64,000 nucleotides of DNA from Acidobacteriota bacterium (GTDB lineage: Archaea > Nanobdellota > Nanobdellia > Woesearchaeales > DATGWN01): the NCBI GenBank assembly GCA_035299465.1, contig DATGWN010000047.1, forward strand, positions 716 to 64,715, written 5' to 3'. The position numbers and the translations under genes are program-made. This document shows, one piece after another, positions 1-64,000 of this stretch. Below the pieces are notes generated by a model. It did no database searches and was not told the origin of the DNA. It worked only from the letters and a program-made list of their open reading frames with translations. How positions within the stretch are numbered: the stretch's first letter is position 1; each line of letters starts with the position of its first letter.

Positions 1-1167
1 ATCTGGAACAATGTCTTTATGCAGTACGACAAACAAGCCGATGGCACACTTGCGCCACTCAAGCAAAAATGCGTCGATACGGGGATGGGAGTCGAGAGAA
101 CAGCCCTTGCACTCCAAGGTAAAGAAAACGTGTATGAAACGGAAGCGTTTGAATCCGTGTTCAAAGTAATTGCAGCAAACGTAAATGAAAACATCGCAGT
201 AATAAGAACAAAACCTAATTTTCGAATTGTTGCAGACCACATCAGAACAGCAACATTCATGCTTGGCGATGAGAGAACAATATCCCCCTCAAATACAGAC
301 AGAGGATACATTCTACGACGACTCATTAGACGCACTATCAGAAATTTGCGCACAACAAATCTTACTTGTGCAGAACTAGCTGAAAAAATAATTGATGATT
401 ACGGCGAACAATATCCGACACTCAAACAAAAACACGCAACAATCATTGATGAACTAAAAAAAGAAGAAGAGAAATTTAAGAAAACGCTCGACAAAGGAGA
501 AAATCGTGTAATGACTCTCACAGCAAACCAAAATGCACAAAAAATAATCTCAGGTAAAGATGCATTTGATCTTTTCCAAAGTTACGGTTTCCCATTAGAA
601 ATGACAGTGGAAGCTGCAAAAGAGCGCGGATTCACAGTCGACTCATCAGAGTTCAAAAAACTCTTTGAAGAACACCAAGCAAAATCACGCACAGGAGCAG
701 AACAAAAATTCAAAGGCGGACTTGCAGACAACAGCGACCGAACTGTGCGACTGCATACTGCAACGCACTTACTCAATGAAGCTCTGCGCAAAGTCATCAG
801 CAAAGACATTGTCCAAAAGGGTTCAAATATCACGGCAGAGCGACTGCGATTCGACTTCAATCTTGACAGAAAATTGACGCCAGAGGAAGTCAAAGCCGTC
901 GAAGCGGAAGTCAACCGCGTTATACAGTTAGATCTTCCGATAACTATTGTTGAAATGTCGCCAGAAGAAGCGAAAGCAAAAGGCGCTCAGTCAGAATTTG
1001 GCGCGCGATATCCTCCAAAAGTCACCGTCTACAAAGTCGGCGATTACTCTATGGAAATCTGCATGGGTCCACACGTGAAGCACACTAAGGAAGTCGGCAC
1101 TTTCACTATTCAAAAAGAAGAATCATCTGCAGCAGGTATCAGACGCATCAAAGCGACGGTGGACTGA
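1..1167 (+). CDS. alaS: alanyl-tRNA synthetase, C-terminal part (5' end truncated by window edge)
   Basis: Frame is open from nt 1. 'WNNVFMQY...DTGMGVER' is the end of the AlaRS catalytic core, followed by an editing domain with HxxxH ('HTATHLL') and 'CMGPHV' zinc motifs. Confidence 0.85.
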   Translation: MWNNVFMQYDKQADGTLAPLKQKCVDTGMGVERTALALQGKENVYETEAFESVFKVIAANVNENIAVIRTKPNFRIVADHIRTATFMLGDERTISPSNTDRGYILRRLIRRTIRNLRTTNLTCAELAEKIIDDYGEQYPTLKQKHATIIDELKKEEEKFKKTLDKGENRVMTLTANQNAQKIISGKDAFDLFQSYGFPLEMTVEAAKERGFTVDSSEFKKLFEEHQAKSRTGAEQKFKGGLADNSDRTVRLHTATHLLNEALRKVISKDIVQKGSNITAERLRFDFNLDRKLTPEEVKAVEAEVNRVIQLDLPITIVEMSPEEAKAKGAQSEFGARYPPKVTVYKVGDYSMEICMGPHVKHTKEVGTFTIQKEESSAAGIRRIKATVD

Positions 1168-1805
1168 TGAAACTCACGTGGTACGGCCACAGTACATTTC
1201 TGATTGAAGATGGCCAAAAGATCATCATAGATCCTTGGCAGTTGGGCGATGACGTTCCAAAAGCTGACATAGTGCTTATAACACATCCGCACCCAGATCA
1301 TTTCTCGCTTCCTGACATCCAAAAAGTCAGAGGACAGGGCGCGCAGATTTATGCACATCCAGGCTGCAAAGGTATTGATGGCGATGTCGAGCACATCCTC
1401 CCTGGCCAAAAAATTATGGTCGGTGAAGTCGTCTTTGACGTATTGCCTGCGTATAACACAAATAAATTCCGCTCTCCTGGTGTCCACTTTCATCCTCAAG
1501 ATTCACAGTTTTGTGGTTTTTTGGTACAGACGCCTCACGCCCGATGGTATGTCGCTGGCGATACTGATAAGATCCCTGAAATGGATACTTTGAAAAATAT
1601 TGATGTCGCGCTTCTTCCTGTATCTGGAACGTATGTTATGACTGCGGCAGAAGCAGTTGACGCCTCGCACACTGTGAAAGCAAAACACGCAGTTCCTGCA
1701 CATTATGGCAGCATTGTTGGCACAAAAGAAGATGGAGAATTTTTTGTAAATAATTGTTTTGGGAAAGGAGTCTTACTCAAAAAAGGCGAGCCTTACCAAT
1801 TTTAG
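1167..1805 (+). CDS. MBL-fold metallo-hydrolase
   Basis: 'THPHPDH' HxHxDH beta-lactamase-fold motif. Start overlaps the alaS stop (ATGA). Confidence 0.8.
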   Translation: MKLTWYGHSTFLIEDGQKIIIDPWQLGDDVPKADIVLITHPHPDHFSLPDIQKVRGQGAQIYAHPGCKGIDGDVEHILPGQKIMVGEVVFDVLPAYNTNKFRSPGVHFHPQDSQFCGFLVQTPHARWYVAGDTDKIPEMDTLKNIDVALLPVSGTYVMTAAEAVDASHTVKAKHAVPAHYGSIVGTKEDGEFFVNNCFGKGVLLKKGEPYQF

Positions 1806-2074
1806 GAGAATTTGCCCCAATCTCTTTTTATGTTCCAATTATATGGAGGTTTCCAATCTATAAACGTCGGTTCAAATCGTTTCTCGGTTTCGCGCACGTC
1901 AATGACACATTCAGGTAATATGGCAGTGTAGTGCGGGCCACTAGGACTGTCAAAATCAAAGAATTGGAACCGTTCTTTTCCATCAGCATATTGCTTTGTT
2001 TTCATAATTCCAAAATCGAGCGGCGCACAGTGTCGAGAAACTATTCCCTTCTTAGAGGCATATGTCACCAACAA
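1802..2074 (-). CDS. small hypothetical protein
   Basis: Only ORF filling the 1805-2163 gap. Protein-like composition, no recognised motif. Confidence 0.3.
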   Translation of the reverse strand: MLVTYASKKGIVSRHCAPLDFGIMKTKQYADGKERFQFFDFDSPSGPHYTAILPECVIDVRETEKRFEPTFIDWKPPYNWNIKRDWGKFS

Positions 2075-2162
2075 TATATTTTTGCCGCGTATTGCTCGTT
2101 CGACATTATTTTTGTCCGTCTGCCGTAGTTGGCAAGGACATTATTAAATATACTGAAATAAC

Positions 2163-3059
2163 TTGGTTCTCGACGTTATATTTTATAAACCGTTGCCGTA
2201 TCCATCGGTCATGCATTTACCTAAATTCCCATATTTGGAAAAAGCGGCAAAAGGCATTCTCAGATATGCACCGCATTGGCGAAACGCACCTACATATACT
2301 GAACGTGTGCGCCACATGGCACATCTACAGGAGCTTCGCGAATATATCTCATCCGATGTGCCACTGACTTTCGCTGAATTCGGCCCAGGCGGGATTGTTC
2401 AAAAAGTCCTTGATTCTCCACAGATTCAAAAGTTGCCTAAGCGAGCACAAAGACTAGCTGAAGCCACTGCTCGCCACTTCACTATGCGAGATTTTACGGT
2501 GTTCGAATCTGATGAAATACGACATCTTTTCGCAAAACAAATCGAATATATGTATATCATCGATAGATCCACACGCGTGCTTGACGCACTTCGCGCAAAA
2601 CAATACGACAGAACAGTCTTGCTCGACGTCGATTTGGAGCGTCAGATTCTCACAGACATGCCTTTGGTCGATGTCGCAATTTCATATAACGTAATCGCCC
2701 GAAACGATGAACAGGCGAAAGTTCTCTGCAATATAGCTCACAGCGTCAATAAGGGCGGCGTCTTGTCTATTGAAGACGATTCGTTGCAGCTGCCGCTCAA
2801 TAATTATGGCTACGACAAAATCGGCAGATGGTTGTATGTCAGAAACGAAATCGTTGGTCCGACGCATACTTCGGTTACCGGCAAACTGGACAAAGCCGTG
2901 CGCTTCAAACCGGCAGTAGGCCTGAACCACATAGATGCAGCTGCAAAGGCGGCGTTGCATGCTTCGGCAAAAGATGGACCGGTTCGAGTGGATATAGAGC
3001 ACTTAAATGACGAATCTCGGTTAGCTTTAGAAAAAATAGAAAGAAAAAGAAAAAATTAA
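2163..3059 (+). CDS. hypothetical protein (weak class I methyltransferase-like 'EFGPGG' motif)
   Basis: 298-aa ORF. Start codon uncertain. Ends convergently, overlapping the next gene. Confidence 0.5.
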   Translation: MVLDVIFYKPLPYPSVMHLPKFPYLEKAAKGILRYAPHWRNAPTYTERVRHMAHLQELREYISSDVPLTFAEFGPGGIVQKVLDSPQIQKLPKRAQRLAEATARHFTMRDFTVFESDEIRHLFAKQIEYMYIIDRSTRVLDALRAKQYDRTVLLDVDLERQILTDMPLVDVAISYNVIARNDEQAKVLCNIAHSVNKGGVLSIEDDSLQLPLNNYGYDKIGRWLYVRNEIVGPTHTSVTGKLDKAVRFKPAVGLNHIDAAAKAALHASAKDGPVRVDIEHLNDESRLALEKIERKRKN

Positions 3060-3247
3060 ATCATTTCTCCGATATCAGTTTCTTCTTCTGTTATCAAAGA
3101 AAGATCGTTTTGTGACGTTGTTGTCTGCGGTGTTTCAAGCGGTGCCGTCTTTGGAGGATTCTGAGAATCTTCCTGAGGTGCCGATGCACACGCAGTGAGC
3201 AACAAGACGCTGATCAACAGCAAGGCAATGATAGCTTTAGTTCTCAT
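3056..3247 (-). CDS. small secreted lipoprotein-like protein
   Basis: Signal peptide with lipobox-like 'LLTAC'. Start overlaps the stop of the upstream gene by 1 nt. Confidence 0.45.
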   Translation of the reverse strand: MRTKAIIALLLISVLLLTACASAPQEDSQNPPKTAPLETPQTTTSQNDLSLITEEETDIGEMI

Positions 3248-4557
3248 TAGTTCACCTGTACTGAGATAACGTCATCATCGTCCGAATCGTCTTCTTCATC
3301 GTCATCGGAACCCGAGTTATCGTCGTCATCATCAGAGTCGTCGTCCGAGCCAGAATTGTCATCTGAGTCGTCGTCTGAACCGGAGTTGTCATCTGAGTCA
3401 TCATCTGTTTCATCTAAGTCGTCATCCTGGTCGTCTACTTTGAGTTTTTCTTCATATCGTAGTCGGCCGTCTTTATATTCTTGCTTGATTTCGACAAAGC
3501 TGCCGTTACCGAGTTGCAACTTGAATCGCTCTCGCATTCGGTCGTCTCTTTGCTCAGATCTCCATTCCATGAGGTCCTGCTTATTTTCAGCGCGGACTTC
3601 GATTCGGCCTGGAGCCATGTATGATCGAAGGCGTGAGAACGCTCTTGGATAGTCTTGTAAGACATCCGCTAATTCAGATTGTGTCTGAACTACTGCCTTG
3701 GAAAACACTGTTGCGTTGATTCGGCCATCGACATAGTCATCAAGTAGACCAGACCAGTTCTGTCGCAAGTCAAGCAATGCTAACGATAGATTCGTGTCGT
3801 TCGTCTGATTTATCATCATACCGAGAACTTCGATTCTATGCGTCAAGATGTTTGCTCGAATCTGTGCAGTTACGTTAACACGGTCTGCTTTCAAGCCTTC
3901 AATTTCAGCTTTGATTTGAGTTCTGATTGCAGCGATGTCATCGTTTGAGACTTCATCTGCGCGAATCTTTTTCTTGATGCTATCGAACTTTCGTTCAAGG
4001 CCCGGGAAAGCTGTGACGTTTTCGTCATCAGACAAGTTGAGTGCATCTTTTTGGTGCTTTTCTACGAAACTGTCGAATCTGTCTTCGTTTGCTCGGATTC
4101 GCAATTCATGTGCTTTCTTGATTTGCATGGCATGCGTTTCGTTGAATTCTTTTTCTACTTTCAATTTAAGCTTGGCTTTGAATTCTGCGGAGAACAGATC
4201 TTTTGCTGCATCTCGGAATTCCTTGACCAAATCTTTTGCTTGATCTCGCGCTTCTTTGACTTCATCAAGTGTCAAATTAGTTGTGACATTTGCTCGAAGG
4301 TCGATAAGCGAGTCAAGTATAGTTTGTAATTGTGTTACGTTGGAATTGTTCACGGACCCATTTGCGGACACGTTTGCAATCACGTTGGCTCCAATCTGGA
4401 TTGCTTTATCCATATGGAGACCCAGTTGTGTTGACTGCGCTACTGCTGCTGATTCTTCGGTTGCGAAAACGCCTACCAAACTGACCAGCGCCAGCATTGC
4501 AATCAATATCCATTTGATTGTCTTCATTGTTGTACCTCTGTGCGCCATTGGCTGCAC
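3247..4557 (-). CDS. secreted coiled-coil protein with D/S-rich acidic repeat C-terminus
   Basis: N-terminal signal peptide, long heptad-like region, C-terminal 'DDDSDDNSGS' repeats encoded by 30-bp DNA tandem repeats. Confidence 0.7.
   Translation of the reverse strand: MQPMAHRGTTMKTIKWILIAMLALVSLVGVFATEESAAVAQSTQLGLHMDKAIQIGANVIANVSANGSVNNSNVTQLQTILDSLIDLRANVTTNLTLDEVKEARDQAKDLVKEFRDAAKDLFSAEFKAKLKLKVEKEFNETHAMQIKKAHELRIRANEDRFDSFVEKHQKDALNLSDDENVTAFPGLERKFDSIKKKIRADEVSNDDIAAIRTQIKAEIEGLKADRVNVTAQIRANILTHRIEVLGMMINQTNDTNLSLALLDLRQNWSGLLDDYVDGRINATVFSKAVVQTQSELADVLQDYPRAFSRLRSYMAPGRIEVRAENKQDLMEWRSEQRDDRMRERFKLQLGNGSFVEIKQEYKDGRLRYEEKLKVDDQDDDLDETDDDSDDNSGSDDDSDDNSGSDDDSDDDDDNSGSDDDEEDDSDDDDVISVQVN
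3296..3410. repeat. about 3.5 copies of a 30-bp in-frame tandem repeat (units at 3338-3367 and 3368-3397 nearly identical)
   Basis: 'tcgtcgtc(c/t)ga(g/a)cc(a/g)ga(a/g)ttgtcatctgag' repeated head-to-tail. Encodes the acidic tail of the 3247-4557 protein. Confidence 0.8.
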
Positions 4558-4692
4558 TTCATACCTGTATTATGGTTGGAACACCTTATAAACCCTTTGC
4601 GGAACAAGTTGGAACTTGTCGACGAGAAATAATGGAACGGGTGTTTTTCACCTGTTTTTTGAGAAAATTTGAGAATACCCTGAAATGAACTA

Positions 4693-5451
4693 CTATTTGT
4701 GCCACTGCTGGTGAAACGCTAACGTGTTCGTATAGCCGCCTGTGATCTTGATCAATATCTGTTTTTCAACCAATAAATCTACATTTCGAGATAAAGATGC
4801 TTTTGGAATCTGCGTTTGATGGAAGAGGGCGTTTTGCGTAGCCTTGCCGCCATGCGCTTTGAGAGCGTCAAGAATCTGTTTTTGCGTGTCGTTGAGCGTA
4901 TCATATATGGCTTGGTATGAATCTTTGAGCTGCATCGACTTCTTTTGCCTCTTATTTAGAATTACTAATGCTACACCCAAGGCGATAAGGATGAATCCAG
5001 TTAAGAAATAGACAGACAAATCTGACTGTGGAACTGCGTCATTAATACTATATTGAATTGAGATGTTAACAGGTTCTTGCGATCCGATGAACGTAAGTGT
5101 GATGACGCTATCTGCTTCAATGAGCGTCTGAGAAGGAGATTTCACATAATTGACAACAGCGCCCGCAGGCAATTGCACTTTGATGAGTGAGACTGAGACA
5201 TCTTGAGCGCTTGCGTAGCTAAATGTCCAGTATTTTGAGGACTTCTTGGTCAACTCTGTACTTTGCAGATGCAAATCGCTTCCCTGCGGTATTGGACCGA
5301 TATCAACGTTGGCGTCACCAGTAATTATCGCCACGCCTGCGCCATTGAGACTGATTTGCTGGTCAACGTATGATTGTGAGAAGACTCCTACGCTACTGAG
5401 CACACACATTGCCAAAATGATACATATGCTTCGAATATACGCGTTCATCAT
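4693..5451 (-). CDS. membrane-anchored protein: signal peptide + extracytoplasmic domain + TM helix + C-terminal winged-helix (MarR/ArsR-like)
   Basis: Signal peptide 'ICIILAMCVLSSVGVFS'. TM helix 'FLTGFILIALGVALVIL' followed by KRQKK. C-terminal 'QKQILDALKAHGGKATQNALFHQTQIPKASLSRNVDLLVEKQIL' wHTH. Confidence 0.65.
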   Translation of the reverse strand: MMNAYIRSICIILAMCVLSSVGVFSQSYVDQQISLNGAGVAIITGDANVDIGPIPQGSDLHLQSTELTKKSSKYWTFSYASAQDVSVSLIKVQLPAGAVVNYVKSPSQTLIEADSVITLTFIGSQEPVNISIQYSINDAVPQSDLSVYFLTGFILIALGVALVILNKRQKKSMQLKDSYQAIYDTLNDTQKQILDALKAHGGKATQNALFHQTQIPKASLSRNVDLLVEKQILIKITGGYTNTLAFHQQWHK

Positions 5452-5513
5452 AAAGAATCAGAAATATTGACTTAAAAAGATGCCGTTTGCACCATGTTGT
5501 TTTTGATGCAACA

Positions 5514-5732
5514 CTATTCTTCTTTGTCGAAAAAACTTTTCAAGGGCGTTGTCTTTGTCATTTCTTTGACGCCAAAACCTTCTTTTTTGAATTTCTTGCT
5601 CATGTCTTGTAGCGCGTTCATGGGAAGTGACTTTATAAAAAAAATTGTTGTTGAATGATGGGGTTGCAATAGTGCGGATAGAATGTGAGTCATAGGATGT
5701 ATGTGTTTGAGTATATGAATCACATCAAACAT
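5514..5732 (-). CDS. small hypothetical protein (possibly shorter, from internal 'MNALQD')
   Basis: ORF only. Weak. Confidence 0.2.
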   Translation of the reverse strand: MFDVIHILKHIHPMTHILSALLQPHHSTTIFFIKSLPMNALQDMSKKFKKEGFGVKEMTKTTPLKSFFDKEE

Positions 5733-5751
5733 GAATAGTCTCTGAGAAATA

Positions 5752-6147
5752 TTATCTTTTTGCGCTGAAACGAGAACTGATGTACTCGAGATCTTGAATT
5801 GATATTTCTCTGCATTTCTTCTTGAACATTCGCATTACAGTGTCAGACATATGAGAAACAATGGATAATTTTTCGACGACGTCCTTGAGTGTGAGTGGTA
5901 CCTTTGGTGCTTGCGTGCGCTTGAGGGTTTTTTCATCCTTCATTTCGTAAATTCCTATAATTTTATGCGAGATAGGCAAATATACAACAAAGAAATCGCC
6001 AGGAGTTGCTGCTAATCCGTCTCCTGCCACATAATCAACTGGCAATTCGGATACATCTGCGTCCTGCCCCAGGTCTTGTGTAACTCTGAACAAAAATGCT
6101 CTCATCTGTGCAAGCCAATTCTGGCAGTTTATATCTTTTTCCAGCAA
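5752..6147 (-). CDS. hypothetical protein
   Basis: 131-aa ORF with balanced composition, no motif recognised. Confidence 0.45.
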   Translation of the reverse strand: MLEKDINCQNWLAQMRAFLFRVTQDLGQDADVSELPVDYVAGDGLAATPGDFFVVYLPISHKIIGIYEMKDEKTLKRTQAPKVPLTLKDVVEKLSIVSHMSDTVMRMFKKKCREISIQDLEYISSRFSAKR

Positions 6148-6176
6148 TTACGCGTTCTTGAATCACTTGAATCTGA

Positions 6177-8309
6177 TTAGCGCGCAGTCATGAATGATTT
6201 TTGCATCGTTTGATTAGACATATTGGATAAAATCGACACTAACTGATTATAGACTGCGTCGCTGTCGAGTGCTTTTACATGAAGATCCGTATTGAGAGCA
6301 TCAGTGCACGTACCGTTGAAAATCGTGTAGAGTCTTGCGCCTTGTAATTTACTTGAGTCCTCGGTTACTACACCGTCTCCGAACGTGCCATCCATTACGC
6401 ATCCGGTATGTGCAATGACATACCATTCTCCGGTGACGGGAGGCAATTTACGCAAGAACGCACTTCCTGCAGAAAGATCGTCACATTCTTTTACCGCACC
6501 AAATAGTGGACAATAGGACTGCACTGTGCCGTTTACTCCGCCAAACGGTGAATTAAGCGTAATGAATGCCTTTACATCTTCGTCTCCGAACAGCGATTCA
6601 TATGAACGAGCAACCAATCCGCCCATGGAATGCGCTACTACGATTACTTGCGGTGCGCCACTTTGTTGTTTGATGTCTTTGATGATTTCTCTTAAGCGCA
6701 ATGCGTAATTCTCTATTCGTTCCGACTTTTGAATCGTTACGTCATATGAACCAAGATTGTACACAGTCTGGTAATAGAAACTTGCTCGCACGGTAAAAGG
6801 AATTTGGACAGGCACGCCACTAGCCGAATATTCGCCCGCATTCACATATCCTTCGTCTTCTAGCTTTTGCTGGATGTGAGCGAAGGCCTGCATAGAGACC
6901 AATGGGTCATTATCTTCGGTGAATGCGTGACCATGTATGAATACTATTGGAGGTTTTTGGTGTTGGCATTTGCCACAAGTGTCTTTTACGCAACAATTAG
7001 CGCTAGCATCCAGCAAATTCACAGGCGCGGACGGTTCGAATGGAGGAAAGGTGACTGTCATCACTTGCGCAATCGATGGCATGTTAATGTTGACAGTCTG
7101 CTTTACATCGCAGTAACTTGGGACTTGTGCAAGAAATGTCACAGACATATCTGGTTCGCTCAAAAGGGAAACTTGCGATTCATTGAGTATTGTGACATTT
7201 GTCAGATTCGCGCTCACGACGTACAGATTATGATCTTTTATTTTTTGAATCCGGTCACAGATTGTTTGGATTGTTTGGTTGGTTGAAGGCGGAGTTATTG
7301 TCAACGAAGTATTTACGAGTGAGATGTATGACTCAAGTTGATCCAGACGCTGCATTGTTGCGGCTTTTTTCTCAAGATATAATAGCGTTTTATTTGTAAG
7401 ATACGACGTTGCCCCTGTATAGATGACTTGCGTACGGGGAGGATCAGCGTCTGTGGTCATGGATAACACGTCAGACAATTTGCCGATAGCTAATGATACT
7501 TGCGCTGCATCCGTATCATGCGTTTGCGCGTATGTGATGAATTCAACGACCGATGTATTTGACAAAAATGTAATCGCATCCAGCTGCATATGTGCCAACT
7601 GATCTCTGCTGGCATTCGTGAACAACAACAAGGGCGCAAGCAACATGTTTGGTTCAAATGTGCGTATCAATGACTCGGAGAGATTATATTGCTGAGTATT
7701 CCAATACGCTGCCGCTGTCATGATTTGTGCGCGCGTGAATGTCGGAGCGGGTATTTCCGTTATCGGCCAAATATCCTTGAGTGTAAGGTAGTACTCGTAT
7801 TCGTCAAGATTGTCTTTAGCTTGTGTGAGTGCAGTCTGCAGTTCGTCTTTTCGTTCCAGAATTTTCTTATCTGTTTCATTAAGAGAGTATTCTAGGACAA
7901 TGAGTGTTGTTCGTTCGCGCGGAACACCGGTCGCAGGACAGAGCGATGACGGAAGCACGGCGCAACTAGTTCGAAAGTGAGTCATATATTGACCGAAACC
8001 GAACTCAGGTGCGGTGATATTGAACGTGTGCGATTCTTGCGGATTCGTTGAAGAGTAATTATAGACATCGTCGACCGAATAGTTACACACGGCGGAGCAA
8101 GTAGCGTATGTAAAAAAACGAGTGTCAATCGTAATCGGTACCGTTTGATTTGCGAGCACTTTTGCAACGAAAGGAGTAGGACTAACTTTGACTAGCACTT
8201 CGTCGTCGAGCGTGAAATGCACTTGTGCGAAAAGCAAGATGAGCAAAATGCCAATAAGTGCCGCTGCACTCATGATTGCGATTAGCCAAAAAAGGGTCTT
8301 GCGTTTCAT
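6177..8309 (-). CDS. secreted/membrane-anchored alpha/beta-hydrolase (lipase/esterase-like) with large N-x-S/T-rich N-terminal domain
   Basis: N-terminal TM/signal 'LFWLIAIMSAAALIGILLILLFA'. C-terminal 'VVAHSMGG' GxSxG nucleophile elbow and 'FIHGH' oxyanion region (PGAP1/DUF676-like lipase fold). More than 20 N-glycosylation sequons. Confidence 0.7.
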   Translation of the reverse strand: MKRKTLFWLIAIMSAAALIGILLILLFAQVHFTLDDEVLVKVSPTPFVAKVLANQTVPITIDTRFFTYATCSAVCNYSVDDVYNYSSTNPQESHTFNITAPEFGFGQYMTHFRTSCAVLPSSLCPATGVPRERTTLIVLEYSLNETDKKILERKDELQTALTQAKDNLDEYEYYLTLKDIWPITEIPAPTFTRAQIMTAAAYWNTQQYNLSESLIRTFEPNMLLAPLLLFTNASRDQLAHMQLDAITFLSNTSVVEFITYAQTHDTDAAQVSLAIGKLSDVLSMTTDADPPRTQVIYTGATSYLTNKTLLYLEKKAATMQRLDQLESYISLVNTSLTITPPSTNQTIQTICDRIQKIKDHNLYVVSANLTNVTILNESQVSLLSEPDMSVTFLAQVPSYCDVKQTVNINMPSIAQVMTVTFPPFEPSAPVNLLDASANCCVKDTCGKCQHQKPPIVFIHGHAFTEDNDPLVSMQAFAHIQQKLEDEGYVNAGEYSASGVPVQIPFTVRASFYYQTVYNLGSYDVTIQKSERIENYALRLREIIKDIKQQSGAPQVIVVAHSMGGLVARSYESLFGDEDVKAFITLNSPFGGVNGTVQSYCPLFGAVKECDDLSAGSAFLRKLPPVTGEWYVIAHTGCVMDGTFGDGVVTEDSSKLQGARLYTIFNGTCTDALNTDLHVKALDSDAVYNQLVSILSNMSNQTMQKSFMTAR

Positions 8310-8358
8310 ACAGTGTGATACTATTATCTTTCATTTATATAACTGTAGAATGTGAACA

Positions 8359-9720
8359 TTACATGTCAATATAATTCTTGACTGGAGTATTTTTTTGAGC
8401 CATTCCTCGGAACTGTAGAGATGCCTTCTTGCACAGATCATGATAATTAGAATATAGCCACATGTTGACGTCCAAATTCTGCTCGTGGCCAAATGAGAGC
8501 TGCTTTGAGAGCTGGGTGAGTGTAGTTAGTCGACTTTCATCCGTTTGCGATTGGAATTTTGCCTTGAACTGGGCGGTGCGTGCGTATGTGCGGATACCTT
8601 CGTGCTTTGATACTTGCGCAAGCAGACGAGGATAGAATGGTCCAGACATACTTGGTCCAACAATATATTCCAAAACAGGGGACGCATGCTCAAGAATGTA
8701 TGAAGTACGCATTTTGTCGTTTTTAACGCGGGAGAAATATGATTGCACTTGCTCAAGCATCGCGTACGTGCTTGTATGTTCCATAGAGCGCAGCCGGGAT
8801 TTTCGGTGCTCAAGTACGGTTTCACTAGGGACGTAGATGCCAGCACTTACGAGTTGATTGAGCGCATCTGGCGCGTCAGCACAGATAATCTTCAAAAGAG
8901 GAATTGTGAAATCAGGTGCTGGCCCGAAAGTGACTGCGACGTTTTCTTTGGTGTGAGGATTATAGATGAACTTCCAATCTGCCCCGTTAATCTTAAGTGC
9001 GATTTCATTTACATGCACGTCAATCTCGTTGGACATATCAATTGTGAGATATCGTGATAATGCACCTAATCGTGAACGCAGCGCAAGTGCGTCTGTTGTC
9101 ATTTGAGATACGTTTTGAGTCGTCAACAGATACTCTTTTGGTTCAATAGCCATTCTCTCAAATTCTCGTTTGAGGTTTCGAACTCCTGTGACTGTTTTTT
9201 TTGGCGTATCAAGTGTAATCGATAGTTTGTATGGACCTGCTGTGAATTCCGATGGTTTGTCAACAATATTTTCCAACAATAGGCCATTTCGCGCTTTTTT
9301 TATTTTACCGACGATAGCTTTTCGCACGCCAAACGTTGAAATAATCGCGTCCGCTTTGCGATACAACTCTTTTACAAACGGCAGTAAATATTGATCTTCA
9401 CTGTTTGCGAAGTCTGCGTTGATTTGCTGTTGAGATAGTATTAGGACATCGCCATTAAATGGGTTTTGCGCTGAGCTGCCAATGATTCCGACTCGTGGTG
9501 GAACTATATCTGGTTTTTGTAAGGATTCCAAGCCTTTTCGCATGTGTTCAATTTCATCGCCTTGGACTTCGTACGATAATTTCGGTTTGAGGTACAAAAC
9601 GGATTGTTCGACTGCGCCAGCACTTTTAAGAAACTCCTCATCCAGACTACTAATTACAGGACGATCACGAGATATTTCTTTGAGTGCGGCAAGCTCCATT
9701 AATCGGCGGAACTGAGTCAT
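8359..9720 (-). CDS. hypothetical protein (last gene of AAA/vWA operon)
   Basis: 453 aa. Start overlaps the upstream stop (ATGA). No recognised domain. Confidence 0.7.
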   Translation of the reverse strand: MTQFRRLMELAALKEISRDRPVISSLDEEFLKSAGAVEQSVLYLKPKLSYEVQGDEIEHMRKGLESLQKPDIVPPRVGIIGSSAQNPFNGDVLILSQQQINADFANSEDQYLLPFVKELYRKADAIISTFGVRKAIVGKIKKARNGLLLENIVDKPSEFTAGPYKLSITLDTPKKTVTGVRNLKREFERMAIEPKEYLLTTQNVSQMTTDALALRSRLGALSRYLTIDMSNEIDVHVNEIALKINGADWKFIYNPHTKENVAVTFGPAPDFTIPLLKIICADAPDALNQLVSAGIYVPSETVLEHRKSRLRSMEHTSTYAMLEQVQSYFSRVKNDKMRTSYILEHASPVLEYIVGPSMSGPFYPRLLAQVSKHEGIRTYARTAQFKAKFQSQTDESRLTTLTQLSKQLSFGHEQNLDVNMWLYSNYHDLCKKASLQFRGMAQKNTPVKNYIDM

Positions 9721-11450
9721 AGTGTTTTTGCTTGTTCTCCGATTTTCATTGCAAGGAACGAACGCATTTTCTCTTGCTCAGCTAACATCTTTTCGACTTG
9801 CTTTGCTTTTTCATCCTGTTGGCGTGCGTCCATTGCTGCGAGCGTCTTCAAATATGCGTCAAATTTGGCAATGATTTTCTCTGCAGATAATTCGCCGATG
9901 CTGTCCAACCTGAATTTGAGTTTTTTGTCAAAGGACCACGTCAACATTTCAGGTGATACTACCATGTTGCCGGATCGAATGTCATCAAATACGTGTCCGA
10001 TTTGACGGTTATTCAATTCAATGGACTTAAGGTATTCACCAAGGTGTAACCATTGTTGTTGCGGCATATCAATAGGCAGACCTTTAGTAAGCGATAATTT
10101 GGAATAGTCCGCGAATTCTTGTGGCGTTGCCAAAGGCGACATCACGAACGTCTGTCCAAAGATTCTACTCTTTGTTGCTTTGTCGATGCCGTCCGAATAG
10201 TTTGCATCCATAATAAAGCCGACCTTACCTATCTTTGGAATCGAACTTCCGTCAAACATTTTCAGATACGTCGAGAAGATCTTCTGTTCTTCTTGCGTCA
10301 TACCGCTTGCTCGGTTTCCAAAAATTGTATCTACATCAGCGATATACTGAACAACGATACCCGGGAAGCCTCGGATTTTTGCGGCGAATTTATCTAACTC
10401 TACTGCTGACTGATTTTGATAGTGCGAAATATAATCAGTTGCACTGTGAATTCCTACCCAACACGGGATCTGTGCATCTTTGCACATTTGAGCAATCCAT
10501 TGCAAATGCGCGTTTGCAAATACAGTTTTACCACAACCAGGCGGGCCGTCGATGTATGTGCACATAGGCACTTTCTCGACGTTCTTTGCAACCGAGTGAT
10601 CGTATAGGGCAATCTTGAGCAGCCATTGCTGAACGTCCGCTTTCATTTTTGCGTTGCCGATGATATCATCAGGCATCAAGCGCATGACACGTTCATCTAT
10701 TTCGACGCGATTATCTTTTGTCGAAAATGCGCCATCTTTGATCGTGAAGCGATCGTACTTGAGTGTGAGCCCTTCGATGTCGCGTGCTTTTGCCACGTCC
10801 TTGTGTGTCGACCATCTGAACTGGTTTATCCATGACGTGAATGTGTAGGCAAGGACGTCTTTGAGCGCTTCGTCGCTGGGCTTTTCGCCATCGGCTCTTA
10901 CTTTTGCAAACCACTTAGTCATATCGGCTTGCGTTTGCTTTACAAGATTTTGTGTCAGGGTTTCATCGTCGCGCGAGAAACTCATGTCTGCGTCGAATGC
11001 ATAGATGTCATTTGTCGCAGAGAGAGGTCGATTGAGCATAGATAGGCCAACGTGGCCAGCGAATGCTAATGCGTATTTGTTGGCAAGCTGTACGCTTGTC
11101 ACATAGTCCGCGCGTGTCGCAGAGGGCTTATCCTGTGTCGTTTGATCGTGTGTCGCAGTCAATCTCAATTCTAACGAGCCGACGTCCATGTTTTTTCGAA
11201 GCGTTTGCGTGGATTGCTGAAAAATACCTAATGCTTGTTCGTATACGTCGAGGATTTGTACTTGTGGAACGGTTATACGTGTACCATTTGCCAGCTCTTT
11301 GTTGACAAGTGCATATGCGCTTTGATAGACAGCAGCCTTAGGCATTGCAAGTTGCTGCAAGCCTTGAGCTGCATTGGGATGGGCAATATATTTGCGGATG
11401 CTTTCTAAACCGTCTTGTACATTTTTTGTGATGTCTTCATATTTTGTCAT
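9717..11450 (-). CDS. classical-clade AAA ATPase with ~300-aa novel N-terminal region and degenerate Walker B
   Basis: Walker A 'GPPGCGKT' (as in Cdc48 D2). 'VVQYIADVDTIFG' aligns to 'IIFIDEVDALTG' with DE->AD. SRH-like 'FIMDANYSDGIDKATKSRIF'. Confidence 0.8.
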   Translation of the reverse strand: MTKYEDITKNVQDGLESIRKYIAHPNAAQGLQQLAMPKAAVYQSAYALVNKELANGTRITVPQVQILDVYEQALGIFQQSTQTLRKNMDVGSLELRLTATHDQTTQDKPSATRADYVTSVQLANKYALAFAGHVGLSMLNRPLSATNDIYAFDADMSFSRDDETLTQNLVKQTQADMTKWFAKVRADGEKPSDEALKDVLAYTFTSWINQFRWSTHKDVAKARDIEGLTLKYDRFTIKDGAFSTKDNRVEIDERVMRLMPDDIIGNAKMKADVQQWLLKIALYDHSVAKNVEKVPMCTYIDGPPGCGKTVFANAHLQWIAQMCKDAQIPCWVGIHSATDYISHYQNQSAVELDKFAAKIRGFPGIVVQYIADVDTIFGNRASGMTQEEQKIFSTYLKMFDGSSIPKIGKVGFIMDANYSDGIDKATKSRIFGQTFVMSPLATPQEFADYSKLSLTKGLPIDMPQQQWLHLGEYLKSIELNNRQIGHVFDDIRSGNMVVSPEMLTWSFDKKLKFRLDSIGELSAEKIIAKFDAYLKTLAAMDARQQDEKAKQVEKMLAEQEKMRSFLAMKIGEQAKTL

Positions 11451-11466
11451 AGTAATACCTTTTCAG

Positions 11467-12603
11467 TCATTTCTCAAATAAATACGACTGAGCGCCAAGC
11501 AAATGCTCTGCGACGGTGCCTGCGTATTTTGCTTTTGTCACGGAAAACAAATCATTCCACTTCATTCGATGGATTTTTTGGAATGTGCGACCTTGCCGAA
11601 CTTCTGCGTTTGGCGCGTATGCGTAATCTCGCGAACATCGCAACAAGTCAAATTCTTTATCCTTGTCGATCAACGCTAGACTCACCGGGAATGGCTTGAA
11701 GCCTTGTGGTGATGTGAAATATTGATTATCAAATGGTCCAACCAGGAGTCGTGTCATGTGCACTGGATGGATCGTCGGATACTCTTCGTCGATTTTTTGT
11801 AACATGTACCATGCATCATTGTTTTCACTAAAATCGAACTCTCGCGCAAATTTATCTGAAAGTGTGTCTACGCCTTCACCCTCTTTTTTTACAAATGGCT
11901 CATCTCCTTCTGCAGGGACGTCTTCCCACAAATCCATGACGTATATCTGAAACATTCCTCTCGCGCGGCTATATTGGATTGACGATACGGACCACAGTGT
12001 CTCAACACCAAGATCAATCTCTTTTTTGACGATGATAGAATCTTTTTTTTGCATATCGGCCGGACCGATAAGGAGTTGATCGCCAAGATACTCGAAGTAA
12101 TTTCGCTGCAGCGCAGTCTGGTATATTTTATCAGCGTGCTGTGCGACTTCAGTCATGTCGACTTCATCTGAACTGAGCAAATCCTGCAGTTTTAGCGCTA
12201 ATGCGTCGTACTGCGGCAGACTATTGAGGAACTCGTCGCGCCGCTCCTTATGGATAATTATATCGGTTATCGACGAATACCAAGGAAGGCCTGATTCAGT
12301 AGAAATACCAAGTTCGCGAAGATGCGATCTGTTCTTGGCAGGGGTGGGATCGGTTGTGATGCTGCGCATCAAATCATACATGTTTCTGACTCGTTGCAAT
12401 TGAGTGACCAAAATATCTGAAGTGTGATTGAACGATGGCAATCGTGACCAGTCCCAAGAAGATGCGCGTGCGACGGCTTCTACTGACTCTTTTCGGAATA
12501 ACTGTTCGTTTTTTAGATTATGGCACAAAACTGAAAGTGATGCATCAAGTGAATCAAGATACCGCTCTTTTTCAGATCCAGTTATGATATGAACTTCTTT
12601 CAT
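11467..12603 (-). CDS. hypothetical protein
   Basis: 378 aa, no recognised motif. Same strand, 16-nt spacing to the next gene. Confidence 0.7.
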   Translation of the reverse strand: MKEVHIITGSEKERYLDSLDASLSVLCHNLKNEQLFRKESVEAVARASSWDWSRLPSFNHTSDILVTQLQRVRNMYDLMRSITTDPTPAKNRSHLRELGISTESGLPWYSSITDIIIHKERRDEFLNSLPQYDALALKLQDLLSSDEVDMTEVAQHADKIYQTALQRNYFEYLGDQLLIGPADMQKKDSIIVKKEIDLGVETLWSVSSIQYSRARGMFQIYVMDLWEDVPAEGDEPFVKKEGEGVDTLSDKFAREFDFSENNDAWYMLQKIDEEYPTIHPVHMTRLLVGPFDNQYFTSPQGFKPFPVSLALIDKDKEFDLLRCSRDYAYAPNAEVRQGRTFQKIHRMKWNDLFSVTKAKYAGTVAEHLLGAQSYLFEK

Positions 12604-12683
12604 CAGCCATCGTTACACTCGTCGACAATCGTCGAACAAATTGCGCGTTCGTGCGAAAGATCGCACGTACAAAAAAATAAAAT

Positions 12684-13940
12684 TTAGTGAGTTGTGTAGT
12701 GTCCGCCAGTCTCTGTACGGATAGCTTCCATGATGCCCTTGATAGACTTTTGAGCTTCTGCATATTGCATGTCCTTTTCGAGGACTTCGGACTCAAATTC
12801 CAACAAACGGGATCGAATCTGTCGACCATCTTCAACACTATACACCGGAGTTTCATAGATCGTTCTGATCTTTTGTTCCACGTGTTCGAGCAATCGCTGG
12901 TTGATGTCAAGCATTGCACGCGCGGAGCTTCCAAGTGTAATCAATCCGTCTGCAAGTCTGTCGGCAAGTTGTCCTTGGCTTGCGAGTCGTGCTGAGATCT
13001 TGAAGTTCTCCATGACGTACGTCTTCATGTCCATGTACATATCTTTGAGCTTGTTGAATTGCGTGACATATTGTTCTGCTTGCGCCATAGAGACGTCTGA
13101 CGCGACAATACTGCCTTTGATTGTGTCGACACTGTGTGCGACTGAGAGGACTCGTCTTCGTAGATCGGATACTTTGCCGTCTGCGCCGACTTTACCATCG
13201 ACAAGGTCATACTTCTTATCCAAAGTCTCTTGCGCTTTTTGTGCCAGAGCTTTGACTGCCCCGACATCGTTTGCATTCTTTGCTTTTTCGATTTCAGCGT
13301 GAAGCATAGTAAGTGTCTCGTCAAAGAACGATAATTCAGTCATATACTTAGTAACTTCTGCAGTGGCTTCAGCCATTTCGTCATCCGACACATAGCCTTC
13401 TTGGAGTTTGTCGATGAGACTTCTTTCAAGGAAGCGCTTGTTGTTGATAGCGCGAGTTCGCGTTTCGAGAACTTTTGCAAGTCCTTCTTCTGCGCGTTGG
13501 TAAGCAGTTGTGACTACTTCGTCCATTTTCTGAGCGATTGTGTCCAGTGATTCTGCATTTCTTGTGTATGCATTTACTTCTATTTCGTCGGCCTTGTCTT
13601 GGTTCTTCCAGACATGAGTGTACCAGCCGAGTCGGAATCTTTCATGTAATTTGAATGAGCCGTTTTTAGACAACAAGTCAGCGAATTCTGCGTTGTGTAC
13701 GCCGTACTGTCGTCCTAGTTTACTAAGTGAGAGTGTGATCTGCGCCATTTCTTCTCGGATTTGTGCAGCTTCATCTTTTTGCGTGTCTTGTTTAGGTGAT
13801 GCGCTGACGCGAGTAGGCGTTGCCTGTCGTGTTGCTGGTCTACGCAACGTTTGGGAAATAGTAGATGCTGGAGCGGCTGTGTATGTACCGATCTTCTGTA
13901 ATCTTTGTTCAAGTTCGCTTGAAATTGCTGTTTGGCTCAT
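12684..13940 (-). CDS. long coiled-coil protein
   Basis: 418 aa, heptad-rich and charged. S/T/P-rich N-terminus 'RRPATRQATPTRVSASPKQ'. Confidence 0.7.
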   Translation of the reverse strand: MSQTAISSELEQRLQKIGTYTAAPASTISQTLRRPATRQATPTRVSASPKQDTQKDEAAQIREEMAQITLSLSKLGRQYGVHNAEFADLLSKNGSFKLHERFRLGWYTHVWKNQDKADEIEVNAYTRNAESLDTIAQKMDEVVTTAYQRAEEGLAKVLETRTRAINNKRFLERSLIDKLQEGYVSDDEMAEATAEVTKYMTELSFFDETLTMLHAEIEKAKNANDVGAVKALAQKAQETLDKKYDLVDGKVGADGKVSDLRRRVLSVAHSVDTIKGSIVASDVSMAQAEQYVTQFNKLKDMYMDMKTYVMENFKISARLASQGQLADRLADGLITLGSSARAMLDINQRLLEHVEQKIRTIYETPVYSVEDGRQIRSRLLEFESEVLEKDMQYAEAQKSIKGIMEAIRTETGGHYTTH

Positions 13941-14054
13941 TGTTGTTACCCCTAAGTAGTATAATATTGAAACGTATATGCACTTCGTTTATATAGTTTT
14001 GCTCCGGAAGTCTCCGTTTTTTTAGTATTTTTCTCGTCGCAACAAAGTCAGTAT

Positions 14055-15440
14055 TTATAAACTGTCTATGGACTTGAGTTCTCCTAGTGTTTTTGTAAGG
14101 TCTAGGATCATGTTTCCTGCCAATTTTTTGCTATCTATTAGCATGACACGAGTCTTTGGACCTGCAGCCTTGCCTATGGCTTTGACATTTTCTTTTGCTT
14201 GACCGTCTCCATCTACCAAAAAGATACGTAGCAAAACATTTGGCATGGACGCGAAGTACTCGGCTTCTTGTACGGCGTCGGACAAACTGTCGGGCGCACC
14301 GTCTGAAACAAGATACGCCATCGATAATCGTCGATCGGTCAATGTTTCGCGCAACCATTTGAGTCCAAGATGCATCGGCGTGCCTTCGTTAGGAGTGCTG
14401 AGTTTGAGGTATTCTGCGTGTGTTAGACTGGTGACGCGATTGTGATTGAATACTGAGAGCGATACTTTGTTTTTGCTGCTGAGTTGTCGCATCATTGCAG
14501 CTGCGGCACCACCCATTTGTTGTGCGATGTCCCACCGTGTTTTCGTATCCGTTGCTCGATAATCCATGCTGCCGCTATAGTCAACTGTGATGGCCGTATC
14601 TAAGCCGAGTTCTCGATACGTCGGTGTTTTGTATTTTGCCACAACGAAATCTTCAATGATTGGTCGACTTCGTCCAGCAATTTTCATATTGACATTTGTC
14701 GCAAACCAGTCGACGTTTGGCAATTCTGACATATCTTCCATGTGAGTATAGCGGTCGAAGATACCGTTAAATGCAGCGATGGCTTTCTCTTTGATGCCTG
14801 ATTTTCCTGCAACAGAAAGACCTTTGAGCGTTTCGTCCAATAGACTATCTTGCAATCGCGAGACTAATTTATCGTCGTTAAAAGTGAGCGAACCGTATCT
14901 ATCCTTGGAGAACACACCTGTGTCAACTAGATGCTCGCGGATTTTTTCTTGCGCTATTCTTGTGACATCGGCATTTTGGATTTCCTGCTTTTTCTGCTCG
15001 ATTGCGGCAAGTTCTTCTTGCGTCTTTGCTTCGTATGTTGCAGCGACGTCTTGGACGGCTTGCGATTCAGATTGCTGTACCTGCGTTACTGTTTGCTCAA
15101 GCGTTTGTGCAGCAGTTTTCTTGGCATCGATCTCGTTTTTTGTGCCTACAATACTTTGCGCTTTAGAGCCGATACTGGAGAGTCCTTGCGTAATTTCGAG
15201 CGCTTGCAATCGTTTCTCGTATACATGCGTGGCATACTGCGAAATGAGGTCGTTGGTCTTTCGTTCATACCAACCTGTGAATATGCGTTTTCCGACAGAA
15301 AGCTTGAATTTTTCCGTTCTACTTAAGTTCAAGTATTCGTGGACTTTTTCTCGGAATTGAACGTCTCCTCTATATCGTGATCCAAATGAACGAATGTACG
15401 CTTCCTTTGTGTATCTGAGCGGGACTTTTAATTGCGTCAT
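14055..15440 (-). CDS. von Willebrand factor A (vWA) domain protein with N-terminal coiled-coil region
   Basis: C-terminal vWA with MIDAS 'DYSGSMD' (DxSxS), then T and 'SDGAPD'. N-terminal 300 aa Q/E/A-rich coiled coil. Start overlaps the upstream stop (ATGA). Confidence 0.8.
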   Translation of the reverse strand: MTQLKVPLRYTKEAYIRSFGSRYRGDVQFREKVHEYLNLSRTEKFKLSVGKRIFTGWYERKTNDLISQYATHVYEKRLQALEITQGLSSIGSKAQSIVGTKNEIDAKKTAAQTLEQTVTQVQQSESQAVQDVAATYEAKTQEELAAIEQKKQEIQNADVTRIAQEKIREHLVDTGVFSKDRYGSLTFNDDKLVSRLQDSLLDETLKGLSVAGKSGIKEKAIAAFNGIFDRYTHMEDMSELPNVDWFATNVNMKIAGRSRPIIEDFVVAKYKTPTYRELGLDTAITVDYSGSMDYRATDTKTRWDIAQQMGGAAAAMMRQLSSKNKVSLSVFNHNRVTSLTHAEYLKLSTPNEGTPMHLGLKWLRETLTDRRLSMAYLVSDGAPDSLSDAVQEAEYFASMPNVLLRIFLVDGDGQAKENVKAIGKAAGPKTRVMLIDSKKLAGNMILDLTKTLGELKSIDSL

Positions 15441-16327
15441 GAGTCACCACCCTTATATCCGAATATAGAGAGAAAACCATAATAGGTACGTTTGATGAAG
15501 CCTTTCTTCTTCTTGACGGGGCCTGCTTTTTTGACAATCTTTTCCAGATTTCCTGTGCTTGCAAGTTGCTCGGCAGTGGCATTTGTTTTCAGTAATTCAA
15601 GTCCCAAAGTAATGTCAGCAGGATCACTTGTTTGGTTTGAGTTTGATTCGAGGTTTGATTCTTGCACCTGCGCTGTTTGTGCTGCATACTGGTCGACGTT
15701 CGTTTCGGGAGTTGATTGAGATTGCGGGCTTTGCTGCGGACTTTGATCTGCGGCTTTTTTTTGCTTTTCGTCCAGCGGTTCCTCTAACATTGCATCCAGC
15801 TCGAGAATCTTGGCTAGACCTTCTTCGCCACCTATCTCTTTGAGCTGTGCAGCTACTTTTGCACGAGATTCGTCTAATTGGCCTTGTGCACAAAGATATT
15901 CTTGCGTCGATTTGTCGTACGCATTTAGTGTTGCGTCAAGTTGTGCTTTTTGTTCCTGCAATTTTGCAGTGTATTGATTTTTTATTGCGAGTATCTCTGC
16001 TTCGCGCTTTTCTTGCAGCACTCTTTTTTTCTCGGCTTCTTCTGCGGAGAGAGCGTCAAGTGCTTTCATCTGTTGATAGCCGTGACTTTTTGCAATTTGC
16101 TGAGAAATCTGACTGACAATACTTTCTGAACTGAGAATACTGTCAACTGTGCGCTGTGCATCAGCGCCTCGTTTCCACGCACTAAACATAGCTTCGTTCA
16201 ATGCAGCTTCAAGCCGTTTTAGATCGACTGGCGGAGTGCGGAATAGTTCACACTGTGCAAGCCTGAACTCGTCAAGTGACATCCTAACCTTTAAGTGGGA
16301 TCTTGCACTTGGAATGCTGCATCGCAT
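15437..16327 (-). CDS. Q/E-rich coiled-coil protein with polybasic C-terminus
   Basis: 296 aa. 'KKAGPVKKKKGFIKRTYYGF' tail. Overlaps the upstream gene by 44 nt. Confidence 0.65.
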   Translation of the reverse strand: MRCSIPSARSHLKVRMSLDEFRLAQCELFRTPPVDLKRLEAALNEAMFSAWKRGADAQRTVDSILSSESIVSQISQQIAKSHGYQQMKALDALSAEEAEKKRVLQEKREAEILAIKNQYTAKLQEQKAQLDATLNAYDKSTQEYLCAQGQLDESRAKVAAQLKEIGGEEGLAKILELDAMLEEPLDEKQKKAADQSPQQSPQSQSTPETNVDQYAAQTAQVQESNLESNSNQTSDPADITLGLELLKTNATAEQLASTGNLEKIVKKAGPVKKKKGFIKRTYYGFLSIFGYKGGDS

Positions 16328-18575
16328 CCATATAGAATTGTGCAGTCTCTTTGAGTTGTGCTATGCTGAGCTGATGGAAATTAGCTTCCGTATCAAAGAA
16401 CATACCTGCGAGTGGATATTCCTTCTTGAGGATATGAGTTTCTCGTGCGTTCTGGTTTTTCACTGCTGCTTGCAATTCTTCAAATGGTCGTACAAGCTCA
16501 GTAACGTCAGCATATGTTTTTTGAAGCTGTGTTTCAAATCGTTTTGCGATTCCAGCAGATACTGATTCTTTACTTGCAATGTCCTTGAATTGGTTGCACC
16601 ACCAGACATCTGCTTCTTGTGTGAAGACGGATTCAATTTGACCAGTCACGAGTTTTTCAATCGCTTCGTAATTTGCGATTTCGGCTGCTCGATCGTCGCA
16701 CGCAAGTCTACTTCTTGTCGCGAACAAGACACCGTTCGTTGCATAGGGCATCGTTACGATGTGTGGTCGCTTTTCGTAGAAGAGTCTGTCAATGAATAGT
16801 TGTGATCGCGCTGCATACAATGCGTCAAGTTTGGAACGGTTTCCTAAGATTATGCTCGTGCTGTCTTCGCTTCGGATCTCACGCATTTTGATATAAAGTG
16901 CGTCGATGGATCTTTCAAGCAACGATGGCATGGAAACAGTTTTGACAATGTCGATTGGTTGCATGATGTGTACGTCCGGGATTTCTACTGCAGATGGTTC
17001 TTCACGCAAGCCGTGAATACTTGCACGAGTAATCTTATGGCTAACGTCAACATCTTGAGGATAGTGCATCGGGAAGAACAATACTCTGTCCTTTATTGGA
17101 GCAGTAAAGCAGTCGACTTCGTTTGCGTTCTTGAAAATTGCAGCGTGTGCAGGATTCTCGAATCTGATCTGGTCAATCTTGACTCTGTTATTTGAAAGGG
17201 CGAATCGAAGTGTGTCTTTTTCTGCGTCTGGGATCAAGTGGGCTTCGTCAATGATGAGAACACCGTTGTTTGTTCGCACGAGTGCACCATACTGTACGCC
17301 TTCTGGGTCGTAACCGTTGGATTTTGCATTTGCGTCAGTTGGCATCTTATAGCCGACAAGGTTGAATTGTCTGACACCTGGTGTACCGTTGAGAAGCTCG
17401 ACACCAAAACCTGGTCCGAATGCCTTGACATCGACGTTAATTTTTGAAGGATGTTTTGGCTTAAAGATACCTGTTGCGCGATATTTACCAGTGTTATCAT
17501 GCGCGATCATCGTCTCTGCACAAGGTATTACTTTTCGTGCGAAGCTTGGATCGATGAGTGAGAATGGGGACGTCTGACATTGCGAGCCTTCAGCAACGAA
17601 TTGGATTTCACGTTGCTGTGCAATAGCTGCAAGATCTTCACATATAGTAGTCTTTCCACCGCCCGCTGGACCATAGAAAACCATGTCTTTGTTCATCAAG
17701 ATTCCAGTTGCAACATCGTTTGCGAATGCAGTTTCCACTTTTGTCTTTGGGAACACGCGTGCAAACGCTTCTTCGCGAACTACTTCTTCGATATCAGCTG
17801 GTTCTTCTTGCCCGTGACTTGATACTTGCAATACGCCATGTGCTTCGTCAATTGGGAGCGTATACATTGTTTCTGAACCACGTTTTGGTTTGACAGCAAT
17901 TGCGATGATCCCTTTGTCCTTATCGTATTCTACGATGCGGCCAGTTGTATTTGCTTTGATTTTTTTCTTTTCTCGTCCTTCTGAAACTTCAATTGCTTCT
18001 GTGACTCGAATCAAATGTCCAAGGTCTGGTTTTGCAACAACGCCTGGATGCAAATCATATGCCACCGGTACTTGATCATCGGATGTGAATTCAACATGAT
18101 TCCAAGGTACTGTGACTCTGTATTTATTGCCCACTTTTGTGGATTCGTCGACTTGGCCGTCGAGCTTTTTTACCGGATCGTCGTATTCAACTACGATGCC
18201 TGATGAGCCTGATTTTTTTGGTGAATCGCCGTATTCATACACGCGACCAACCATATTTTCCAAATCCCATTTCTTGTATGGACCTACGACGCGAACTGCT
18301 GCCGTCGTTTTGTCAGATTTCGATAATGATGTCAGATAATCGTATTTGTCTGCAGCTTCTTTCAATTCTGATGCTTTTACTGTCTCTGCTTTGACTGCTG
18401 GAATCCATTGTCCGAGCATATCTGGTGATAACTGGGATCGAGCCTCGTCTCTGGCTTTCTTGAGTCGTTCGACAGTAATCAATGCAAGATATTCGGATGA
18501 TGTTTTAGGAACTACGCCCATATCGATTAAATCTTGCGCTGTCTTTACTCGAGAATATTTATCTGCTAATGCCAT
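16284..18575 (-). CDS. MoxR/ChlI-like (helix-2-insert clade) AAA+ ATPase with ~280-aa N-terminal repeat domain and C-terminal extension
   Basis: Walker A 'GPAGGGKTT'. Walker B/sensor 'LIIDEAHLIPDAEKDTLRFALSNNRVKIDQIRFENPAHAAIFKNANEVD' matches the DExNLL...L..LE.g.v.i.R...PA.F.L.A..NP pattern of Mg-chelatase/MoxR AAA+. N-terminus has duplicated 'GR(V/I)xEYD' modules. Confidence 0.8.
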   Translation of the reverse strand: MALADKYSRVKTAQDLIDMGVVPKTSSEYLALITVERLKKARDEARSQLSPDMLGQWIPAVKAETVKASELKEAADKYDYLTSLSKSDKTTAAVRVVGPYKKWDLENMVGRVYEYGDSPKKSGSSGIVVEYDDPVKKLDGQVDESTKVGNKYRVTVPWNHVEFTSDDQVPVAYDLHPGVVAKPDLGHLIRVTEAIEVSEGREKKKIKANTTGRIVEYDKDKGIIAIAVKPKRGSETMYTLPIDEAHGVLQVSSHGQEEPADIEEVVREEAFARVFPKTKVETAFANDVATGILMNKDMVFYGPAGGGKTTICEDLAAIAQQREIQFVAEGSQCQTSPFSLIDPSFARKVIPCAETMIAHDNTGKYRATGIFKPKHPSKINVDVKAFGPGFGVELLNGTPGVRQFNLVGYKMPTDANAKSNGYDPEGVQYGALVRTNNGVLIIDEAHLIPDAEKDTLRFALSNNRVKIDQIRFENPAHAAIFKNANEVDCFTAPIKDRVLFFPMHYPQDVDVSHKITRASIHGLREEPSAVEIPDVHIMQPIDIVKTVSMPSLLERSIDALYIKMREIRSEDSTSIILGNRSKLDALYAARSQLFIDRLFYEKRPHIVTMPYATNGVLFATRSRLACDDRAAEIANYEAIEKLVTGQIESVFTQEADVWWCNQFKDIASKESVSAGIAKRFETQLQKTYADVTELVRPFEELQAAVKNQNARETHILKKEYPLAGMFFDTEANFHQLSIAQLKETAQFYMDAMQHSKCKIPLKG

Positions 18576-18711
18576 AGTTTCACCGTATTATATTGATACA
18601 CGCTGGGCGCTACTTTTGCAAAATGAAAATAGCTCGCATGTTAATTGAAGCACCGAGCCTCACTTTAAATACTTTACTACCTCATAGTAACTACTATCCG
18701 ACCCCGTATGC

Positions 18712-18744
18712 TTTTGAAAATGAAAAAAGAGAGGAAATCCTCTC
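18712..18744 (-). terminator. hairpin (GAGAGG-AAAT-CCTCTC) followed by U-tract on the minus strand, just downstream of the 18750-19328 gene
   Basis: Perfect 6-bp inverted repeat at 18729-18744 with an A-run at 18712-18728 on the plus strand (U-run for the minus transcript). Confidence 0.45.
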
Positions 18745-18749
18745 AACCT

Positions 18750-19328
18750 CTATTGGAGGTATGTTAATGTCTGTCGCGCGCTTGCCGAAAGATGTTCTTT
18801 CTCCCGTTTGAGCTGAGGCGTAGATATGACTGCGTGTGCTGCGATGTACGTAAGCAATTCGTGCTTGCCTGCGTGTGTTGATGGCACTCGCGGTGCAACA
18901 TCTAGTAAATAGCCACGTACTGCACTGGCTTCAGACTTTGTGTCGACAGTCATCTTATAGGGTTTTTCCTCGATAACCACAACTTTATCGCGCCGTGTTG
19001 CGTACTCGGCATTGACTCTGCGTTGGACCGTCTTAGCACTTGAGACAATTCTTTCTACACCTAGACTTGCGGCTGCAACTGCTTGATCGATTCCTTTAGC
19101 AGCATTCGTTTCGTACGTTTGTGCACGATTTCTCGGTGATGTTGCTAATTCGTCAGCAATTGTGCCGACGGTCTTGCCTGCATATGCGGCAATGGTTCGT
19201 GCGCCATTGTGAAGCATCGGGGCAACGCCACCGTGTGACTCAATCGTGTCTTCAATGGATCGTTTTGCAGTGTGTGCCGTTCGTCTTGCGACAGCATTTG
19301 CTTTTGCAATGGTATTGTAAATTGTCAT
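18750..19328 (-). CDS. hypothetical Ala-rich protein
   Basis: 192-aa ORF, divergent from the Lrp gene. No motif. Confidence 0.5.
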   Translation of the reverse strand: MTIYNTIAKANAVARRTAHTAKRSIEDTIESHGGVAPMLHNGARTIAAYAGKTVGTIADELATSPRNRAQTYETNAAKGIDQAVAAASLGVERIVSSAKTVQRRVNAEYATRRDKVVVIEEKPYKMTVDTKSEASAVRGYLLDVAPRVPSTHAGKHELLTYIAAHAVISTPQLKREKEHLSASARQTLTYLQ

Positions 19329-19460
19329 TTTTTTCCTCGCTTACCCATGTAAGGCGTTTTTGCCTTCCGTTTAGGATACCTGTGGAGTGTGTAGTAGGTA
19401 TTTGAGTATTTGTCCCGTTTCTTTCTGTTTTTTCGCTGTTTTATGTTACGTTTTCGCTAG

Positions 19461-19470
19461 TTTTATAAGA
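19461..19470 (+). promoter_or_regulatory. archaeal TATA box ('TTTTATAAGA') about 26 nt upstream of the Lrp start (near-leaderless)
   Basis: AT-rich TATA-like element at the canonical distance upstream of ATG 19492. Confidence 0.4.
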
Positions 19471-19491
19471 AAAGCATTATACCTTACAGAC

Positions 19492-20487
19492 ATGACGGAG
19501 AAAGAAAACTCAATCAAACTCGACAAACGCGACAAGAGACTCATTCATATCTTGGGCGAGAATTCACGTATGCCGTTGACTGAGATTGGAAAACATCTTC
19601 GCTTGCATCCTGATACTGCACGATACAAATTGCAACGACTCTTTGAACTAGGAGTTGTATGCAAAAACACTGCAGAGCTTGACTTTATCAGACTTGGATA
19701 CAGCATTTACCAAGTTTTCATGTTAGTCGATACTGACACGGAAGAAGAATACACTAATTTCATCACGATGCTTTCACAGCATCCAAACACAAAAGAAGTG
19801 CGAACGTATCACGATAGATGGGACGTCGAATGGGTTGTCGTTGCGCGAAACTTACAGGAATTCGACGAGTTCTTCTGGGAATTCACGGCAAAATCTAAGG
19901 CACGAATTTTACACAAGAACCATCTGAGTGTTGTCGAATATCTTCGAACGACGAACGTGGCTCACAGTCTTTTCCCGAATGAAACGGTCAAAATTGAACA
20001 GCAAAAATCGTCGCAATCATTGTCACTAGATTCGACTGATCGAGCATTGCTGCAAGTTCTTGCAAAAGATGCACGGACTGCGGCGACAAGCATTGCGGCT
20101 GAGATTGGAGTTAGTGTCGATAGCGTCATACGACGAATCAAGAAATTGTACTCAGACGGCGTTATCACAAAATTCTCCATCGTCCTTGACCGAGCAAAAA
20201 TCGGGCATGATTGGTATGTATTTGCAGTTAGATGCAACTCATTAGCCAAGAATATACAGAGTTCCTTACGCGAATTCGTACGAACACACCCTCACATATT
20301 CCGCTGCGTAAAAGTACATGGCTCATGGGACTTCCTGTTCTATATTTCAACTGATTCACGCGAAGAATTCCACAAGACTATTCGCGAAATCAAGACTATT
20401 TTGAGTGCTCATCTGACTGATTATGACACATGGATTATCTACGATGAAATCCAGCAGCAGCATATTCCAAAAACTATTACGGATTAG
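19492..20487 (+). CDS. Lrp/AsnC-family transcription regulator with two tandem HTH+RAM modules
   Basis: 'KRDKRLIHILGENSRMPLTEIGKHL' and 'STDRALLQVLAKDARTAATSIAAEIGVS' AsnC-type HTHs. Start placed at 'MTEKEN', downstream of the 19387 ORF start (19387 kept as the alternative). Confidence 0.75.
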   Translation: MTEKENSIKLDKRDKRLIHILGENSRMPLTEIGKHLRLHPDTARYKLQRLFELGVVCKNTAELDFIRLGYSIYQVFMLVDTDTEEEYTNFITMLSQHPNTKEVRTYHDRWDVEWVVVARNLQEFDEFFWEFTAKSKARILHKNHLSVVEYLRTTNVAHSLFPNETVKIEQQKSSQSLSLDSTDRALLQVLAKDARTAATSIAAEIGVSVDSVIRRIKKLYSDGVITKFSIVLDRAKIGHDWYVFAVRCNSLAKNIQSSLREFVRTHPHIFRCVKVHGSWDFLFYISTDSREEFHKTIREIKTILSAHLTDYDTWIIYDEIQQQHIPKTITD

Positions 20488-20582
20488 ACAAATCATTACT
20501 TCTATAATTCTTTATGTCCATACATCCTTGGTCCTGTCTTATTTTGCATACTTTTTTATAGAGCACCATCGAGAAACACTGC

Positions 20583-20927
20583 ATGCCAATTGAATCATTT
20601 GCAAAAGCGTTCGTGACACCCGATACGTATGAATGCGCATTTAGGCCAACATCGTCTGAAAGCAAATTGTCTGACTCTGGGTTGGAGAATATAATCCGTA
20701 AAAAAGTAGAAACTGTACTTGAATGCACATTAGAAGACGCTAAGGCCGAAGAAAATCCGTATGGCACGGTGTGGAAACACAAGGCGTTTCGCAAGATGAA
20801 GATAGGCACCGTTTGGATCATTAAACCGCACGGAAAAACTCTATTCACGATAAAGATATTCCGAGATTTTGACACGGCGTTTGCCACGTCCGATATGATC
20901 GTATTCAAATTCTTCAATAATTTATAG
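20583..20927 (+). CDS. hypothetical protein
   Basis: 114-aa ORF in an otherwise empty interval. Confidence 0.35.
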   Translation: MPIESFAKAFVTPDTYECAFRPTSSESKLSDSGLENIIRKKVETVLECTLEDAKAEENPYGTVWKHKAFRKMKIGTVWIIKPHGKTLFTIKIFRDFDTAFATSDMIVFKFFNNL

Positions 20928-20939
20928 TAAAAATTGTGT

Positions 20940-22013
20940 TCAAATAAAGAAGAACGCAATTGCCAAAATCAAATAGACTGACAATAGCTGTACACCTTCA
21001 AGCCAGTTGCATTTTCCGTCCGACGACAGATAATTGACAATCATCACTGTTGCAAAGACTGCTAAAATTTCAAAGAGCGGAAAGACGATCAAAAATCCCC
21101 AATTGAATATTTCGCTTAAGAAAATGAGGATTGGAACGACAAATAATGCTATCTGAATTGCGCTCGACAGTCCGATTTCCAAAGAGATGTCCAATTTGTT
21201 TCGCAATGCGAACGAAATCGCCGCGAACTTTTCTGCGATGTTTGTGATGATAGCAATAATAACGACACCAATGAATGTCTGAGATAATCCGAGCGCTTGT
21301 GCCCCTGGTTCAATTGATTTGACGAGTAGTTCTGATTGAAGAGCTGCAAACAGAGTCGCTACGGCGATTATAAGAACGGCAACTTTCAGAGGGTATTCAG
21401 GTTTCTCTCGTGCAGCTTTCATTTCGTCGCTGACGTCGAAAAGATGCTTGTGTGTTTTAAGCGAGAAGAACAATGATGCAAGATATGTGATAGCCAAGAC
21501 CATGGCGACAGCGTCTGAGAGTAACGTGATGTTTGCGGTATTCGCAGGATATAAGTTAGCGTAAGCTGTTGGGATTGCGAGACCAATGACGGCGATGATA
21601 AGCATCGTACTTGAGATTCCGATTGACGTTTTGTTGAAATTCTGTTCTGTGAAACGCAGTCCGCCGGCAAAGATCGACAAACCAAGAAGAAGGAGCAAGT
21701 TACCAATTATACTTCCAATGATTGATGCTTCAACTATTCGCGTGAGACCTTCACGAAGTGCAAATATCGCAATAATCAACTCAATGAGATTACCACAGGT
21801 TGCATTGACTAATCCACCAATGGTCGGATTTGACTGTAATGCAACGTCTTTAGATGCGTGGCCAATGTAATGCGCGATAGGAATGAGAGAAAGCGTGAGC
21901 ATGAAGAACAGGAGTGCCGGACTTGCATCTATGTATATGAGTAGCCATGTCAGAGGTATAAATAGCAAAAACCAATGCATCGTCGAATTAAGCCAACTCT
22001 TGAACGTAGCCAT
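20940..22013 (-). CDS. Ca2+/H+ (CaCA/CAX-family) cation antiporter
   Basis: Two alpha-repeats, 'GNLIELIIAIFAL' and 'ITNIAEKFAAISFAL'. Multi-TM. Confidence 0.85.
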   Translation of the reverse strand: MATFKSWLNSTMHWFLLFIPLTWLLIYIDASPALLFFMLTLSLIPIAHYIGHASKDVALQSNPTIGGLVNATCGNLIELIIAIFALREGLTRIVEASIIGSIIGNLLLLLGLSIFAGGLRFTEQNFNKTSIGISSTMLIIAVIGLAIPTAYANLYPANTANITLLSDAVAMVLAITYLASLFFSLKTHKHLFDVSDEMKAAREKPEYPLKVAVLIIAVATLFAALQSELLVKSIEPGAQALGLSQTFIGVVIIAIITNIAEKFAAISFALRNKLDISLEIGLSSAIQIALFVVPILIFLSEIFNWGFLIVFPLFEILAVFATVMIVNYLSSDGKCNWLEGVQLLSVYLILAIAFFFI

Positions 22014-22108
22014 ACATATGTGGGCAAGTGGCCGCTTTATAAAGGTTATTCGAGGTGTGGACGGACGTATTCATAAACTATTTAAACAAGCAATTGTACC
22101 CGCCACTT

Positions 22109-23218
22109 ATGATTACTAACTCCCCAGTGGCTACACTTGAACAATTAGTCCACCTTGACGAGCAATCCGCCAATTCATATCCACATGCTGAATCTGCTTC
22201 TGAGCTTGGCGATGTAATCCAGTTTCCTACTCCTGAGCCGAAAAAACAATATACGCTCGCCGAACTTGAGCAGATGGTAGAATCCGCTGAGCGAGACTAT
22301 TATGCTCTCTTTGACACACCAGCATACGAAGCAAATCACCAACAATTGCGCGAGCAGTTGGTCAATGTACGAAAACAACGCGACGCTCTCAAGAGAAAAG
22401 AAAGCAGAAGCACAAATGCCGTTCGCAATTACGCTACAACGCAATTATCATCTGATGTTTACACGCAATTGAAAGCTAGCTCGCCAGATATCTATTCACG
22501 CGTCCAAAAGAGCATGTCATTCTTGATTGAGGACCTCACAGGTTTCACACTAGAATCACAAAAGGCAAAATCGCTTAAATGGAAAGATCGCGTCGACAAC
22601 ATTGAAGCGCTCGCCATCCACTTGCAATCATATCTTGCGAACCAAGTCACATCAGAATCACTTTCCAAAGCACAATACAATACTATCTGGGGCGATGTCA
22701 AATCAATGATCAAGGCACGTCTTGAAGACAAGGAACTTCGCCGACAAATCAAACGAACGAAATCAGCAGACGCGACTCTCAAAAGCTTTGACACTTTGCT
22801 TGCGAAGATCGAAAGTCCATATAATTACACTCGCAAGGGAGACTTGGGCGAATTCTACGTCGGACCAGAAGGCGCAGGTTTCAAATTGAAATACGCACAG
22901 CCAATCCACATTCCATTCGGGCAGCAAGCAGGAAAACTCTACACGTGCGTTGCATCAAATGTTCCTCAAGTCATCAAACAACCTTCAAAATTCCAACAAA
23001 AATTCCCAAAGTTGCATAAGCTGGCTACTAATGAAGTGGTCATGAAAGCTGCACTCTATATCGGTGGCGCGCTTGCGCTTTTCGGTGGCAATGAGCTACG
23101 AAAAGCATTGCCTGAACTTGTCCACCCGACATACAATATAATCGCAACTGATGATTACCAATCAAAGATGTTAGCGCGCCCGCAATTATCGGCCCACTAT
23201 TCTTTTAACAGTCGGTAG
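22109..23218 (+). CDS. hypothetical protein
   Basis: ORF track starts at GTG 22055. A TATA-like 'CTTTATAAAG' at 22035-22044 makes the first ATG (22109, 'MITNSP') more likely. No motif. Confidence 0.55.
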   Translation: MITNSPVATLEQLVHLDEQSANSYPHAESASELGDVIQFPTPEPKKQYTLAELEQMVESAERDYYALFDTPAYEANHQQLREQLVNVRKQRDALKRKESRSTNAVRNYATTQLSSDVYTQLKASSPDIYSRVQKSMSFLIEDLTGFTLESQKAKSLKWKDRVDNIEALAIHLQSYLANQVTSESLSKAQYNTIWGDVKSMIKARLEDKELRRQIKRTKSADATLKSFDTLLAKIESPYNYTRKGDLGEFYVGPEGAGFKLKYAQPIHIPFGQQAGKLYTCVASNVPQVIKQPSKFQQKFPKLHKLATNEVVMKAALYIGGALALFGGNELRKALPELVHPTYNIIATDDYQSKMLARPQLSAHYSFNSR

Positions 23219-23257
23219 GACACTGTTTTTTAAAGTCCATGCGCTATTCTCACACAT

Positions 23258-23989
23258 ATGGAAAAGCTGCACATTGAAGTCAGAACTATCGATAACATAC
23301 GTACTATGTATATCGAGGGAAAGGCTCAAAGCGCAATGGATGTAACCAATCCAACGCTTGCGGTTTTTGATTATACAAAGTATTTCTATGTACCTTTGTG
23401 TTTGATTGCTGTGAAACGCGCGCTCTTCATAGGTGGAGGCGGATTCAGCGGTCCAAAAATCTATGCGCATCATGGTATCGCCGTAGACGCTGTGGAAGTT
23501 AACCAAGAAGTGGTCGACATCGCAAAACGCCAATTCGCTCTTGACACTCAGACATTCAATGTGTTCGTTGAGGACGGAAGAGCTTTTCTGACGCAGTGCA
23601 GTGTTTCATATGATGCAATAATATTGGATGCATTCATCGCAGAAAAAGTACCATTGCAGTTCACGACGTTTGAATTCTTCACATTGGTGCGAAAGCATCT
23701 TTCTGAAAATGGCTTACTCGTGTTCAACGTGATTTCTGCACCAGAATTATGGTTCTTCCAATCCTTAGTACGCACTCTAAGCAGTGTATTTGCAAGTGTA
23801 CTCGCTTTTGATCTGAGTCCGGCTGCGACACAAACTCGAAACATTATCATAATCGCAAGTCCCTCTAAGCTTAACCCGACGCAAGTGCGAAAAACTTGTG
23901 CACAGTCAACGTTCGACTTAGCAAGAGAGATGGAACTATTCATAGAAAACGTACAGACTCGCCGCGGCGAGATTCTGCGTGATTCTTAA
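23258..23989 (+). CDS. spermidine synthase-like / class I SAM-dependent (aminopropyl)transferase
   Basis: 'LFIGGGGFSGPK...VEVNQEVVDIAKRQF...IILDAF' resembles the spermine/spermidine synthase fold. Confidence 0.6.
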   Translation: MEKLHIEVRTIDNIRTMYIEGKAQSAMDVTNPTLAVFDYTKYFYVPLCLIAVKRALFIGGGGFSGPKIYAHHGIAVDAVEVNQEVVDIAKRQFALDTQTFNVFVEDGRAFLTQCSVSYDAIILDAFIAEKVPLQFTTFEFFTLVRKHLSENGLLVFNVISAPELWFFQSLVRTLSSVFASVLAFDLSPAATQTRNIIIIASPSKLNPTQVRKTCAQSTFDLAREMELFIENVQTRRGEILRDS

Positions 23990-24423
23990 TTGACTTTATA
24001 GACGACAACGCCCACTTTAGTGTGATTTAGAAGCGAGTCTGGGTTGGTATAATTAAGTTGGATTCCTGACCGGAAGACTGCGTTTGGCAGCGTGCATGTC
24101 GCAGTGTAATTTCCAAGGTCACCTGGCGCAAGTGTGGCAGGGCCTAGTGCATTTGCGCATTTGTCAATCGTGACTTGTACATTAGTAAGATCTATCGGCA
24201 ATCCGTTTTGAATGGAAAGAATAACACCAGTCTGGTTGGCACGTGCATCGACACAGATGATGCCGGAATAAAACTCACATTTTTCATTGACGAACGAGTC
24301 CAGATCAAACACACCAGAATACACGAGTACGCCTAACGTGAGCAAGATGATTGAAAATGCCCAACCATACGTCATCAAAAATTCTACGGCCGCCTGGCCC
24401 TTTCGATTATTCTTTCGCATCAT
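23986..24423 (-). CDS. archaeal type IV pilin-like protein (class III signal peptide)
   Basis: 'RKGQAAVEFLMTYGWAFSIILLTLGVLV': KG|Q cleavage site plus hydrophobic stretch. Confidence 0.75.
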   Translation of the reverse strand: MMRKNNRKGQAAVEFLMTYGWAFSIILLTLGVLVYSGVFDLDSFVNEKCEFYSGIICVDARANQTGVILSIQNGLPIDLTNVQVTIDKCANALGPATLAPGDLGNYTATCTLPNAVFRSGIQLNYTNPDSLLNHTKVGVVVYKVN

Positions 24424-24424
24424 G

Positions 24425-25996
24425 TCATAGTACTCCTGAGAAGAGCAGGTTTAGTACCCATCTCAGAACAATAAAGAGAGTCATCGATATCGCCCAGAAA
24501 ATAGGCATATCACGCACAGAACCAAACGCTTTTCCAGTTCTGATTGCGGAAATGATAATAGTCGACATTGTCGTCGTCAAGAACAACATCACTAAGCAGA
24601 AAATAAAGAAGTCGGATTGGCTGACTGCGTCAGTGGACAATGACAGCGAAATTCCCGCCGCGTTGCCACCGCTTCCAGCACTTTGCGCGGCATTCATCTT
24701 CGCGCCGACTTCTTGGACAATCGTGAGTAATTGTGTTGCAACGGCAAACAGACCTGGCGCAGCTACGACTACTGCGAATACAATGAAGATAACGTAGGAT
24801 GTGACGTTTGCAGACATACTTTGCTTACGCAAGTCGATATCTTCCAGGTTTAGTGCAATGTTTTCTAATAAGTCGCCGATTTCACTACCTGCATCCATGC
24901 CTTCAACAATGAGACCAACCGAGCGGCGAATAATCTTCGAATCGTACTTTCTGCCAAAGTCTTGCAATGCAGAGGAAAGATCTTGACCGACCATCGCTTT
25001 TTTTGCGATGATCTCGATCTCCTTAGATAGTATGCCAAATTGCGGACGTGCACCACGCCATAATGCTTGGTCAATAGTCATCCCAGCTCTAATATTTGCC
25101 GCAACAACGTGCAAGAATTCAGGGAAGTGCTTTTCGACGGCATCTTTTCTCTGCGCAATGCGTAAGTCAAGGAATGCGAATGTCAATAAGGATAACACGA
25201 ATGTGCCGACTGGATAGACGAGCGCTGCAAAGAACATAAGTACACTGATATAATAGAAGATGCCACCAAGGCCTTCATATTTCGTATAAATGAAATAAAG
25301 ATAGATCAGTGAACAGATGACAATCGAAAATTTGTTTATCTTTGCAAACATTTCTCGATATGAAAGCGAAAAACCTGCAGTCTCTATGTATGCGTTTAGT
25401 TTGCGCTTGAATTCTGCATCAGCGCTTTTCTTATGAACGGCAGGTTTGTGGTCTTTGGACGTTACGATGTTCTTAAAATTAGTGAGAAACTCGACAATCG
25501 TATTCTGCTTTTTTGCTTCTTTCGGTGGCGACGGCACTTGCGGCTTTGGTTGCTCTTTTCTTTCGAACACTTTTGCTATTGTGTTTGATAGCGATGTAGA
25601 AATATTCTGAGTTGTCTGAGAAATTCTTTGAGATATCTTTTGCGATAATGAGATGTGTGGCGATATTTGGGAAACTGGCTGCGACTGTTCGTTTTGCACG
25701 CTTGCTTGCACTTTTTGTTCTTTCGCGTCAGCTTTTTGCTTTTCCTTTTCTACAATGAGTCTTTTTGCAGACTCAAGTTTGTCTTCGATGTCTTGTGATT
25801 TTGTTTCTTTTACTGGGGCAGACTTTTCAAGTATAGCTTTTTTTGCAGATTCAATCTTTGCAAATGACTGATCCAATTCCTTTTTTTTCTCTGTCTGCGA
25901 TTTGAGAATCTTTTGCTTTGCTGCGTCGATCTTAGCAGCCATAGACTGGTTCACTTCCTGTTGCAATGCCGTTTTCGCAGTCTGTTTTTTTGCCAT
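24425..25996 (-). CDS. T2SSF-domain pilus platform protein (TadC/FlaJ half) with ~200-aa K/Q/S-rich N-terminal extension
   Basis: C-terminal T2SSF domain ('ALWRGARPQFGILSKEIEIIAKKA...') with TM helices. N-terminus low-complexity and coiled-coil-like. Confidence 0.75.
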   Translation of the reverse strand: MAKKQTAKTALQQEVNQSMAAKIDAAKQKILKSQTEKKKELDQSFAKIESAKKAILEKSAPVKETKSQDIEDKLESAKRLIVEKEKQKADAKEQKVQASVQNEQSQPVSQISPHISLSQKISQRISQTTQNISTSLSNTIAKVFERKEQPKPQVPSPPKEAKKQNTIVEFLTNFKNIVTSKDHKPAVHKKSADAEFKRKLNAYIETAGFSLSYREMFAKINKFSIVICSLIYLYFIYTKYEGLGGIFYYISVLMFFAALVYPVGTFVLSLLTFAFLDLRIAQRKDAVEKHFPEFLHVVAANIRAGMTIDQALWRGARPQFGILSKEIEIIAKKAMVGQDLSSALQDFGRKYDSKIIRRSVGLIVEGMDAGSEIGDLLENIALNLEDIDLRKQSMSANVTSYVIFIVFAVVVAAPGLFAVATQLLTIVQEVGAKMNAAQSAGSGGNAAGISLSLSTDAVSQSDFFIFCLVMLFLTTTMSTIIISAIRTGKAFGSVRDMPIFWAISMTLFIVLRWVLNLLFSGVL

Positions 25997-26811
25997 TACA
26001 TGTCAACCGCCGGTCGTGCACCTTTGATGATGGAGAAGAACATGTATTGAAACGACGTGACCACAAGAGCGATACCCAACAGCGCGGAAAGAGATAGTTT
26101 CAAGTCGGCAAATGAGATGAGTACAACAACCATGACCATGCCTAGCGATGGGAAAATGACTGCAATCATCAAATAGAACATCGCAATTGGGTTTAGCTTC
26201 TTACCATATCGCTCGACTTCGATCAATTGCTTTTTGTTGATCTGATCAAGTACTGTCGTCAGTGAGATTGAAATATCCGCGCCAGTCTGGATAGAATTTA
26301 CAATTTGCCACATGACTTTCTGAAAATTCTCGGATGGATTGAGAACGATTGCTTTTGTGATTGCTTCTTCTACGCTGGTACCGACGTCGACATCGTCCAC
26401 TATTTTCTTGAAATACTTTCCAATGCCGTCGTAGTCACGAGCGATGTTCTTGAGCGCATCATAAATCGGAACGCCCGATTTAATCTCAACAATGAGGAAT
26501 TTTCCGACAAAGAGAATGTCCTTGTCGATGTCCTTTCTCTTTCGCATGACGACGACGTCAGGCATCTTGAGCATATTAAGAAATGACAGGCAAAAGAAAA
26601 GCGGTAAGATAATGATCAATGGCCAGAATGGTTTTTTGAAGACGGACAGAATCATCGCACAAGAGAGCGTTATCGCTAGCGCCATAGCCACTGCTTGACT
26701 GAGGATTTTTCTAATATAGATTGCAGGTTCATACTGCATTTCTGCCTGCTGCAACGTGACGTATAGATTCGGAAATTTCCTTGCAACGTAGTGGAAAAAC
26801 GGGTGTACCAT
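25996..26811 (-). CDS. T2SSF-domain pilus platform protein (TadB/FlaJ half)
   Basis: T2SSF domain 'GVPIYDALKNIARDYDGIGKYF...' with 3-4 TM helices. Start overlaps the neighbouring gene. Confidence 0.75.
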   Translation of the reverse strand: MVHPFFHYVARKFPNLYVTLQQAEMQYEPAIYIRKILSQAVAMALAITLSCAMILSVFKKPFWPLIIILPLFFCLSFLNMLKMPDVVVMRKRKDIDKDILFVGKFLIVEIKSGVPIYDALKNIARDYDGIGKYFKKIVDDVDVGTSVEEAITKAIVLNPSENFQKVMWQIVNSIQTGADISISLTTVLDQINKKQLIEVERYGKKLNPIAMFYLMIAVIFPSLGMVMVVVLISFADLKLSLSALLGIALVVTSFQYMFFSIIKGARPAVDM

Positions 26812-26814
26812 AGT

Positions 26815-28449
26815 TTAGCCTATTTTCTTGAGCAGTTCGCTTGGATTGTCGTAGTATTCTGCCATGACATGGCTGACGCCATCGATTGTATTGATGTTAT
26901 TCTTGACAAGATACGCAAGTACGCGCTCTTTTTCTTTGAGTTGCGCTTTGATCTGTGCGGCAGTCATGCCTGAGAACGTCTGTAATGTTTTTAGAAGTAC
27001 AATTGGCTCGGCCACTTTTTTGAGCTTGTCGACTGAAGGATCGTATCTGAAGAGTACGTGCGCTTCGCCGTCTTCGAGGATTTCCGCGATTTCAAATGTT
27101 CGTCGAAGTCCAGTTCGTCTGTTACGGTATTGGATGACGGCCAAGGAAAGCGCAGGGATCATTGTCTTTGGAATGTTGATTGGCGGATTCGTCAGACGTG
27201 TGACTGTTTCTGCCGCAGTGTTTGCGTGAATAGTCGCGTAGACTGAGTGACCTGTGTGAATGGCTTCGAAAAGAACTTCTGCTTCGGCAGGTCTTCTGAT
27301 TTCACCGACGAGGATTCTATCCGGACGCATACGTAGCGAGTTTTGCAAGAGCATGAGCATCGTTACGCCGCCACGACCTTCTGCGTTAGGCAATCGAGTG
27401 AGCATCGGAATCCAGTGCAAGAATTTTGGCAACTTGATTTCTCTGGTATCTTCGATTGAGATGATGCGCTGACTTGGCGGGAAGAAATTTGACATGATGT
27501 TTAGCATACTTGTCTTACCTGACGCAGTACCACCAGCGATAAGCATCGATAATTCGTATTGGATTGCGTGCCAAATGAGTGCTGCTGCCTCGAAACTGAG
27601 CGTGTTATGTTTGAGAAAATCAGCAATTGTCCAAGGCTGTGCCGAGAACTTACGGATAGTGATCGTATTACCTTCGTTTGAAATCGGCATGAGTGTTGCG
27701 TTGACACGGTCACCGACGTTGATGGAGACGTCTAGCAATGGTTCGAGGATACTGATCTGTCGACCAACTTTACGTCCGATGGTGGTCGCAAAATAGCGGA
27801 TCTGCTCTTCAGTTTCCAATTTGATGTTGGTTTTCAGCAAGCCGTGTCGTCGGTGATAGACCCAAATCGGCATGTGCGAACCGTTGATTGCGATTTCTTC
27901 TAAGCCTTGGTCACTCATGAGGACTTCGACTTCTCCTAAGCCAATACTTCGCAAGAGAACGTAGGATACGAAGAATTTTATGTGCTCAGCTTCTGCTGTC
28001 GGAAAGTATTTTTTGACGAGGACTTCGATCGTGTCTTTGAAGACGCCATGTACGTCTTCTTGTTTTTTTGTCATATCCTTGAGCTCGATATTTCCCAAGT
28101 TGACTGTTTTTACTAATTGCTGACGGATATTTTCCAAGATGAGAAGCGTGTGTTCACCAATGCTTGGGACTGAAACGTCATAAAGTGGGACATATTCGCC
28201 TTTTTGTCTGAAGATCTTGATTTGCAGCGGGATGTCACGACAGAGTACTTCGTATGAATCAATCATATCGATACTTTTCTGTCCTTTTGCGTCGCCTAGT
28301 GATGATGAGAAGTCGACGGTCTCCTGCGAAGTCTTTTCCTTCTTATTGAGATTCGTCTTTATCGCACGAGCCTGTTCCTTTTCAGAAACTGACTGGATTG
28401 TTTGAATGGCTTTGGATGGCTGATCTTTACTTTCTCTTTTTTGCCCCAT
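26815..28449 (-). CDS. type IV pilus/archaellum assembly ATPase (FlaI/TadA/VirB11 secretion ATPase family)
   Basis: Walker A 'GGTASGKTS', 'ISIEDTRE' Asp box, 'GEIRRPAEAEVLFEAIHTGHSVYATIHAN' His box. Confidence 0.85.
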   Translation of the reverse strand: MGQKRESKDQPSKAIQTIQSVSEKEQARAIKTNLNKKEKTSQETVDFSSSLGDAKGQKSIDMIDSYEVLCRDIPLQIKIFRQKGEYVPLYDVSVPSIGEHTLLILENIRQQLVKTVNLGNIELKDMTKKQEDVHGVFKDTIEVLVKKYFPTAEAEHIKFFVSYVLLRSIGLGEVEVLMSDQGLEEIAINGSHMPIWVYHRRHGLLKTNIKLETEEQIRYFATTIGRKVGRQISILEPLLDVSINVGDRVNATLMPISNEGNTITIRKFSAQPWTIADFLKHNTLSFEAAALIWHAIQYELSMLIAGGTASGKTSMLNIMSNFFPPSQRIISIEDTREIKLPKFLHWIPMLTRLPNAEGRGGVTMLMLLQNSLRMRPDRILVGEIRRPAEAEVLFEAIHTGHSVYATIHANTAAETVTRLTNPPINIPKTMIPALSLAVIQYRNRRTGLRRTFEIAEILEDGEAHVLFRYDPSVDKLKKVAEPIVLLKTLQTFSGMTAAQIKAQLKEKERVLAYLVKNNINTIDGVSHVMAEYYDNPSELLKKIG

Positions 28450-29743
28450 TATTCCCCTTTTTCTTTGTCTGCTTTTTTACTGTCTTTTTCTTTGACGTCG
28501 TTGGCTTCTCTACTGCCTTTGATGCTGTGCGTCGTGTATTTTCTGTCGACCAATCAAGCATGGACGATAGTTCTTCGACTTTCTTTTTGAAGAACGTTCG
28601 CTTTGCCGTTATGTCGTCAATTTGTGAATGTAATTTGTTGAGCTCCTTGCCGTACGTCGCTGCATCGACATTTGAACCCAAAACTTTTGCTTGTTTTTTG
28701 AGATGTTCTATTTCTTGGCGAAGTTCGACTTCTTCGTGACTGATGATATTGAGGAGGTTCATGACTTCGGCTTTATGTGCAAACAAATCTTGGAAGTGAC
28801 GTGGGATGTCGCGAATCTCGCTTTCCTTTCTATTAAGTTCTTTTTGATCGCGATCCATCTTATCGTAGATGCTTTTTTGGATGAGACTGATTTGCTTTTC
28901 TTGTATTTCGTTTTGACGGATGATATCCTGTAATGCGCGATGCTCTGATTCGAGATCGTTTTTGAGCATGTCGTGTTTTTTCTTGATGTCATACACATGT
29001 TCTTCTGTGAGTGCGAGTTTCTTTGCGCGGTCTTCGACATCAGTCTTGATGCTTGTGCTCAGCGACTTGACTTCGGCTAGACGCTGCTGCAAGAGCATTT
29101 CTTGTTCTTTGACTTTGTCTAGGAATCGTTGGCTTTTCTCGAACAATTTTTGGTCGTTCTCAAGCTCTTTTTTGGCTGATTCATAGGATGTATTGTAATT
29201 GACTTTGAGGTTTTTTATGTGGTCTTCGACTTCTTTGAGTTTAATCATTGAAGATTTCTTGGATTCGAGAATTTGACGGTCGAGGGCTTCCTTTCTTGCT
29301 TCGGCAGCTTGCAGACTTTCGAGTTCCTGGTTAACATTAGACATTTTCTTGTCAACGGAGCCTTCTAAGTCTTTCATGATATTCACGACGAGATTTATTT
29401 TCTTGTCAAGCTCATTGAAGTAACTCTCTGCGGATTCAAGCTTTGTATTAAAGAGATCTTTTTGCTGGTTAAATTTAGAAATCTGTTCTTTGACTTGGCG
29501 TTCGCCCATGTCTTGTTTTACGAGCAGCGTCGAACCAAATTTATACTGAATTTCAACGACACCTTCGCCTTCAAGAATATGAGCCCACTCTTCGATTGTT
29601 TCTACGGGCAAGGCCAACTTTTTTGCTGCGTCCTTTAGGGATATTTTGCCGTATTCATTTATAAGAGAAACGAGTTTATCTACAGTAGTGTTAATAGTAT
29701 TGTTATTTCCCATAGTCCCCAGTCTTGTTTCCACCAAGTCCAT
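28427..29743 (-). CDS. winged-helix + long coiled-coil protein with polybasic C-terminus (pilus-operon accessory)
   Basis: N-terminal wHTH-like 'ISLKDAAKKLALPVETIEEWAHILEGEGVV'. About 300 aa heptad-rich. 'KKKTVKKQTKKKGNNGAKKRK' tail. Confidence 0.65.
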   Translation of the reverse strand: MDLVETRLGTMGNNNTINTTVDKLVSLINEYGKISLKDAAKKLALPVETIEEWAHILEGEGVVEIQYKFGSTLLVKQDMGERQVKEQISKFNQQKDLFNTKLESAESYFNELDKKINLVVNIMKDLEGSVDKKMSNVNQELESLQAAEARKEALDRQILESKKSSMIKLKEVEDHIKNLKVNYNTSYESAKKELENDQKLFEKSQRFLDKVKEQEMLLQQRLAEVKSLSTSIKTDVEDRAKKLALTEEHVYDIKKKHDMLKNDLESEHRALQDIIRQNEIQEKQISLIQKSIYDKMDRDQKELNRKESEIRDIPRHFQDLFAHKAEVMNLLNIISHEEVELRQEIEHLKKQAKVLGSNVDAATYGKELNKLHSQIDDITAKRTFFKKKVEELSSMLDWSTENTRRTASKAVEKPTTSKKKTVKKQTKKKGNNGAKKRK

Positions 29744-29870
29744 TTATATAGTTTACGTATGATTCCGCCCAGAAATGTATGTCAAAACGAGGTGTATTTT
29801 AGAGTAGTTACACTTGCAGAAGAATTCGCGCTTTTGTCTTTCTCTATTTGTTGGATTTAGTGTCAGCTGA

Positions 29871-30872
29871 TCAACCAACGAAGCCCGTCAACTGGTATAA
29901 CGCAATATGCCGCACAGAACCAGAACCGTTGGTGCGATTGTCTAATCTGAATGTCGGCGTCATAATGGTGAAGCCATACGACGTCGGATTTTGAGATGAG
30001 AAATAGATATAGTCTACGCTCGATTTTGTCGCGTCAATGGGCATAAGGAATGCCAATGCAGTCTTATCCACCAGGCTTTCAATACCTGTGCCGTCGTTGG
30101 ATGCGGAAAAGTTACCTTGCAAGCGCATCAAATAATTTGGCGCGTCGTCAAACTGCACATACAATCCATCTTGTATATGCGCATTGAGGTTGGCAGGGTT
30201 ATTGCCGGACACGAAATTGCCAAGATATGGCGATTGATTGATACTGGTGACATATTGGTTTGCTGTTCCGATGATGTAAATCGGATCGGAGAAACCTTCA
30301 ATCGATACTTTACTTATTCGCTGCACTGATCGGTTCCACTGAGATTTCGTTGTTGCGTCGACAAACAATAAGTTGACGTCAATCTCGAAATCCACGTTCC
30401 ACGGGTCAGTCTGTGAGATAGTGACGTCTTGCACTTCGTAGCTGAAATCTACACCAAGTGTTTGCGCCTTTTGGTCGATGCGTTGCAGCCAGTCTGTGAA
30501 AGTGTTATTCACCAGTATTGATGATGATGTGCCGTTGAGCGTTCCGTTGAGAAACAGTTCTTTTGCGTTTGCATTGACAGATTCAAGATAAACACCCTTA
30601 TCTTCGACGGTCTGAATCATCGCGACCAACGTTCGAAAACCGACCGTATATGCCGCGATCGACGCATCTGTCTCTACGTTATCGACGAATTGATTTATCG
30701 AAGAAAGACGTGTGGAGAGCGACAATGAAACGCGATTATCCGATACTTGCGACAAAGACAGCGCGTATGTCAGCAAAAGACTGAGAATGAAAATAGCCGA
30801 TGCCGTGAAGAAAACACCTTTTTTGGTTATTTTCAGTCCCATGCTCGTACCTCGACGACGATTGGGCCCCAT
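29871..30872 (-). CDS. pilin-like surface protein (class III signal peptide)
   Basis: 'KITKKGVFFTASAIFILSLLLTYALS' N-terminus. Many N-x-S/T sequons. Confidence 0.65.
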   Translation of the reverse strand: MGPNRRRGTSMGLKITKKGVFFTASAIFILSLLLTYALSLSQVSDNRVSLSLSTRLSSINQFVDNVETDASIAAYTVGFRTLVAMIQTVEDKGVYLESVNANAKELFLNGTLNGTSSSILVNNTFTDWLQRIDQKAQTLGVDFSYEVQDVTISQTDPWNVDFEIDVNLLFVDATTKSQWNRSVQRISKVSIEGFSDPIYIIGTANQYVTSINQSPYLGNFVSGNNPANLNAHIQDGLYVQFDDAPNYLMRLQGNFSASNDGTGIESLVDKTALAFLMPIDATKSSVDYIYFSSQNPTSYGFTIMTPTFRLDNRTNGSGSVRHIALYQLTGFVG

Positions 30873-32785
30873 AATGATGGAACATCGGTGATAATATTGC
30901 CTGTCACCAAGAATCCGTTTGCTTGGATGTATCCACCCATGACGGCTTGTAGGCGTGCGAGTGCATCAGCATCCGCTTCGGCTTGAGTGGCGAATACCGC
31001 GCCATAACCGACGTATGACGGGACGAAGAATCTTCGTTCAATCTGTGAGATGTTGAGGATTTGATATGTCGTCTCCTTCACTCGCACGTAATTATTTATG
31101 GCGCTGCTTTTTTGGAAGTAGTCGCTGTCTATGAAAATGCTGGAAGGTACTGCGCGCTGCGATGGTGAACTAAAATGCAATTGACTTGGTGGGTTGTAGA
31201 TGTCAGCCCACACGGATATTTTATCCGAGTCTTTTTCGACGAGGTGGAAGTATGTATCGCCTACTTGCGTGATCGATGCGGGATAATTGAAATATCGGAT
31301 ACTGTCAACTTCGTTAGAACCATTTATTTTCTCAACAGCTGCAATCTCGATCTCACCATACGGGATTATGTTATTGATACTAAGCGTATAGTTCACTTCG
31401 ATATATGATGATGTACTGTAATTGTTTTTTATGTCACTAAAAATAGTAGGATTGCCGTTACCCCAGACGTGGTCGCCGTATGAATTTAGGTAGACCGCCA
31501 TTATGTTCGTGCCATTCTTCAAATATGGCGAGAGGTTGGTGTTTGAGAATTTGTACGTCGCTGTGGCAGACGGCGAACCGTTGACTAAAAGCGGTGTGTC
31601 GCTGTTGAGGAAAAACATGACGTCAGTCGCAGATGGATCTTTCATCGTCCCGTCCCAGCCGACATAGGATGCACACGGATCATTGAGTCTGGCACCGTTA
31701 TAGAGTACACGACATCGTGCGCCTGAGATATAATCGCGAACGCTGCTTGTTGCAATTTGTGCGTAGACACTCAAATTTTGTGCGTCTTTTGGAATGACGA
31801 ATGGCATCGTTGCCCAGACGCCGGCACCGTCGTTACCAATTTCACGAGAGCGGATATTATCAAAGTAGTATCGTCGTGAAAACTGCGTTTGCGTAAATGA
31901 GATCGGTACTTCGCTGGTGTATTTTATGAACAAACCTGTGCCTGGCTGCAAGTGCGCATTATATCCATTATGCTCAAACTCAATGTATAGTTTATTTGTA
32001 CCATTTACGAAACAGCTAGTCGAAACGTTTTTTTCACCGACGTTTCCTGTCACGTCCAGGAAATACCATGTGAAATCATCGCGACGGAATTGGCATAGGC
32101 CGTCATTGAAATTCATAATCATGTCGTTTTGCTGTGTTCCTGAGTTGAGGGATACAATGAATTTTGCTTCAAGTAGCGTTAGATTCGTGAGATTGAAATA
32201 TTTTGTAACGTCGTAGAATCCTTCGTCCCATCCTGCGCCCGATGGTGAGAGTGTCACTACATATGTACTGTTGCTGCGGACCTTGGTCGCACGCGCATTT
32301 GCGATGAAACCGCGCGTCGGCTTATTTTTCTCGACGCCAGAAACGATTCTCCATGCGACGGATTGGCTTGCAATCGGAGGATTCGTTCTCGTATAGATTG
32401 ATTCGTTCTCGATCCAAATGCCAAATGACGAATAATCTGGAATCGTCTGATTGAGGAATGCGACGATGAATTCATTGGCGAGCACATCGTCACCTTGCGC
32501 CCAGAACTGGCCCATTTGGGAAATGATGTTTTGACTCAGGTCTGTTATCGAGCCGTTCGCATTCGCGGCGACGACCCACGGATTTCCTTGGTTGTATAAA
32601 TCCGAAACGTGGACGGTTTCTAACACGTGCATTATATCTTTAGAGAGGAAGAATGATTTTGGCTGACCTGCACTTTGTGTTGGCGTGATGACAAGAAGCG
32701 AAATAGCTGCGAGCAGAATTGTCGCACAGATAATTGCATCTATGATAAAGAAGACTGCTTTTTTGTTTGATGGCTTTAGTCCCAT
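30833..32785 (-). CDS. giant (650 aa) pilin-like/adhesin-like surface protein (class III signal peptide)
   Basis: 'KKAVFFIIDAIICATILLAAISLLVI' N-terminus. N/S/T-rich, numerous N-glycosylation sequons. Confidence 0.7.
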   Translation of the reverse strand: MGLKPSNKKAVFFIIDAIICATILLAAISLLVITPTQSAGQPKSFFLSKDIMHVLETVHVSDLYNQGNPWVVAANANGSITDLSQNIISQMGQFWAQGDDVLANEFIVAFLNQTIPDYSSFGIWIENESIYTRTNPPIASQSVAWRIVSGVEKNKPTRGFIANARATKVRSNSTYVVTLSPSGAGWDEGFYDVTKYFNLTNLTLLEAKFIVSLNSGTQQNDMIMNFNDGLCQFRRDDFTWYFLDVTGNVGEKNVSTSCFVNGTNKLYIEFEHNGYNAHLQPGTGLFIKYTSEVPISFTQTQFSRRYYFDNIRSREIGNDGAGVWATMPFVIPKDAQNLSVYAQIATSSVRDYISGARCRVLYNGARLNDPCASYVGWDGTMKDPSATDVMFFLNSDTPLLVNGSPSATATYKFSNTNLSPYLKNGTNIMAVYLNSYGDHVWGNGNPTIFSDIKNNYSTSSYIEVNYTLSINNIIPYGEIEIAAVEKINGSNEVDSIRYFNYPASITQVGDTYFHLVEKDSDKISVWADIYNPPSQLHFSSPSQRAVPSSIFIDSDYFQKSSAINNYVRVKETTYQILNISQIERRFFVPSYVGYGAVFATQAEADADALARLQAVMGGYIQANGFLVTGNIITDVPSLWGPIVVEVRAWD

Positions 32786-33243
32786 AATGTCACCTGCATT
32801 TTTATTACGTAACCATCGAGCACTGCAAATCGTGTGACTGACGCAGATTGTTTTGCGTTCACTGGAAATGTACCAATAAATGAATTACCTGAGAAATTCA
32901 ATTGGTTTGACTGATTATAGAAAGTGATGTGATACTTAGACTCTGCTCCGATCAAGATTCGCTGCGCTGTCGGTGCCATTGCAAAAAATGCATCAATTTT
33001 GTCTCGGTCTAGTTCACCGTCCGTAATGAGTCCTGCCTGTATGACATTCGATGCATTCCAGTCTGACGGAATTCCTTCACCAAGCAAGATTTCGCTGGCG
33101 TAGAACGTATCACTAGAAAGGTCCTCTAATGATGTCGGAGGGCTCAAGGATGTGACATAATTATATGTAATTATGTAGATTAGAATGACAAAGAAAAGTG
33201 CGATCAAAAAATCCACTTGCCAGACTTGTCCACGGTTGTTCAT
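32776..33243 (-). CDS. archaeal pilin (class III signal peptide)
   Basis: 'MNNRGQVWQVDFLIALFFVILIYI'. Confidence 0.7.
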   Translation of the reverse strand: MNNRGQVWQVDFLIALFFVILIYIITYNYVTSLSPPTSLEDLSSDTFYASEILLGEGIPSDWNASNVIQAGLITDGELDRDKIDAFFAMAPTAQRILIGAESKYHITFYNQSNQLNFSGNSFIGTFPVNAKQSASVTRFAVLDGYVIKMQVTLWD

Positions 33244-33620
33244 TGAATTGTCAAACCTCCGTTGAGCATGGCAAGCGTGAAATTAAAGGATGTCGTGTTT
33301 CCCGTCACAGATGGTAATGCAAGTACTACTTGATTCTCGCCCTGTGTAATATACATATTACTCGCAAGGATTTCGAACGTATACGGATTACCATTAATAG
33401 TCGGATCAAGTTCTATTTGACGAGAAAATCCTTCTTTCATAGTGGATGCGACCATGAAATCGTTCTGCAGCGAGATAGCAAATGATTCAATTGCAGATTC
33501 TTCTTGTTCTTGAATCGACTGCGTTTGCTCCGATAAGACAAAAATGATTATACCTGAGAACAAGATGAGTGCGACACCAAAATACACCATGAATTCTGTC
33601 AAGACTTGTGCTTTTCTCAT
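33240..33620 (-). CDS. archaeal pilin (class III signal peptide)
   Basis: 'MRKAQVLTEFMVYFGVALILFSGIIIFVL'. Confidence 0.7.
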   Translation of the reverse strand: MRKAQVLTEFMVYFGVALILFSGIIIFVLSEQTQSIQEQEESAIESFAISLQNDFMVASTMKEGFSRQIELDPTINGNPYTFEILASNMYITQGENQVVLALPSVTGNTTSFNFTLAMLNGGLTIQ

Positions 33621-34078
33621 GATTCTGCTATACTGACACCGGAACCAGTTGCAGTCACCAGCACGCTTCTTGTGCCTTCACGTGCAGATAGAGATCCGCT
33701 GAGTGGCACTGATGTAAATACGGTGATGTCTTCTTGACCGTACTGCGTCTGCATGCGCGCAGTTATCGTCTCGTTGGAAAAGAAAATTGACTGGACTGAG
33801 TCTGGAAAATAGATATTGACTGTGCTAAACGACGGCGGACCTATGTTGTAGACTGATTGCGCGTGGTCTGACACAGTTGTGAGTGCAAGATATACCTGGC
33901 GAGTCTGTAACGTGTCGCGGTACTCCGCATATGAATTATACGCAAGAACAGAGACTGGAATAATAATGGCAAGAACAAAACCCACTGTCAGTAGGTATTC
34001 AATGCTAACCTGACCCCTCTTTTGCATCATGTGTATTTCCACAGGCTTGTTTAAAAATGCTGCGATGCTAGTACGCAT
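33617..34078 (-). CDS. archaeal pilin (class III signal peptide)
   Basis: 'MMQKRGQVSIEYLLTVGFVLAIIIPVSVL' (start probably at the internal MMQKRG). Confidence 0.7.
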   Translation of the reverse strand: MRTSIAAFLNKPVEIHMMQKRGQVSIEYLLTVGFVLAIIIPVSVLAYNSYAEYRDTLQTRQVYLALTTVSDHAQSVYNIGPPSFSTVNIYFPDSVQSIFFSNETITARMQTQYGQEDITVFTSVPLSGSLSAREGTRSVLVTATGSGVSIAES

Positions 34079-36554
34079 ATCTCTTGTAGAACCAGCGCTT
34101 CATCAATTCCAGCGCAGATAGATATGCAACCAGAACGCCCACGATTATTCCAATGACAGTCAATGGAAGTGGTTGGAACTTGAAGATGAGTGCAAACGTG
34201 GTGTACGGCAACAGCCAGCCCAATCCTAGTCCCAAGATACTTGTCATAGCGACTGGTAGACTCGGTTTACTCTTGAACGGCGAATGCTGCGTTCGGATAA
34301 TCCAGATACCCAACGTTTGTGTTGCCAGGCTGAACATGAACCATGCAGTTTGAAGAATTCCCGACTGTACGTGCAAGAATTCGAATAAGATGACGATGAG
34401 AATGATGTCGAACAGTGAGCTGAGTGGACCAAAGAACATCATGTATTTTTTTATGAACTCCAAATTCCATCTACGAGGTTTGAGAGTCCACTCTTCGTCT
34501 ACGGAATCGGATGGTATGGTTATCTGTGAAAAGTCGTAGATAAAGTTATTGAGGATGATTTGGATTGGAAGCATTGGCAAGAATGGCAAATACAAAAGAA
34601 CAATCGTTGTTGAGAACATATTTCCTAGATTACTACTACACGCCATCAGCATATATTTCATCGAATTTGCAAACGTCTTTCGGCCTTCTAATACGCCGTC
34701 ACGAAGTTCACCAAGACTTTTACTAGTAAGAACTATTTGCGCGGCTTCCTTAGCGATATCCACTGCGTTATTGACGGAAATACCGACGTCTGCGCTCTTG
34801 AGTGACGGTGCATCGTTTATGCCATCTCCCATATATCCTACGACGCAGCCGGCTTTCTTGAGCGCCATGATTATTCTGTTTTTCTGATCTGGCGAACAGC
34901 GAGCGAAGACGGTTGTCTGACAGGCTTTGACACTGAGTGCGTCGTCGCTTAATGCGTCAACGTCCGTCCCGAGCATGACGTTTTGGCACGGAATGCCTAC
35001 GTCGTTGCAAATTTTTGCGGAAACAATTTCATTGTCGCCAGTGATTACTTTCATGGCGATGCCAAGATCATTGAGCTGCTTTACGACTTCAATGACGTCT
35101 TTCTTGGCAGGATCAAGGAATGCTACGAAACCAAGGAATGTGAAGTTTGATTCATCTTTTTTTGTGACGCCAGGACCACGAACGGTCTTTGATGCTACGG
35201 CTAGTACTCTAAAACCTTGGCCAGATAGATCGTCATAGAGCATCTGCGCTTGCTCCAGTTTTGCCTTGGTGAATTTGACTTGCTTTTTGGCTTGTACTGT
35301 AGTACACAATTTGAGCAATTCTTCTGGCGCGCCCTTGCAGATGAGTTCGACTCTCTTTTTGGATTGCACTGCGACACTCATTCGCTTACGTACGAAGTCG
35401 TATGGAATTTCATCAGTTTTCTTAAACGCGGAGACTGACGGGTGCGCGTATGCAAGTACTGCATCATCCATCGGGCTCTTTATACCAGTCTGAAAATAAC
35501 TTGTGAGAAACGTCGCAAGCAACACTGACTCGGACTGTTTTCCGTCGATAGCGACGTGCTTGACAAGGGCGATCTTGTTCTCTGTGAGTGTGCCAGTCTT
35601 GTCCGTGCATAATACGTTCATACTTCCAAAATTTGGAATTGCAGATAATTGTTTGACAAGTACGCCACGCTTTGCCATACGCTGCGCACCCATGGCCATG
35701 GTGACTGTCATAATCATCGGCAATAATTCCGGAACGACGCCGACTGCAATGGCTACAGCGAACAAGAGCGCCTGAACAATACTGCCTTCCTTGAATGCGT
35801 TGATGACGAAAATGAGCAACACCAGATATACTGAAATCTTGAGAATGAAAACGCCAAATGATGCGACACCTAGTTCATAATCACTCTTTGGAGGTGCGGC
35901 TGCAAGTGATGCGGACACTTTTCCAAACTCAGTATTCAGTCCGATGCCTATGACGACGGCTGTGGCACTACCGGAAATGACGTTCGTGCCCATGAAAAGT
36001 TTGGATTGTTTTTCGTCAGGTACGTCTGCGCTCTTCTCGACAGGGAATGACTCTCCGGTAATCGATGATTCATTGACGAAGAAATCGTCTGAATGCAATA
36101 AAATGCAATCGGCCGGGATGATGTCGCCGCAAGAAAGTTTGACGATGTCACCGACAGTGAGCTGGTCGACACGTATTTCTTGTTTGGTGTTGTCGCGGAT
36201 GACAGTAGCTGTGGTTGCAACTTGCGCGCGAAGCTTTTCGAGTGCGCGTTGCGCTGCTTGTTCTTGGAAAAATCCTAAGACCGACGAGAATAAAACGATG
36301 AATAAGATGATGCTGGCGTCTGTTATTTCGCCAATTATCAAAGAGATGATACTTGCACAGAATAAAATCAAATTCATCGGTTCGAAGAAGCTTGATATGA
36401 ATTGTGCAAGAACGTAGGTCTTTTCCTGACTTGCAAGCGCGTTTAGGCCGTGCAGCTTTCTGCGCTCTTCTACCTGGATGTGAGTCAGTCCTGCTAAATT
36501 CGTGTCATACTTCTCTAGAATATGCGCTTGCCTTGGTTTTGGTGACTGTTCCAT
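34068..36554 (-). CDS. P-type cation-transporting ATPase (Ca2+/Mg2+ type, P2/P3-like)
   Basis: 'CTDKTGTLT' phosphorylation site, 'TGES', 'MKVITGDN', 'GDGINDAPSL'. 8-10 TM helices. Confidence 0.9.
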   Translation of the reverse strand: MEQSPKPRQAHILEKYDTNLAGLTHIQVEERRKLHGLNALASQEKTYVLAQFISSFFEPMNLILFCASIISLIIGEITDASIILFIVLFSSVLGFFQEQAAQRALEKLRAQVATTATVIRDNTKQEIRVDQLTVGDIVKLSCGDIIPADCILLHSDDFFVNESSITGESFPVEKSADVPDEKQSKLFMGTNVISGSATAVVIGIGLNTEFGKVSASLAAAPPKSDYELGVASFGVFILKISVYLVLLIFVINAFKEGSIVQALLFAVAIAVGVVPELLPMIMTVTMAMGAQRMAKRGVLVKQLSAIPNFGSMNVLCTDKTGTLTENKIALVKHVAIDGKQSESVLLATFLTSYFQTGIKSPMDDAVLAYAHPSVSAFKKTDEIPYDFVRKRMSVAVQSKKRVELICKGAPEELLKLCTTVQAKKQVKFTKAKLEQAQMLYDDLSGQGFRVLAVASKTVRGPGVTKKDESNFTFLGFVAFLDPAKKDVIEVVKQLNDLGIAMKVITGDNEIVSAKICNDVGIPCQNVMLGTDVDALSDDALSVKACQTTVFARCSPDQKNRIIMALKKAGCVVGYMGDGINDAPSLKSADVGISVNNAVDIAKEAAQIVLTSKSLGELRDGVLEGRKTFANSMKYMLMACSSNLGNMFSTTIVLLYLPFLPMLPIQIILNNFIYDFSQITIPSDSVDEEWTLKPRRWNLEFIKKYMMFFGPLSSLFDIILIVILFEFLHVQSGILQTAWFMFSLATQTLGIWIIRTQHSPFKSKPSLPVAMTSILGLGLGWLLPYTTFALIFKFQPLPLTVIGIIVGVLVAYLSALELMKRWFYKRYAY

Positions 36555-36624
36555 CCTCTTTTCAGTGTCTTTTCGGAACTTCCATTTAAAAAGAATGAGT
36601 ATTTTCGACTACCGACTACGGTAT

Positions 36625-38277
36625 CTAGGCATGTGCCAGCGCGGTCTTTTCAAGCAATGGTTTTTGGGCCAACAATTGTCTATATAGATCTAAACGACTC
36701 TTTATTCTTTGGATTGGTTCGCTTTTTGCCAATTCCGTACCGTCGACATCTTCTTCTATCTGCTTTTCGACTTCAATCGTCGCACGAATCCACGTGTCAC
36801 GTTCGGCTATCGTGAGCGCTGCTTTTTCGGCAAGCATTTCTCTGATGCGTAGTTCGCATCTTTCGAATGAACCGAGTGCTGAATGCATATGCTGCTCAAT
36901 TTGTTTATTGTATTTTCTTGCGAGTCTTGTAAGGCAAGAAGTCATGAAATCGCCGAGTCTGTGCGCGTACGAACCGTTGCTATGCAGGAGTCTTGCTTGC
37001 ATTTGCGTTTCAAAGTCGTGTTTCTCGCGGATTTCGTCGCTGATAGCCCACAGTAGTTCCCGTGTTGCGTCTTCGTCAAAACTGTCCGTTGTTATGTAAC
37101 CTGCTGTATGCATTTGATTTGTGCCAATTGTTGCAGCGACATAACCTCGCTCGTATATGCGGCGTTTGATTGCTGCGTCTAGCGGTTCAGTTGTGAAAGT
37201 GATCTTTGCGCCGTTTGCGGTTGTATTTGCCAATTCTTCTTTGAGACTGTTTTCACAGATGATGTCGCACGTCTTGTCCAGTTGGACGTTGCCTAGAACG
37301 GATGTGTCTTCAGCTCGGATCGCGTACACTTGAGAGATGACGTTCTCCATGGGAACCAGAATCGCGATTTTCTTTTTCGACCAATTGCCCCACATATGAG
37401 ATGCGACTGGACCGTTGACTGCAAAATGTACCGTCTCTCGTCCTAAAAAGTCGGTACCTTCACTAGTCTGTGATGTTGTTAGTATGATGCCGTTTTTCGG
37501 GAAATAATCTGTTTTATGGACAAGGATGAATTGTTTTGGGTTCGTTTCGCTGCGCAAGCGTCGGACTTCCTGCAAATACTTGAGCATTTTCTCCTGCTTG
37601 TTTGTAAGCGTGACATTGATCGCCTTATAGTCGGCTTCGATCGCCTGCAAATCATGCGGATGGAAGACTTCGATGATTTTGATATTGGCGTCGCAGAATT
37701 TCTTAACTAGCAGTGCGCGTCTATGTTGCTCAGGCATTATTTCATTGAGTGCCTTCTCTTCTTTGTCAAGGATTTCTTTGTACTGCGCAATCCATGAAGA
37801 AACTTGTGGGCCTATGCGAGTCACAGGGACGAAAAGCGCCAATAACTTTTTTTCGTCTTCGAGCGCGCGCATGAGCTGGAAATATTTGACAAACGCCGCG
37901 TTAAACTCATCTTTGTACGTGTTGATAAGTTCTGTAGTCAGATTCTGCTGCGATTTTGTGAGTTTTGCAAAGCTTGCGAATGAGAATAAGAATGCATGTT
38001 TGTCTTGCACACTAAATACTGTTTCTTGTTTCTGCAAAAATTCATGCAGTTTTTTTACGACTTTATTGAGTTCAAGGGCGTTAAGCTCGTTTTTGCTCTT
38101 TTTTGTAAAGGAGAACAATGACTTTGGTTCTGGTTTGAATGCTTCTGTCACAAGTTCAGTCATCGAAGCGAGATAGGTACGTCTGGTTTGGACTGAATGG
38201 AACTTCCAGTTAAACGCGATTCCCAATTCTACAAAGGCCTTTTCAACAGCTTTGTAATCTGCCGCTACATACTGCAT
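36625..38277 (-). CDS. hypothetical protein (550 aa)
   Basis: Long clean ORF, helical/charged, no motif recognised. Confidence 0.65.
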   Translation of the reverse strand: MQYVAADYKAVEKAFVELGIAFNWKFHSVQTRRTYLASMTELVTEAFKPEPKSLFSFTKKSKNELNALELNKVVKKLHEFLQKQETVFSVQDKHAFLFSFASFAKLTKSQQNLTTELINTYKDEFNAAFVKYFQLMRALEDEKKLLALFVPVTRIGPQVSSWIAQYKEILDKEEKALNEIMPEQHRRALLVKKFCDANIKIIEVFHPHDLQAIEADYKAINVTLTNKQEKMLKYLQEVRRLRSETNPKQFILVHKTDYFPKNGIILTTSQTSEGTDFLGRETVHFAVNGPVASHMWGNWSKKKIAILVPMENVISQVYAIRAEDTSVLGNVQLDKTCDIICENSLKEELANTTANGAKITFTTEPLDAAIKRRIYERGYVAATIGTNQMHTAGYITTDSFDEDATRELLWAISDEIREKHDFETQMQARLLHSNGSYAHRLGDFMTSCLTRLARKYNKQIEQHMHSALGSFERCELRIREMLAEKAALTIAERDTWIRATIEVEKQIEEDVDGTELAKSEPIQRIKSRLDLYRQLLAQKPLLEKTALAHA

Positions 38278-38331
38278 ACGGGTCTTTTTCGGGTGTGTAT
38301 CTTAAAAATGTTGGTATTTATAAACGGCCAT

Positions 38332-39246
38332 TCACTTTCCGTCGTACGCGTCTTGTAGCTGCTGGATATCGAGCTTTTGCATTTGCATCATTGCGGCCAT
38401 TGCGCGTGCTGATCCAGGTTCGTCGGTCCGCATAAGTTTGTCCAACTGTTCAGGTACTATTTGCCAAGAGACGCCATACTTATCTTTAACCCAGCCACAG
38501 GGTTGTTCTTGGCCACCATCTGTTAATTTTTCCCAGAAATAATCAACTTCCGTCTGATCTTTGCATTTAATATATAGTGATACGGCTTCGTTGAACGTAA
38601 ATGGATGCTGTTTATTGCTTTCCATAGCTACGAAATCCACTCCATCCAATGTAAAGTGCGCATACATGATCTTGCCTTTCTGCGTAGGTTCCTCATCGCC
38701 GTATCGGGAAGTCTGATTGACTGAGCCTTTCTCGAAGACGTCCGTATAGAAATCCATTGCTTCTTCTAACATTCCAAACTTATCTTGTGTGAAAAGCATG
38801 GCAGGCATTATTTTTTGTTTGTTTTCGCCCATGAACAATTGCCAGGAGACGCCGAATCTATCGTTGACCCACGCGTATTTTTCACTGAACGGATATTTGC
38901 CTAGTGCCATCAGCACCGACCCACCATCGGATGAGAGTTTTTCAAATAGTTCATCGACTTCTTTGGTAGTCTTGCATGTGACAAAAAAAGATATTGCCGG
39001 AGTGAATTTGAAATCAGGTCCTGCGTTCATCGCCATGAACTGAAAACCGTTGAGATTAAAGTCGACGGTATACACATCCATGTCCGAATTCGGTCCGGAG
39101 TTTTTGTAGGTGTGCTCGCTATTTATCTTTGACTTTGGAAAGATCTTCACGTAGAAGTCAACTGCTTCCTTTGCATTGTTGTCAAACCACAAATAGGGCG
39201 ATATTTTTTGCATACACTTTTTTAGACGTATGCGTTTATTAAACAT
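38332..39246 (-). CDS. VOC-superfamily protein, tandem PhnB/3-demethylubiquinone-9 methyltransferase-like domains
   Basis: 'ISPYLWFDNNAKEAVDFY' plus a second repeat 'YAHFTLDGVDFVAM'. Glyoxalase-fold duplication. Confidence 0.7.
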   Translation of the reverse strand: MFNKRIRLKKCMQKISPYLWFDNNAKEAVDFYVKIFPKSKINSEHTYKNSGPNSDMDVYTVDFNLNGFQFMAMNAGPDFKFTPAISFFVTCKTTKEVDELFEKLSSDGGSVLMALGKYPFSEKYAWVNDRFGVSWQLFMGENKQKIMPAMLFTQDKFGMLEEAMDFYTDVFEKGSVNQTSRYGDEEPTQKGKIMYAHFTLDGVDFVAMESNKQHPFTFNEAVSLYIKCKDQTEVDYFWEKLTDGGQEQPCGWVKDKYGVSWQIVPEQLDKLMRTDEPGSARAMAAMMQMQKLDIQQLQDAYDGK

Positions 39247-39405
39247 TTGTAGCTATGATATGACTTTAGAGATTTTACGAAGTCTTTGGATTGTTGGTTT
39301 TTTTCTGTTCATCGATTGTGCGTTTGCTGCGGTCAGAACGACATATGCACATATCCTCCTACATTTTTTATTTGTTGCACGCTAGAGATTATTCGGAGGC
39401 GACCA

Positions 39406-39804
39406 ATGACAAAAAAAGAAGACATTGACATTATCGATACCGGTAACTGGGGTTCAATGTGGGACTCGGTTCTTGATTCACACGATCCATACGTGGATGT
39501 ATATCGCAAAGGAACAGACATTGTCATCAACGTACAATTGCCTGATATAGAACGAGAAGATATACAATTGCGATTCATCAACGAGGGATTGGAAATCTCA
39601 GCGCAAAACAGTATTGAAGCACAAAAGATTGAAGACGATATATTCCACTACAGAACATTCTCGCGAGCATTTTACCGTCTGATTCCGTTGCCAACAAACG
39701 TGGATGAAAATGCCGCTCAGGCACAGTTCCGCGACGGTGTCCTCACGATTCGTGTTCCGCACGATGTTGATGAACTCAACACCGACTACATGGAAGTGCG
39801 ATAG
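39406..39804 (+). CDS. Hsp20/alpha-crystallin small heat-shock protein
   Basis: 'DVYRKGTDIVINVQLPDIEREDIQL...FRDGVLTIRVP' ACD motifs. GGAGG RBS 6 nt upstream of ATG 39406 (the longer ORF from 39286 is unlikely). Confidence 0.85.
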   Translation: MTKKEDIDIIDTGNWGSMWDSVLDSHDPYVDVYRKGTDIVINVQLPDIEREDIQLRFINEGLEISAQNSIEAQKIEDDIFHYRTFSRAFYRLIPLPTNVDENAAQAQFRDGVLTIRVPHDVDELNTDYMEVR

Positions 39805-39827
39805 TGCACTGTTTGTAATTGTGCGAA

Positions 39828-40178
39828 TCAGATGAGCGGCATATTTTTTGAAACAAGTTGTCGCGCCTGAGTATACATTGTCTCAAAGACTTTGTATTCA
39901 CGCGATCCTGGACGGTATACTTCGCGGTGCTGCACGTCTAACGGCTGCCAGACGGCTGCGCTCGCTTTGGATTGACGCACGAATTCTTTTGGTGAATTCC
40001 AATGCGTTGCGTCGTAGTGTTTATGCTCAATAAGAATTGTGACTAAGGGAGTCTGTTCGTAAAAATCGAACAAATTCAAAGATGCTCGTCGTTGAACTGC
40101 GCCTCTTGATGGGAGTCTTGCAAAGGCTACGTTGTACTTATAATCGACGTGGATGGACATATTTTCTGGAATAATCAA
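39828..40178 (-). CDS. hypothetical protein
   Basis: 116-aa ORF. Confidence 0.4.
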   Translation of the reverse strand: MIIPENMSIHVDYKYNVAFARLPSRGAVQRRASLNLFDFYEQTPLVTILIEHKHYDATHWNSPKEFVRQSKASAAVWQPLDVQHREVYRPGSREYKVFETMYTQARQLVSKNMPLI

Positions 40179-40192
40179 GCCCTATAATAACC

Positions 40193-40732
40193 TTGCGGAG
40201 TCTAGTTTATATACTGGAGTCGGCGAGAAACGATATGTCTCAGCAGTTTATCTGGATTATCGCACTTTCGCTCGCTTTTCTTATTGGTTGCACCGCATCA
40301 CAACCAATACCTGTTGACGAGACGCTGCGAACTACAGAAGTAGTTGTAGAGGGCGCATTGAATCAGCCTTCCTCGTTTACACATCTGTCAGAATTCGAAG
40401 AACTCACAGACCCAAATGCGCCGTACACTCTGATTACACTGCAACCTAAGGAACCATATGTGCATGAAGCGACAGATATGAAATTGCGTTTGGAATTGGT
40501 CGATTATCGCCGAGATGATCCTACATATGAACATAAACTGTACAATAAATATAGAACCGAATCTTGGCCAGTACATACTTGGGTTAAATTAAAAGTAAAT
40601 GGAAAAACTGATATATTCCCCGACGAGGAAATGGTCAAAGTGACATTTGAAGACGGAGAAATATTGTATATCGCATTGTCATTTATGAGCGAAAACACTG
40701 CGCAGATTTTCGTTGCGGAAACGATTCGATGA
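40193..40732 (+). CDS. secreted lipoprotein-like hypothetical protein
   Basis: 'IWIIALSLAFLIGCTAS' signal/lipobox-like N-terminus. Confidence 0.5.
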   Translation: MRSLVYILESARNDMSQQFIWIIALSLAFLIGCTASQPIPVDETLRTTEVVVEGALNQPSSFTHLSEFEELTDPNAPYTLITLQPKEPYVHEATDMKLRLELVDYRRDDPTYEHKLYNKYRTESWPVHTWVKLKVNGKTDIFPDEEMVKVTFEDGEILYIALSFMSENTAQIFVAETIR

Positions 40733-40761
40733 GAAGTTAATGGATTTTTGATGTTGTACGC

Positions 40762-41355
40762 TTAATTCTTATACAAAACAGGCAAGTAATGTTCATTCTC
40801 GAATTTTTCCAGTGGTTGTAGTAGCACCGCATGTGCCAAGAGTTTATTTTCAGGAACGTATTGTGGATCCAGCGATACTACAATACCGTCGATTGGTTTT
40901 GCTAAAGAAAGATGTCTTTTACGTTTTCGTTCCCCGTTACTGATTTGATACGCGTGCACGGCTCGCCAATTATCTTTTTCTACAAGCAAAAGTGCATTTA
41001 GAGTGTGAATAATGCAATCTTGATGGAGAGGATCAGTTATTTGCGATAAATTTCTTGGTTGATCCCAGTACTTGAGATACTCGTCCCAAATCTCTTTTTG
41101 CTCAGCCACGGACAAAACAGAAAAACTTTTCACATTTTTTTGACCTAGATGCGGTAACACGCGTTTCATTTCTGATGAGAATTCGTACGCTGCATTTGCA
41201 AGTCTGTTCAATGAACGCATGCGTGCTGTGAAATGTCGCCGATAGCAAGTATCAATTTTTGAAGCATACGCTGCGGGCTTGTCTAAGATAATCCTTTGCC
41301 GAGGACCTAGAGGATCTCTTGTCAATTGTGCTTCGAAGGTATAGCCTGCGTACAT
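40762..41355 (-). CDS. hypothetical protein
   Basis: 197-aa ORF. Confidence 0.5.
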   Translation of the reverse strand: MYAGYTFEAQLTRDPLGPRQRIILDKPAAYASKIDTCYRRHFTARMRSLNRLANAAYEFSSEMKRVLPHLGQKNVKSFSVLSVAEQKEIWDEYLKYWDQPRNLSQITDPLHQDCIIHTLNALLLVEKDNWRAVHAYQISNGERKRKRHLSLAKPIDGIVVSLDPQYVPENKLLAHAVLLQPLEKFENEHYLPVLYKN

Positions 41356-41488
41356 TGAGGGAAGAAGGAATTATCAATTGTTTTTAAACCTTAGCGCACA
41401 AAGACTGCGTCGTGCTGAACAATATGTGATAGAACAATTTGTGTTTTTATGATGGCGTCCATTGTTTGAACTCTCCACTTCTAAAAAA

Positions 41489-41563
41489 CGCTCCCGCCGG
41501 GATTTGAACCCGGGTCACAAGAATGAAAGTCTTGTATGATTGGCCGGACTACACTACAGGAGC
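41489..41563 (-). tRNA. tRNA-Glu (anticodon UUC)
   Basis: Cloverleaf folds by hand: acceptor GCUCCUG/CGGGAGC, T-arm CCGGG-UUCAAAU-CCCGG, anticodon loop CUUUCAU. TATA-like 'ATTTATAAAG' lies 28-37 nt upstream on the minus strand. Confidence 0.8.
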
Positions 41564-41590
41564 AGTCGTTACTTCACGGAACGCCCACCC

Positions 41591-41600
41591 CTTTATAAAT
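41591..41600 (-). promoter_or_regulatory. TATA box for tRNA-Glu
   Basis: 'CTTTATAAAT' (plus-strand text) centred about 30 nt upstream of the tRNA 5' end. Confidence 0.45.
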
Positions 41601-41604
41601 ATTA

Positions 41605-42675
41605 TTATGAGAGATAGGGTTTTAGCAGGGCTTGTTGCCACGGCAAAAGATGGTCGACAGATTTGCTGACTACGATATGTAGTAATTGATCTTTGCTTGC
41701 GATGATGTGTGGCGGAACGTTCTCTTTCTTTGCAAGCTCCAATCGTGCAGCTTCGAGTTTGTCTAACAGCGAGCGCTGTGCTGGAGAGAGTCGCTTTCGT
41801 TCCGTTTTGACGACGGGCATAGGGACAGCAGTCGCTAATGCATTTGTGAACAGATGAGCGTTTGCGCGGACAGCAGGATGTACGCCATTGAGTGATTTAA
41901 AATCCGGCGGAGATTTTGCGAATTCGACGAGTAATTTGTTTGTGAAGACGTAATGCACCGGTCGATTTACCTTCTTTGCCAGTTGATCTCTCGCTTCGTA
42001 CAGAACTTTGGCTCTTCCTCGCTCGATGTCGTTGAGTAAACCTACGCCTTTGACTTCGTGCCAAACTTGGTCTTGATACGTCATCTGCGAGTTTTCCACT
42101 TGACGACAGATTGACTGCATCCACTCAAGTTTTTTGCACGCTATGAGCTCGTCTTTTAGTTTTTGTGCGAGCGAAAGTAGATATTTTGTGTCGGAGATTG
42201 CGTATTCGATCATACCTGCAGAAAGAGGGCGCTTTGTCCAATCCACTTTCTGGAATTTGGATTGCTTTTGGACGTTGAAGTATGTCGTCAAAAGTGCGCC
42301 GAGTCCAACTTCTGGTTTGCCAAGTACCGTTGCGGCGAGTCGTGTGTCAAAGACATTCTTTGGTCGTGCACCGTATTGGCGAAACAGAATCCGAAAATCA
42401 AAGTCTGTGTCGTGAAACACTTTTTCTATGTTTGGATTTTGCAGCATGTCGATGACTGGTTTGATATCTTTGAGTGCCAATGTGTCGATGATGCAAGAGT
42501 GCTTTGATGTGGAGATTTGGATAATTGTGATATATACGCCGTAATGGTGCATATTGTTTTCGCATTCGAGGTCGACGCCTATTATAGGTTCGTTCACCCA
42601 TGTAGCTGCGAATTCATTCAACTGTTCTTGCGTCGTGATAACTTGCTGCATACTGTTTGCCGTTCCCGCACTCAT
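41605..42675 (-). CDS. RNase D-like DEDDy 3'-5' exonuclease with HRDC domain
   Basis: 'IGVDLECEN...YGVYITIIQIS' (exo I), 'KVFHDTDFDFRIL' (exo II), 'YAISDTKYL' (exo III, DEDDy), C-terminal HRDC-like helices. Confidence 0.75.
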   Translation of the reverse strand: MSAGTANSMQQVITTQEQLNEFAATWVNEPIIGVDLECENNMHHYGVYITIIQISTSKHSCIIDTLALKDIKPVIDMLQNPNIEKVFHDTDFDFRILFRQYGARPKNVFDTRLAATVLGKPEVGLGALLTTYFNVQKQSKFQKVDWTKRPLSAGMIEYAISDTKYLLSLAQKLKDELIACKKLEWMQSICRQVENSQMTYQDQVWHEVKGVGLLNDIERGRAKVLYEARDQLAKKVNRPVHYVFTNKLLVEFAKSPPDFKSLNGVHPAVRANAHLFTNALATAVPMPVVKTERKRLSPAQRSLLDKLEAARLELAKKENVPPHIIASKDQLLHIVVSKSVDHLLPWQQALLKPYLS

Positions 42676-43118
42676 ATATAAAAATGACGAAAGGAATATT
42701 AAGCCAGGTCATTTCCCAAATTTTGATGAAACCCCAGTATTCCTTACTCGAACGAGCGCTTCACAGCACATTAGCTGATTACTTGCTTGCGTCGCGACGG
42801 TTTCACGCCTATAATACTACGATGTCTAATGTCGAAGAATGGGCAAGCGCCGATGTGCTTGATGACCGAATAGAGCATCTTCGCAAAGAACGCAATTTTG
42901 ATCTAGCGGGTCACTTAGTCGTCATACCTTTAATGTACGCAGGATTCGCATATCAGTACGGCATTTCTCGCAGCTGCGGCACGCTGATCGCTGTGGCAGC
43001 AATCGAATTCGTCAGACGGACTATTCGTGACGATGCCAAACGAACGCTTGCCGAAGAGCATGCGTACCTGGCGGATCGAAAGAAACTCATTCGCGAAGTG
43101 AGTTTTGCAGATGATTGA
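42657..43118 (+). CDS. hypothetical protein
   Basis: ORF. Probable start at the internal 'MTKGIL' (42684). Confidence 0.4.
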   Translation: MPFPHSYIKMTKGILSQVISQILMKPQYSLLERALHSTLADYLLASRRFHAYNTTMSNVEEWASADVLDDRIEHLRKERNFDLAGHLVVIPLMYAGFAYQYGISRSCGTLIAVAAIEFVRRTIRDDAKRTLAEEHAYLADRKKLIREVSFADD

Positions 43119-43458
43119 TCTCGACGTCGACCCGAAATTGGTGTTCGGTTTCTTTGACCATGGCAGAGTCAGCAAATCCATGCATGACGCCATAGTAACG
43201 AACGGATGGTGTTTACCTCGCGTGCCTGTGTTTGAAATTCCTGCCCATGTCGCAGACGGTCATCGATATATGCTTGCCGACGGAAACACTCGCAGAAACG
43301 TTGCTGAATATCTGCAGCGCACGTTGCCCGTGCGTATTTTTGATGCGCATGAAAGGATTATCACAGACGGCACACTGATCGCTCACTTTCGCCACAGCTC
43401 AGACCCGATGCTGTATCAAAAACTTCTCTTAATCTATCAAAGAAAAATCGTGCGATAA
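43105..43458 (+). CDS. hypothetical protein
   Basis: 117-aa ORF overlapping the upstream stop. Confidence 0.4.
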   Translation: MQMIDLDVDPKLVFGFFDHGRVSKSMHDAIVTNGWCLPRVPVFEIPAHVADGHRYMLADGNTRRNVAEYLQRTLPVRIFDAHERIITDGTLIAHFRHSSDPMLYQKLLLIYQRKIVR

Positions 43459-43779
43459 TTATTGCATAACGGCAGCGCACTGGCCCTGCACACATCGACA
43501 GTCATGCGGATCGGATGCGCCGAAATATTTGCAAGAACAATCGCCGTCATATTCACACATAACTGGATAGCTTTTACTGACGTCTGGATTTGGATCGTGA
43601 TATGCGTCAAAACAAACTACTCGACATTGCCCAGCGTCACACACGCTTGAAAATGGACAGCTTGAACGAGTGGCATATTCCATGGGGAGCGGACAATCCG
43701 TATTGGTTATACACTCTGCTTGTTGTGTGGTGCATCCACTCAAGATAACCAGTGCTAGGACTAACCAAACTCGCTTCAT
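43459..43779 (-). CDS. small Cys-rich secreted/lipoprotein-like protein
   Basis: Start at 'MKRVWLVLALVILSGCTT'. Mature part has about 16 Cys in about 85 aa. Confidence 0.5.
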   Translation of the reverse strand: MKRVWLVLALVILSGCTTQQAECITNTDCPLPMEYATRSSCPFSSVCDAGQCRVVCFDAYHDPNPDVSKSYPVMCEYDGDCSCKYFGASDPHDCRCVQGQCAAVMQ

Positions 43780-43846
43780 CTGAATTCTATCGTCGGTTAC
43801 ATTTATGAAGATAAGCTTTTTAATCTGATATGAACGAAATCGCATT

Positions 43847-44605
43847 ATGATTACTACACTTGCACTCACTATGCTTGCTTTCGTAACGTTTGTCTATATA
43901 GTATCATTGATTATCAAAGATGCGAGCATTATGGACGTTGCATGGGGCCTTGGTTTCATTCTCGTCGCAGCACAATCACTGTACTTGTCATTTCAGCTTA
44001 ATCTTCCTGTCACATGGATGAAACTAGTTTTGCTGGGGTTGATTTGTTTTTGGGGCTTGCGATTGACGTTTCATATCTGGACGAGACATCATGGCGAAGA
44101 CAAGCGGTATACGGAGTGGCGCGTTGCATGGGGTTCCACGTTTGCGTTACGAAGTTATGTGCAGATATTTTTGCTGCAAGGTTCGTTGATTCTTCTTATT
44201 AGCATGCCGGTGTGGTTGGCAATGCAATCAACTTTCAAAACGAATATGTGGGTTTTCTTGACGGGATGCTTTGTATGGTTAGCTGGGTTTTTGTTTGAAA
44301 TGATCGCAGATGCTCAATTGGCGACTCATCTACGCACGTCACGGGGAAAAATCATGCAGACGGGTCTTTGGAGATACTCACGACACCCGAATTATTTTGG
44401 TGAAGCGTTGCTTTGGTGGGGAGTATTCTTGATTGGCCTTTCATTCTCAGTAACAGCGTATTCTTTGTTTGCACCAGTCACTATCACATTCTTACTACTG
44501 TTTGTCTCAGGCGTGCCTCTTTTAGAAAAGCGATTTGCAGGTAATCCTGAGTGGGAGCACTACAAGCGGCACACGAGCGTTTTTGTGCCGTGGTTTCGCA
44601 AATAA
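43847..44605 (+). CDS. DUF1295 / ICMT–steroid-5alpha-reductase-like integral membrane protein
   Basis: 'RHPNYFGEALLWWG' signature. 6-7 TM helices. Confidence 0.75.
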   Translation: MITTLALTMLAFVTFVYIVSLIIKDASIMDVAWGLGFILVAAQSLYLSFQLNLPVTWMKLVLLGLICFWGLRLTFHIWTRHHGEDKRYTEWRVAWGSTFALRSYVQIFLLQGSLILLISMPVWLAMQSTFKTNMWVFLTGCFVWLAGFLFEMIADAQLATHLRTSRGKIMQTGLWRYSRHPNYFGEALLWWGVFLIGLSFSVTAYSLFAPVTITFLLLFVSGVPLLEKRFAGNPEWEHYKRHTSVFVPWFRK

Positions 44606-45781
44606 TTAATCGCGCGCGAACACACGGTGGAAGATTTCCATCTTTTCTTGACTTGCAGGCGATAGCGCGATATGCGTTCGTTTATGTACTGGCGTTCTCG
44701 AACGAACACATTCAAGTAAGTGTAATGTTTCGGCAATACGCTGAGCGTCACTTTTTATTACGATTTCCTGAGTGCCTGCTCCAGTCTTTGGAAGCTTAGC
44801 AAGATATCCATCTGGACGATTGAGACCCAACTGTGCACTATATACGTCAGACGTGGATCCTTCAAACAACGCTTTGAGGAAATATTCTGGCAGTGCGCCG
44901 TCGTCAATGGCACGGATGGAATCAAAAATGCCGTGTGGATCGTTACTTGTAATCCATTTCTGTTTAGGTCTCGTACTGATGCGAGTAGGCGCTCGAGTTT
45001 TTGCCAACATATCATACTTGTGGATAACTTGTTTATTCAGTGTGCTTGCAACGCATTCTGTTTGTGAGCCATATGCGTCTAAAAAGGCACAAAGTTTTTC
45101 TTTGGCCTCATTGATTATGTACGCTTCAAGGTCTGTGAGAAATACAACTGGCACGTCGTGATGCGATGCCAAGATTGCATCTGTCTGAAATTGCGATAGT
45201 GTTGCGTCTACTGATTCAACGCCTCGAAGCATCTTTAGATACATGTTTCTCATATTGCCAGCACTCTGTGTTACTATTCCAGTCAGAGAGTGGCAGGATG
45301 CTTGCACATTTAACGCATGGCTTGTAGTCTTGCTTGCATTCGCAAACAATTCTCGTTTATAGTCATAATAATTATTTACTTGTTCACATAGCAAAATTGG
45401 GCCGTCAATAGACCTCAAACCAAATCGAGGAACATCGAATTCTGGAAACATATATGCTCTTGCGTCCACTTTATTCGCAAAATGCATTTGATCATCAAAT
45501 TGCTCGGGATGAAATGTCGGAAGAACATGAGTGTATGTCCCATTAATGAGTGAAATGTGAGGAGTGTTGGTAAGGATTTCGTACGCTTTAGGATTGACTA
45601 CGTGTAACATATCTAAATCAATTCCTTGCGTGCTATATGCCAGAGGAATTTTATTTTGCGTGATGATATTCAAAATAGTATCTAAACTTGAACCTGGTTT
45701 TACAGCTTCTAGATACTTCTGGGTACTTACTTCAGAATGAGCTTCATTGGCGTACAAGACGAAAACGGATGTCGGTTTCAT
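44606..45781 (-). CDS. hypothetical protein, possibly glycoside hydrolase family 57-like
   Basis: 'GTYTHVLPTF' resembles the GH57 'G.YTHPILP' motif. Weak. Confidence 0.4.
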   Translation of the reverse strand: MKPTSVFVLYANEAHSEVSTQKYLEAVKPGSSLDTILNIITQNKIPLAYSTQGIDLDMLHVVNPKAYEILTNTPHISLINGTYTHVLPTFHPEQFDDQMHFANKVDARAYMFPEFDVPRFGLRSIDGPILLCEQVNNYYDYKRELFANASKTTSHALNVQASCHSLTGIVTQSAGNMRNMYLKMLRGVESVDATLSQFQTDAILASHHDVPVVFLTDLEAYIINEAKEKLCAFLDAYGSQTECVASTLNKQVIHKYDMLAKTRAPTRISTRPKQKWITSNDPHGIFDSIRAIDDGALPEYFLKALFEGSTSDVYSAQLGLNRPDGYLAKLPKTGAGTQEIVIKSDAQRIAETLHLLECVRSRTPVHKRTHIALSPASQEKMEIFHRVFARD

Positions 45782-45876
45782 ATAGTTAATCTTACTTTCG
45801 CAATATATAAATGTTACTACTCCATAATTACTAACATTCGCACATATTTAGCACATTATGTGCCGCGTTGTGAATA

Positions 45877-45886
45877 TTTTTAAATA
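45877..45886 (+). promoter_or_regulatory. TATA box for the intron-containing tRNA
   Basis: 'TTTTTAAATA' about 27 nt upstream of the tRNA 5' end. Confidence 0.4.
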
Positions 45887-45907
45887 GCTTACAGTTGTTT
45901 TCTGTTT

Positions 45908-46011
45908 GACCCTGTAGCTTAGCCTGGTGGAGCGCCGGTCTTATATGACCGCGATTCATACGCGCTGTCGAAGACAGCCGGTGGTCCCGAGTTCAAATCT
46001 CGGCAGGGTCA
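45908..46011 (+). tRNA. intron-containing tRNA, mature anticodon UAU (tRNA-Ile(UAU)); 30-nt intron at canonical 37/38
   Basis: Acceptor GACCCUG/CAGGGUC+A73. D-arm GCUU-AGCCUGGUG-GAGC. Anticodon stem CCGGU/GCCGG. T-arm CCGAG-UUCAAAU-CUCGG. 37 nt lie between the anticodon-stem halves, giving a 7-nt loop CUUAUA|A plus a 30-nt intron UGACC...AAGAC with an internal CGCG/CGCG hairpin and bulge-helix-bulge-like geometry. Confidence 0.6.
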
Positions 46012-46045
46012 CTTTTCAGATTTTTCTTTTGATCTTAAAAAATAA

Positions 46046-47647
46046 TTAAAAAAATTGAGAGTGCTTTTTTAGTTCAGCGTATAATTCTCGATTTCTTGCG
46101 TTGTCTTTTGCGGCGACCATATTGGGTAGACTAAACGCGAGAAGCGCGTCGCGAATCGACAAGACGCCTTTTGCTGACGCCTTCTTACCGGTGAACGCAT
46201 ACACATCTGGGCCACGCTGACATTGTGCATTCAGATTAATTCTACTTACTTTGTCCTTAAGACCATCAACGAGTGCGCTGACAGCAATAGGATCATATCC
46301 GAAAACACTTGCCTGCTGACCTAACGGCGATTGTGTCGCGTATTCGATCGGCTCTGCAAGTCTTGAGAACTTCGTTACTGGAACGACTGGACCAAACTGC
46401 TCTTCATTGTACACTAACATCGATTTGTCGACGTTTGCTAGAACTGCTGGCGAATAAAGCGTATTCTCCCAGTCTCCACCACAGACGAGCTGCGCGCCTT
46501 TGTTGAGTGCGTCTTTGACATAATCGTCCATGCGTTTGACTTGATTCATGTCAAGCAACGGCGTTATCGATACGTTTGGAGTCCAAGGCATTCCTTTGAC
46601 GAGATTTTGCACTTTTGGAACATACAAGGACATGAATTCGTCATACACTGCGCTGTGGATGAAAAGCTGCTTTAGCGCGGTGCATCGTTGTCCGTTGAAA
46701 CTCAAACTTCCCGCCACAACTTCAGACGCGGCTTCTTCTAGATTGGATGTCGGAAGGACGATGCCGATATTTTTTGCACCGAGTCCGAGAATTGACGTGA
46801 GCTTATTTGGATCAGGATGCATTTTTTGGATTGCGTTTGATGCACCGTTTGATCCAATGAATGCAAGCACATCTACTTTTCCTGATTTCATTATCGGCGG
46901 AATGACTTTGAATCCATCGCCATACAAAGTGTTTACAACACCTGGCGGGAAGCTTTGCGCATATGCGTCAAGCAGTGGCTCATGCAGTAAAGCGCCATTT
47001 TTTGCAGGCTTGAGCACGACGGTATTTCCCATCAATAACGCCGGTATCAATGTCGTGTACGTTTCGTTCAAAGGATAATTGAAAGGTGCGACACTGAACG
47101 TCACGCCAAATGGAGAGCGACCGTCGCGCGACATGACTCCTTCGTGTGATTGCAACGAGTAGCTGCGACTTAATTCTTCCAGCGACTCCATCGTTTTTTT
47201 CATATATTCGATAGTACGGTCAAATTCTTTTTCAGAATCTTTGCGCGGTTTTGCGATTTCCCACATGAGTGAATTCACGACTTGTTCGCGTTTTTTTGTC
47301 ATGTTTGAGATAAAGAGATTCATGTAATGGATTCTTTCGACGACAGGCATTTTGGGCCATGCGCCATCCCCGCCAGCGTACGCTTTTACCGCTGCATCTA
47401 ATACTTGTAGAGATTGTGCTTCGTCAAACATCGGCTGAGAACCAAGCAATTGTGGTTTACCGTCGATATATATCGGTGAGAAAACTTGCGTCGATTCGCC
47501 GGACCATGTTTGCCCTTTGCCATTTGAGACAAATGTCTTTTGTTCGATATACGGCGGCTGCATATTCGCAGGGATTTGTGTGAGAGGAGTTGTCATCGTG
47601 AACGCGAATCGAATTCGATTTATAACACTATTTTTTAGTGGCAACAA
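46046..47647 (-). CDS. NAD(P)-dependent aldehyde dehydrogenase (ALDH superfamily, possibly GAPN-like)
   Basis: 'FNYPLN', 'VLKPA', catalytic 'GQRCTA' Cys motif, 'EEQFGP'. True start possibly at the internal 'MTTPL'. Confidence 0.85.
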   Translation of the reverse strand: MLPLKNSVINRIRFAFTMTTPLTQIPANMQPPYIEQKTFVSNGKGQTWSGESTQVFSPIYIDGKPQLLGSQPMFDEAQSLQVLDAAVKAYAGGDGAWPKMPVVERIHYMNLFISNMTKKREQVVNSLMWEIAKPRKDSEKEFDRTIEYMKKTMESLEELSRSYSLQSHEGVMSRDGRSPFGVTFSVAPFNYPLNETYTTLIPALLMGNTVVLKPAKNGALLHEPLLDAYAQSFPPGVVNTLYGDGFKVIPPIMKSGKVDVLAFIGSNGASNAIQKMHPDPNKLTSILGLGAKNIGIVLPTSNLEEAASEVVAGSLSFNGQRCTALKQLFIHSAVYDEFMSLYVPKVQNLVKGMPWTPNVSITPLLDMNQVKRMDDYVKDALNKGAQLVCGGDWENTLYSPAVLANVDKSMLVYNEEQFGPVVPVTKFSRLAEPIEYATQSPLGQQASVFGYDPIAVSALVDGLKDKVSRINLNAQCQRGPDVYAFTGKKASAKGVLSIRDALLAFSLPNMVAAKDNARNRELYAELKKHSQFF

Positions 47648-48692
47648 ATTGTTTAGCAGTGTCGATAATTCTTTTCGATTGATCTAATTCTGCAATGAAT
47701 CGATCGTAATTGAGCCCACGGGCGCCAAAGAATGCGCCGACCATCGAGCCAGTCGTGTCGCAATCACCGCCGTATGAAATCACATCCAAAAGTGCGTTCA
47801 TGCTGGGCTTGTTATAATAATGAAGCATCGCATGCAACGAGAACGGATACGCTTGCGTCACGACAGATCCTGCACCAAATCGTTTGTACGATTCGCCGAT
47901 AGGTTTTTTGTAATTCTCACAGACCCATGCAATCCTAGACGTGAGATTACCGACATTGTCATCCATTTTTGAGAGCAACGACTCATAATGTTCGCATAAT
48001 CGAAATATCGATTTTGCAGTGAGCCGCACGTCCAATTCAGAAAGCGCGTAATAGATGAGTTTTTGCTGCAAAATGCCGCTGACAACAGAACGTGTGTCAA
48101 GATGCGTCATGCGCGCAACTTCCATCGCGTAGACTGTGCAGTCGACGTTTGACTCGACCGCTGATGCACCGTTCTCTTCACGTGCGTGTTGAAACACTCC
48201 CAAAGGCGCCATCATCATGCAAGGTCCTGTACCAGGTCCGCCGATAACTCCGCTTTGCGACGGATGAATTCCTTTTCTGATGTTTTCCATGGCGAGTCGC
48301 GTCGTTTGACCAAAGCCCGAGTATTCGCCGCACATCTTGTTTCTCTCATCGAAAGATATGAGCCGTCGTTGGGCGAGGTCTTCGAGATTCATGCCGGCAT
48401 GGTTTAGCGAATCTGCAAGGTCTAGTGAACAAATCGTGTCATCAGTCCACATGCCTTTTTTGAGCGGAGCATTCCACTGTTTAACAAGACCAAATTCATC
48501 TTTGAGAATTCTCTCGCCGTCTGGGTCAACTGGCAGCTGGGGATCTAGCAGGCGCGACACTCTGCCACCTAAGACATACTTCACAATCTGCTGTGGTTTC
48601 CATCCTTCTACGGGCATGCCTAATGCATCACCTACGGCGATTCCTAGAAATATCTGCTTGTACAATTCTTCGTAATCAGATTTTTGTCGCAT
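47628..48692 (-). CDS. ADP-ribosylglycohydrolase-family protein
   Basis: 'GIAVGDALGMPVEG' and 'GMWTDDTIC' motifs. Confidence 0.75.
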   Translation of the reverse strand: MRQKSDYEELYKQIFLGIAVGDALGMPVEGWKPQQIVKYVLGGRVSRLLDPQLPVDPDGERILKDEFGLVKQWNAPLKKGMWTDDTICSLDLADSLNHAGMNLEDLAQRRLISFDERNKMCGEYSGFGQTTRLAMENIRKGIHPSQSGVIGGPGTGPCMMMAPLGVFQHAREENGASAVESNVDCTVYAMEVARMTHLDTRSVVSGILQQKLIYYALSELDVRLTAKSIFRLCEHYESLLSKMDDNVGNLTSRIAWVCENYKKPIGESYKRFGAGSVVTQAYPFSLHAMLHYYNKPSMNALLDVISYGGDCDTTGSMVGAFFGARGLNYDRFIAELDQSKRIIDTAKQFVATKK

Positions 48693-48734
48693 GTGTTAAA
48701 TAGTGTAATATGTACACATTAATATAGTTTTGCG

Positions 48735-49328
48735 TTATTTGTTTATTGTTTGTTGCTGCGTGCCGTTAAAGATTACATTCTGCTGGTTCTCGTGCGGTTT
48801 CATTTTTCCACCGTACTGCAAAAGAGGAATGTTGTCTCCAAATGCGTGTCGGAGCCGCTCTATGCTTTGCTCAAACAGGCCGGCGGCGACTTGCCTTGGC
48901 GAGTATGCAAATGTTATGCCTACGTCGTCGTTATTTCCTTTGATCTGCAATCCGAACTCATATGGTTGAGTTGCGGATTCATTAAAGAGCAGTCTTATGC
49001 CATTTTTGTTTTGATAACCGACGATTTTTTCTAGATTCACTTGTGCACTTTGCGATTGTTGATTAGTGCTTGGATTTAGCTGGTATTCTTTTGCGACTTG
49101 CTCTTTTGTCATACGCGTGTAGTCGCGCGCCATTTCACATGTTTGCACAATGTTTTCTCCTGTCGCTTGTCGGCAAGATATTTGTATTCTGGTGATGATG
49201 ACTTCAAGTTCTCCGATGCCTATCGGCTCTACACCGGTCGAATGAAAACCCCGATAGACGCCTTCGAATCGATCTGATCCTCTGACTAGCGATTTTCGCT
49301 CAAGAAAGTATCGTAACGTGCCTAACAT
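48735..49328 (-). CDS. hypothetical protein
   Basis: 197-aa ORF. Confidence 0.5.
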   Translation of the reverse strand: MLGTLRYFLERKSLVRGSDRFEGVYRGFHSTGVEPIGIGELEVIITRIQISCRQATGENIVQTCEMARDYTRMTKEQVAKEYQLNPSTNQQSQSAQVNLEKIVGYQNKNGIRLLFNESATQPYEFGLQIKGNNDDVGITFAYSPRQVAAGLFEQSIERLRHAFGDNIPLLQYGGKMKPHENQQNVIFNGTQQQTINK

Positions 49329-49520
49329 TTGTCAGAGGATTTTCTTCCGGTTTAAATGGCCTCTTGTACGAGCATTTCACGAATAGCTTTATAAACCAAC
49401 CCGAGTTCTTTCCTACATAACCAATGATTTATGACGGTTTGACGCAATCGTGCGGCAGACTCGAGAGAGGTCAATACTTCTCAACATTAATCGTAAACGG
49501 TAACCTACGAGGAAAAACAT

Positions 49521-49862
49521 ATGGCAAAAAAAGAATTGTCTAAAGAACAATCAGAAGACGCACTTCGACTTATCGAAGTAATCAGAGCTAACGGCAAAGT
49601 AAGAAAAGGAACAAACGAAGTCACTAAGGCAATCGAGCGAAATCAAGCTAAGCTTGTCGTTATCGCTAAAGACGTTTCACCAGCTGAATTAGTCATGCAC
49701 CTTCCACTTTTGTGCGAAGAAAAGAGTGTACCATGCGTAGTAGCAGGTTCACGCGAAGAACTCGGCGCAGCAGCAGGTCTTACAGTAGGAACTGTCGCAG
49801 TAGCAATCACTGAAGACGGAAGCTCAAAAGCAGACTTACAAAAGTTCGTAGACAGCCTATAG
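49521..49862 (+). CDS. rpl7ae: ribosomal protein L7Ae (also snoRNP/RNase P component)
   Basis: '[26 protein letters not shown]'. Conserved L7Ae-S28e-L24e-ndk archaeal cluster. Confidence 0.9.
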
Positions 49863-49872
49863 GTACATACCC

Positions 49873-50142
49873 ATGGCAGACAAACCAACACAAGCACCTA
49901 AGCAGGAATCATCCGCACCACGTGGTGGCGGAATCAGCTTCACAGAAGCAGTTCCAGCAACGGTTGAAGAGATCATCGGAAGAACAGGTATGCGTGGCGA
50001 AGCAGTGCAAGTCCGTGTCAAAGTTCTCGACGGTCGAGACAAGAACAAGATCATCAGACGAAACGTGAAGGGTCCAGTTAGACTAGGCGACACAATGATG
50101 TTGCGAGAAACTGAATTCGAAGCACGACCACTCAGCAGGTAA
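49873..50142 (+). CDS. rps28e: ribosomal protein S28e
   Basis: '[38 protein letters not shown]'. Confidence 0.85.
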
Positions 50143-50147
50143 AGACA

Positions 50148-50342
50148 ATGGTAAAATGCAGTTTTTCAGGTAAGACGATACCACCAGGACAGGGCATCAT
50201 GTATGTTCAAAACGACGGTCGTGTCTATTACTTCATCAACAAGAAGGCAGAGCGAAACATGCTCAAGCTCGATCGCAAGCCTCGTACAACGAAGTGGACT
50301 GAAGAATATCACCGATTGAAGCGTGATACGAAGAAACAATGA
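50148..50342 (+). CDS. rpl24e: ribosomal protein L24e
   Basis: 'KCSFSGKTIPPGQGIMYV..DGRVYYF'. Zn-ribbon Cys mostly substituted. Confidence 0.8.
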   Translation: MVKCSFSGKTIPPGQGIMYVQNDGRVYYFINKKAERNMLKLDRKPRTTKWTEEYHRLKRDTKKQ

Positions 50343-50842
50343 TTGAACGAACTCTCGTTTTACTCAAACCAGATGCAGTCGCTCGTCAATTAAACGGTCA
50401 AATCATCACGCGCTTTGAGACGGCAGGATTGAAGATCGTGGGCCTAAAGATGGTCCATGTCGACAAGAACTTCGCCAAGACTCACTACCGTGAAGACGAT
50501 ATCGCAAAACGACGCGGCTACGACGTATGGGAGCAAAACCTGGAATTCCTTTCTAAAGGTCCAGTCGTCGCTCTCGTACTTGAAGGCATCAACGCAATCG
50601 CAAACGTGCGAAAGATCGTCGGAAGCACAGAGCCAAGCGCAGCTGCGCCAGGCACTATCCGAGGAGATTTCTGTCACGCGACGTTTGCTCCGGCAAACGC
50701 AAACAAGCGCGCGGTGGCTAACGTCATCCACGCTTCCTCGTCAGTTGACGATGCGAAAGTCGAGATTTCCGTCTGGTTCAAACCAAGCGAGATTCATTCA
50801 TACAAAACAGTGCACGAACACTACATGCACCACACATTTTAG
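50339..50842 (+). CDS. ndk: nucleoside diphosphate kinase
   Basis: 'ERTLVLLKPDAV', 'NVIHASSS' active-site His. Overlaps the upstream stop. Confidence 0.9.
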   Translation: MIERTLVLLKPDAVARQLNGQIITRFETAGLKIVGLKMVHVDKNFAKTHYREDDIAKRRGYDVWEQNLEFLSKGPVVALVLEGINAIANVRKIVGSTEPSAAAPGTIRGDFCHATFAPANANKRAVANVIHASSSVDDAKVEISVWFKPSEIHSYKTVHEHYMHHTF

Positions 50843-50850
50843 AGGTAACA

Positions 50851-53046
50851 ATGGCAACAGACAAAATGGTTGATCGCGTTCAGCGCATCATCAAAAATCC
50901 AGATCAGATTAGAAATATCTGTACGTCAGCCCACATCCACCACGGTAAAACGGCTTTCACAGATAACCTCCTTGCAGCATCAGGTCAAATGGCGGCTAAA
51001 TTCGCCGGTGACCTAGAGCAAGGTATGGCGACGTGGCAACACGCAGACGAACAAGAACGACTTATGACAGTTGACGCGGCAAACGTATCAATGGTCCACG
51101 AGTACAACGGCAAAGAATTCCTCATCAACTTGATTGATACGCCAGGTCACGTAGACTTCGGTGGTAACGTCACTCGAGCGATGCGAGCAATCGACGGTAC
51201 AATCGTTCTCGTTTGTGCAGTCGAAGGTTTCATGCCGCAGACTGAAACGGTCTTGCGACAAGCTCTCAAGGAAAGAGTCAAGCCTATCTTGTTCATCAAC
51301 AAAGTAGACCGACTCATCAAAGAAGTCAAGATGACGCCAGAGTCCATGCAAGCACGCTTCATGGAAATCTTCAAGGAATTCAACCAGATGATCGACAAGA
51401 TCGCTGAACCAGAATTCGCAGCACAATGGAAGGTCGACATCCTCAACGGTTCAGTCGCGTTCGGTTCCGCACGTGATAACTGGGCAATGAGTGTCCCATT
51501 CATGAAGAAGAAGGGCGTTTCATTCAAGGATGTCCTTAACATCTACGAACTCGACGAACAAGCTCGAAAAGACTGGTGCTGGAAAAATGCTCCTCTTTTT
51601 GAAGTCATCCTAGACATGGTAGTTGGTCACTTGCCAACTCCACAACAAGCGCAGCGCTACAGAATCCCTAAGATCTGGCACGGCGATTTGGAATCAGACT
51701 TCGGTAAGGATTTGATCACGTGTAACACTGCAGGGAAACCAGCATTCTGTATCACGCGTATCGTCATCGACCCACGATCAGGTAAAGAAATCTCGGCAGG
51801 ACGTTTGTTCTCAGGTAAACTTGCAGATGGTATGGAAGTCTATCTGAACCTTGCAAAGAAGCGACAGCGAATCCACCAAGTCCTCGTCTATAACGGTATC
51901 AAACCAGAACCGGTTGGCGAAATCACTGGCGGGAACGTACTTGCGATCACTGGTGTCGTTGGTGAAGCGGGAGAAACAATCACGCTCAATCCAGAAACTC
52001 CATTCGAAGAACTCAAACACATCTTCGATCCGGTCATCACGAAAGCGATCAAGGTCAAAAACCACCTCGACTTGCCAAAACTCGTCGAAGTATTGCAAAA
52101 AGTTGCAAAAGAAGACCCATCAGTCAAAGTCCAGATGGACCAGAAGACTGGTGAAAACTTGCTTTCAGGTATGGGTGAGTTGCACTTAGAAATCATCGAA
52201 GGACGTATCAAGACTGAAAAAGGTGTCGAAGTTGAAACTTCAAACCCAATCATCATCTATCGTGAATCGATCACTAAGGCATCGCCAGAATACGAAGGTA
52301 AGTCGCCGAACAAGCACAACAAGTTCTACTTCAGAGTCGAACCAGTTGAGCCATCGGTTGTCGAAGCAATGTCATTTGGTAAGTTGACAAACCAACACGT
52401 CAAAGGTAAGGACTTGGCTTTACGTCAAATATTCCTCGACGCTGGTTACGAAACGAAGCAAGCTGACGCTGTCAAGGCAATCTACAACGGTAACTTGTTC
52501 ATCGACGAAACTCGTGGTCAAATCTACATGATGGAAGTCATTGAGATGTTGCTCGAAACGTTCGAAGACGTCATGAACAATGGTCCAGTCGCTCGTGAGC
52601 CATGCTTCGGTGTCAAAGTCATCATGACTGATATGAAGCTACACGAAGACGCGATCCACCGTGGTCCGGCACAAGTCTATCCTGCGGTCCGTGAAGGTAT
52701 CCGTGGTGCAATGGTCAATGCAGGTCCAACGTTGTTTGAGCCACAGCAAATCTTATTGATTGAAGTCCCTAACGAATACATGGGAGAAATCAGTAAGCTT
52801 GTCTCATCCAAGCGCGGTCAATTGCTCGATATGACTCAAAGCGCAGATCAAGCGAACATCAAGGCGAAGATGCCGGTCATGGAACTCCTTGGCTGGTCTA
52901 GCGACTTGCGTTCTGCAACATCAGGTCGAGGTATCTCCTCACTTGTCGATCAAAGCTTTGAACGATTGCCTAACGAAATCCAAGGCAAGGTCAGACAGCA
53001 GATCATGCAGCGAAAAGGCTTGAACGAAAGCCAAGTCGGTATCTAA
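50851..53046 (+). CDS. fusA: translation elongation factor 2 (aEF-2)
   Basis: 'IRNICTSAHIHHGKT', 'NLIDTPGHVDF', 'NKVDRL', diphthamide-region 'DAIHRGPAQV'. Followed by an oligo-T terminator. Confidence 0.9.
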   Translation: MATDKMVDRVQRIIKNPDQIRNICTSAHIHHGKTAFTDNLLAASGQMAAKFAGDLEQGMATWQHADEQERLMTVDAANVSMVHEYNGKEFLINLIDTPGHVDFGGNVTRAMRAIDGTIVLVCAVEGFMPQTETVLRQALKERVKPILFINKVDRLIKEVKMTPESMQARFMEIFKEFNQMIDKIAEPEFAAQWKVDILNGSVAFGSARDNWAMSVPFMKKKGVSFKDVLNIYELDEQARKDWCWKNAPLFEVILDMVVGHLPTPQQAQRYRIPKIWHGDLESDFGKDLITCNTAGKPAFCITRIVIDPRSGKEISAGRLFSGKLADGMEVYLNLAKKRQRIHQVLVYNGIKPEPVGEITGGNVLAITGVVGEAGETITLNPETPFEELKHIFDPVITKAIKVKNHLDLPKLVEVLQKVAKEDPSVKVQMDQKTGENLLSGMGELHLEIIEGRIKTEKGVEVETSNPIIIYRESITKASPEYEGKSPNKHNKFYFRVEPVEPSVVEAMSFGKLTNQHVKGKDLALRQIFLDAGYETKQADAVKAIYNGNLFIDETRGQIYMMEVIEMLLETFEDVMNNGPVAREPCFGVKVIMTDMKLHEDAIHRGPAQVYPAVREGIRGAMVNAGPTLFEPQQILLIEVPNEYMGEISKLVSSKRGQLLDMTQSADQANIKAKMPVMELLGWSSDLRSATSGRGISSLVDQSFERLPNEIQGKVRQQIMQRKGLNESQVGI

Positions 53047-53050
53047 ACCG

Positions 53051-53093
53051 ATTTTTTTCTTTTTATTTTCCTTCTTTTTTTTCTGATAATAGA
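53051..53093 (+). terminator. oligo-T archaeal terminator after aEF-2
   Basis: 'TTTTTTTCTTTTTATTTTCCTTCTTTTTTTTC' immediately 3' of the stop. Confidence 0.5.
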
Positions 53094-53151
53094 TTTATAC
53101 AAGACACAATTTACAGAATATTATTTTGCCCGCAGAATCTACGTGCAATAA

Positions 53152-53562
53152 TTAGAAGTCTTGATGTCTTAACTCGTAGGCAGAATGTCCAAACGTTATT
53201 GCCTTGGCGCGGTACGCTGGCACTCGGATTCTTGCGCCGATCGTCTTACCAAGGAATGCGTCAAAATTCGCTTGCATCATATCAGGTCCGCTCGTCCACG
53301 TGTGCAACTGAAATCCAAATGTATGATTGTAATCCATGGTGACGGTGACTTGCCGTGTGAAAAATCCAGGTGCGATTCTATATCCTGTGAGCATGCCTTG
53401 GATGTCGACTTCTTGATCGAATGAATAGCGACGTTCGTTTTTTACGACGTCAGCAAGCGAGAGTACTTTTGGCTGGCTCGGTGTTTGCGGCAGTGTGAAA
53501 TAGATGTGTGGAATTCTGTGTGCTTCTAAACTTATCATCGAACCGTCTACGTCTTTTGCCAT
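53152..53562 (-). CDS. hypothetical protein (paralog 1 of tandem pair)
   Basis: 136 aa. Shares 'P.PKV.S..D.V' N-terminal and 'A.A..FG..A..L' C-terminal motifs with the next gene. Confidence 0.5.
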   Translation of the reverse strand: MAKDVDGSMISLEAHRIPHIYFTLPQTPSQPKVLSLADVVKNERRYSFDQEVDIQGMLTGYRIAPGFFTRQVTVTMDYNHTFGFQLHTWTSGPDMMQANFDAFLGKTIGARIRVPAYRAKAITFGHSAYELRHQDF

Positions 53563-53564
53563 CG

Positions 53565-53957
53565 TTATACCAAATCAAACGCTTTACTTCCAAAATAAAG
53601 TGCCTGCGCTCGTCGGCTGTGTGTGTTAATGTTCGCAGCCATCACTTTGCCCGTATATGCATTCGTCCAAACGTACAAACGATCCATATCTCCGGATAGA
53701 GGATGGATTTCAAAATGAAGCCATAATTTCGTCGTATTTTCGTAAAGAACCAGACTCACTCGTTTCTCCAACAACCCTTCGCCTACGGAACACTGGAATA
53801 GTCGACCAGCAACAGTCGCATAGTCAGGCAAGTTTCGATTAAGAACAATATCTGTGACGGAATATACTTTTGGCCGTGCAGGAGTAACAATTCGTGGAAC
53901 TGTTCCAAGTACTTCGCCAAAATCTCCGCGATCCATACTGCAATCAAGTAACTCCAA
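53565..53957 (-). CDS. hypothetical protein (paralog 2 of tandem pair)
   Basis: 130 aa, 3 nt from paralog 1. Confidence 0.5.
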   Translation of the reverse strand: MELLDCSMDRGDFGEVLGTVPRIVTPARPKVYSVTDIVLNRNLPDYATVAGRLFQCSVGEGLLEKRVSLVLYENTTKLWLHFEIHPLSGDMDRLYVWTNAYTGKVMAANINTHSRRAQALYFGSKAFDLV

Positions 53958-54008
53958 TCATTTAAACCTTTCTTCAGGTTTTATATAATACAAACATATC
54001 CCCGTGTC

Positions 54009-54461
54009 ATGCTTGAGAAGATTGCGGCAGCAGATACGTTCGTGGAAAATTCTGTTTGGAATTTAGTGGACGCACATTCGTATTTTATCGGCGGCAAAGA
54101 AAATGCGGCTGCGTTCACCATGTACTTGACTAGCGTTGGTTCGTACGCAGTAAAATATCGAGACGTGGATGAAACGTTAGGTGTGGCACTGCAAAGCGGA
54201 CATATTTTTCTTATGTATTTTCTAATGAAAAACGGAGTGCGGGCAGCACAGCATGCATTCGGCGGTTCTTCGCTTTCAGACGCGTTTGATCTGGGCATGA
54301 CGGCTTTGCAGGTATCCATGAAGGCGGTAGCGTACATCACGATAATCAAGACGATACCGTCGCTTGCTCAACAACAATATATGGCGGCTGCACAGGCGGC
54401 GCTTTTCTCTATATCACTCTATTGTCTTGGATTACCGCTTCGCGCAGAAACGAAAAAATAA
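54009..54461 (+). CDS. hypothetical protein
   Basis: More protein-like than the overlapping minus-strand ORF at 53981-54349. Confidence 0.3.
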   Translation: MLEKIAAADTFVENSVWNLVDAHSYFIGGKENAAAFTMYLTSVGSYAVKYRDVDETLGVALQSGHIFLMYFLMKNGVRAAQHAFGGSSLSDAFDLGMTALQVSMKAVAYITIIKTIPSLAQQQYMAAAQAALFSISLYCLGLPLRAETKK

Positions 54462-54509
54462 GAATATAAGATGAAAAAATGAAAGAAGATGAAAAAATGA
54501 AAAAAGACT

Positions 54510-54749
54510 TTATTTTCTTTTCTTTAGCAAGTAGTAGATAATCGCTGTGACCCAAGAGCCGATTACTGCAGCGACGGTCCAGATAATTTTTTCTTCTTGC
54601 TTTGCTTTGAGAACTTTCCAAACATCGTAGATGACCCAGATCATTGCCGCGATGCTCACTAACCATATTAATTGGCCGCCCATGCCGCCAACGCCGTACC
54701 ATAAAAACATACTATTACCCCCGAACCATGTTCGTGAATGGTTTCTCAT
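54510..54749 (-). CDS. small two-TM membrane protein (PLDc_N-like)
   Basis: 'LIWLVSIAAMIWVIYDVWKV' plus a second TM helix. Start probably at the internal 'MFLWYG' (about 54710). Confidence 0.4.
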   Translation of the reverse strand: MRNHSRTWFGGNSMFLWYGVGGMGGQLIWLVSIAAMIWVIYDVWKVLKAKQEEKIIWTVAAVIGSWVTAIIYYLLKKRK

Positions 54750-54778
54750 TTAGGCATATATAAATTTTCGCCAGTTAT

Positions 54779-55618
54779 ATGAGATTGTATGTGTTTTCAT
54801 GTGTTTTCGCATATGCGACGAGGACTAACTTTAAAAAGCACCTCGGAGACAGAGTATTTAGCATGGTCCGTTTATTTTTATCAAACATTGGTTACTGCCA
54901 AAATTTGACTGGGTCATTGTTTGGCTATACTAAATTCTGGAAACGATTCTTTGGGCATGATAAGGTCCTATCAGACATCTCTTCAACTATTGCTAAGTCC
55001 AAAGCGGATGTCGCTGCAATCATCGAGGTCGACAACGGCAGCTTTGGTGTAGACCAGCTTGCAACTCTTGGTAAATCGACGGGACTTTCTCATAAATTCT
55101 CCGACGTGAAATATCAGCCACAGGGTTTAGGTATGCTATTTAGACAGATCCCAGTCCTCAAGAATCAAGGTAATGGAGTTTTGTCCAAGTTTCCGCTCAC
55201 GCAGACTGAGTCTAAATTCTTCTCATCTGGCGCAAAGCGATTATTCATACAGACTGTCATACACACGCCAGATCCGGTGACGATGCTTGTTGTCCACTTG
55301 GCACTTGACGAAGCTACGAGAAAAGTACAGTTCAAAGAACTTCTTGCCGCAGTACGGACTCTAAAGACTCCCTATATAATAGTGGGAGACTTTAACGCAC
55401 ACGGTTCAGAAATTGATGCGTTCTGCCACGCGGCGGGTGTCGTCAATACACACAGTTCGCTCGCATCGCCGTATACGTTCCCACGCTATCAGCCGTCCAA
55501 ACAGATCGACTATATTCTTGTATCAAAAGAGATTTCGATCTCTTGTCCGCAAGTAATTTCTGAGTCGCATTCTGACCATTTAGCGCTTTGCGTGGACATT
55601 ACTGTTAGTCGACCTTAA
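54779..55618 (+). CDS. endonuclease/exonuclease/phosphatase (EEP) family protein
   Basis: 'YIIVGDFNAHG' and 'SDHLAL' EEP motifs. Start may be at the internal 'MVRLF' (54863). Confidence 0.7.
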   Translation: MRLYVFSCVFAYATRTNFKKHLGDRVFSMVRLFLSNIGYCQNLTGSLFGYTKFWKRFFGHDKVLSDISSTIAKSKADVAAIIEVDNGSFGVDQLATLGKSTGLSHKFSDVKYQPQGLGMLFRQIPVLKNQGNGVLSKFPLTQTESKFFSSGAKRLFIQTVIHTPDPVTMLVVHLALDEATRKVQFKELLAAVRTLKTPYIIVGDFNAHGSEIDAFCHAAGVVNTHSSLASPYTFPRYQPSKQIDYILVSKEISISCPQVISESHSDHLALCVDITVSRP

Positions 55619-55772
55619 TTTTACGCTAGGGCCCCGACGGTACGCCTCACCACAACCTTTATAAAGAGGCGGTCTTTTCTGAATAGAGTCGCAAACTCTT
55701 GGTTAAATGGGGGAGTGGCACATCGCACACAAATGCGGTATCCAAATTACGAATTATTAGGAGGAAAACCTT

Positions 55773-57065
55773 ATGGCACGAGCAAAAGAACACATCAACC
55801 TGATTTTTATCGGGCACGTTGACCACGGTAAGTCAACATCAGTCGGTCGACTCATGTTCGACGCAGGCTTCATCGACGAAGTTACAATGCGAAAGTTGAA
55901 AGAAAAAGCACAATCACTTGGTAAAGCTGGTTTCGAATTCGCCTATGTTATGGACGAATTGAAAGAAGAACAAGAACGTGGTGTCACTATCGACCTCGCT
56001 CACAAGAAGTTCGAAACTAAGAAGTACGACTACACTATCATCGACGCACCAGGTCACAAAGACTTCATCAAAAACATGATCACTGGCGCATCACAAGCAG
56101 ACGCAGCAGTTCTAGTCTGTGCAGCACCAGAAGGTGTCTCACCACAAACTCGAGAACACGCATTCTTGTCAAAGACTTTCGGTGTCAAACACCTTATCGT
56201 CGCAATCAACAAGATGGACATGGTCAAGTACGACCAAGCTAAGTTCAATGCAGTCAAAGCTGATGTTGAAACTGTCCTCAAGAACGCAGGCTGGAGACCA
56301 GACCAAATCTTGGCTTTCGTCCCTACTGCAGCATTCGTTGGTGACAACGTTTTCAAGAAGTCAACTAACATGCCTTGGTACACTGGAAAGAGCATCTTCG
56401 AATTGATGGATGATATCCCAGCACCAACTAAGCCAACAGACAAACCATTACGACTCCCAATCCAAGACGTCTATACTATTACAGGTATCGGAGCAGTCCC
56501 AGTTGGTAAAGTTGAAACTGGTATCATGAAGGTTAACGACAAAGTTGTTGCAGTCCCAGGCCGTGAAGGTAAGGGTGTTCTTGGCGATGTCAAGACAATC
56601 GAAATGCATCACTCACAAGTCCAATCAGCAGAACCTGGTGACAACATCGGTTTCTCAATCAGAGGCTTTGGTGCTAAAGACGTAGCTAAGGGCGATGTCA
56701 TCGGTCACCAAGACAACTGGCCAACGGTAGCTGAAGAGTTCACAGCACGAATCATCGTCTTGAACCACCCATCCGTTATCACGATCGGTTACACTCCAGT
56801 ATTCCACATCCACACTGCACAAGTTGCTTGCCAAGTTATTGCAATCGAAAAGAAGCTTAACCCAGCAACTGGTGAAGTTCTTGCGGAAAATCCAGACTTT
56901 ATCAAGAATGGAGACGCTGCAGTCGTACGACTCAAGCCAACAAGACCACTCGTCATCGAAAAGTCAGCAGACAACCCGCAAATGTCACGATTCGCAATCC
57001 GCGATTCAGGTGCAACAGTTGCAGCTGGTATGTGTATTGACATTAAGCCTAAGAAGCTCAATTAA
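55773..57065 (+). CDS. tuf: translation elongation factor 1-alpha (aEF-1alpha)
   Basis: 'GHVDHGKST', 'DAPGH', 'NKMD'. AGGAGG RBS 8 nt upstream. Confidence 0.95.
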
Positions 57066-57077
57066 CTAGGGATTACG

Positions 57078-57386
57078 ATGCCAAAAGCAAGAATCAAACT
57101 GGTAAGCACGGAAATAGATAAGATCAATCAAGTCTGTGACTTTATCAGAAGTATTGCAGAAAAAACTGGCGTTGAAATCCGTGGTCCGATCCCATTGCCA
57201 ACAAAGAAACTTCGAGTAACAACTCGAAAGTCTCCTTGTGGCGACGGTAAAGCAACGTGGGAACGCTACGAAATGCGAATCCACAAGCGCTTGATCGACA
57301 TGGGCATTGACGAACGAGCTCTTCGAATGGTCATGCGTGTCGAGATCCCAAAGGGTCTTAACATCGAAATCGAAATGATTGAATAA
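57078..57386 (+). CDS. rps10: ribosomal protein S10
   Basis: '[49 protein letters not shown]'. Confidence 0.9.
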
Positions 57387-57403
57387 ATTTTTTCTTTCCT
57401 TTC

Positions 57404-57418
57404 TATAATTTTATAAAA
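57404..57418 (+). promoter_or_regulatory. TATA box ('TATAATTTTATAAAA') about 28 nt upstream of ATG 57439, after a T-rich terminator of the S10 transcript
   Basis: AT-rich element at the canonical archaeal distance. T-tract at 57387-57402. Confidence 0.4.
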
Positions 57419-57438
57419 CTTAAAGGATTCCCTCGTCT

Positions 57439-58095
57439 ATGAAACCTCAGTATTTCCACTTCAAAAATAAGGATCGAGATATTGCGCGATTGGTAGAAAT
57501 GCCAGACCGTGCGCAGTATGCTACTATCGTATCCAATCACGTTACTTCTTTGTATTCTCAGTTGCCAGCTAAATCTTTTGGAGAAATCGGCGATAAACAA
57601 GCATTCATCAAAGAAGACTTGGCTTCGTTCTTGGCCGGCGAAAAACTGTTCAAACATATCAGAGATGTCAGAGTCTTTTTGCACCAAAACACGGAATTAA
57701 CTGAGCGCATTGTAGGAGAAACATCGGTTCGGGCATTCGTTGTTGCATCACCACAAGTCAATTTGGATTTAGTTTATTCTCACATTTCCCAATGGCAGCA
57801 GCACATGATCAACCATACTTATGAACGAGGACGGCAATTGATGAGCGATTTTGCTCGCCGCGGCGTCCATTTCGATGATGTTGCACTTGCACTGACAGTC
57901 AAACCTCAGCCAAAAATCAAGATACGCTCTCATGTTGAGTCTGATCTACGCGCAGGAAATAGAACGTGCGTGTACGTACTTTGCCAAGAATATATCCCTG
58001 GCGAACATTCACCAGACGCAGGTCCGGTCGAAATGCACCATACGCCAATTTTTGAATTCCATGCGCATTGCTCGCCTATCGTTCTTCAACGTTAA
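57439..58095 (+). CDS. hypothetical protein
   Basis: 218-aa ORF. Confidence 0.5.
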   Translation: MKPQYFHFKNKDRDIARLVEMPDRAQYATIVSNHVTSLYSQLPAKSFGEIGDKQAFIKEDLASFLAGEKLFKHIRDVRVFLHQNTELTERIVGETSVRAFVVASPQVNLDLVYSHISQWQQHMINHTYERGRQLMSDFARRGVHFDDVALALTVKPQPKIKIRSHVESDLRAGNRTCVYVLCQEYIPGEHSPDAGPVEMHHTPIFEFHAHCSPIVLQR

Positions 58096-58547
58096 GCCAT
58101 CGCTTGTAAATTCGCAAGCGCCATTCGCTCTTCTTGCAGATTCATCTCTAATTCGCGCGAAACGTCGTCAAAGCCAAGGTCTGCGGCAATCTTTATGATA
58201 TTTTCATACGAGCTAATCTCATAATGTTCTGCTTTCATCGCGGCGCCAAGATTGTATTTATCCAGAATCACTTTTGTGGGCTTTTCCGATTTGAAATGTT
58301 TATATTCACGCGCAAGACCGATGATGGCATAGCATGTCTCCGGTTTTGGTTTCATGCCAAGCATGCGAAATGAATTCTTGATTCGTTTGACGTGATTCTT
58401 TGTCTCGGCAAGATGTATCTTGTATGCGCTTTTGATGTCTTTTCTCGTCGATTCTTTGGCGAGAGTTTTTAGCATTTTCACCTGCTCTTGTTCTGCGAAA
58501 AAGATATCTTTTAGTTCATGTGCGAGTAATTCTTCGTCTGTTTCCAT
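58092..58547 (-). CDS. ferritin-like DUF892 (YciE/YciF-type) protein
   Basis: 'LKDIFFAEQEQ' and 'HLAETKNHVKRIKNSFRMLG' match DUF892. Start placed at 'METDEE' with a GGAGGA RBS 3 nt upstream. Confidence 0.65.
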   Translation of the reverse strand: METDEELLAHELKDIFFAEQEQVKMLKTLAKESTRKDIKSAYKIHLAETKNHVKRIKNSFRMLGMKPKPETCYAIIGLAREYKHFKSEKPTKVILDKYNLGAAMKAEHYEISSYENIIKIAADLGFDDVSRELEMNLQEERMALANLQAMA

Positions 58548-58610
58548 GGTTCCTCCATGGCGTTTTATGTCTTTAATCTCACATAAATATTTTGCATATA
58601 CATGCATATT

Positions 58611-58967
58611 TCACTGATACATCAAAGAACGTGATTCGACTACACGATATCCAAACGGACTGCCATTGGCTCTATCCATGATTACAACATTGCCTTTCTC
58701 GTTGACCCAGATGCGTTGTATCTGCGTTCCGTTTCGAAACGTATTTGCGAAGTATTCTTGGGCAAATAATCCACGGCCAATCGTCACCGGCTCTTGCGCG
58801 ACGAGCTCAAAGATTTCGACTTTGATATCGCTTTTTGGCGTGTCATAGAATATGAGTTCGACTTTATCGCCAATTTCCAAATGTCGTCTTTGAGGTAACT
58901 CGGAGATATGCTGGGCGCAATGATCGAGCAGAAATTCGTCAAGTTGTTGAAATGATTTTAGCGGCAT
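58611..58967 (-). CDS. hypothetical protein
   Basis: 118-aa ORF. Confidence 0.4.
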   Translation of the reverse strand: MPLKSFQQLDEFLLDHCAQHISELPQRRHLEIGDKVELIFYDTPKSDIKVEIFELVAQEPVTIGRGLFAQEYFANTFRNGTQIQRIWVNEKGNVVIMDRANGSPFGYRVVESRSLMYQ

Positions 58968-59002
58968 ACCTACTTACAGATGATACTTATTCAAATACAT
59001 TT

Positions 59003-59698
59003 CTACTTAGGCAATTCAAGGAGCAATATGTCGCATTCCTCTAACGTGGTTATGAGAAAGTCTTCATCGGTTATCTTTGCGGCGTCGCCAGGTTTGAGTT
59101 CTTGGCCGTTGATATCGATCTTGCCGTCAACGACGAAAATGAAGATGCCAAATGTCTCTTTTGGAAACGTATACTCAATTTCTAAATTAGGCTCGAATTG
59201 GCCGCGACTTATTGTCGCGTCGGCGTTGATTTTGATTGTATTTTCGTCGTCGGGATGGACAAGCGTTACGAATTCGTTGTAATTCTCTTCTAAGTCGAAT
59301 GATTTTTGCTCGTAGCTTGGCTTGATGTTTAGTTCACGCGGTGCGATCCACAGCTGGATGAAATGTACGGGTTGGTCGCCTGCGAATTCTGAGTGTTCGA
59401 TTCCCGTGCCAGCACTGATTCGCTGCACGTCGTTTTCGTTTAATGTCTCTTCGTGGCCCATACTGTCTTTGTGCTTTAATTGCCCTTCTAAGACAATGGA
59501 GACTATTTCGAAATTAGCGTGTGAATGTGTGTCAAAGCCTTTATTTGGCTGGACTTGGTCGTCGTTGAATACTTTTAACGCGCCAAAATTCATGTTGTTG
59601 GGGTCTCTGTAGTTACCAAAGCTAAAGCTATGTCTGGATTTGAGCCAGCCTATTGCTGTCTGTCCTCGGGATTTACTCGGTACTATTGTGATTGTCAT
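59003..59698 (-). CDS. pirin-family (bicupin) protein
   Basis: 'HSFSFGNYRDP...GFDTHSHANFEIVSIVLEG' pirin N-terminal cupin motifs. Start placed at 'MTITIV'. Confidence 0.8.
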   Translation of the reverse strand: MTITIVPSKSRGQTAIGWLKSRHSFSFGNYRDPNNMNFGALKVFNDDQVQPNKGFDTHSHANFEIVSIVLEGQLKHKDSMGHEETLNENDVQRISAGTGIEHSEFAGDQPVHFIQLWIAPRELNIKPSYEQKSFDLEENYNEFVTLVHPDDENTIKINADATISRGQFEPNLEIEYTFPKETFGIFIFVVDGKIDINGQELKPGDAAKITDEDFLITTLEECDILLLELPK

Positions 59699-59772
59699 AT
59701 GAGTTGAAATGACCGAATGATTTATGTATTTTTCGTAAAACATTTTATATACATGGAATATATACCACGTAT

Positions 59773-60003
59773 ATGGTCCAAGCAATGATAGAAATCCCAA
59801 ACGAAACGAATCAGATTCTTAATATCGTGAAAGCGCGATTCAATCTGAAAACGAAGAGCGAGGCTATCGCAAAAATGGCGTCTGAATACGGAAAGACGTT
59901 GCTTGAACCTGAACTTCGTCCGGAATATATTAAGAAACTTAAAAAAATTAGTAAGGAAAAGACTATTCCTATGAGTGAACTTAGAAAACTCATAGAGAAA
60001 TGA
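59773..60003 (+). CDS. putative type II antitoxin
   Basis: 76 aa, immediately upstream (2-nt gap) of the RelE-like gene. Confidence 0.5.
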   Translation: MVQAMIEIPNETNQILNIVKARFNLKTKSEAIAKMASEYGKTLLEPELRPEYIKKLKKISKEKTIPMSELRKLIEK

Positions 60004-60004
60004 T

Positions 60005-60280
60005 ATGTACGCAGTTGTGTTTCGTGATAGTGTGTCAAAGATTCTTAAAAAACTCTATAAGAGAGATAGAGCGATTTATTTTCAAATAATGTCTAAGGTC
60101 GAAGAGATTTCTCTATCTCCCGAACATTACAAGAACTTGCGATATGGAATGAAAGACTACAAACGTGTGCACATAGGTCACTACGTGCTGCTGTTTTCCA
60201 TAGAAGAAAATACCGTAATAATTGAAGATTTTGATCATCATGACGTAATCTATGATCAAAGCACTGGACAACCGCACTGA
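60005..60280 (+). CDS. RelE/ParE-family type II toxin
   Basis: 'KNLRYGMKDYKRVHIGHYVLLFSIEENTVIIEDFDHHDVIY' is typical of RelE/ParE. Confidence 0.65.
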   Translation: MYAVVFRDSVSKILKKLYKRDRAIYFQIMSKVEEISLSPEHYKNLRYGMKDYKRVHIGHYVLLFSIEENTVIIEDFDHHDVIYDQSTGQPH

Positions 60281-60797
60281 CTACCTATATAAACTAAAAC
60301 ATTTAGGCAATGCTTATATGAGCGAATTCAAGAAATCCATAGACACACCGTTATCAGAGCTGACGTTGAGACGGTATGAGAAGCCTTCTTTTACTACACG
60401 TCGTGAGCTTGTGGCAAAGACGTGCTTATCTTTGGGTCTATTACAGCCAGGTGATTCACGGGATGTCATTGTCGATATTTTCTATGTATTATTAGTTGCG
60501 CGTTCGTCACGCAAGGAATTGTCTTCATATGAAGTACGTGAGGAAGTCGTCAAATTGCGACGCGAGAATAATCTTGCGTTACTTGGCATTGCCGATTCGA
60601 ATGTCCGCCGCCAAATTAAGAGATTGCGCGACATGTTCTTGGTTGAGAAAGTCAAGAACAATTATCGCGTGACTGAATTTGAGCAGTTGTCTGCTATTTT
60701 TAATTCTAAGATAGAGCAGTATTATTTTCCTGCGATTTTATCTCGCGTGAAGGAATATGTTTCTACTTGCGATACGGAGTTTAATAAGTTGAATTAG
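60252..60797 (+). CDS. hypothetical protein (possible wHTH)
   Basis: 181-aa ORF. Start may be the internal 'MSEFKK' (60318). Confidence 0.45.
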   Translation: MIKALDNRTDYLYKLKHLGNAYMSEFKKSIDTPLSELTLRRYEKPSFTTRRELVAKTCLSLGLLQPGDSRDVIVDIFYVLLVARSSRKELSSYEVREEVVKLRRENNLALLGIADSNVRRQIKRLRDMFLVEKVKNNYRVTEFEQLSAIFNSKIEQYYFPAILSRVKEYVSTCDTEFNKLN

Positions 60798-60888
60798 AGT
60801 TTTCTTTTTTCTCATATATAGTTTTAAAATATGGTCTGGCTTTTACGCGAAATAGAAGTTATGTGGTTTCCAACCAAGAATACTTATG

Positions 60889-63477
60889 TTAAATACGCAG
60901 CACATACTCAACCAAATCATCAACAACAGAACTGTTTCCGCGATATAATTCAACCAGCAATGAATTGACAATCGGCGTTCGCTTTGGAAACAACCACTCC
61001 ACTACACTTGAAACTGTTCCAGTCGCTTCACCCAAAGCAGCATCGCCTAAGTCTAATTCGCCTTCACGACTATTCGCAGTCAATCCAAAGAATTTCTCAT
61101 ACATTTTGTCATAGTCATACGTATAGGAGAATTGTTCTCCCTTACGCACACGCTGCGAGCGCGCCTGCACAATCCGACCAGAATTTGCTCGAGCTGAGAA
61201 CGCCGTGTAATCTCGTTTTGACTCGAACGAATATTGCGTATCAGGTAATTCAGAATCCAGCGCCAGTCCATCCGCAAGCACGCGGGCACGGTCTGCGACG
61301 TAGACAAGTGCGCCACGCACGTCGTTTGCCAAGACAATTTTCTCAAGTAGCGCTTTGTAGCATTGTTTTTCGAATTCGCAACGTTCGCCCTTGCGAGATT
61401 TGGGGTCGGCAATACCAGGCGAAAGCAGTTGCCCGTCAAGATTGAAGCCAAAGCGGCCGGTGTCGCCGCTGAGTAAACTTCCAAAGCCAAGCGTGGTTGC
61501 GCAGGCATGAACCGGCTCGCCTAATGCGGTGCACAGACGACTCTCCAAGAACGGATCAAGAAGGCTTTTTGTCATGTATATCGGAGCTTTTTTGTTTAGC
61601 ACCGTTGCGGCATCTAGTGTTTGTGCGACGATTTCAAGCGCCGTTTCTACTCTCCCCTGATAGTCGTCAAGCCAATCGGTCGAACTATCCAGACCAAATA
61701 ATTTACAGAAGCGTTCATTGGTTATTGTTGGTGCAAACACCGCGTAATACGGGAATTCTGCAAGAGATTCAAGTTCGCGGGAAATTCTCGCTTGGGTTTT
61801 TGCAGGACTGCGATTTCGTAAATCAAACAGCGCGGCAACGTCAGGATCTTTGCGTAATAAAGGTTCGAATATCGACGAAATGAAATGGATCTCTGTCCAG
61901 TACGCATTTGAAATCCCTTTCGTGGACTTGAGCGTTGCATATTCTTCGAATCGCTTTTGCATATCGATGTAGGACGAAAAGTTCTTGAAAATGAGGGGAT
62001 CCGTCGAATCATCGAACGGATACGATGCCACGTCGCGGCCGTAGCGTTTATGGAATTCAAAGAAACGGCGCATCCAATATTCACAATGGCGTTGTTTTTT
62101 TGATACTGTGTCAAGTCGGCCAGGAATGGAGCGATTCAGCCGAGCCATGACAATATGTTCATCTATGATCGCTTCGTAGATGTCTTCGGTCTTAAGTATG
62201 TCTTGGCCGCCGTAGCGAGCAAGCAATTCCAAGGCGGCATCGTCTCCTTGTTGTGCGCGTTTCCCCACGACGAATAGTTCATCGTGCGTCATGGGTTTAC
62301 GTTCTGTGGCGCCAGTATAATATTGATGCTGCGTATCAAGTTTATTATTTGGCAATGGGAGAAAATGCTGTGCGTATCCCATGGCGTCTATCGTCAAGCG
62401 ACCAGGCACTTCTTTTCGCACAACGAAACCGTTTTGGATCTGGCTGCGATGCATGACTGCTTCGCCGTGGGTGCCTATATTGAATCGGCCTTGTAATTGT
62501 TTTGGCTTTGCGTAGTCGTACTTGTATATATTTTGCCCCATCACAACGAGCGGCTGTAGTTCGAGGAATTTTTGTTCAGTCGCAGTCAAAATGTCTGACT
62601 GGGAATCAAAAGAAATGGAGGTGAACGGTACGTTGCGATCTTTTCCTGGGTGCGGTACGAGCACGGATGAAGGAAACTTATACTCGCCGACAAAATGACC
62701 TTGTGTGGAATTTCCGACGATGTGTAATGTCTGTTTTTCGCCTTTGAGTAGATCCATGATGCGGTCGATTTCAAGCAACATCTCTTTTCTATTGAGGAAT
62801 CCGACTTTCGCTGCGGCTTTTCTTGTCGGATCCAAAGCGGCAACGGTTGCGAAATGTTTCTCTAGTTCAGGCAATTCAAGGTCGCGAACCGATTGTGGTG
62901 CGGCGACTTTCTTCCAATTGTCTGCTTCAGAATCATACGAAACGTGCATCGAGTTTTTAATGTATGAAAACGGAACCACGTCGGGTGTGACTGTAACAGC
63001 GCCATCATTGATCTTGATTATGCCAAATGGAAAATTCAACGCGGCTTCGGCTTGCATCTGATACAGGTTGTAGTGATTGAATTGCAGCGTGCCAGTGAAA
63101 ATGCGTTTTGCCAGTGTCTCTGCATATCGAGGCATGATGACGTGTCCGACTCGCTCAGAGGATTCCACTTCCTGCACGAATATCTCTTTGTTTATGGAAT
63201 CCAAAAAAGGGTCGACTAGCTTTGACTCGCTGCGTTTGAACGACAATTCTCTGCGGATGCTGTCTTTGAGCGTCTGCATTTGTTCGGATACGATAAAATA
63301 TTTTGAAATGAAGAACGGCACGTGCAGTTTGACATTGTGCGAGAATTGGGTCGGATTATGCAGACGTTTGTTTGCGTCATCAATTTCCCAAGCGACGCCA
63401 CGAACCCTACTTTGGAGCATTCCCTCTAGGCTTCTGTCTGCCATGACCCACGTGACTGCGTGCATATCATGAGTCAT
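60889..63477 (-). CDS. large hypothetical protein (862 aa, ORFan-like)
   Basis: Uninterrupted 2.6-kb ORF with balanced composition. No P-loop, polymerase or other motif recognised. Confidence 0.7.
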   Translation of the reverse strand: MTHDMHAVTWVMADRSLEGMLQSRVRGVAWEIDDANKRLHNPTQFSHNVKLHVPFFISKYFIVSEQMQTLKDSIRRELSFKRSESKLVDPFLDSINKEIFVQEVESSERVGHVIMPRYAETLAKRIFTGTLQFNHYNLYQMQAEAALNFPFGIIKINDGAVTVTPDVVPFSYIKNSMHVSYDSEADNWKKVAAPQSVRDLELPELEKHFATVAALDPTRKAAAKVGFLNRKEMLLEIDRIMDLLKGEKQTLHIVGNSTQGHFVGEYKFPSSVLVPHPGKDRNVPFTSISFDSQSDILTATEQKFLELQPLVVMGQNIYKYDYAKPKQLQGRFNIGTHGEAVMHRSQIQNGFVVRKEVPGRLTIDAMGYAQHFLPLPNNKLDTQHQYYTGATERKPMTHDELFVVGKRAQQGDDAALELLARYGGQDILKTEDIYEAIIDEHIVMARLNRSIPGRLDTVSKKQRHCEYWMRRFFEFHKRYGRDVASYPFDDSTDPLIFKNFSSYIDMQKRFEEYATLKSTKGISNAYWTEIHFISSIFEPLLRKDPDVAALFDLRNRSPAKTQARISRELESLAEFPYYAVFAPTITNERFCKLFGLDSSTDWLDDYQGRVETALEIVAQTLDAATVLNKKAPIYMTKSLLDPFLESRLCTALGEPVHACATTLGFGSLLSGDTGRFGFNLDGQLLSPGIADPKSRKGERCEFEKQCYKALLEKIVLANDVRGALVYVADRARVLADGLALDSELPDTQYSFESKRDYTAFSARANSGRIVQARSQRVRKGEQFSYTYDYDKMYEKFFGLTANSREGELDLGDAALGEATGTVSSVVEWLFPKRTPIVNSLLVELYRGNSSVVDDLVEYVLRI

Positions 63478-63539
63478 ATTGTCACTATTTATAAGGAGTG
63501 AGATTCAGATTTATAAATAAAAGTTTCATCGCATTCCTC

Positions 63540-64000
63540 ATGGGGGAAGTCGACACAGTTTTCTACATCAAGCAAGTCTATACTAATCTTGCAATCAACA
63601 AACCATGGCTTGCTCACAGAGATATCGACGACCCAAAAAAGTTTCTCAAAGCGTTGCGACGCAATTCATACTTTCACGGAAAAAGACGAAAACCGATTTT
63701 AGAGGATATTGTACACACTGCGTTTATGGATGCGGACAATACAAAAAAATCCGGGCGAATGAGCCAATATCAACTACACGAGCAAGCGATACTGGAATAT
63801 ATCAAAAATACAACCGACCTTACAATTCCCATTTTTACTGAAGGCACTACGGTCACCGGTTTTGGCAGAGCGGAGAAAGAGGGCATCGATCCATACAGTA
63901 ACTCACATTTATTCACGACACTTTTGATCGCGCACGCATACTATCATCACGATATCTCGTTTCTGAAAAAGCTTCAATTCTGGTCGGTACAGCCTGTGAC
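63540..64000 (+). CDS. hypothetical protein, 3' end truncated by window edge (not in ORF track because no stop)
   Basis: Frame open from a TAA at 63492 to the window end, first ATG at 63540. Divergent from the 862-aa gene across an AT-rich 62-nt spacer containing 'TTTATAAATAAAAG'. Confidence 0.45.
   Translation, partial: MGEVDTVFYIKQVYTNLAINKPWLAHRDIDDPKKFLKALRRNSYFHGKRRKPILEDIVHTAFMDADNTKKSGRMSQYQLHEQAILEYIKNTTDLTIPIFTEGTTVTGFGRAEKEGIDPYSNSHLFTTLLIAHAYYHHDISFLKKLQFWSVQPV

Follow-up and report, generated by a model that had tools for sequence, protein, structure and literature searches.

The ten consecutive minus-strand genes described here very probably encode, judging from the genes alone, the assembly machine and subunits of a DPANN (Woesearchaeota/Nanoarchaeota-type) type IV pilus of a lineage-conserved type, a reading to which we assign a probability of roughly 0.8. 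The cluster is real but unremarkable as type IV pilus loci go. It belongs to a DPANN/Woesearchaeota-type archaeon, a tiny symbiont, and lies within the 64-kb stretch of DNA that was analysed (referred to as the window). The first-pass annotation had listed these genes, and all ten are present where it placed them; its reading of the cluster as an archaeal locus for a type IV pilus, including an ATPase and two separate single-T2SSF platform genes, was borne out by Pfam matches to T2SSE and T2SSF. The features are as follows (a slash marks the predicted cleavage position of a signal).

34050..34058, minus strand: TATA-like ATTTTTAAA, by direct reading of the sequence
33617..34030, minus strand (ORF 33617-34078): gene 1, small pilin-like protein, about 137 aa from M17
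33240..33620, minus strand: gene 2, small pilin-like protein of the DUF7266 family, 126 aa, signal MRKA/QVLTEF
32776..33243, minus strand: gene 3, small pilin-like protein, 155 aa, signal MNNRG/QVWQVDF
30833..32785, minus strand: gene 4, predicted large pilin-anchored surface protein, 650 aa, signal KKA/VFFIIDA
29871..30842, minus strand (ORF 29871-30872): gene 5, pilin-like protein, about 323 aa from M11
29743..29870, minus strand: intergenic gap of 127 nt with TATA-like AACTATATAAA at 29743-29753, also read directly
28427..29713, minus strand (ORF 28427-29743): gene 6, predicted cytoplasmic wHTH/coiled-coil protein, wHTH at about aa 17-76, coiled coil of ~320 aa, polybasic tail
26815..28449, minus strand: gene 7, T2SSE/FlaI-type hexameric secretion ATPase, 544 aa, Pfam T2SSE 4.5e-35
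25996..26811, minus strand: gene 8, platform, N-half equivalent (TadC-like), 271 aa, one T2SSF domain, Pfam 7.1e-17
24425..25996, minus strand: gene 9, platform, C-half equivalent (TadB-like), 523 aa, Pfam T2SSF 5.1e-13 (aa 294-418)
23986..24423, minus strand: gene 10, candidate major pilin, 145 aa, signal RKG/QAAVEFLMTYGWA

The genes form two tightly coupled modules, one of five pilin-like proteins, three of them small (genes 1-5), the other of the wHTH/coiled-coil protein, the T2SSE ATPase, two T2SSF half-platforms and the 145-aa pilin (genes 6-10). Gene 2 overlaps genes 1 and 3 by 4 nt, and gene 6 overlaps gene 7 by 23 nt. The ten-gene order is kept in four related loci (L001, L003, L004, L010) and partially in two (L002, L009), while in L051, L055, L076 and L085 the block of genes 1-5 is on the opposite strand to genes 6-10. 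The 127-nt gap between the modules is a probable internal promoter. The second TATA-like element, in a short gap after a P-type ATPase gene (stop at 34068) and ~24 nt upstream of where gene 1 probably starts, may likewise act as a promoter. Based on orthologue N-termini and these TATA-like boxes, the starts of genes 1, 5 and 6 are probably to be refined to M17 (34030), M11 (30842) and M11 (29713), respectively.

The contig is archaeal, despite its GenBank label of Acidobacteriota. That label (the source name of both P0001 and P0121 is Acidobacteriota bacterium), the pair of single-domain platform genes that comes after the ATPase, as it does in bacterial Tad/Flp loci (TadA/CpaF, TadB/CpaG, TadC/CpaH), and a Glu+5 with an aromatic +6 in some of the pilins, as in the Flp motif, could be taken to indicate a bacterial Tad locus. 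We consider this hardly credible. The window encodes aEF-2 and an aEF-1alpha with an eEF1A-type C-domain, as well as a 104-nt tRNA detected by Rfam only, and all close relatives of the ATPase are from Woesearchaeota or Nanoarchaeota. No Pfam match to secretin, CpaB, TadZ/CpaE, TadD or TadE/F/G was found among the locus genes; the N-domain of the ATPase is long and of archaeal type, and both afGspE and FlaI give this protein higher scores than CpaF does. Moreover, the platform halves come in the order opposite to tadB-tadC, the TadC-like N-half being first. The arrangement is not the TadB/TadC one to which the first-pass annotation likened it, but the reverse of tadA-tadB-tadC. According to Denise 2019 (PMC6668835), Tad itself probably descends from an archaeal system of the Epd type.

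The catalytic motifs of the gene 7 ATPase are intact (Walker A GGTASGKTS, Asp box IEDTRE, Walker B DRILVGEIR, His box HTGHSVYATIHAN), and its long N-domain is of the FlaI/GspE2 type. The best PDB matches were afGspE (2oap, 245 bits), FlaI (187) and CpaF (169). In NCBIfam it remained under every equivalog cut-off, the best match being a full-length one to the FlaI model (264.7 bits). This match, the source names of the relatives (“flagellar protein FlaI” in JGI and KEGG-style annotation), the homology of ATPase and platform to those of the archaellum (ArlI/ArlJ/ArlB), and the counting of fla genes as motility genes in Woesearchaeota studies (PMC11606122) would all be in line with an archaellum (motility) operon. 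Such an assignment is nevertheless very unlikely, as the FlaI score is far under the 550-bit cut-off, the platform is split, unlike FlaJ, and neither the ten genes nor the window contained a match to the Arch_flagellin, FlaF/G, FlaH or FlaCDE/X (ArlF/G/H/CDE/X) families. In addition, a neighbour-joining tree (crude distances, with a reference set lacking Epd, Ups and Aap) placed FlaI, afGspE and the haloarchaeal ATPases in one clan, away from the DPANN ATPases and CpaF, in 200/200 bootstraps.

Dozens of relatives share the two-gene platform, which has been documented in archaea before. Compared with two haloarchaeal two-domain PilC proteins, the gene 8 family HMM scored higher with the N-half (46/41 bits) than with the C-half (25/23 bits), and that of gene 9 with the C-half (85/69 versus 14/32 bits); gene 9 also matched positions 265-483 of 484 in NCBIfam UpsF and 267-550 of 555 in ArlJ. 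In all four bacterial loci compared, the gene 8 HMM favoured the second Tad gene. The T2SSF genes are adjacent and colinear with an unsplit platform gene, N half first, as might be expected of a single FlaJ/PilC-type gene broken at 25996 by a sequencing or assembly frameshift. An artefact of this kind is, however, exceedingly improbable and is refuted by the conservation of the split. Stop and start codons overlap cleanly at the junction (TAATG), and the ~195 aa that open the second ORF have no counterpart in an unsplit platform: residues 1-195 of gene 9 (25412-25996) are a lineage-specific K/Q/S-rich extension, His-rich in L009 and missing from 51 other loci. All fully covered relatives, which come from independent assemblies, show the same split. 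Separate ORFs were found in 46/50 metagenome loci with enough downstream sequence (junctions mostly of -4 to +12 nt), and a fused version in 0. The two genes are therefore genuine, as the first-pass annotation had it. Its view of a split platform as unusual for archaea does not hold, because such platforms are published for Epd-like/System 1 loci (Denise 2019, PMC6668835), for clade 4B and numerous clade 2 systems (Makarova 2016, PMC4858521), and, in the Sivabalasarma & Albers 2026 preprint, for System 1, with DPANN named, and for subsystem 4A in DPANN.

Six of the proteins have a class III-type N-terminus, i.e. a short basic stretch, G or A, and a hydrophobic helix, in agreement with the six class III signal proteins initially reported, and the signal motifs are conserved among orthologues. 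Four pilins, including genes 1-3, carry an EppA-type signal (Gln+1, Glu+5), a form absent from all other ORFs of the 64-kb window; in M. maripaludis, Gln+1/Glu+5 with DUF361 marks EppA-dependent pilins (PMC3875500). The signals of the 650-aa and 333-aa proteins (genes 4 and 5) are of the form KK[GA]/[VI]FF. The gene 1 signal is MMQKRG/QVSIEY (Gln+1, Glu+5, Tyr+6), and its orthologue in L001 begins MQKRGQVSIEYLL. In the HMM searches that matched T2SSE (gene 7) and T2SSF (genes 8 and 9), gene 1 hit Pfam Class_IIIsignal PF04021 at about 7e-4 to 8e-4, under the gathering score; 4/17 scanned members matched this family, orthologues reaching 2.4e-5 at best. DUF7266 was likewise matched by 4/17 scanned members, in a set including the four gene 2 orthologues (best 8.8e-8), and also occurs in the haloarchaeal PilB3/PilC locus L008 (8.3e-12). 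Gene 3 keeps its position across related loci and its N-terminus in L001, L003 and L010, with a weak DUF7287 match in its relatives. Gene 5 (signal MGLKITKKG/VFFTASA) matched no Pfam family, contains 8 sequons, and its N-terminus is kept in L001, L002, L003 and L010. Genes 2-5 and 10 contain 1.6-2.8 sequons per 100 aa, as compared with 0.43 in background proteins. The pilin-like genes are faster evolving, with identities of 27-45% versus 59-72% for the ATPase between the same genomes.

The gene 10 product, with 4 Cys and 4 sequons, has no relative in Pfam or PDB. Its first ~40 residues are near-invariant among loci whose ATPases are only 44% identical, and 22/41 loci carry it downstream of the platform genes, in 1-3 copies arranged in tandem. 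Based on this N-terminal conservation and tandem duplication, and on these features only, it is the likely major pilin; its length (145 aa) counts against the assignment, not being Flp/EpdE-sized.

Neither a Peptidase_A24 (prepilin peptidase) nor a KaiC/FlaH gene was found in the locus or the 64-kb window by a multi-TM screen, Pfam search of the window ORFs or phmmer with one A24 and two KaiC queries taken from related loci. This extends to the whole window the absence already noted for the locus, and makes the term “complete” an overstatement, the peptidase being obligatory. With none within 64 kb, prepilin processing is assumed.

In its features, the locus comes nearest to the Epd-like/System 1 class (Makarova clade 1; the Epd pilus of Methanococcus maripaludis), sharing two single-T2SSF platform genes beside the ATPase, multiple pilin-like genes, G-ending signals with Gln+1 and Glu+5 (DUF361/PF04021) and, in part of the related loci, a KaiC/FlaH-like accessory gene. 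A split platform is the rule in this class; the Sivabalasarma & Albers 2026 preprint describes two platform genes for System 1 and reports the class in DPANN. In contrast to Epd, the candidate major pilin is 145 aa, globular and Cys-containing rather than ~60-aa Flp-sized, there is no linked EppA, and a wHTH/coiled-coil gene is added. The assignment is mixed because gene 2, a DUF7266 member, ties the set of pilins to the haloarchaeal PilB3/PilC3-type adhesion pilus loci (System 2/clade 2). Further likenesses are weak PilB3_C matches in some DPANN ATPase relatives and the haloarchaeal ATPases as top tblastn matches in the plasmid collection. On the other hand, two such haloarchaeal loci encode an undivided two-domain PilC (~680-700 aa) together with PilB3_N and major pilins of the Pilin_N (PF07790) family, all lacking here, and a split with 100% bootstrap support separates their ATPases from those of DPANN. 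In lineage and kind of island, the locus resembles the two-platform DPANN loci of Sivabalasarma & Albers (2026) and the DPANN “dark-matter island” (Makarova, Wolf & Koonin 2019, Fig. 2A; PMC6393860), which combines a FlaI-type ATPase, TadC and TadB with signal-peptide proteins that show no recognisable likeness to known pilins. The available text of these two sources does not go through the loci gene by gene and does not mention the wHTH module, the half order or the gene 10 pilin family.

In the AF2 model of gene 6, a winged helix at the N-terminus precedes a coiled coil of ~320 aa, and Foldseek matched the former to AspA/ArsR/MarR, upholding the initial description of this protein. The wHTH family comprises 796 representative clusters, N-terminal in every case. 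The domain lies upstream of the ATPase in 47/58 loci; its in-frame fusion to the N-terminus of the ATPase was detected with a domain-specific HMM in six (L066, L074, L079, L087, L088, L090). Its presence in nearly every related locus and these fusions suggest that gene 6 is an ATPase-bound subunit, a predicted partner or scaffold. The wHTH could bind DNA instead.

DPANN cells rely on external nucleotides, which would suit a DNA-uptake pilus with the wHTH handling nucleic acid; a short protein-secretion or substrate-capture (bindosome-like) pseudopilus may also be envisaged. The nearest wHTH fold matches are DNA-binding proteins, some gene 6 proteins have a polybasic tail, and the ATPase matched the bindosome ATPase BasE at full length, though below threshold (145.6 bits). 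We regard both as unlikely alternatives to an adhesive pilus: the locus has neither a substrate-binding protein with a class III signal nor a ComEC/DNA-channel gene, the conserved duplicated pilin and the large variable surface protein fit an exposed filament, and the wHTH-ATPase fusion points to a protein-level module.

For the adhesive pilus, we propose that a prepilin peptidase encoded elsewhere would cut after G or A, and that the half-platforms of genes 8 and 9 would pair in the membrane, rebuilding one PilC/FlaJ-like unit under the hexameric ATPase. Genes 1-5 may form a priming or tip complex displaying the beta-sandwich 650-aa protein, a candidate tip adhesin, while gene 10 would polymerise into an N-glycosylated shaft. 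The most likely role of the filament would be attachment to surfaces or host cells. The gene 6 wHTH would sit on the ATPase N-terminus, with its coiled coil as scaffold or regulator. No description of such a wHTH/ATPase-partner subunit, including for Epd, was found in the literature. The possibly new part of the locus is only this partner protein of the motor ATPase.

The ten minus-strand ORFs that the first-pass annotation had read as a complete archaeal Tad-like pilus locus were all recovered by an ORF check (genes 1–10, counted downwards from the high-coordinate end):

23986-34078, minus strand: ten-gene pilus locus

In line with the domains that it had assigned, profile searches found a T2SSE ATPase domain in one gene (gene 7, 544 aa; Pfam PF00437, 4.5e-35), a single T2SSF domain in each of two (PF00482; gene 8, 271 aa, 7.1e-17, and gene 9, 523 aa, 5.1e-13), and in gene 1 a Class_IIIsignal (PF04021) match that is below threshold and reaches 2.4e-5 in an orthologue. 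The catalytic motifs of the gene 7 product (Walker A/B, Asp box, His box) are complete on reading the sequence and invariant in the alignment; its PDB matches are afGspE, FlaI and CpaF, and it aligns over its full length to the NCBIfam FlaI model, with 264.7 bits against a cut-off of 550. Both platform proteins are multi-TM and gave no meaningful match in a sequence search of the PDB, while gene 9 aligns to the C-terminal halves of the NCBIfam UpsF and ArlJ models. Six locus proteins start with a short basic leader, a G or A and then a hydrophobic helix, and the motif is kept in orthologues. A T2SSE ATPase, a T2SSF platform, a signal motif (here in six proteins) and a dedicated A24-family prepilin peptidase are the features by which the type IV filament superfamily is recognized; the locus has the first three and is a genuine, well-conserved DPANN type IV pilus locus.

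Proteins identical to the ATPase and to the 650-aa gene 4 product are labelled "Acidobacteriota bacterium" in GenBank (MAG TPA). Every close relative of the ATPase comes from Woesearchaeota or Nanoarchaeota MAGs, the pilus genes have DPANN relatives only, and the window carries the following features:

50851-53046: aEF-2
55773-57065: EF-1alpha, eEF1A-type
45908-46011: tRNA of 104 nt, probably intron-containing (found by Rfam, not by ARAGORN)

The archaeal elongation factors, the tRNA and the DPANN-only relatives together place the contig in a DPANN archaeon, mis-binned, and the Acidobacteriota label in the public record probably reflects a mistake in binning.

The first-pass annotation had reported two separate T2SSF genes and had named, as the finding that would overturn this, a single gene broken by a sequencing frameshift at 25996. 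The junction (GAC ATG TAA TGG) is a clean overlap of one base between the gene 8 stop codon and the gene 9 start codon. The ten-gene order is repeated on contigs from independent assemblies (L001, L003/L004 and L010, partly L002 and L009), with a T2SSF gene of 271-274 aa followed by one of 337-374 aa. HMMs of all ten families were also run over 80 metagenome loci with ATPases 42-63% identical to gene 7. Downstream of the ATPase, 50 of these loci extend for at least 2.3 kb; gene 8 and gene 9 are separate ORFs in 46 of the 50 and fused in none, and the junctions mostly range from -4 to +12 nt. The clean overlap and the conservation of the split rule out a frameshift origin, and the two genes are real.

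The orientation of the two halves was assessed with HMMs built from 61 gene 8 and 51 gene 9 sequences (with only four per family the comparison with TadB/TadC had not been discriminating) and scored on two haloarchaeal two-domain PilC proteins (L008, L094). Gene 8 favours the N-terminal half of PilC (46/41 bits vs 25/23 on the C-half) and gene 9 the C-terminal half (85/69 bits vs 14/32 on the N-half), the same direction as in an earlier, smaller HMM test against two-domain PilC. In all four bacterial Tad loci compared, gene 8 fits the second gene (TadC/CpaH position) better, and in three of the four gene 9 fits the first (TadB/CpaG position) better; a TadB HMM gives 48.5 bits on gene 9 and 19.7 on gene 8. 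This assignment agrees with the published equation of TadC with the N-terminal and TadB with the C-terminal half (Denise 2019, PMC6668835). With gene 8 as N-half and gene 9 as C-half, the order is colinear with the unsplit gene and the reverse of that in bacterial Tad, which runs tadA - tadB (C-half-like) - tadC (N-half-like). The likeness to the Tad TadB/TadC arrangement drawn in the first-pass annotation is therefore not upheld, the HMM scores reversing the order of the halves.

Gene 9 is itself a length outlier, its 51 family members from related loci measuring 315-369 aa. Residues 1-195 (25412-25996) form a low-complexity, hypervariable, K/Q/S-rich cytoplasmic N-terminal extension, in which a SAK-x-I-[LV]-EK-like motif apparently recurs in three related copies. 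In L009, the closest relative (ATPase 76% identical), an equally long, His-rich extension lies at 3258-3830; such an extension is absent in 51 other loci.

Two parts expected of a pilus system are missing from the locus. The absence of a prepilin peptidase and of FlaH/KaiC, already remarked for the ten genes, extends to the whole window: the only multi-TM proteins in it are a CaCA antiporter, a P-type ATPase, a DUF1295 protein and the two platform proteins; no A24 peptidase was found in the 64 kb by this multi-TM screen, by Pfam of the remaining ORFs or by phmmer with the A24 protein of locus L072, nor any KaiC/FlaH by Pfam of the remaining ORFs or phmmer with the KaiC proteins of L003 and L085. 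Since the window holds no peptidase, the locus would depend on one that is presumably encoded elsewhere in the genome. In only one of 80 related loci (L072) does an A24 peptidase lie within 10 kb, and among ten multi-TM neighbours screened as peptidase candidates in related loci the L072 protein was the single A24 member. In that locus the Peptidase_A24 gene occupies 20044-21280, with a 61-aa gene-1-like ORF ahead of it. KaiC/FlaH-like genes occur near the locus in L003/L004 and in about 12 of the 80 metagenome loci (PF06745, 4.6e-62 for L085); in the five loci below they sit directly downstream of platform or pilin genes.

KaiC/FlaH-like ATPase genes in related loci
L085, 13495-14331
L076, 14159-14998
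L074, 8257-8946
L088, 9279-9977
L003, 13453-14262

The signals of genes 1, 2 and 10 read [GA]|Q...E, and that of gene 3 G|Q with Asp at +6. A motif scan found no Gln+1/Glu+5 signal in other window ORFs of at least 60 aa. In M. maripaludis this pair of residues marks the DUF361-family substrates of EppA (PMC3875500). The first ~40 residues of gene 10 (GQAA[MVI]EFLMTYGWA...) are almost invariant, even between loci whose ATPases are only 44% identical; in 22 of 41 loci the platform genes are followed by one to three copies of it in tandem. The gene encodes 145 aa (139-151 aa in relatives) and has no relative in Pfam or PDB searches. On the strength of the near-invariant N-terminus and the tandem copies, we propose gene 10 as a candidate for the shaft (major) pilin. 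By analogy with bacterial minor-pilin complexes, genes 1-5 would form a priming/tip complex, in which the 650-aa gene 4 product is proposed as a candidate variable adhesin.

Membership in the archaellum and in bacterial Tad can be excluded, as the defining genes of both are missing. Archaellins (PF01917), ArlF/G and ArlH have no match, and the platform is split where the archaellum has a single ArlJ. Likewise, Pfam and NCBIfam searches of the ten genes gave no match to the RcpA/CpaC secretin, CpaB, TadZ/CpaE or TadE/F/G, whereas the bacterial reference loci (L007, L091-L093) contain them. The haloarchaeal PilB3/PilC3 loci (System 2) are characterized by a single two-domain PilC, Pilin_N (PF07790), PilB3_N/C and DUF7288/7266/7289 accessory genes; DUF7266, found here in gene 2, is the sole shared feature, while the platform is split, Pilin_N and PilB3_N are absent, and PilB3_C matches are weak and seen only in relatives. 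As judged from sequence comparison, several features favour an Epd-like (System 1) class: the two contiguous single-T2SSF genes, the DUF361-type signal (G at -1, Gln+1, Glu+5) on the pilins, the FlaH/KaiC-like genes near some relatives (in System 1 such a gene lies by the ATPase; Denise 2019), and an NJ tree, built without references from Epd, Ups or Aap, in which one clan made up of FlaI, afGspE and the haloarchaeal ATPases excludes the DPANN clade and CpaF in 200/200 bootstraps (for System 1, ATPase and platform would be expected to cluster with EpdL/EpdJK and Tad). On the other hand, a simple assignment is opposed by the reference set of that same tree, by the DUF7266 domain of gene 2, and by the 145-aa major-pilin candidate, the major pilin of System 1 being Flp-sized (~60-75 aa) and without a globular domain.

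Directly upstream of the ATPase gene lies gene 6, whose predicted structure has a canonical winged helix (aa 20-76), then helices at 81-222, 228-358 and 361-396, ending in a basic, disordered tail; by Foldseek the winged helix matches AspA, ArsR and MarR folds. The domain alone occurs in 796 representative clusters, always N-terminal, with a modal protein length of ~385 aa. Across the 80 loci, where it forms its own gene, the product has 74-746 aa and the gene is directly upstream of the ATPase gene, often overlapping it; in six loci (L066, L074, L079, L087, L088, L090) it is joined in-frame to the N-terminus of the ATPase, with two copies in L079. Such a Rosetta-stone pattern speaks for a physical partnership between winged helix and ATPase, the coiled coil probably being a variable add-on. 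Several of the KaiC/FlaH-bearing loci are those in which the wHTH protein is short or fused. Eight proteins of 830-960 aa, considered as candidate ATPase fusions, were rejected as T2SSE is absent from them by Pfam; a gene 6-type domain is N-terminal in them, and long stretches without a Pfam match come after it. A 657-aa protein of the representative library (P0136) has five tandem gene 6 winged-helix domains. In the searchable literature, nothing specific was found on wHTH/coiled-coil proteins as partners of secretion ATPases in archaea. It is possible, if on balance doubtful, that two propositions hold jointly: that the wHTH protein is an undescribed, near-obligate subunit of a pilus class found throughout DPANN, docked or fused at the ATPase N-terminus, with a scaffold or regulator role like that of FlaH, TadZ or ArlX; and that the N-then-C order is the original fission state, the swapped tadB-tadC order being derived.

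Gene overlaps delimit two blocks, genes 1-5 and genes 6-10, which can be divergent in relatives, as would fit two transcription units. A TATA-like box lies within the 127 nt between them and another ~24 nt before the probable start of gene 1, both being putative promoters. A sigma-70 promoter/terminator scan, of no relevance to archaea, gave chance-level results. Elsewhere in the window, about ten co-oriented minus-strand ORFs, mostly without a Pfam family, span 6177-18575, and a 387-aa ORF and a spermidine-synthase-like gene lie convergent to the pilus locus at its 3' end:

6177-8309, minus strand: 710-aa protein with an alpha/beta-hydrolase/lipase-like C-terminus
9717-11450, minus strand: AAA-type ATPase
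16284-18575, minus strand: AAA-type ATPase
22055-23218: 387-aa ORF without Pfam family
23258-23989: spermidine-synthase-like gene
36625-38277: 550-aa ORF without Pfam family
60889-63477: 862-aa ORF without Pfam family

A small minus-strand ORF (3056-3247) has a bacterial-lipoprotein-like signal, MRTKAIIALLLISVLLLTAC, and a strong homologue of Lgt (PF01790, 4e-68) is encoded on a related DPANN contig (L032, 13927-14667); these sequences hint that these archaea process lipoproteins in the bacterial way.

Split platforms had already been published for archaea, and the contrast that the first-pass annotation drew with the single platform of the archaellum, Aap and Ups, though correct, leaves them out. 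Two tadC-like genes were noted in clade 1, many clade 2 loci and clade 4B (Makarova 2016, PMC4858521), and Epd-like systems with split platforms were described together with the argument that gene fission preceded the transfer giving Tad (Denise 2019, PMC6668835). A further study reports a DPANN island of FlaI, TadC and TadB with unrecognisable signal-peptide proteins (Makarova 2019, PMC6393860), and a recent preprint places System 1, defined by two platform genes, in DPANN, where some 4A loci also have two platform genes (Sivabalasarma & Albers 2026). Overall, the split platform is real and already in the literature, which makes the headline observation ordinary; what is added is modest and threefold: the order in which the platform halves are encoded, a proposed major pilin and a wHTH module associated with the ATPase.

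DPANN archaea are believed to be attached to host cells in life, a contact for which pili are prime candidates. Annotations routinely give their pilus genes flagellar names in error, and a gene-by-gene map is now given for a locus type present on at least 80 metagenome contigs. For the platform gene split in Tad evolution, the colinear order of N-half and C-half offers a small, testable data point, and the proposed major pilin, the adhesin candidate and the wHTH module are targets for cryo-ET, proteomics and heterologous expression.

Follow-up and report, generated by a model that had tools for sequence, protein, structure and literature searches.

Most archaea read the isoleucine codon AUA with a tRNA-Ile2(CAU) that is modified to agmatidine by the enzyme TiaS. 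The locus described here lies in a stretch of 64,000 nucleotides, the whole of which was analysed and is called the window, and appears to encode the anticodon UAU directly, in a tRNA gene split by an intron. This raises the questions of whether the gene is a genuine AUA decoder, to which kind of host it belongs, whether it stands in place of the TiaS system, and what its intron signifies.

The tRNA gene and its host

A Pfam scan of the open reading frames showed that the window encodes L7Ae, S28e, NDK, aEF-2, aEF-1alpha and a fragment of AlaRS. The presence of L7Ae, S28e, aEF-2 and aEF-1alpha identifies the window as archaeal, in agreement with the sequence-only reading, which had assigned the tRNA to an archaeon. 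The window aEF-2 is 63-71% identical to proteins from Nanoarchaeia, Woesearchaeota, Pacearchaeota and 'Nanoarchaeota' MAGs, and its identity to those of Nanoarchaeia and Woesearchaeota implies that the host belongs to the DPANN archaea. The best aEF-2 match reaches only 71%, which indicates that there is no close relative among the species representatives. The UAU anticodon had itself been proposed as a lineage clue, and the affinity of aEF-2 bears this out by pointing to the Nanoarchaeum side of the archaea.

Two further regions of the window, both on the reverse strand, are of note in their own right. The first (8359-19328) consists of nine large same-strand open reading frames of 192-763 amino acids. 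Two have weak matches to AAA-ATPases, the only Pfam matches in the run, and several contain much coiled-coil-like, Q/E/K-rich sequence. The second (24425-34078) is a type IV pilus/archaellum-like cluster with two T2SSF-family membrane proteins, a T2SSE ATPase, a protein that weakly matches a class III signal peptide and several open reading frames without a family match.

The Rfam tRNA model RF00005 matches positions 45908-46011 on the forward strand with 54.7 bits (gathering threshold 29; E = 5e-9), in an alignment that spans model positions 1-71 of 71 and contains a single 31-nt insertion, located in the anticodon loop. When introns were allowed (-i), ARAGORN called a tRNA-Ile(tat) with the 30-nt intron tgaccgcgattcatacgcgctgtcgaagac, arranged ttata-intron-agccg, whereas its default mode, which has no intron option, missed this gene in the window and returned tRNA-Glu(UUC) as its sole call. 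All 21 of 21 stem pairs proved to be standard in a scripted and manual check: 7/7 in the acceptor stem, 4/4 in the D stem (one U.G), 5/5 in the anticodon stem (one U.G) and 5/5 in the T stem. The conserved residues U8, A14, G18-G19, U33, G53-U54-U55-C56, A58 and C61 are present in the Rfam alignment; at position 21 the window has G where A is usual, and several homologues share this G21. Rfam, ARAGORN -i and the stem-pair check concur with the earlier claims that a cloverleaf forms only after removal of a 30-nt intron at 37/38, and that the spliced anticodon loop is C-U-U-A-U-A-A (7 nt), with U33, A37 and the anticodon UAU.

These methods also delimit the exons. The 5' exon (45908-45945, forward strand; tRNA positions 1-37) carries the 5' strand of the acceptor stem, the D arm, the 5' strand of the anticodon stem and then C32, U33, U34, A35, U36 and A37; the AUA-reading anticodon is formed by T45942, A45943 and T45944 (45942-45944), and A37 lies at 45945. 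The intron occupies the canonical 37/38 site (45946-45975, forward strand) according to both ARAGORN -i and a cloverleaf-constrained fold. It is followed by the 3' exon (45976-46011, forward strand; tRNA positions 38-73), which extends from A38 at 45976 to the discriminator A73 at 46011. Since the anticodon is situated 5' of the intron, directly after the 5-bp stem and C32-U33, no placement of an intron in the 37/38 area can alter it. Removal of the intron leaves a mature tRNA of 74 nt, counted as 75 bases by ARAGORN, whose 5-nt variable loop (UGGUC) and A73 make up a class I body, as expected for Ile; A73 is conserved across the UAU tRNA family among the matches listed.

A TATA-box-like element, TTTAAATA, can be read directly at 45879-45886 on the forward strand, -29 to -22 from the tRNA 5' end, and would serve as the promoter. 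A TTTAAATA-type box is found between -42 and -15 in 61 of the 79 homologous loci with enough upstream sequence, among the matches listed. Oligo-T is an archaeal termination signal, and the T-runs TTTT, TTTTT and TTTT at 46013-46030 (forward strand) are a likely transcription stop. On its sequence, 45908-46011 is very probably a real, functional gene for an AUA-decoding tRNA-Ile(UAU), and its host a DPANN archaeon of Nanoarchaeia/Woesearchaeota type.

In the standard archaeal bulge-helix-bulge (BHB) motif, tRNA positions 32-35 have intron positions -3 to -6 as their partners, and the two 3-nt bulges, formed by 36, 37 and i1 and by i-2, i-1 and 38, are each cut after the second base. The window motif follows this plan on the forward strand. 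The 5' strand of the central helix is C32 U33 U34 A35 (45940-45943) and its 3' strand is GAAG at intron positions -6 to -3 (45970-45973), with the pairs C45940-G45973, U45941-A45972 and U45942-A45971 and a mismatch of A45943 with G45970. The 5' bulge, U36-A37-U(i1), places a splice site between 45945 and 45946, and the 3' bulge, A-C-A38, places the other between 45975 and 45976. In constrained folds, an inner helix h' pairs GAC (i2-i4; 45947-45949) with GUC (i-9 to i-7; 45967-45969), and a 4-bp GC hairpin forms within the intron (45950-45953 paired with 45961-45964). A manual check of the BHB, as the sequence-only reading had suggested, therefore found the bulges in the expected places and three Watson-Crick pairs, but an A35.G mismatch as the fourth central pair; by its predicted pairing, the motif is a slightly relaxed rather than a strict hBHBh' BHB. 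That a mismatched helix is tolerated is plausible, since tRNA genes are more often disrupted where the DPANN endonuclease has an extra loop (PMC5829648). A box C/D guide within the intron was also considered and rejected, as neither C nor D box motifs are visible on direct reading of the 30 nt.

Free-energy folding of the precursor does not favour this form: the unconstrained minimum, at -45.9 kcal/mol against -33.9 kcal/mol for the BHB form, is neither a cloverleaf nor a BHB. As the comparison with homologues supports the BHB, this is a caveat and not a refutation, and the discrepancy was put down to a familiar limitation of free-energy folding when applied to tRNAs.

Decoding of AUA

AUA codons are in use in the window, where 209 of them in 47 long open reading frames correspond to 11.8 per thousand codons and 17% of the Ile codons. 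They are nearly absent from the genes of L7Ae, S28e, NDK, aEF-2 and aEF-1alpha (49521-57065), which contain 1 AUA versus 99 AUC. Judged from these counts, the scarcity of AUA in translation-related genes is a strong expression-linked avoidance, and it fits decoding by a minor tRNA. Alignment of 28 AUA columns (one variable aEF-2 site was left out) showed mostly Ile in the homologues from the retrieved loci, followed by Val or Leu, with few homologues at most columns, and Met was the commonest aligned residue at one of the 28. The alignment of AUA to Ile, Val and Leu thus gives no sign of a reassignment of the codon.

An encoded UAU anticodon had been described in the sequence-only reading as reported for a few archaeal lineages, with Nanoarchaeum and Korarchaeum as examples. 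The examples stand: a survey of 167 archaeal genomes found UAU tRNAs only in those of Nanoarchaeum equitans and of Korarchaeum cryptofilum, the Korarchaeum gene being intron-bearing (PMC6000648), and the tRNAscan-SE 2.0 paper accounts for the lack of Ile2 in both by an 'Ile3(UAU)' tRNA (PMC8450103). However, the list is longer, as all three ARMAN lineages, which also belong to DPANN, possess tRNA-Ile(UAU) and lack both tRNA-Ile(CAU) and TiaS (PMC3239211), and the intron-bearing form is common in metagenomes. Compared by description, Nanoarchaeum and Korarchaeum resemble the window in encoding UAU, without tRNA-Ile2(CAU), and Korarchaeum also in its intron; they differ in being the sole UAU cases of the 167-genome survey, while the family of the window is abundant in metagenomes.

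ARMAN-2 (Candidatus Micrarchaeum acidiphilum) shares with the window its DPANN affiliation, the UAU anticodon and a single short BHB intron at 37/38, of 25 nt as against 30 nt in the window; its genome is without TiaS and tRNA-Ile(CAU), and its pre-tRNA is cleaved in vitro by its own, cognate splicing endonuclease (PMC3239211, PMC12397907). It differs in that a strict hBHBh' motif was described there, where the window has the A35.G mismatch in the central helix, and in belonging to a different DPANN lineage from the Nanoarchaeia/Woesearchaeota type of the window host. An intron-bearing tRNA-Ile(UAU) without TiaS is consequently already known from ARMAN, and no new mechanism is presented here. 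Among bacteria, tRNA-Ile2(UAU), as in Mycoplasma mobile, is similar in that an encoded UAU reads AUA after loss of the cytidine-modifying enzyme (TilS, the counterpart in archaea being TiaS), but these genes are intronless; in M. mobile U34 carries no modification, and an altered IleRS and ribosome provide the specificity (PMC3575796). The tRNA-Ile2(CAU)/TiaS pair serves the same codon and the same amino acid by converting C34 to agmatidine, whereas the window tRNA encodes U34 and needs no such enzyme.

The Pfam scan of the 59 open reading frames of the 64-kb window found no TiaS domain, EndA or RtcB, and the search of the window for a CAU tRNA was negative even when the Rfam threshold was set permissively. 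A putative TiaS motif (DDTDS..CTTY) had no match in 2.0 Mb made up of the window and the homologous loci, mostly of DPANN type; with a putative motif and a small sample, this null result is weak evidence. In the literature, no open-access paper joining DPANN, UAU and isoleucine was found, and none relevant on TiaS and DPANN. By analogy with the lineages above, TiaS is probably absent genome-wide; the sequence-only reading had taken the encoded UAU to imply absence of TiaS or independence from it.

The proposed pathway would start with transcription from the TATA box about 25 nt upstream and termination at the T-runs. The ends would be trimmed, and CCA would be added because none is encoded at the 3' end of the window gene. 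In the precursor, the 30-nt intron is predicted from the sequence and its homologues to pair with C32-U33-U34(-A35) in the slightly relaxed BHB; the splicing endonuclease would cut after A37 and before A38, and an RtcB-type ligase would join the halves. The resulting 74-nt tRNA, with A73 as discriminator, would have A37 beside U36, which is the usual context for t6A, and would be charged by IleRS and read AUA.

On the model of ARMAN, Nanoarchaeum and Korarchaeum, this tRNA-Ile(UAU) probably replaces, and does not supplement, the TiaS/agmatidine tRNA-Ile2(CAU) system. It could instead be functional but redundant, in a genome that also has TiaS and tRNA-Ile2(CAU) and reads AUA by two systems. 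This is unlikely, though not far-fetched: the genome was seen over 64 kb only, and some Firmicutes keep both tilS and a tRNA-Ile(TAT) gene (PMC3575796), but Nanoarchaeum and Korarchaeum have UAU without tRNA-Ile2(CAU) (PMC8450103), ARMAN is without both tRNA-Ile(CAU) and TiaS (PMC3239211), and the searches of the window for TiaS and a CAU tRNA, as well as the weaker one for the putative motif in 2.0 Mb, point in the same direction. Replacement accordingly remains the preferred reading.

Homologues and the splice site

Homologous genes were identified with a pattern consisting of the window-type D arm, six free bases and YTTATA, applied to IMG/VR and then to a metagenome collection. The scan gave 7 matches in IMG/VR and at least 120 metagenome stretches; frequencies derived from it refer to one D-arm type, among the matches listed, and are indicative only. 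ARAGORN reported tRNA(tat) for 81 of the matches listed, 56 of these with introns. Our own stem-based parse yielded at least 110 UAU tRNAs including that of the window, 85 with a 37/38 intron and 25 without, among the matches listed. The tRNAs with a 37/38 intron represent 84 distinct sequences among the matches listed, with introns of 15-92 nt (mode 46-47 nt). The closest relatives of the window in the mature tRNA, among the matches listed, are L119, L116 and L108, which are 88-92% identical and have introns of 31-35 nt.

In the canonical register, all four central-helix pairs can form in 70 of the 84 intron-bearing sequences, three in 13 and two in one, among the matches listed. Shifted registers reach at least three of four pairs in at most one of the 84, with the exception of a shift of +2, which reaches three, and never four, in 29 (among the matches listed). 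The A35.G(i-6) mismatch of the window (45943/45970) recurs with differing tRNA bodies and is present in 12 of the 84 genes among the matches listed, the carriers besides the window being L094, L099, L105, L108, L119, L127, L128, L133, L166, L174 and L190. The first intron base is U in 11 of these 12 genes and could pair with the G instead.

The gap-free splice region of 76 sequences was aligned and scored for agreement with the BHB structure. Pairing is complete (100%) in the anticodon stem, with two-sided (compensatory) changes at all 5 pairs, and the central helix is 95.4% paired, its variation being confined to the intron side and leading only to G.U or to the A.G mismatch. In the inner helix, pair 1 is G(i2)-C(i-7) in 72 of the 76 sequences, and pair 2 is standard in 56 of the 76, with compensatory types. 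Overall, the BHB alignment is 88.5% paired, compared with 27-46% when the partners are slid by 1-3 columns, and the observed covariation was reached by none of 500 shuffles. On this comparison, the intron-bearing form is widespread in metagenomes, with a conserved BHB register, which suggests that for a large group of uncultivated archaea an intron-bearing tRNA-Ile(UAU) is the normal condition. A separate feature of the alignment is the U31.G39 wobble that closes the anticodon stem in 59 of the 76 family members, including the window, with U-A in 14 more (A1 columns 5 and 45); this conserved wobble beside the loop might have a bearing on codon discrimination.

The homologues also bear on another reading of the window gene, as a pseudogene in decay or a mobile element's tRNA-like remnant. 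Such an origin would accommodate the BHB mismatch, the G21 in place of the usual A and the thermodynamic fold that is not a cloverleaf; it is nevertheless highly improbable, given that G21 and A35.G recur in independent homologues, that the full-length model score is high with zero stem mismatches, that promoter and terminator signals are predicted from the sequence, and that the AUA codons in use require a decoder. Moreover, the window contains no repeat of the 3' half, and the G+C content of the region stays even.

Among the matches listed, ARAGORN -i misplaced the intron in about 30 homologues and labelled them Ser(tga), Ala(tgc/agc), Thr(tgt) or Leu(taa) (L097, L100, L117, L118, L121, L126, L127, L129, L133, L138, L141, L152, L155, L158, L167, L168, L172, L175, L185, L189-L191, L194, L200 and L207). 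Because of these misplacements, its anticodon labels for homologues were discarded and the stem parser was used instead; its two 'Ile(gat)' calls on contigs that carry homologues (L095 and L186) were apparent false calls and were not used for an isotype check. Although such labels would speak for an intron elsewhere in the anticodon loop and a mature anticodon other than UAU, this reading is barely credible, because the mislabelled homologues all have YTTATA straight after the 5-bp anticodon stem and a class I body, because a 5-nt variable loop cannot belong to a class II Ser or Leu tRNA, because intron positions -6 to -3, a conserved UAAG/GAAG, pair with C32-A35 in no register other than 37/38 (the +2 shift giving three of four pairs in 29 of 84, among the matches listed), and because ARAGORN and Rfam both give 37/38 for the window itself, where the sequence-only reading had named a different intron position or anticodon as what would count against it.

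The window contains two tRNAs only, the second being tRNA-Glu(UUC), which ARAGORN places at 41488-41564 and which is also given as 41489-41563, on the reverse strand, 4.3 kb from tRNA-Ile(UAU). In 35 of 84 loci (L090-L205; median locus length 3.7 kb), among the matches listed, the intron-bearing tRNA-Ile(UAU) has a tRNA-Glu(UUC) at a distance of 92-3342 nt, and on these positions the linkage of the two genes looks conserved. In 80 aEF-2 neighbourhoods of related genomes there were 29 tRNAs, none of them UAU, which indicates no synteny at that distance, and a tblastn comparison of the window proteins with the homologous loci revealed no conserved flanking gene. Weak linkage signals were seen in L136, where L7Ae and S28e share a contig with the tRNA, and in L139, where NDK is near it. 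An RNase D-like open reading frame (PF01612 3'-5' exonuclease and HRDC; 41605-42675, reverse strand) adjoins the tRNA-Glu gene. The idea that the tRNA gene serves as an integration site was considered and rejected.

Intron turnover and its meaning

The 25 intronless UAU tRNAs among the matches listed are of more than one kind. Seven come from viral contigs and several encode CCA, which marks those genes as bacterial or phage. About 10 are close siblings of intron-bearing genes, two of them being identical in the mature part to genes with a 15-nt or a 50-nt intron. The seven IMG/VR contigs (L081-L087) carry an intronless tRNA(UAU) of the same D-arm type; L083, with 35 tRNAs, is large-phage-like, and the tRNA of L086 is the same as that of the metagenome locus L160. 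Among the close siblings, identical or 99% identical mature tRNAs exist with and without an intron (of 15 nt and 50 nt), namely L137 versus L185, and L178 and L162 versus L198. Gain or loss of the intron is therefore recent in these cases, and the intron is not strictly required.

A further possibility is suggested by eukaryotic nuclear tRNA-Ile(UAU), which shares the anticodon and likewise has a 37/38 intron pairing with it. There the intron has been kept in nearly all lineages, and in yeast it is needed for the Pus1-dependent pseudouridines 34 and 36 and blocks ncm5U34 (PMC11408192; bioRxiv 10.1101/2025.06.17.660180). The archaeal intron might likewise be retained because the anticodon depends on it for its modification state: paired with U34-A35 in the precursor, the intron could allow an intron-dependent modification, or could protect U34 from a general U34-modifying enzyme, which would prevent reading of AUG. 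We consider this quite unlikely. The frequency of the intron, 84 of about 95-100 archaeal-type family members among the matches listed, can be set beside the approximately 15% of archaeal tRNA genes that generally contain introns (PMC11408192). However, genes that are otherwise identical may have the intron or not, which argues against a requirement for modification and, with identical mature tRNAs occurring in both states, distinguishes the family of the window from its eukaryotic counterpart. We know of no comparable intron-dependent modification in archaea. If the proposal were true, an intron-bearing tRNA-Ile(UAU) would be a trait common to archaea and eukaryotes and not a coincidence.

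The gene also matters for genome annotation. Finders without an intron mode miss it, and ARAGORN -i is often wrong about the anticodon of its relatives. DPANN genomes may consequently seem to be without an AUA decoder, and the artefact could distort their tRNA censuses.

For the biology of the host, the gene would mark an archaeon that reads AUA by an encoded UAU instead of the TiaS/agmatidine system. The wide occurrence of the UAU form raises the question of how such archaea avoid reading AUG as isoleucine, and the encoded UAU may serve as a quick marker of both lineage and physiology for DPANN genomes.

Follow-up and report, generated by a model that had tools for sequence, protein, structure and literature searches.

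Archaeal family-B DNA polymerases (PolBs) of the B3 type (Pfu, KOD, Tgo and Pab PolB) are the nearest solved relatives of the protein described here, with which they have in common the full-length fold, the exonuclease motifs Exo I, Exo II and Exo III and the thumb-base segment 'KxY…RRDW'. Poxvirus F12 and the helicase-fused pPolBs are inactivated in both their polymerase and their exonuclease parts. The Pol epsilon C-terminal module is described in the same way (PMC2669801), and this module, F12 and the pPolBs of polinton-like viruses are all PolB folds exapted after the polymerase catalytic residues were lost (PMC2669801, PMC4304020, PMC5499653). PolB2/Dpo2 likewise comprise archaeal PolB paralogues that have diverged and carry substitutions in their catalytic motifs; they are encoded in a small conserved gene neighbourhood, and a role in repair is assumed for them (PMC4104785, PMC7544198). 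PolB2 lacks Exo III and a conserved Exo I but retains one Asp of motif C (PMC7544198), and its gene is linked to arCOG07300 and to an inactivated RadA (PMC4104785). Predicted to be inactive from motif loss, this protein was later shown to be a working translesion polymerase (PMC7544198, PMC8764526). By analogy of the proposed working principle, DnaQ/epsilon, TREX and Cas2-DnaQ would also be comparable, being 3'-5' DEDD exonucleases that lack polymerase activity of their own, although these are small single domains whereas here the exonuclease lies inside a complete PolB scaffold of ~860 aa. Some DEDD exonucleases are tethered to the sliding clamp.

The gene analysed here lies in a window (the whole stretch of DNA under analysis) of 64,000 nucleotides, and the identification of its product as a strongly diverged member of the archaeal family-B DNA polymerase homologues is well supported. 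The locus has the following arrangement:

60889..63477, minus strand: gene of the diverged PolB homologue, with 862 aa if read from Met1 and, more probably, 858 aa if read from Met5
63478..63539, no strand: AT-rich divergent promoter spacer with two TATA boxes, defined by sequence and G+C
63540..64000, plus strand: N-terminal 153 codons of the conserved partner gene, whose ORF runs off the window edge

The open frame of 862 codons is far beyond chance, given its length, the 73 homologous cluster representatives and a structure model with a pLDDT of 92. It is uninterrupted over 60889..63477 of the minus strand, encoding 862 aa when counted from the first ATG, and its amino-acid composition is balanced, in agreement with a sequence-only reading of this DNA that had judged the ORF likely to be real on its lack of internal stops and its composition. 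A 100% identical protein in the public record (P0001) begins at Met5 and has 858 aa. The Met5 codon is found at 63465 and a TATA-like box, TTTATAA at 63488-63494, is placed 22 nt upstream of it; Met5 is therefore more likely to be the true start, with a protein of 858 rather than 862 aa, in which case the spacer would be 74 nt long. The annotation is everywhere 'hypothetical protein', with no Pfam domains on record. The source contig is archaeal chromosomal, yet its public record is labelled Acidobacteriota; it is probably mis-binned, archaeal DNA within a bacterial MAG, and our finding flags it.

The spacer at 63478-63539 comprises 62 nt with 29% G+C, as compared with ~44% for the window. Besides the TTTATAA box it contains TTTATAAATAAAAG, the sequence quoted in the sequence-only reading (ATTTATAAAT at 63509-63518), a box located 22 nt upstream of the partner ATG (63540). 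The central palindromic TATA box ATTTATAAATCT recurs in the equivalent spacers of at least seven other loci, being found in spacers of 52-57 nt in L001, L003, L007, L008, L013 and L015 and in a 94-nt spacer in L004. Scanning for promoters and terminators was uninformative, as it relied on a sigma-70 model and the host is archaeal. The AT-rich 62-nt spacer with a TATA-like sequence, first proposed from the letters alone, is borne out by its low G+C, its two boxes and the recurrence of the central one elsewhere.

The PolB-like gene and a conserved partner of about 700-950 aa are divergently transcribed from this shared TATA-box promoter region. In the window and in each of the 16 distinct related loci with upstream sequence, the partner lies next to the gene in divergent orientation, so that the divergent pairing with a second unknown gene, already noticed in the sequence-only reading, is genuine and kept wherever upstream sequence is available. 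The pairwise identities of the two proteins correlate with r = 0.94 (10 loci). This conserved pairing is the most informative feature of the locus. None of the other neighbours seen in the window, namely the wHTH (60252-60797), ParE, DUF2683, pirin and DUF892, is kept beside the pair in other loci; the ParE/DUF2683 toxin-antitoxin pair adjoins the gene in the window. Elsewhere the flanking genes are housekeeping and variable (EF-1alpha/S10, IMPDH, RNase J, PCNA), with a PCNA gene 1.7-5.7 kb downstream in two loci and an N6/N4 methyltransferase ~4 kb downstream in L018. Neither Cas1, integrase nor a RadA-like gene occurs among the Pfam-annotated neighbours in six loci, no cas1, cas2 or CRISPR was seen near the pair, and no polymerase gene is linked in any locus examined. 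PADLOC, run on the query and three of its relatives as well as on the 153-aa partner fragment of the window and five full-length partners, gave no matches, and a scan of IMG/VR returned no relatives. The variable housekeeping flanks and the absence of IMG/VR relatives and of PADLOC matches are best explained by a pair that is cellular and not mobile.

Of the 73 relatives (cluster representatives) that an exhaustive HMMER search recovered at E <= 1e-3, 28 reach E <= 1e-30, and the gene is thus not the ORFan that it had been taken for. Full-length matches among these relatives reach at most 31% identity, while 64 aligned sequences share about 16-28% identity with the query. The phyletic distribution, which the sequence-only reading had proposed to survey, is narrow: all named members come from Woesearchaeota/Nanoarchaeia (DPANN archaea), as do most of the titled loci. 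A word-indexed homologue search retrieved the protein itself as its sole match, and the query alone gave nothing above threshold against Pfam, NCBIfam, PDB sequences or PADLOC. The Pfam family DNA_pol_B_exo1 is detected faintly on the query (E = 0.011, 15.6 bits against a cut-off of 23) and matches 7 of 25 relatives, at best with 9.4e-8; the PHROG 'DNA polymerase exonuclease subunit' matches at E = 1.6e-3.

The AlphaFold (AF2) model of the protein (pLDDT 92.3, pTM 0.92) displays the full PolB architecture, consisting of N-terminal domain, exonuclease, palm, fingers and thumb. Foldseek, likewise suggested in the sequence-only reading, found 248 PDB matches at E <= 1e-3, the best 50 of which are all PolBs aligned over ~875 columns, the top ones having E ~1e-17, TM up to 0.53-0.60 and 10-13% identity. 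Sequence profiles of the family lead to the same group: profile A2 matches PDB PolBs (Pfu/KOD) with E = 3e-15 in two collinear stretches, and profile A3, built from the shorter half of the family, reaches E = 4.8e-37, with profile positions 143-423 aligned to Pfu 134-398, as compared with only 3e-14 for Pol II and 9e-17 for Pol delta. Comparison with Pfu by hhalign gave a probability of 97.4%; the Pfu reference sequence agrees with the PDB alignment except at a few residues. Descent from bacterial Pol II or archaeal B7, hinted at by the QLxLF tails of some members, was considered and rejected on the values for B3-type PolBs (4.8e-37) and E. coli Pol II (3e-14). The sequence-only reading had named confident homology to a housekeeping enzyme family as what would refute it, and a full-length PolB fold with profile E-values of 3e-15 and 4.8e-37 is such a homology.

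All three PolB exonuclease signatures, Exo I (DxE), Exo II (Nx3[FY]D) and Exo III (Yx3D), are present in the protein:

62920..62940, minus strand: Exo I motif S-Y-D182-S-E184-A-D, aa 180-186; D182 and E184 in 64/64; aligns with the Pfu Exo I region (profile A3)
62512..62538, minus strand: Exo II motif G-Q-N316-I-Y-K-Y320-D321-Y, aa 314-322; aligns with Pfu 'YNGDSFDFPY'
62200..62214, minus strand: Exo III motif Y422-G-G-Q-D426, aa 422-426; Y422 and D426 in 64/64; aligns with Pfu 'YSMEDA'

The DEDDy set D182, E184, D321, Y422 and D426 is found in 64 of 64 sequences at each position, and since these five residues are the only invariant ones, selection on catalysis is indicated. Within Exo II, D321 is accompanied by F or Y at position 320 in all 64 sequences and by N316 in 57. 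The mean frequency of the top residue is 0.36 in the exonuclease domain and 0.31 in the polymerase half. As compared with Pfu, the branch of the query has a helical insertion of ~65 aa between Exo I and Exo II, so that D182 and D321 are 139 aa apart against 74 aa in the Pfu numbering. The protein has retained a strictly conserved DEDDy 3'-5' exonuclease centre and is predicted from its sequence to be an active exonuclease. The description of the protein as motif-free accordingly needs to be split: the three exonuclease motifs are there, with invariant catalytic residues, while motifs A, B and C, sought in vain before, are truly degenerate.

In the polymerase half three segments could be placed on the PolB fold:

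61855..61917, minus strand: degenerate motif-A-equivalent, G521-ISNAYWTEI-H531-F-ISSIFEPLL, aa 521-541, a strand then a helix without the catalytic Asp (structure-guided mapping)
61570..61602, minus strand: degenerate motif-C-equivalent beta hairpin V-L-N628-K-K630-A-P-I-Y-M-T, aa 626-636, with N-x-x in place of DTD
61363..61488, minus strand: conserved palm/thumb-base segment, aa 664-705, G-x-G-x-x-L-S670-G-x-x-G-R-F … G688-I-A-D691 … K-G697-E-R-C-x-F-E703-K

Motifs A, B and C occur in none of the 73 relatives, there being no D..SLYP anywhere and no DTD at the motif C site. The motif A region is modelled as a strand (521-530) followed by a helix (532-536); position 531 is T in 24 sequences, F in 17, S in 5, H in 4 and N in 4, position 532 is Pro in 53 of 64, and there is no conserved D or E. 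The fingers helix equivalent to motif B carries K562…R564…E570…P576 instead of KxxxNSxYG. For motif C, hhalign puts Pfu Y-I-D541-T-D543 on v-I-N-x-x of the family (N628-K-K630), a hairpin with strands 626-630 and 633-636 in the model, where N628 is present in 59 of 64 sequences and position 630 is S, N, G, H or K. Motifs A and B were assigned to individual residues by way of the predicted structure and the path of the full-length alignment; the isolated palm/fingers segment has no sequence similarity to Pfu, so sequence alone cannot map motifs A, B and C. The palm/thumb-base segment is the second collinear HMM match, to Pfu/KOD residues 593-682, and corresponds to the PolB 'KxY … RGLEIVRRDW' DNA-binding region, with which PolBs contact the primer-template; S670 is found in 58, G697 in 59 and E703 in 56 of 64 sequences, and the best-conserved acids of the polymerase half, E703 (88%) and D691 (77%), both belong to it. 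Throughout the family, other residues have taken the place of the catalytic Asp of motif A, of the DTD of motif C and of motif B, which binds dNTPs. From sequence and model the proteins are predicted to be polymerase-dead; PolB2/Dpo2, likewise judged inactive by motif loss, proved active.

The partner was completed through its relatives. As the sequence-only reading had seen, the gene starting at 63540 is cut by the window edge; completing it with downstream sequence failed for this copy, whose public record (P0078, 217 aa, 'partial') ends with the contig too, so that the nuclease-domain region falls beyond both window and contig end, and succeeded elsewhere, with full-length relatives of 690-946 aa. 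The C-terminal third of these is predicted to be a Cas4/RecB-like PD-(D/E)xK domain with four conserved Cys. The catalytic residues appear in the order D639, D662-x-K664 and Q679-x3-Y683 in 18 of 19 partners and are placed by the model on two strands (640-646 and 655-663) and a helix (674-694), H587 is invariant in 18-19 of the 19 sequences, and of the cysteines C534 (19/19) precedes this core whereas C783-x2-C786-x7-C794 (18/19) follow it. Among Pfam families PF12705 alone recurs (in 3 of 12 partners, below threshold), the structure model is of moderate quality (pLDDT 72) with marginal Foldseek E-values, none <= 1e-3, the partner profile gave chance-level matches only against PDB sequences, and a single weak 'exonuclease' match was obtained against PHROGs. 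These observations support, with moderate scores, a predicted C-terminal nuclease domain of the Cas4/AddB PD-(D/E)xK type in the full-length partners, presumably with an Fe-S cluster. The N-terminal 500 aa have no P-loop and no sequence-detectable relatives. A UDG-like identity of this half was put aside and kept as a lead only, since hhalign against E. coli Ung covered 9 residues at 0.2% probability; the searchable literature held nothing relevant on AF0587/2Q07.

We favour, with fair confidence, an exapted, polymerase-dead and exonuclease-active PolB that, jointly with a second nuclease, processes DNA ends or takes part in repair. The PolB-like protein would no longer synthesise DNA; its polymerase scaffold would grip a duplex end or primer-template junction and feed the 3' end to the exonuclease site, acting as if locked in editing mode. 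Together with its partner it may constitute a machine of two nucleases that treats ends, nicks or flaps of DNA during repair associated with replication, with the PolB-like subunit handling 3' ends and the Cas4-like subunit 5' or single-stranded DNA; the gene arrangement suggests that both proteins could form a physical complex. A C-terminal Q-x-x-L-F tail, present in 13 of 60 full-length members and absent from the window protein, matches the QL[S/D]LF consensus (PMC3716654), and in this part of the family the sliding clamp may hold the PolB-like subunit by its Q-L-x-L-F tail. A more specific version is possible but doubtful, namely an undescribed, lineage-specific repair or quality-control machine of Woesearchaeota, in which an end-holding 3'-5' exonuclease PolB would act with a partner bearing a UDG-like base-recognition module and a Cas4-type Fe-S nuclease, recruited by PCNA in part of the lineage.

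The complete fold, including fingers and thumb, the well-conserved polymerase half (0.31 against 0.36 for the exonuclease) and the conserved D691 and E703 of the C-terminal half could instead belong to a still-active unconventional polymerase, translesion or specialised, with a rearranged active site, in the manner of PolB2/Dpo2 or the primer-independent PolBs, and PolBs predicted to be inactive have been found active before (PMC7544198, PMC8764526). However, PolB2 retains one motif C Asp, whereas here no carboxylate is conserved at the motif A or C equivalent, motif B is missing in 73 of 73 relatives, and D691 and E703, only 77-88% conserved, map to the thumb base (Pfu 'RGLEIVRRDW…AKE') and not to the catalytic palm, which makes such an activity distinctly unlikely. 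An intact exonuclease site beside a lost polymerase site would also suit a DnaQ-like subunit that acts in trans on the proofreading or fidelity of another replicase, either PolD or a PolB that is active, in agreement with the clamp-binding-like tails of part of the family and with PCNA near two loci, the partner then being unrelated in role or merely co-regulated. This leaves the strict divergent pairing with a predicted nuclease-domain protein unexplained, and no polymerase gene is linked in any locus. Archaeal PolD and PolB, moreover, possess proofreading activities of their own, and we hold this role to be improbable. Kept fold and vanished polymerase motifs would equally fit a non-catalytic structural scaffold derived from PolB, for which the Pol epsilon C-terminal half and poxvirus F12 are precedents (PMC2669801, PMC4304020); in these the exonuclease site is degraded too, while here the DEDDy residues are the sole fully invariant positions in 64 sequences, rendering a scaffold very improbable.

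A different function would be antiviral or anti-plasmid defence, the two nucleases degrading invading DNA in DPANN archaea, which mostly lack CRISPR-Cas. Solo Cas4-family nucleases are over-represented in DPANN and have been proposed for uncharacterised defence pathways (PMC5704561), and the narrow phyletic range of the two-nuclease gene pair, the adjoining ParE/DUF2683 toxin-antitoxin in the window and the methyltransferase near the pair in L018 would be consistent with this. We nevertheless regard defence as unlikely, given that no PADLOC model matches either protein, that the other loci are flanked by variable housekeeping genes and not by defence islands, the toxin-antitoxin and wHTH neighbours being not conserved, and that similar divergence and tight co-variation of both proteins are seen among the loci without patchy horizontal spread. 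As for a true ORFan with a novel fold, or a remnant of a mobile-element polymerase (casposon or virus), the word-indexed search that returned only the protein itself and the lack of a curated family above threshold on the query alone once spoke for it, but 73 relatives and a confident PolB fold refute the ORFan and novel-fold parts, and with no IMG/VR relatives and neither Cas1 nor integrase among the Pfam-annotated neighbours in six loci the probability of this alternative is close to nil.

The favoured reading, an exonuclease-keeping PolB working beside a second nuclease, sets the family apart from the systems described above. From B3-type PolBs it differs in having no motif A (DxxSLYPS), motif B (KxxxNSxYG) or motif C (DTD) and in that its gene is always paired with a putative nuclease-domain gene. 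With respect to PolB2 the degeneration is reversed, Exo I and Exo III being invariant and motif C being without Asp, and the conserved neighbour is a 700-950-aa protein with a predicted Cas4-like domain in place of arCOG07300 and the inactivated RadA; the named members here are all Woesearchaeota/Nanoarchaeia, while PolB2 occurs widely among Crenarchaeota and Euryarchaeota. Here, unlike in the Pol epsilon C-terminal module, conservation within the protein is highest at the exonuclease centre. In comparison with the Fe-S nucleases Cas4, AddB, AdnAB, Dna2 and EXO5, the predicted domain of the partner is the C-terminal third of a 700-950-aa protein whose N-terminal 500 aa lack a P-loop. To our knowledge, and in the searchable literature, the known inactivated PolB derivatives have all lost the exonuclease site: Pol alpha, Pol zeta and PolB2 have lost this site alone, the Pol epsilon C-terminal half and poxvirus F12 the polymerase site as well. 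By retaining its proofreading site under strict selection and giving up synthesis, this lineage-wide family would represent the opposite route of exaptation.

The finding annotates two families of hypothetical proteins. The PolB-like family, whose members are now listed only as such, would add a group to the archaeal PolB catalogue (B1-B10, PMC7544198), and, being invariably encoded head-to-head, this family and the partner with its probable Cas4-like domain make up a candidate module of two nucleases in DPANN archaea, whose 'solo' Cas4-family nucleases are still in search of a role (PMC5704561). The head-to-head position of a PolB relative and a probable Cas4-like nuclease gene in a DPANN lineage suggests that the exonuclease-keeping PolB and its partner are an undescribed DNA-processing pair. 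DNA repair in DPANN archaea is poorly understood, and the candidate module bears on it; if the lineage-specific repair machine outlined above were real, these reduced-genome archaea would excise damaged or mis-incorporated DNA in a new way, replacing canonical end-resection or excision.

The open reading frame at 60889-63477 on the minus strand, which the sequence-only reading had taken for an ORFan, encodes a full-length homologue of the family-B DNA polymerases (PolBs). The gene itself agrees with that reading, having 862 codons from the first ATG, zero internal stops and an ordinary, balanced amino-acid composition. The ORFan label did not survive: HMMER, run exhaustively over 1.84 billion cluster representatives, retrieved 73 relatives at E ≤ 1e-3, of which 28 reach E ≤ 1e-30; a word-indexed search matched only the protein itself. 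Most relatives are 750-1050 aa long and can be aligned along their full length (alignments A1, A2 and A3), full-length matches share at most 31% identity with the query, and the named members are all annotated 'hypothetical protein', and their records list no Pfam domain.

The query alone gave a sub-threshold match to Pfam DNA_pol_B_exo1 (aa 288-382, E = 0.011) and a match to the PHROG family 'DNA polymerase exonuclease subunit' (aa 311-437, E = 1.6e-3). Among the 25 closest sequences (the query and 24 relatives), DNA_pol_B_exo1 was matched in seven (best E = 9.4e-8) and the polymerase-domain Pfam model in none. Against the PDB, a profile of the closer relatives matched Thermococcales PolBs (E = 3e-15) along two collinear segments: one is the exonuclease domain (PolB 184-373), the other a 'KxY…RGLEIVRRDW' palm/thumb segment (PolB 593-682). 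The profile of more distant, shorter relatives matched Pfu PolB at E = 4.8e-37, with the match beginning at Exo I, as well as Pol delta (9e-17) and E. coli Pol II (3e-14). Using an approximate Pfu PolB sequence that largely agrees with the printed PDB alignment, hhalign gave 97.4% probability across Pfu 183-703. The AlphaFold model built from a 64-sequence alignment has a pLDDT of 92.3 and a pTM of 0.92, and Foldseek returned 248 PDB matches for it at E ≤ 1e-3, the best 50 of which are all family-B polymerases, over ~875 aligned columns. It is the convergence of the Pfam and PHROG hints with the profile, hhalign, AlphaFold and Foldseek results that identifies the protein as a full-length PolB homologue, and the profile scores place archaeal B3-type PolBs closest to it among solved structures. 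Between Exo I and Exo II the query has a helical insertion of ~65 aa (aa ~190-245; window ~62743-62910, minus strand). It is specific to the branch of the query; the shorter relatives (~780 aa), which are without it, have much higher scores against Pfu PolB. The insertion may constitute a partner-binding surface.

The claim that the protein has no detectable motifs holds for polymerase motifs A, B and C, none of which was found, but not for the exonuclease, where Exo I, II and III are all present. Five residues, and no others, are the same in all 64 aligned sequences (~16-28% identity to the query): D182 and E184 of Exo I, D321 of Exo II, and Y422 and D426 of Exo III. Together they form the complete DEDDy exonuclease set; N316 and an aromatic residue at 320 are also retained. 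The element expected to carry motif A is modelled as a strand (521-530) followed by a helix (532-536), with T, F, S, H or N at position 531 and Pro532 in 53 of the 64 sequences. The beta hairpin aligned by hhalign to Pfu Y-I-D-T-D has N628 in 59/64, followed by variable residues. In a regular-expression scan, none of the 73 relatives has motif A or motif B, and none carries a DTD in the right place; most of them have in common two motifs peculiar to the family, '(V/I)(I/L)N' and 'KGERxxFE'. Taken alone, the palm/fingers segment has no sequence similarity to Pfu that could be detected, so motifs A and B were mapped residue by residue with the structural model as guide. A mapping-independent conservation test gave the same answer: all acidic positions in the C-terminal 420 residues are ≤88% conserved, and the best conserved, E703 and D691, fall within the segment aligned to the PolB thumb base. 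The conservation of this thumb-base segment points to retained binding of a duplex or primer. Judging from the alignment and the model, it is highly probable that the family has an active exonuclease and has lost its polymerase activity. We hold our confidence at that level because of Dpo2, a PolB predicted to be inactive and later proved active (PMC7544198, PMC8764526).

The key context of the PolB-like gene is its divergent partner, a plus-strand reading frame that starts at 63540 and, as noted from the sequence, runs off the window. The 62-nt spacer between them (63478-63539) is indeed AT-rich (G+C 29% vs ~44% for the window), and the TATA-like element described there, ATTTATAAAT at 63509-63518, is accompanied by an additional TATA-like box, TTTATAA, at 63488-63494. 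The public record starts the PolB-like protein at Met5, giving 858 aa. The TTTATAA box precedes the Met5 codon by 22 nt, and the ATTTATAAAT box precedes the partner ATG by 22 nt; from archaeal promoter geometry we therefore think that Met5 is the real start and that both divergent mRNAs are leaderless.

In three related loci (L001, L002 and L003) the family member stands head-to-head, 55 nt apart, with a Pfam-negative gene of 772-828 aa, whose N-terminus is 30-35% identical to the 153-aa partner fragment of the window. A partner HMM revealed the partner directly upstream and divergent in every locus having upstream sequence, including those of two very distant family members (L017, E = 2e-32; L018, E = 6e-45). 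The pairing thus holds in 16 distinct loci and in the window as well, with zero exceptions, a count that leaves aside L005 and L019, cut at a contig end; a further case is suggested by the contigs of P0002 and P0077, for which one length, 6,627 bp, is on record. A single central palindromic TATA box, ATTTATAAATCT, occupies the spacer of at least seven related loci; six of these spacers measure 52-57 nt, with the box ~22-25 nt from either start codon. Pairwise identities of the PolB-like protein and of the partner correlate across 10 loci (r = 0.94), which supports co-inheritance of the pair but falls short of proving interaction, because vertically inherited genes correlate to some degree anyway. 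Beside related genes, none of the window gene's remaining neighbours is conserved.

The last third of 19 non-identical partners (P0077 numbering) contains an invariant series: C534, R-G-T-x-I-H587, H599-Y600, E618, P638-D639, D657, D662-x-K664, Y676-x2-Q679-x3-Y683 and C783-x2-C786-x7-C794. None of the 19 has a Walker A motif. This motif order is that of PD-(D/E)xK nucleases of the Cas4/AddB/Dna2 type, which bear a four-Cys Fe-S cluster. The partner model (moderate overall at pLDDT 72, good in the nuclease-like domain at 85-94) gave as best Foldseek matches Cas4 SSO0001 (probability 0.99, E = 4.5e-3), a DinG helicase (probability 0.99), AddAB, RecE and Dna2, and the sole recurrent Pfam family is PF12705 (PDDEXK_1), sub-threshold in 3 of 12 partners. 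Motifs and model make it likely, short of proof, that the C-terminal domain is Cas4-like (for this nuclease family see PMC5704561), an assignment made on full-length relatives, the window contig's own partner being truncated by the contig end after 217 codons.

A Q-x-x-L-F C-terminal end (e.g. QLSLF, QLNLF, QLDLF) is present in 13 of 60 full-length family members, among them P0035, P0037, P0039, P0040, P0020, P0043, P0046, P0055, P0003, P0006 and P0007, and not in the window protein. This tail coincides exactly with the bacterial beta-clamp-binding consensus QL[S/D]LF (PMC3716654), which Pol II carries as QLGLF, though the hosts are archaea with PCNA. A PCNA gene lies downstream of the PolB-like gene at 1.7 kb in L017 (10283-11020) and at 5.7 kb in L018 (14161-14481); in both loci RNase J lies upstream. 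Tail and nearby PCNA hint at action on clamp-loaded DNA. In the mechanism we propose, the PolB-like subunit would use the palm/thumb that it has kept to grip a DNA end or primer-template junction, and would degrade or trim the 3' strand; the Cas4-like domain of the partner would cut 5' or single-stranded DNA, and the shared promoter would ensure co-expression of the two. A role in cellular maintenance seems to us more likely than one in defence or mobility, because the genes flanking the pair are housekeeping ones that vary between loci, IMG/VR holds zero relatives of the PolB-like protein, and PADLOC gave zero matches for PolB-like proteins and partners.

The public record labels the contig 'MAG TPA … Acidobacteriota bacterium', but the content of the window is archaeal. 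Its relevant features are:

24425-28449, T2SSE/T2SSF-type pilus gene cluster
30833-32785, minus strand, Pfam-negative ORF of 650 aa, adjoining the pilus cluster
36625-38277, minus strand, Pfam-negative ORF of 550 aa
41605-42675, minus strand, second DEDD exonuclease, RNase D/WRN-like 3'-5' (DNA_pol_A_exo1 + HRDC), beside tRNA-Glu
44606-45781, minus strand, Pfam-negative ORF of 391 aa
45908-46011, plus strand, tRNA of 104 nt (Rfam, 54.7 bits)
50851-53046, aEF-2, archaeal marker
55773-57065, EF-1alpha with eEF1A-type C-terminal domain, archaeal marker
59773-60280, plus strand, DUF2683 gene (76 aa) with a ParE-family toxin gene (91 aa) directly after it
60252-60797, plus strand, 181-aa protein with weak winged-helix matches (HVO_A0261_N, Crp, ArsR, Csa3-like), convergent with the PolB-like gene

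The window also encodes a nucleoside diphosphate kinase, an archaeal-type pilus ATPase/platform pair and Woesearchaeota-specific gene families, and its EF-1alpha matches that of a Woesearchaeota locus at 672 bits. The named relatives of the PolB-like gene are all Woesearchaeota, Nanoarchaeia or Nanoarchaeota. We consider the contig to be probably a mis-binned DPANN contig inside a bacterial MAG. Scanning GTDB species representatives returned 13 related loci, eight titled Woesearchaeota or Nanobdellota and five from 'binchicken' bins titled 'uncultured Methanosarcinales'; L005, L009, L014 and L015 are among these co-assembly bins, and the label is probably a placeholder or labelling artefact. 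The 104-nt tRNA was missed by ARAGORN, which suggests that it carries an archaeal-type intron. The DUF2683 and ParE genes are probably a type II toxin-antitoxin pair; neither this pair nor the winged-helix-type gene is kept beside the PolB-like gene in other loci.

The nearest concept to this family is that of the 'inactivated' PolB derivatives, namely PolB2, the C-terminal half of Pol epsilon, F12 and the helicase-fused pPolBs. F12 and the helicase-fused pPolBs have lost the exonuclease site too, or the exonuclease site only. PolB2 and the Pol epsilon half have lost the exonuclease site, alone or together with the polymerase site, according to PMC7544198. In the PolB-like family the pattern is reversed, with the exonuclease site kept and the polymerase site lost. 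That paper sets out six new archaeal PolB groups, among them B7 and B9 in Woesearchaeota, described as polymerases; its available passages mention neither a PolB group reduced to its exonuclease nor a partner of the Cas4 type, and full-text searches of open-access papers brought no description of such a family either. The window gene is real, its identity is explained, and it is a member of a new PolB group. What makes this group interesting is its conserved partner, with which we propose that it may share a joint role.
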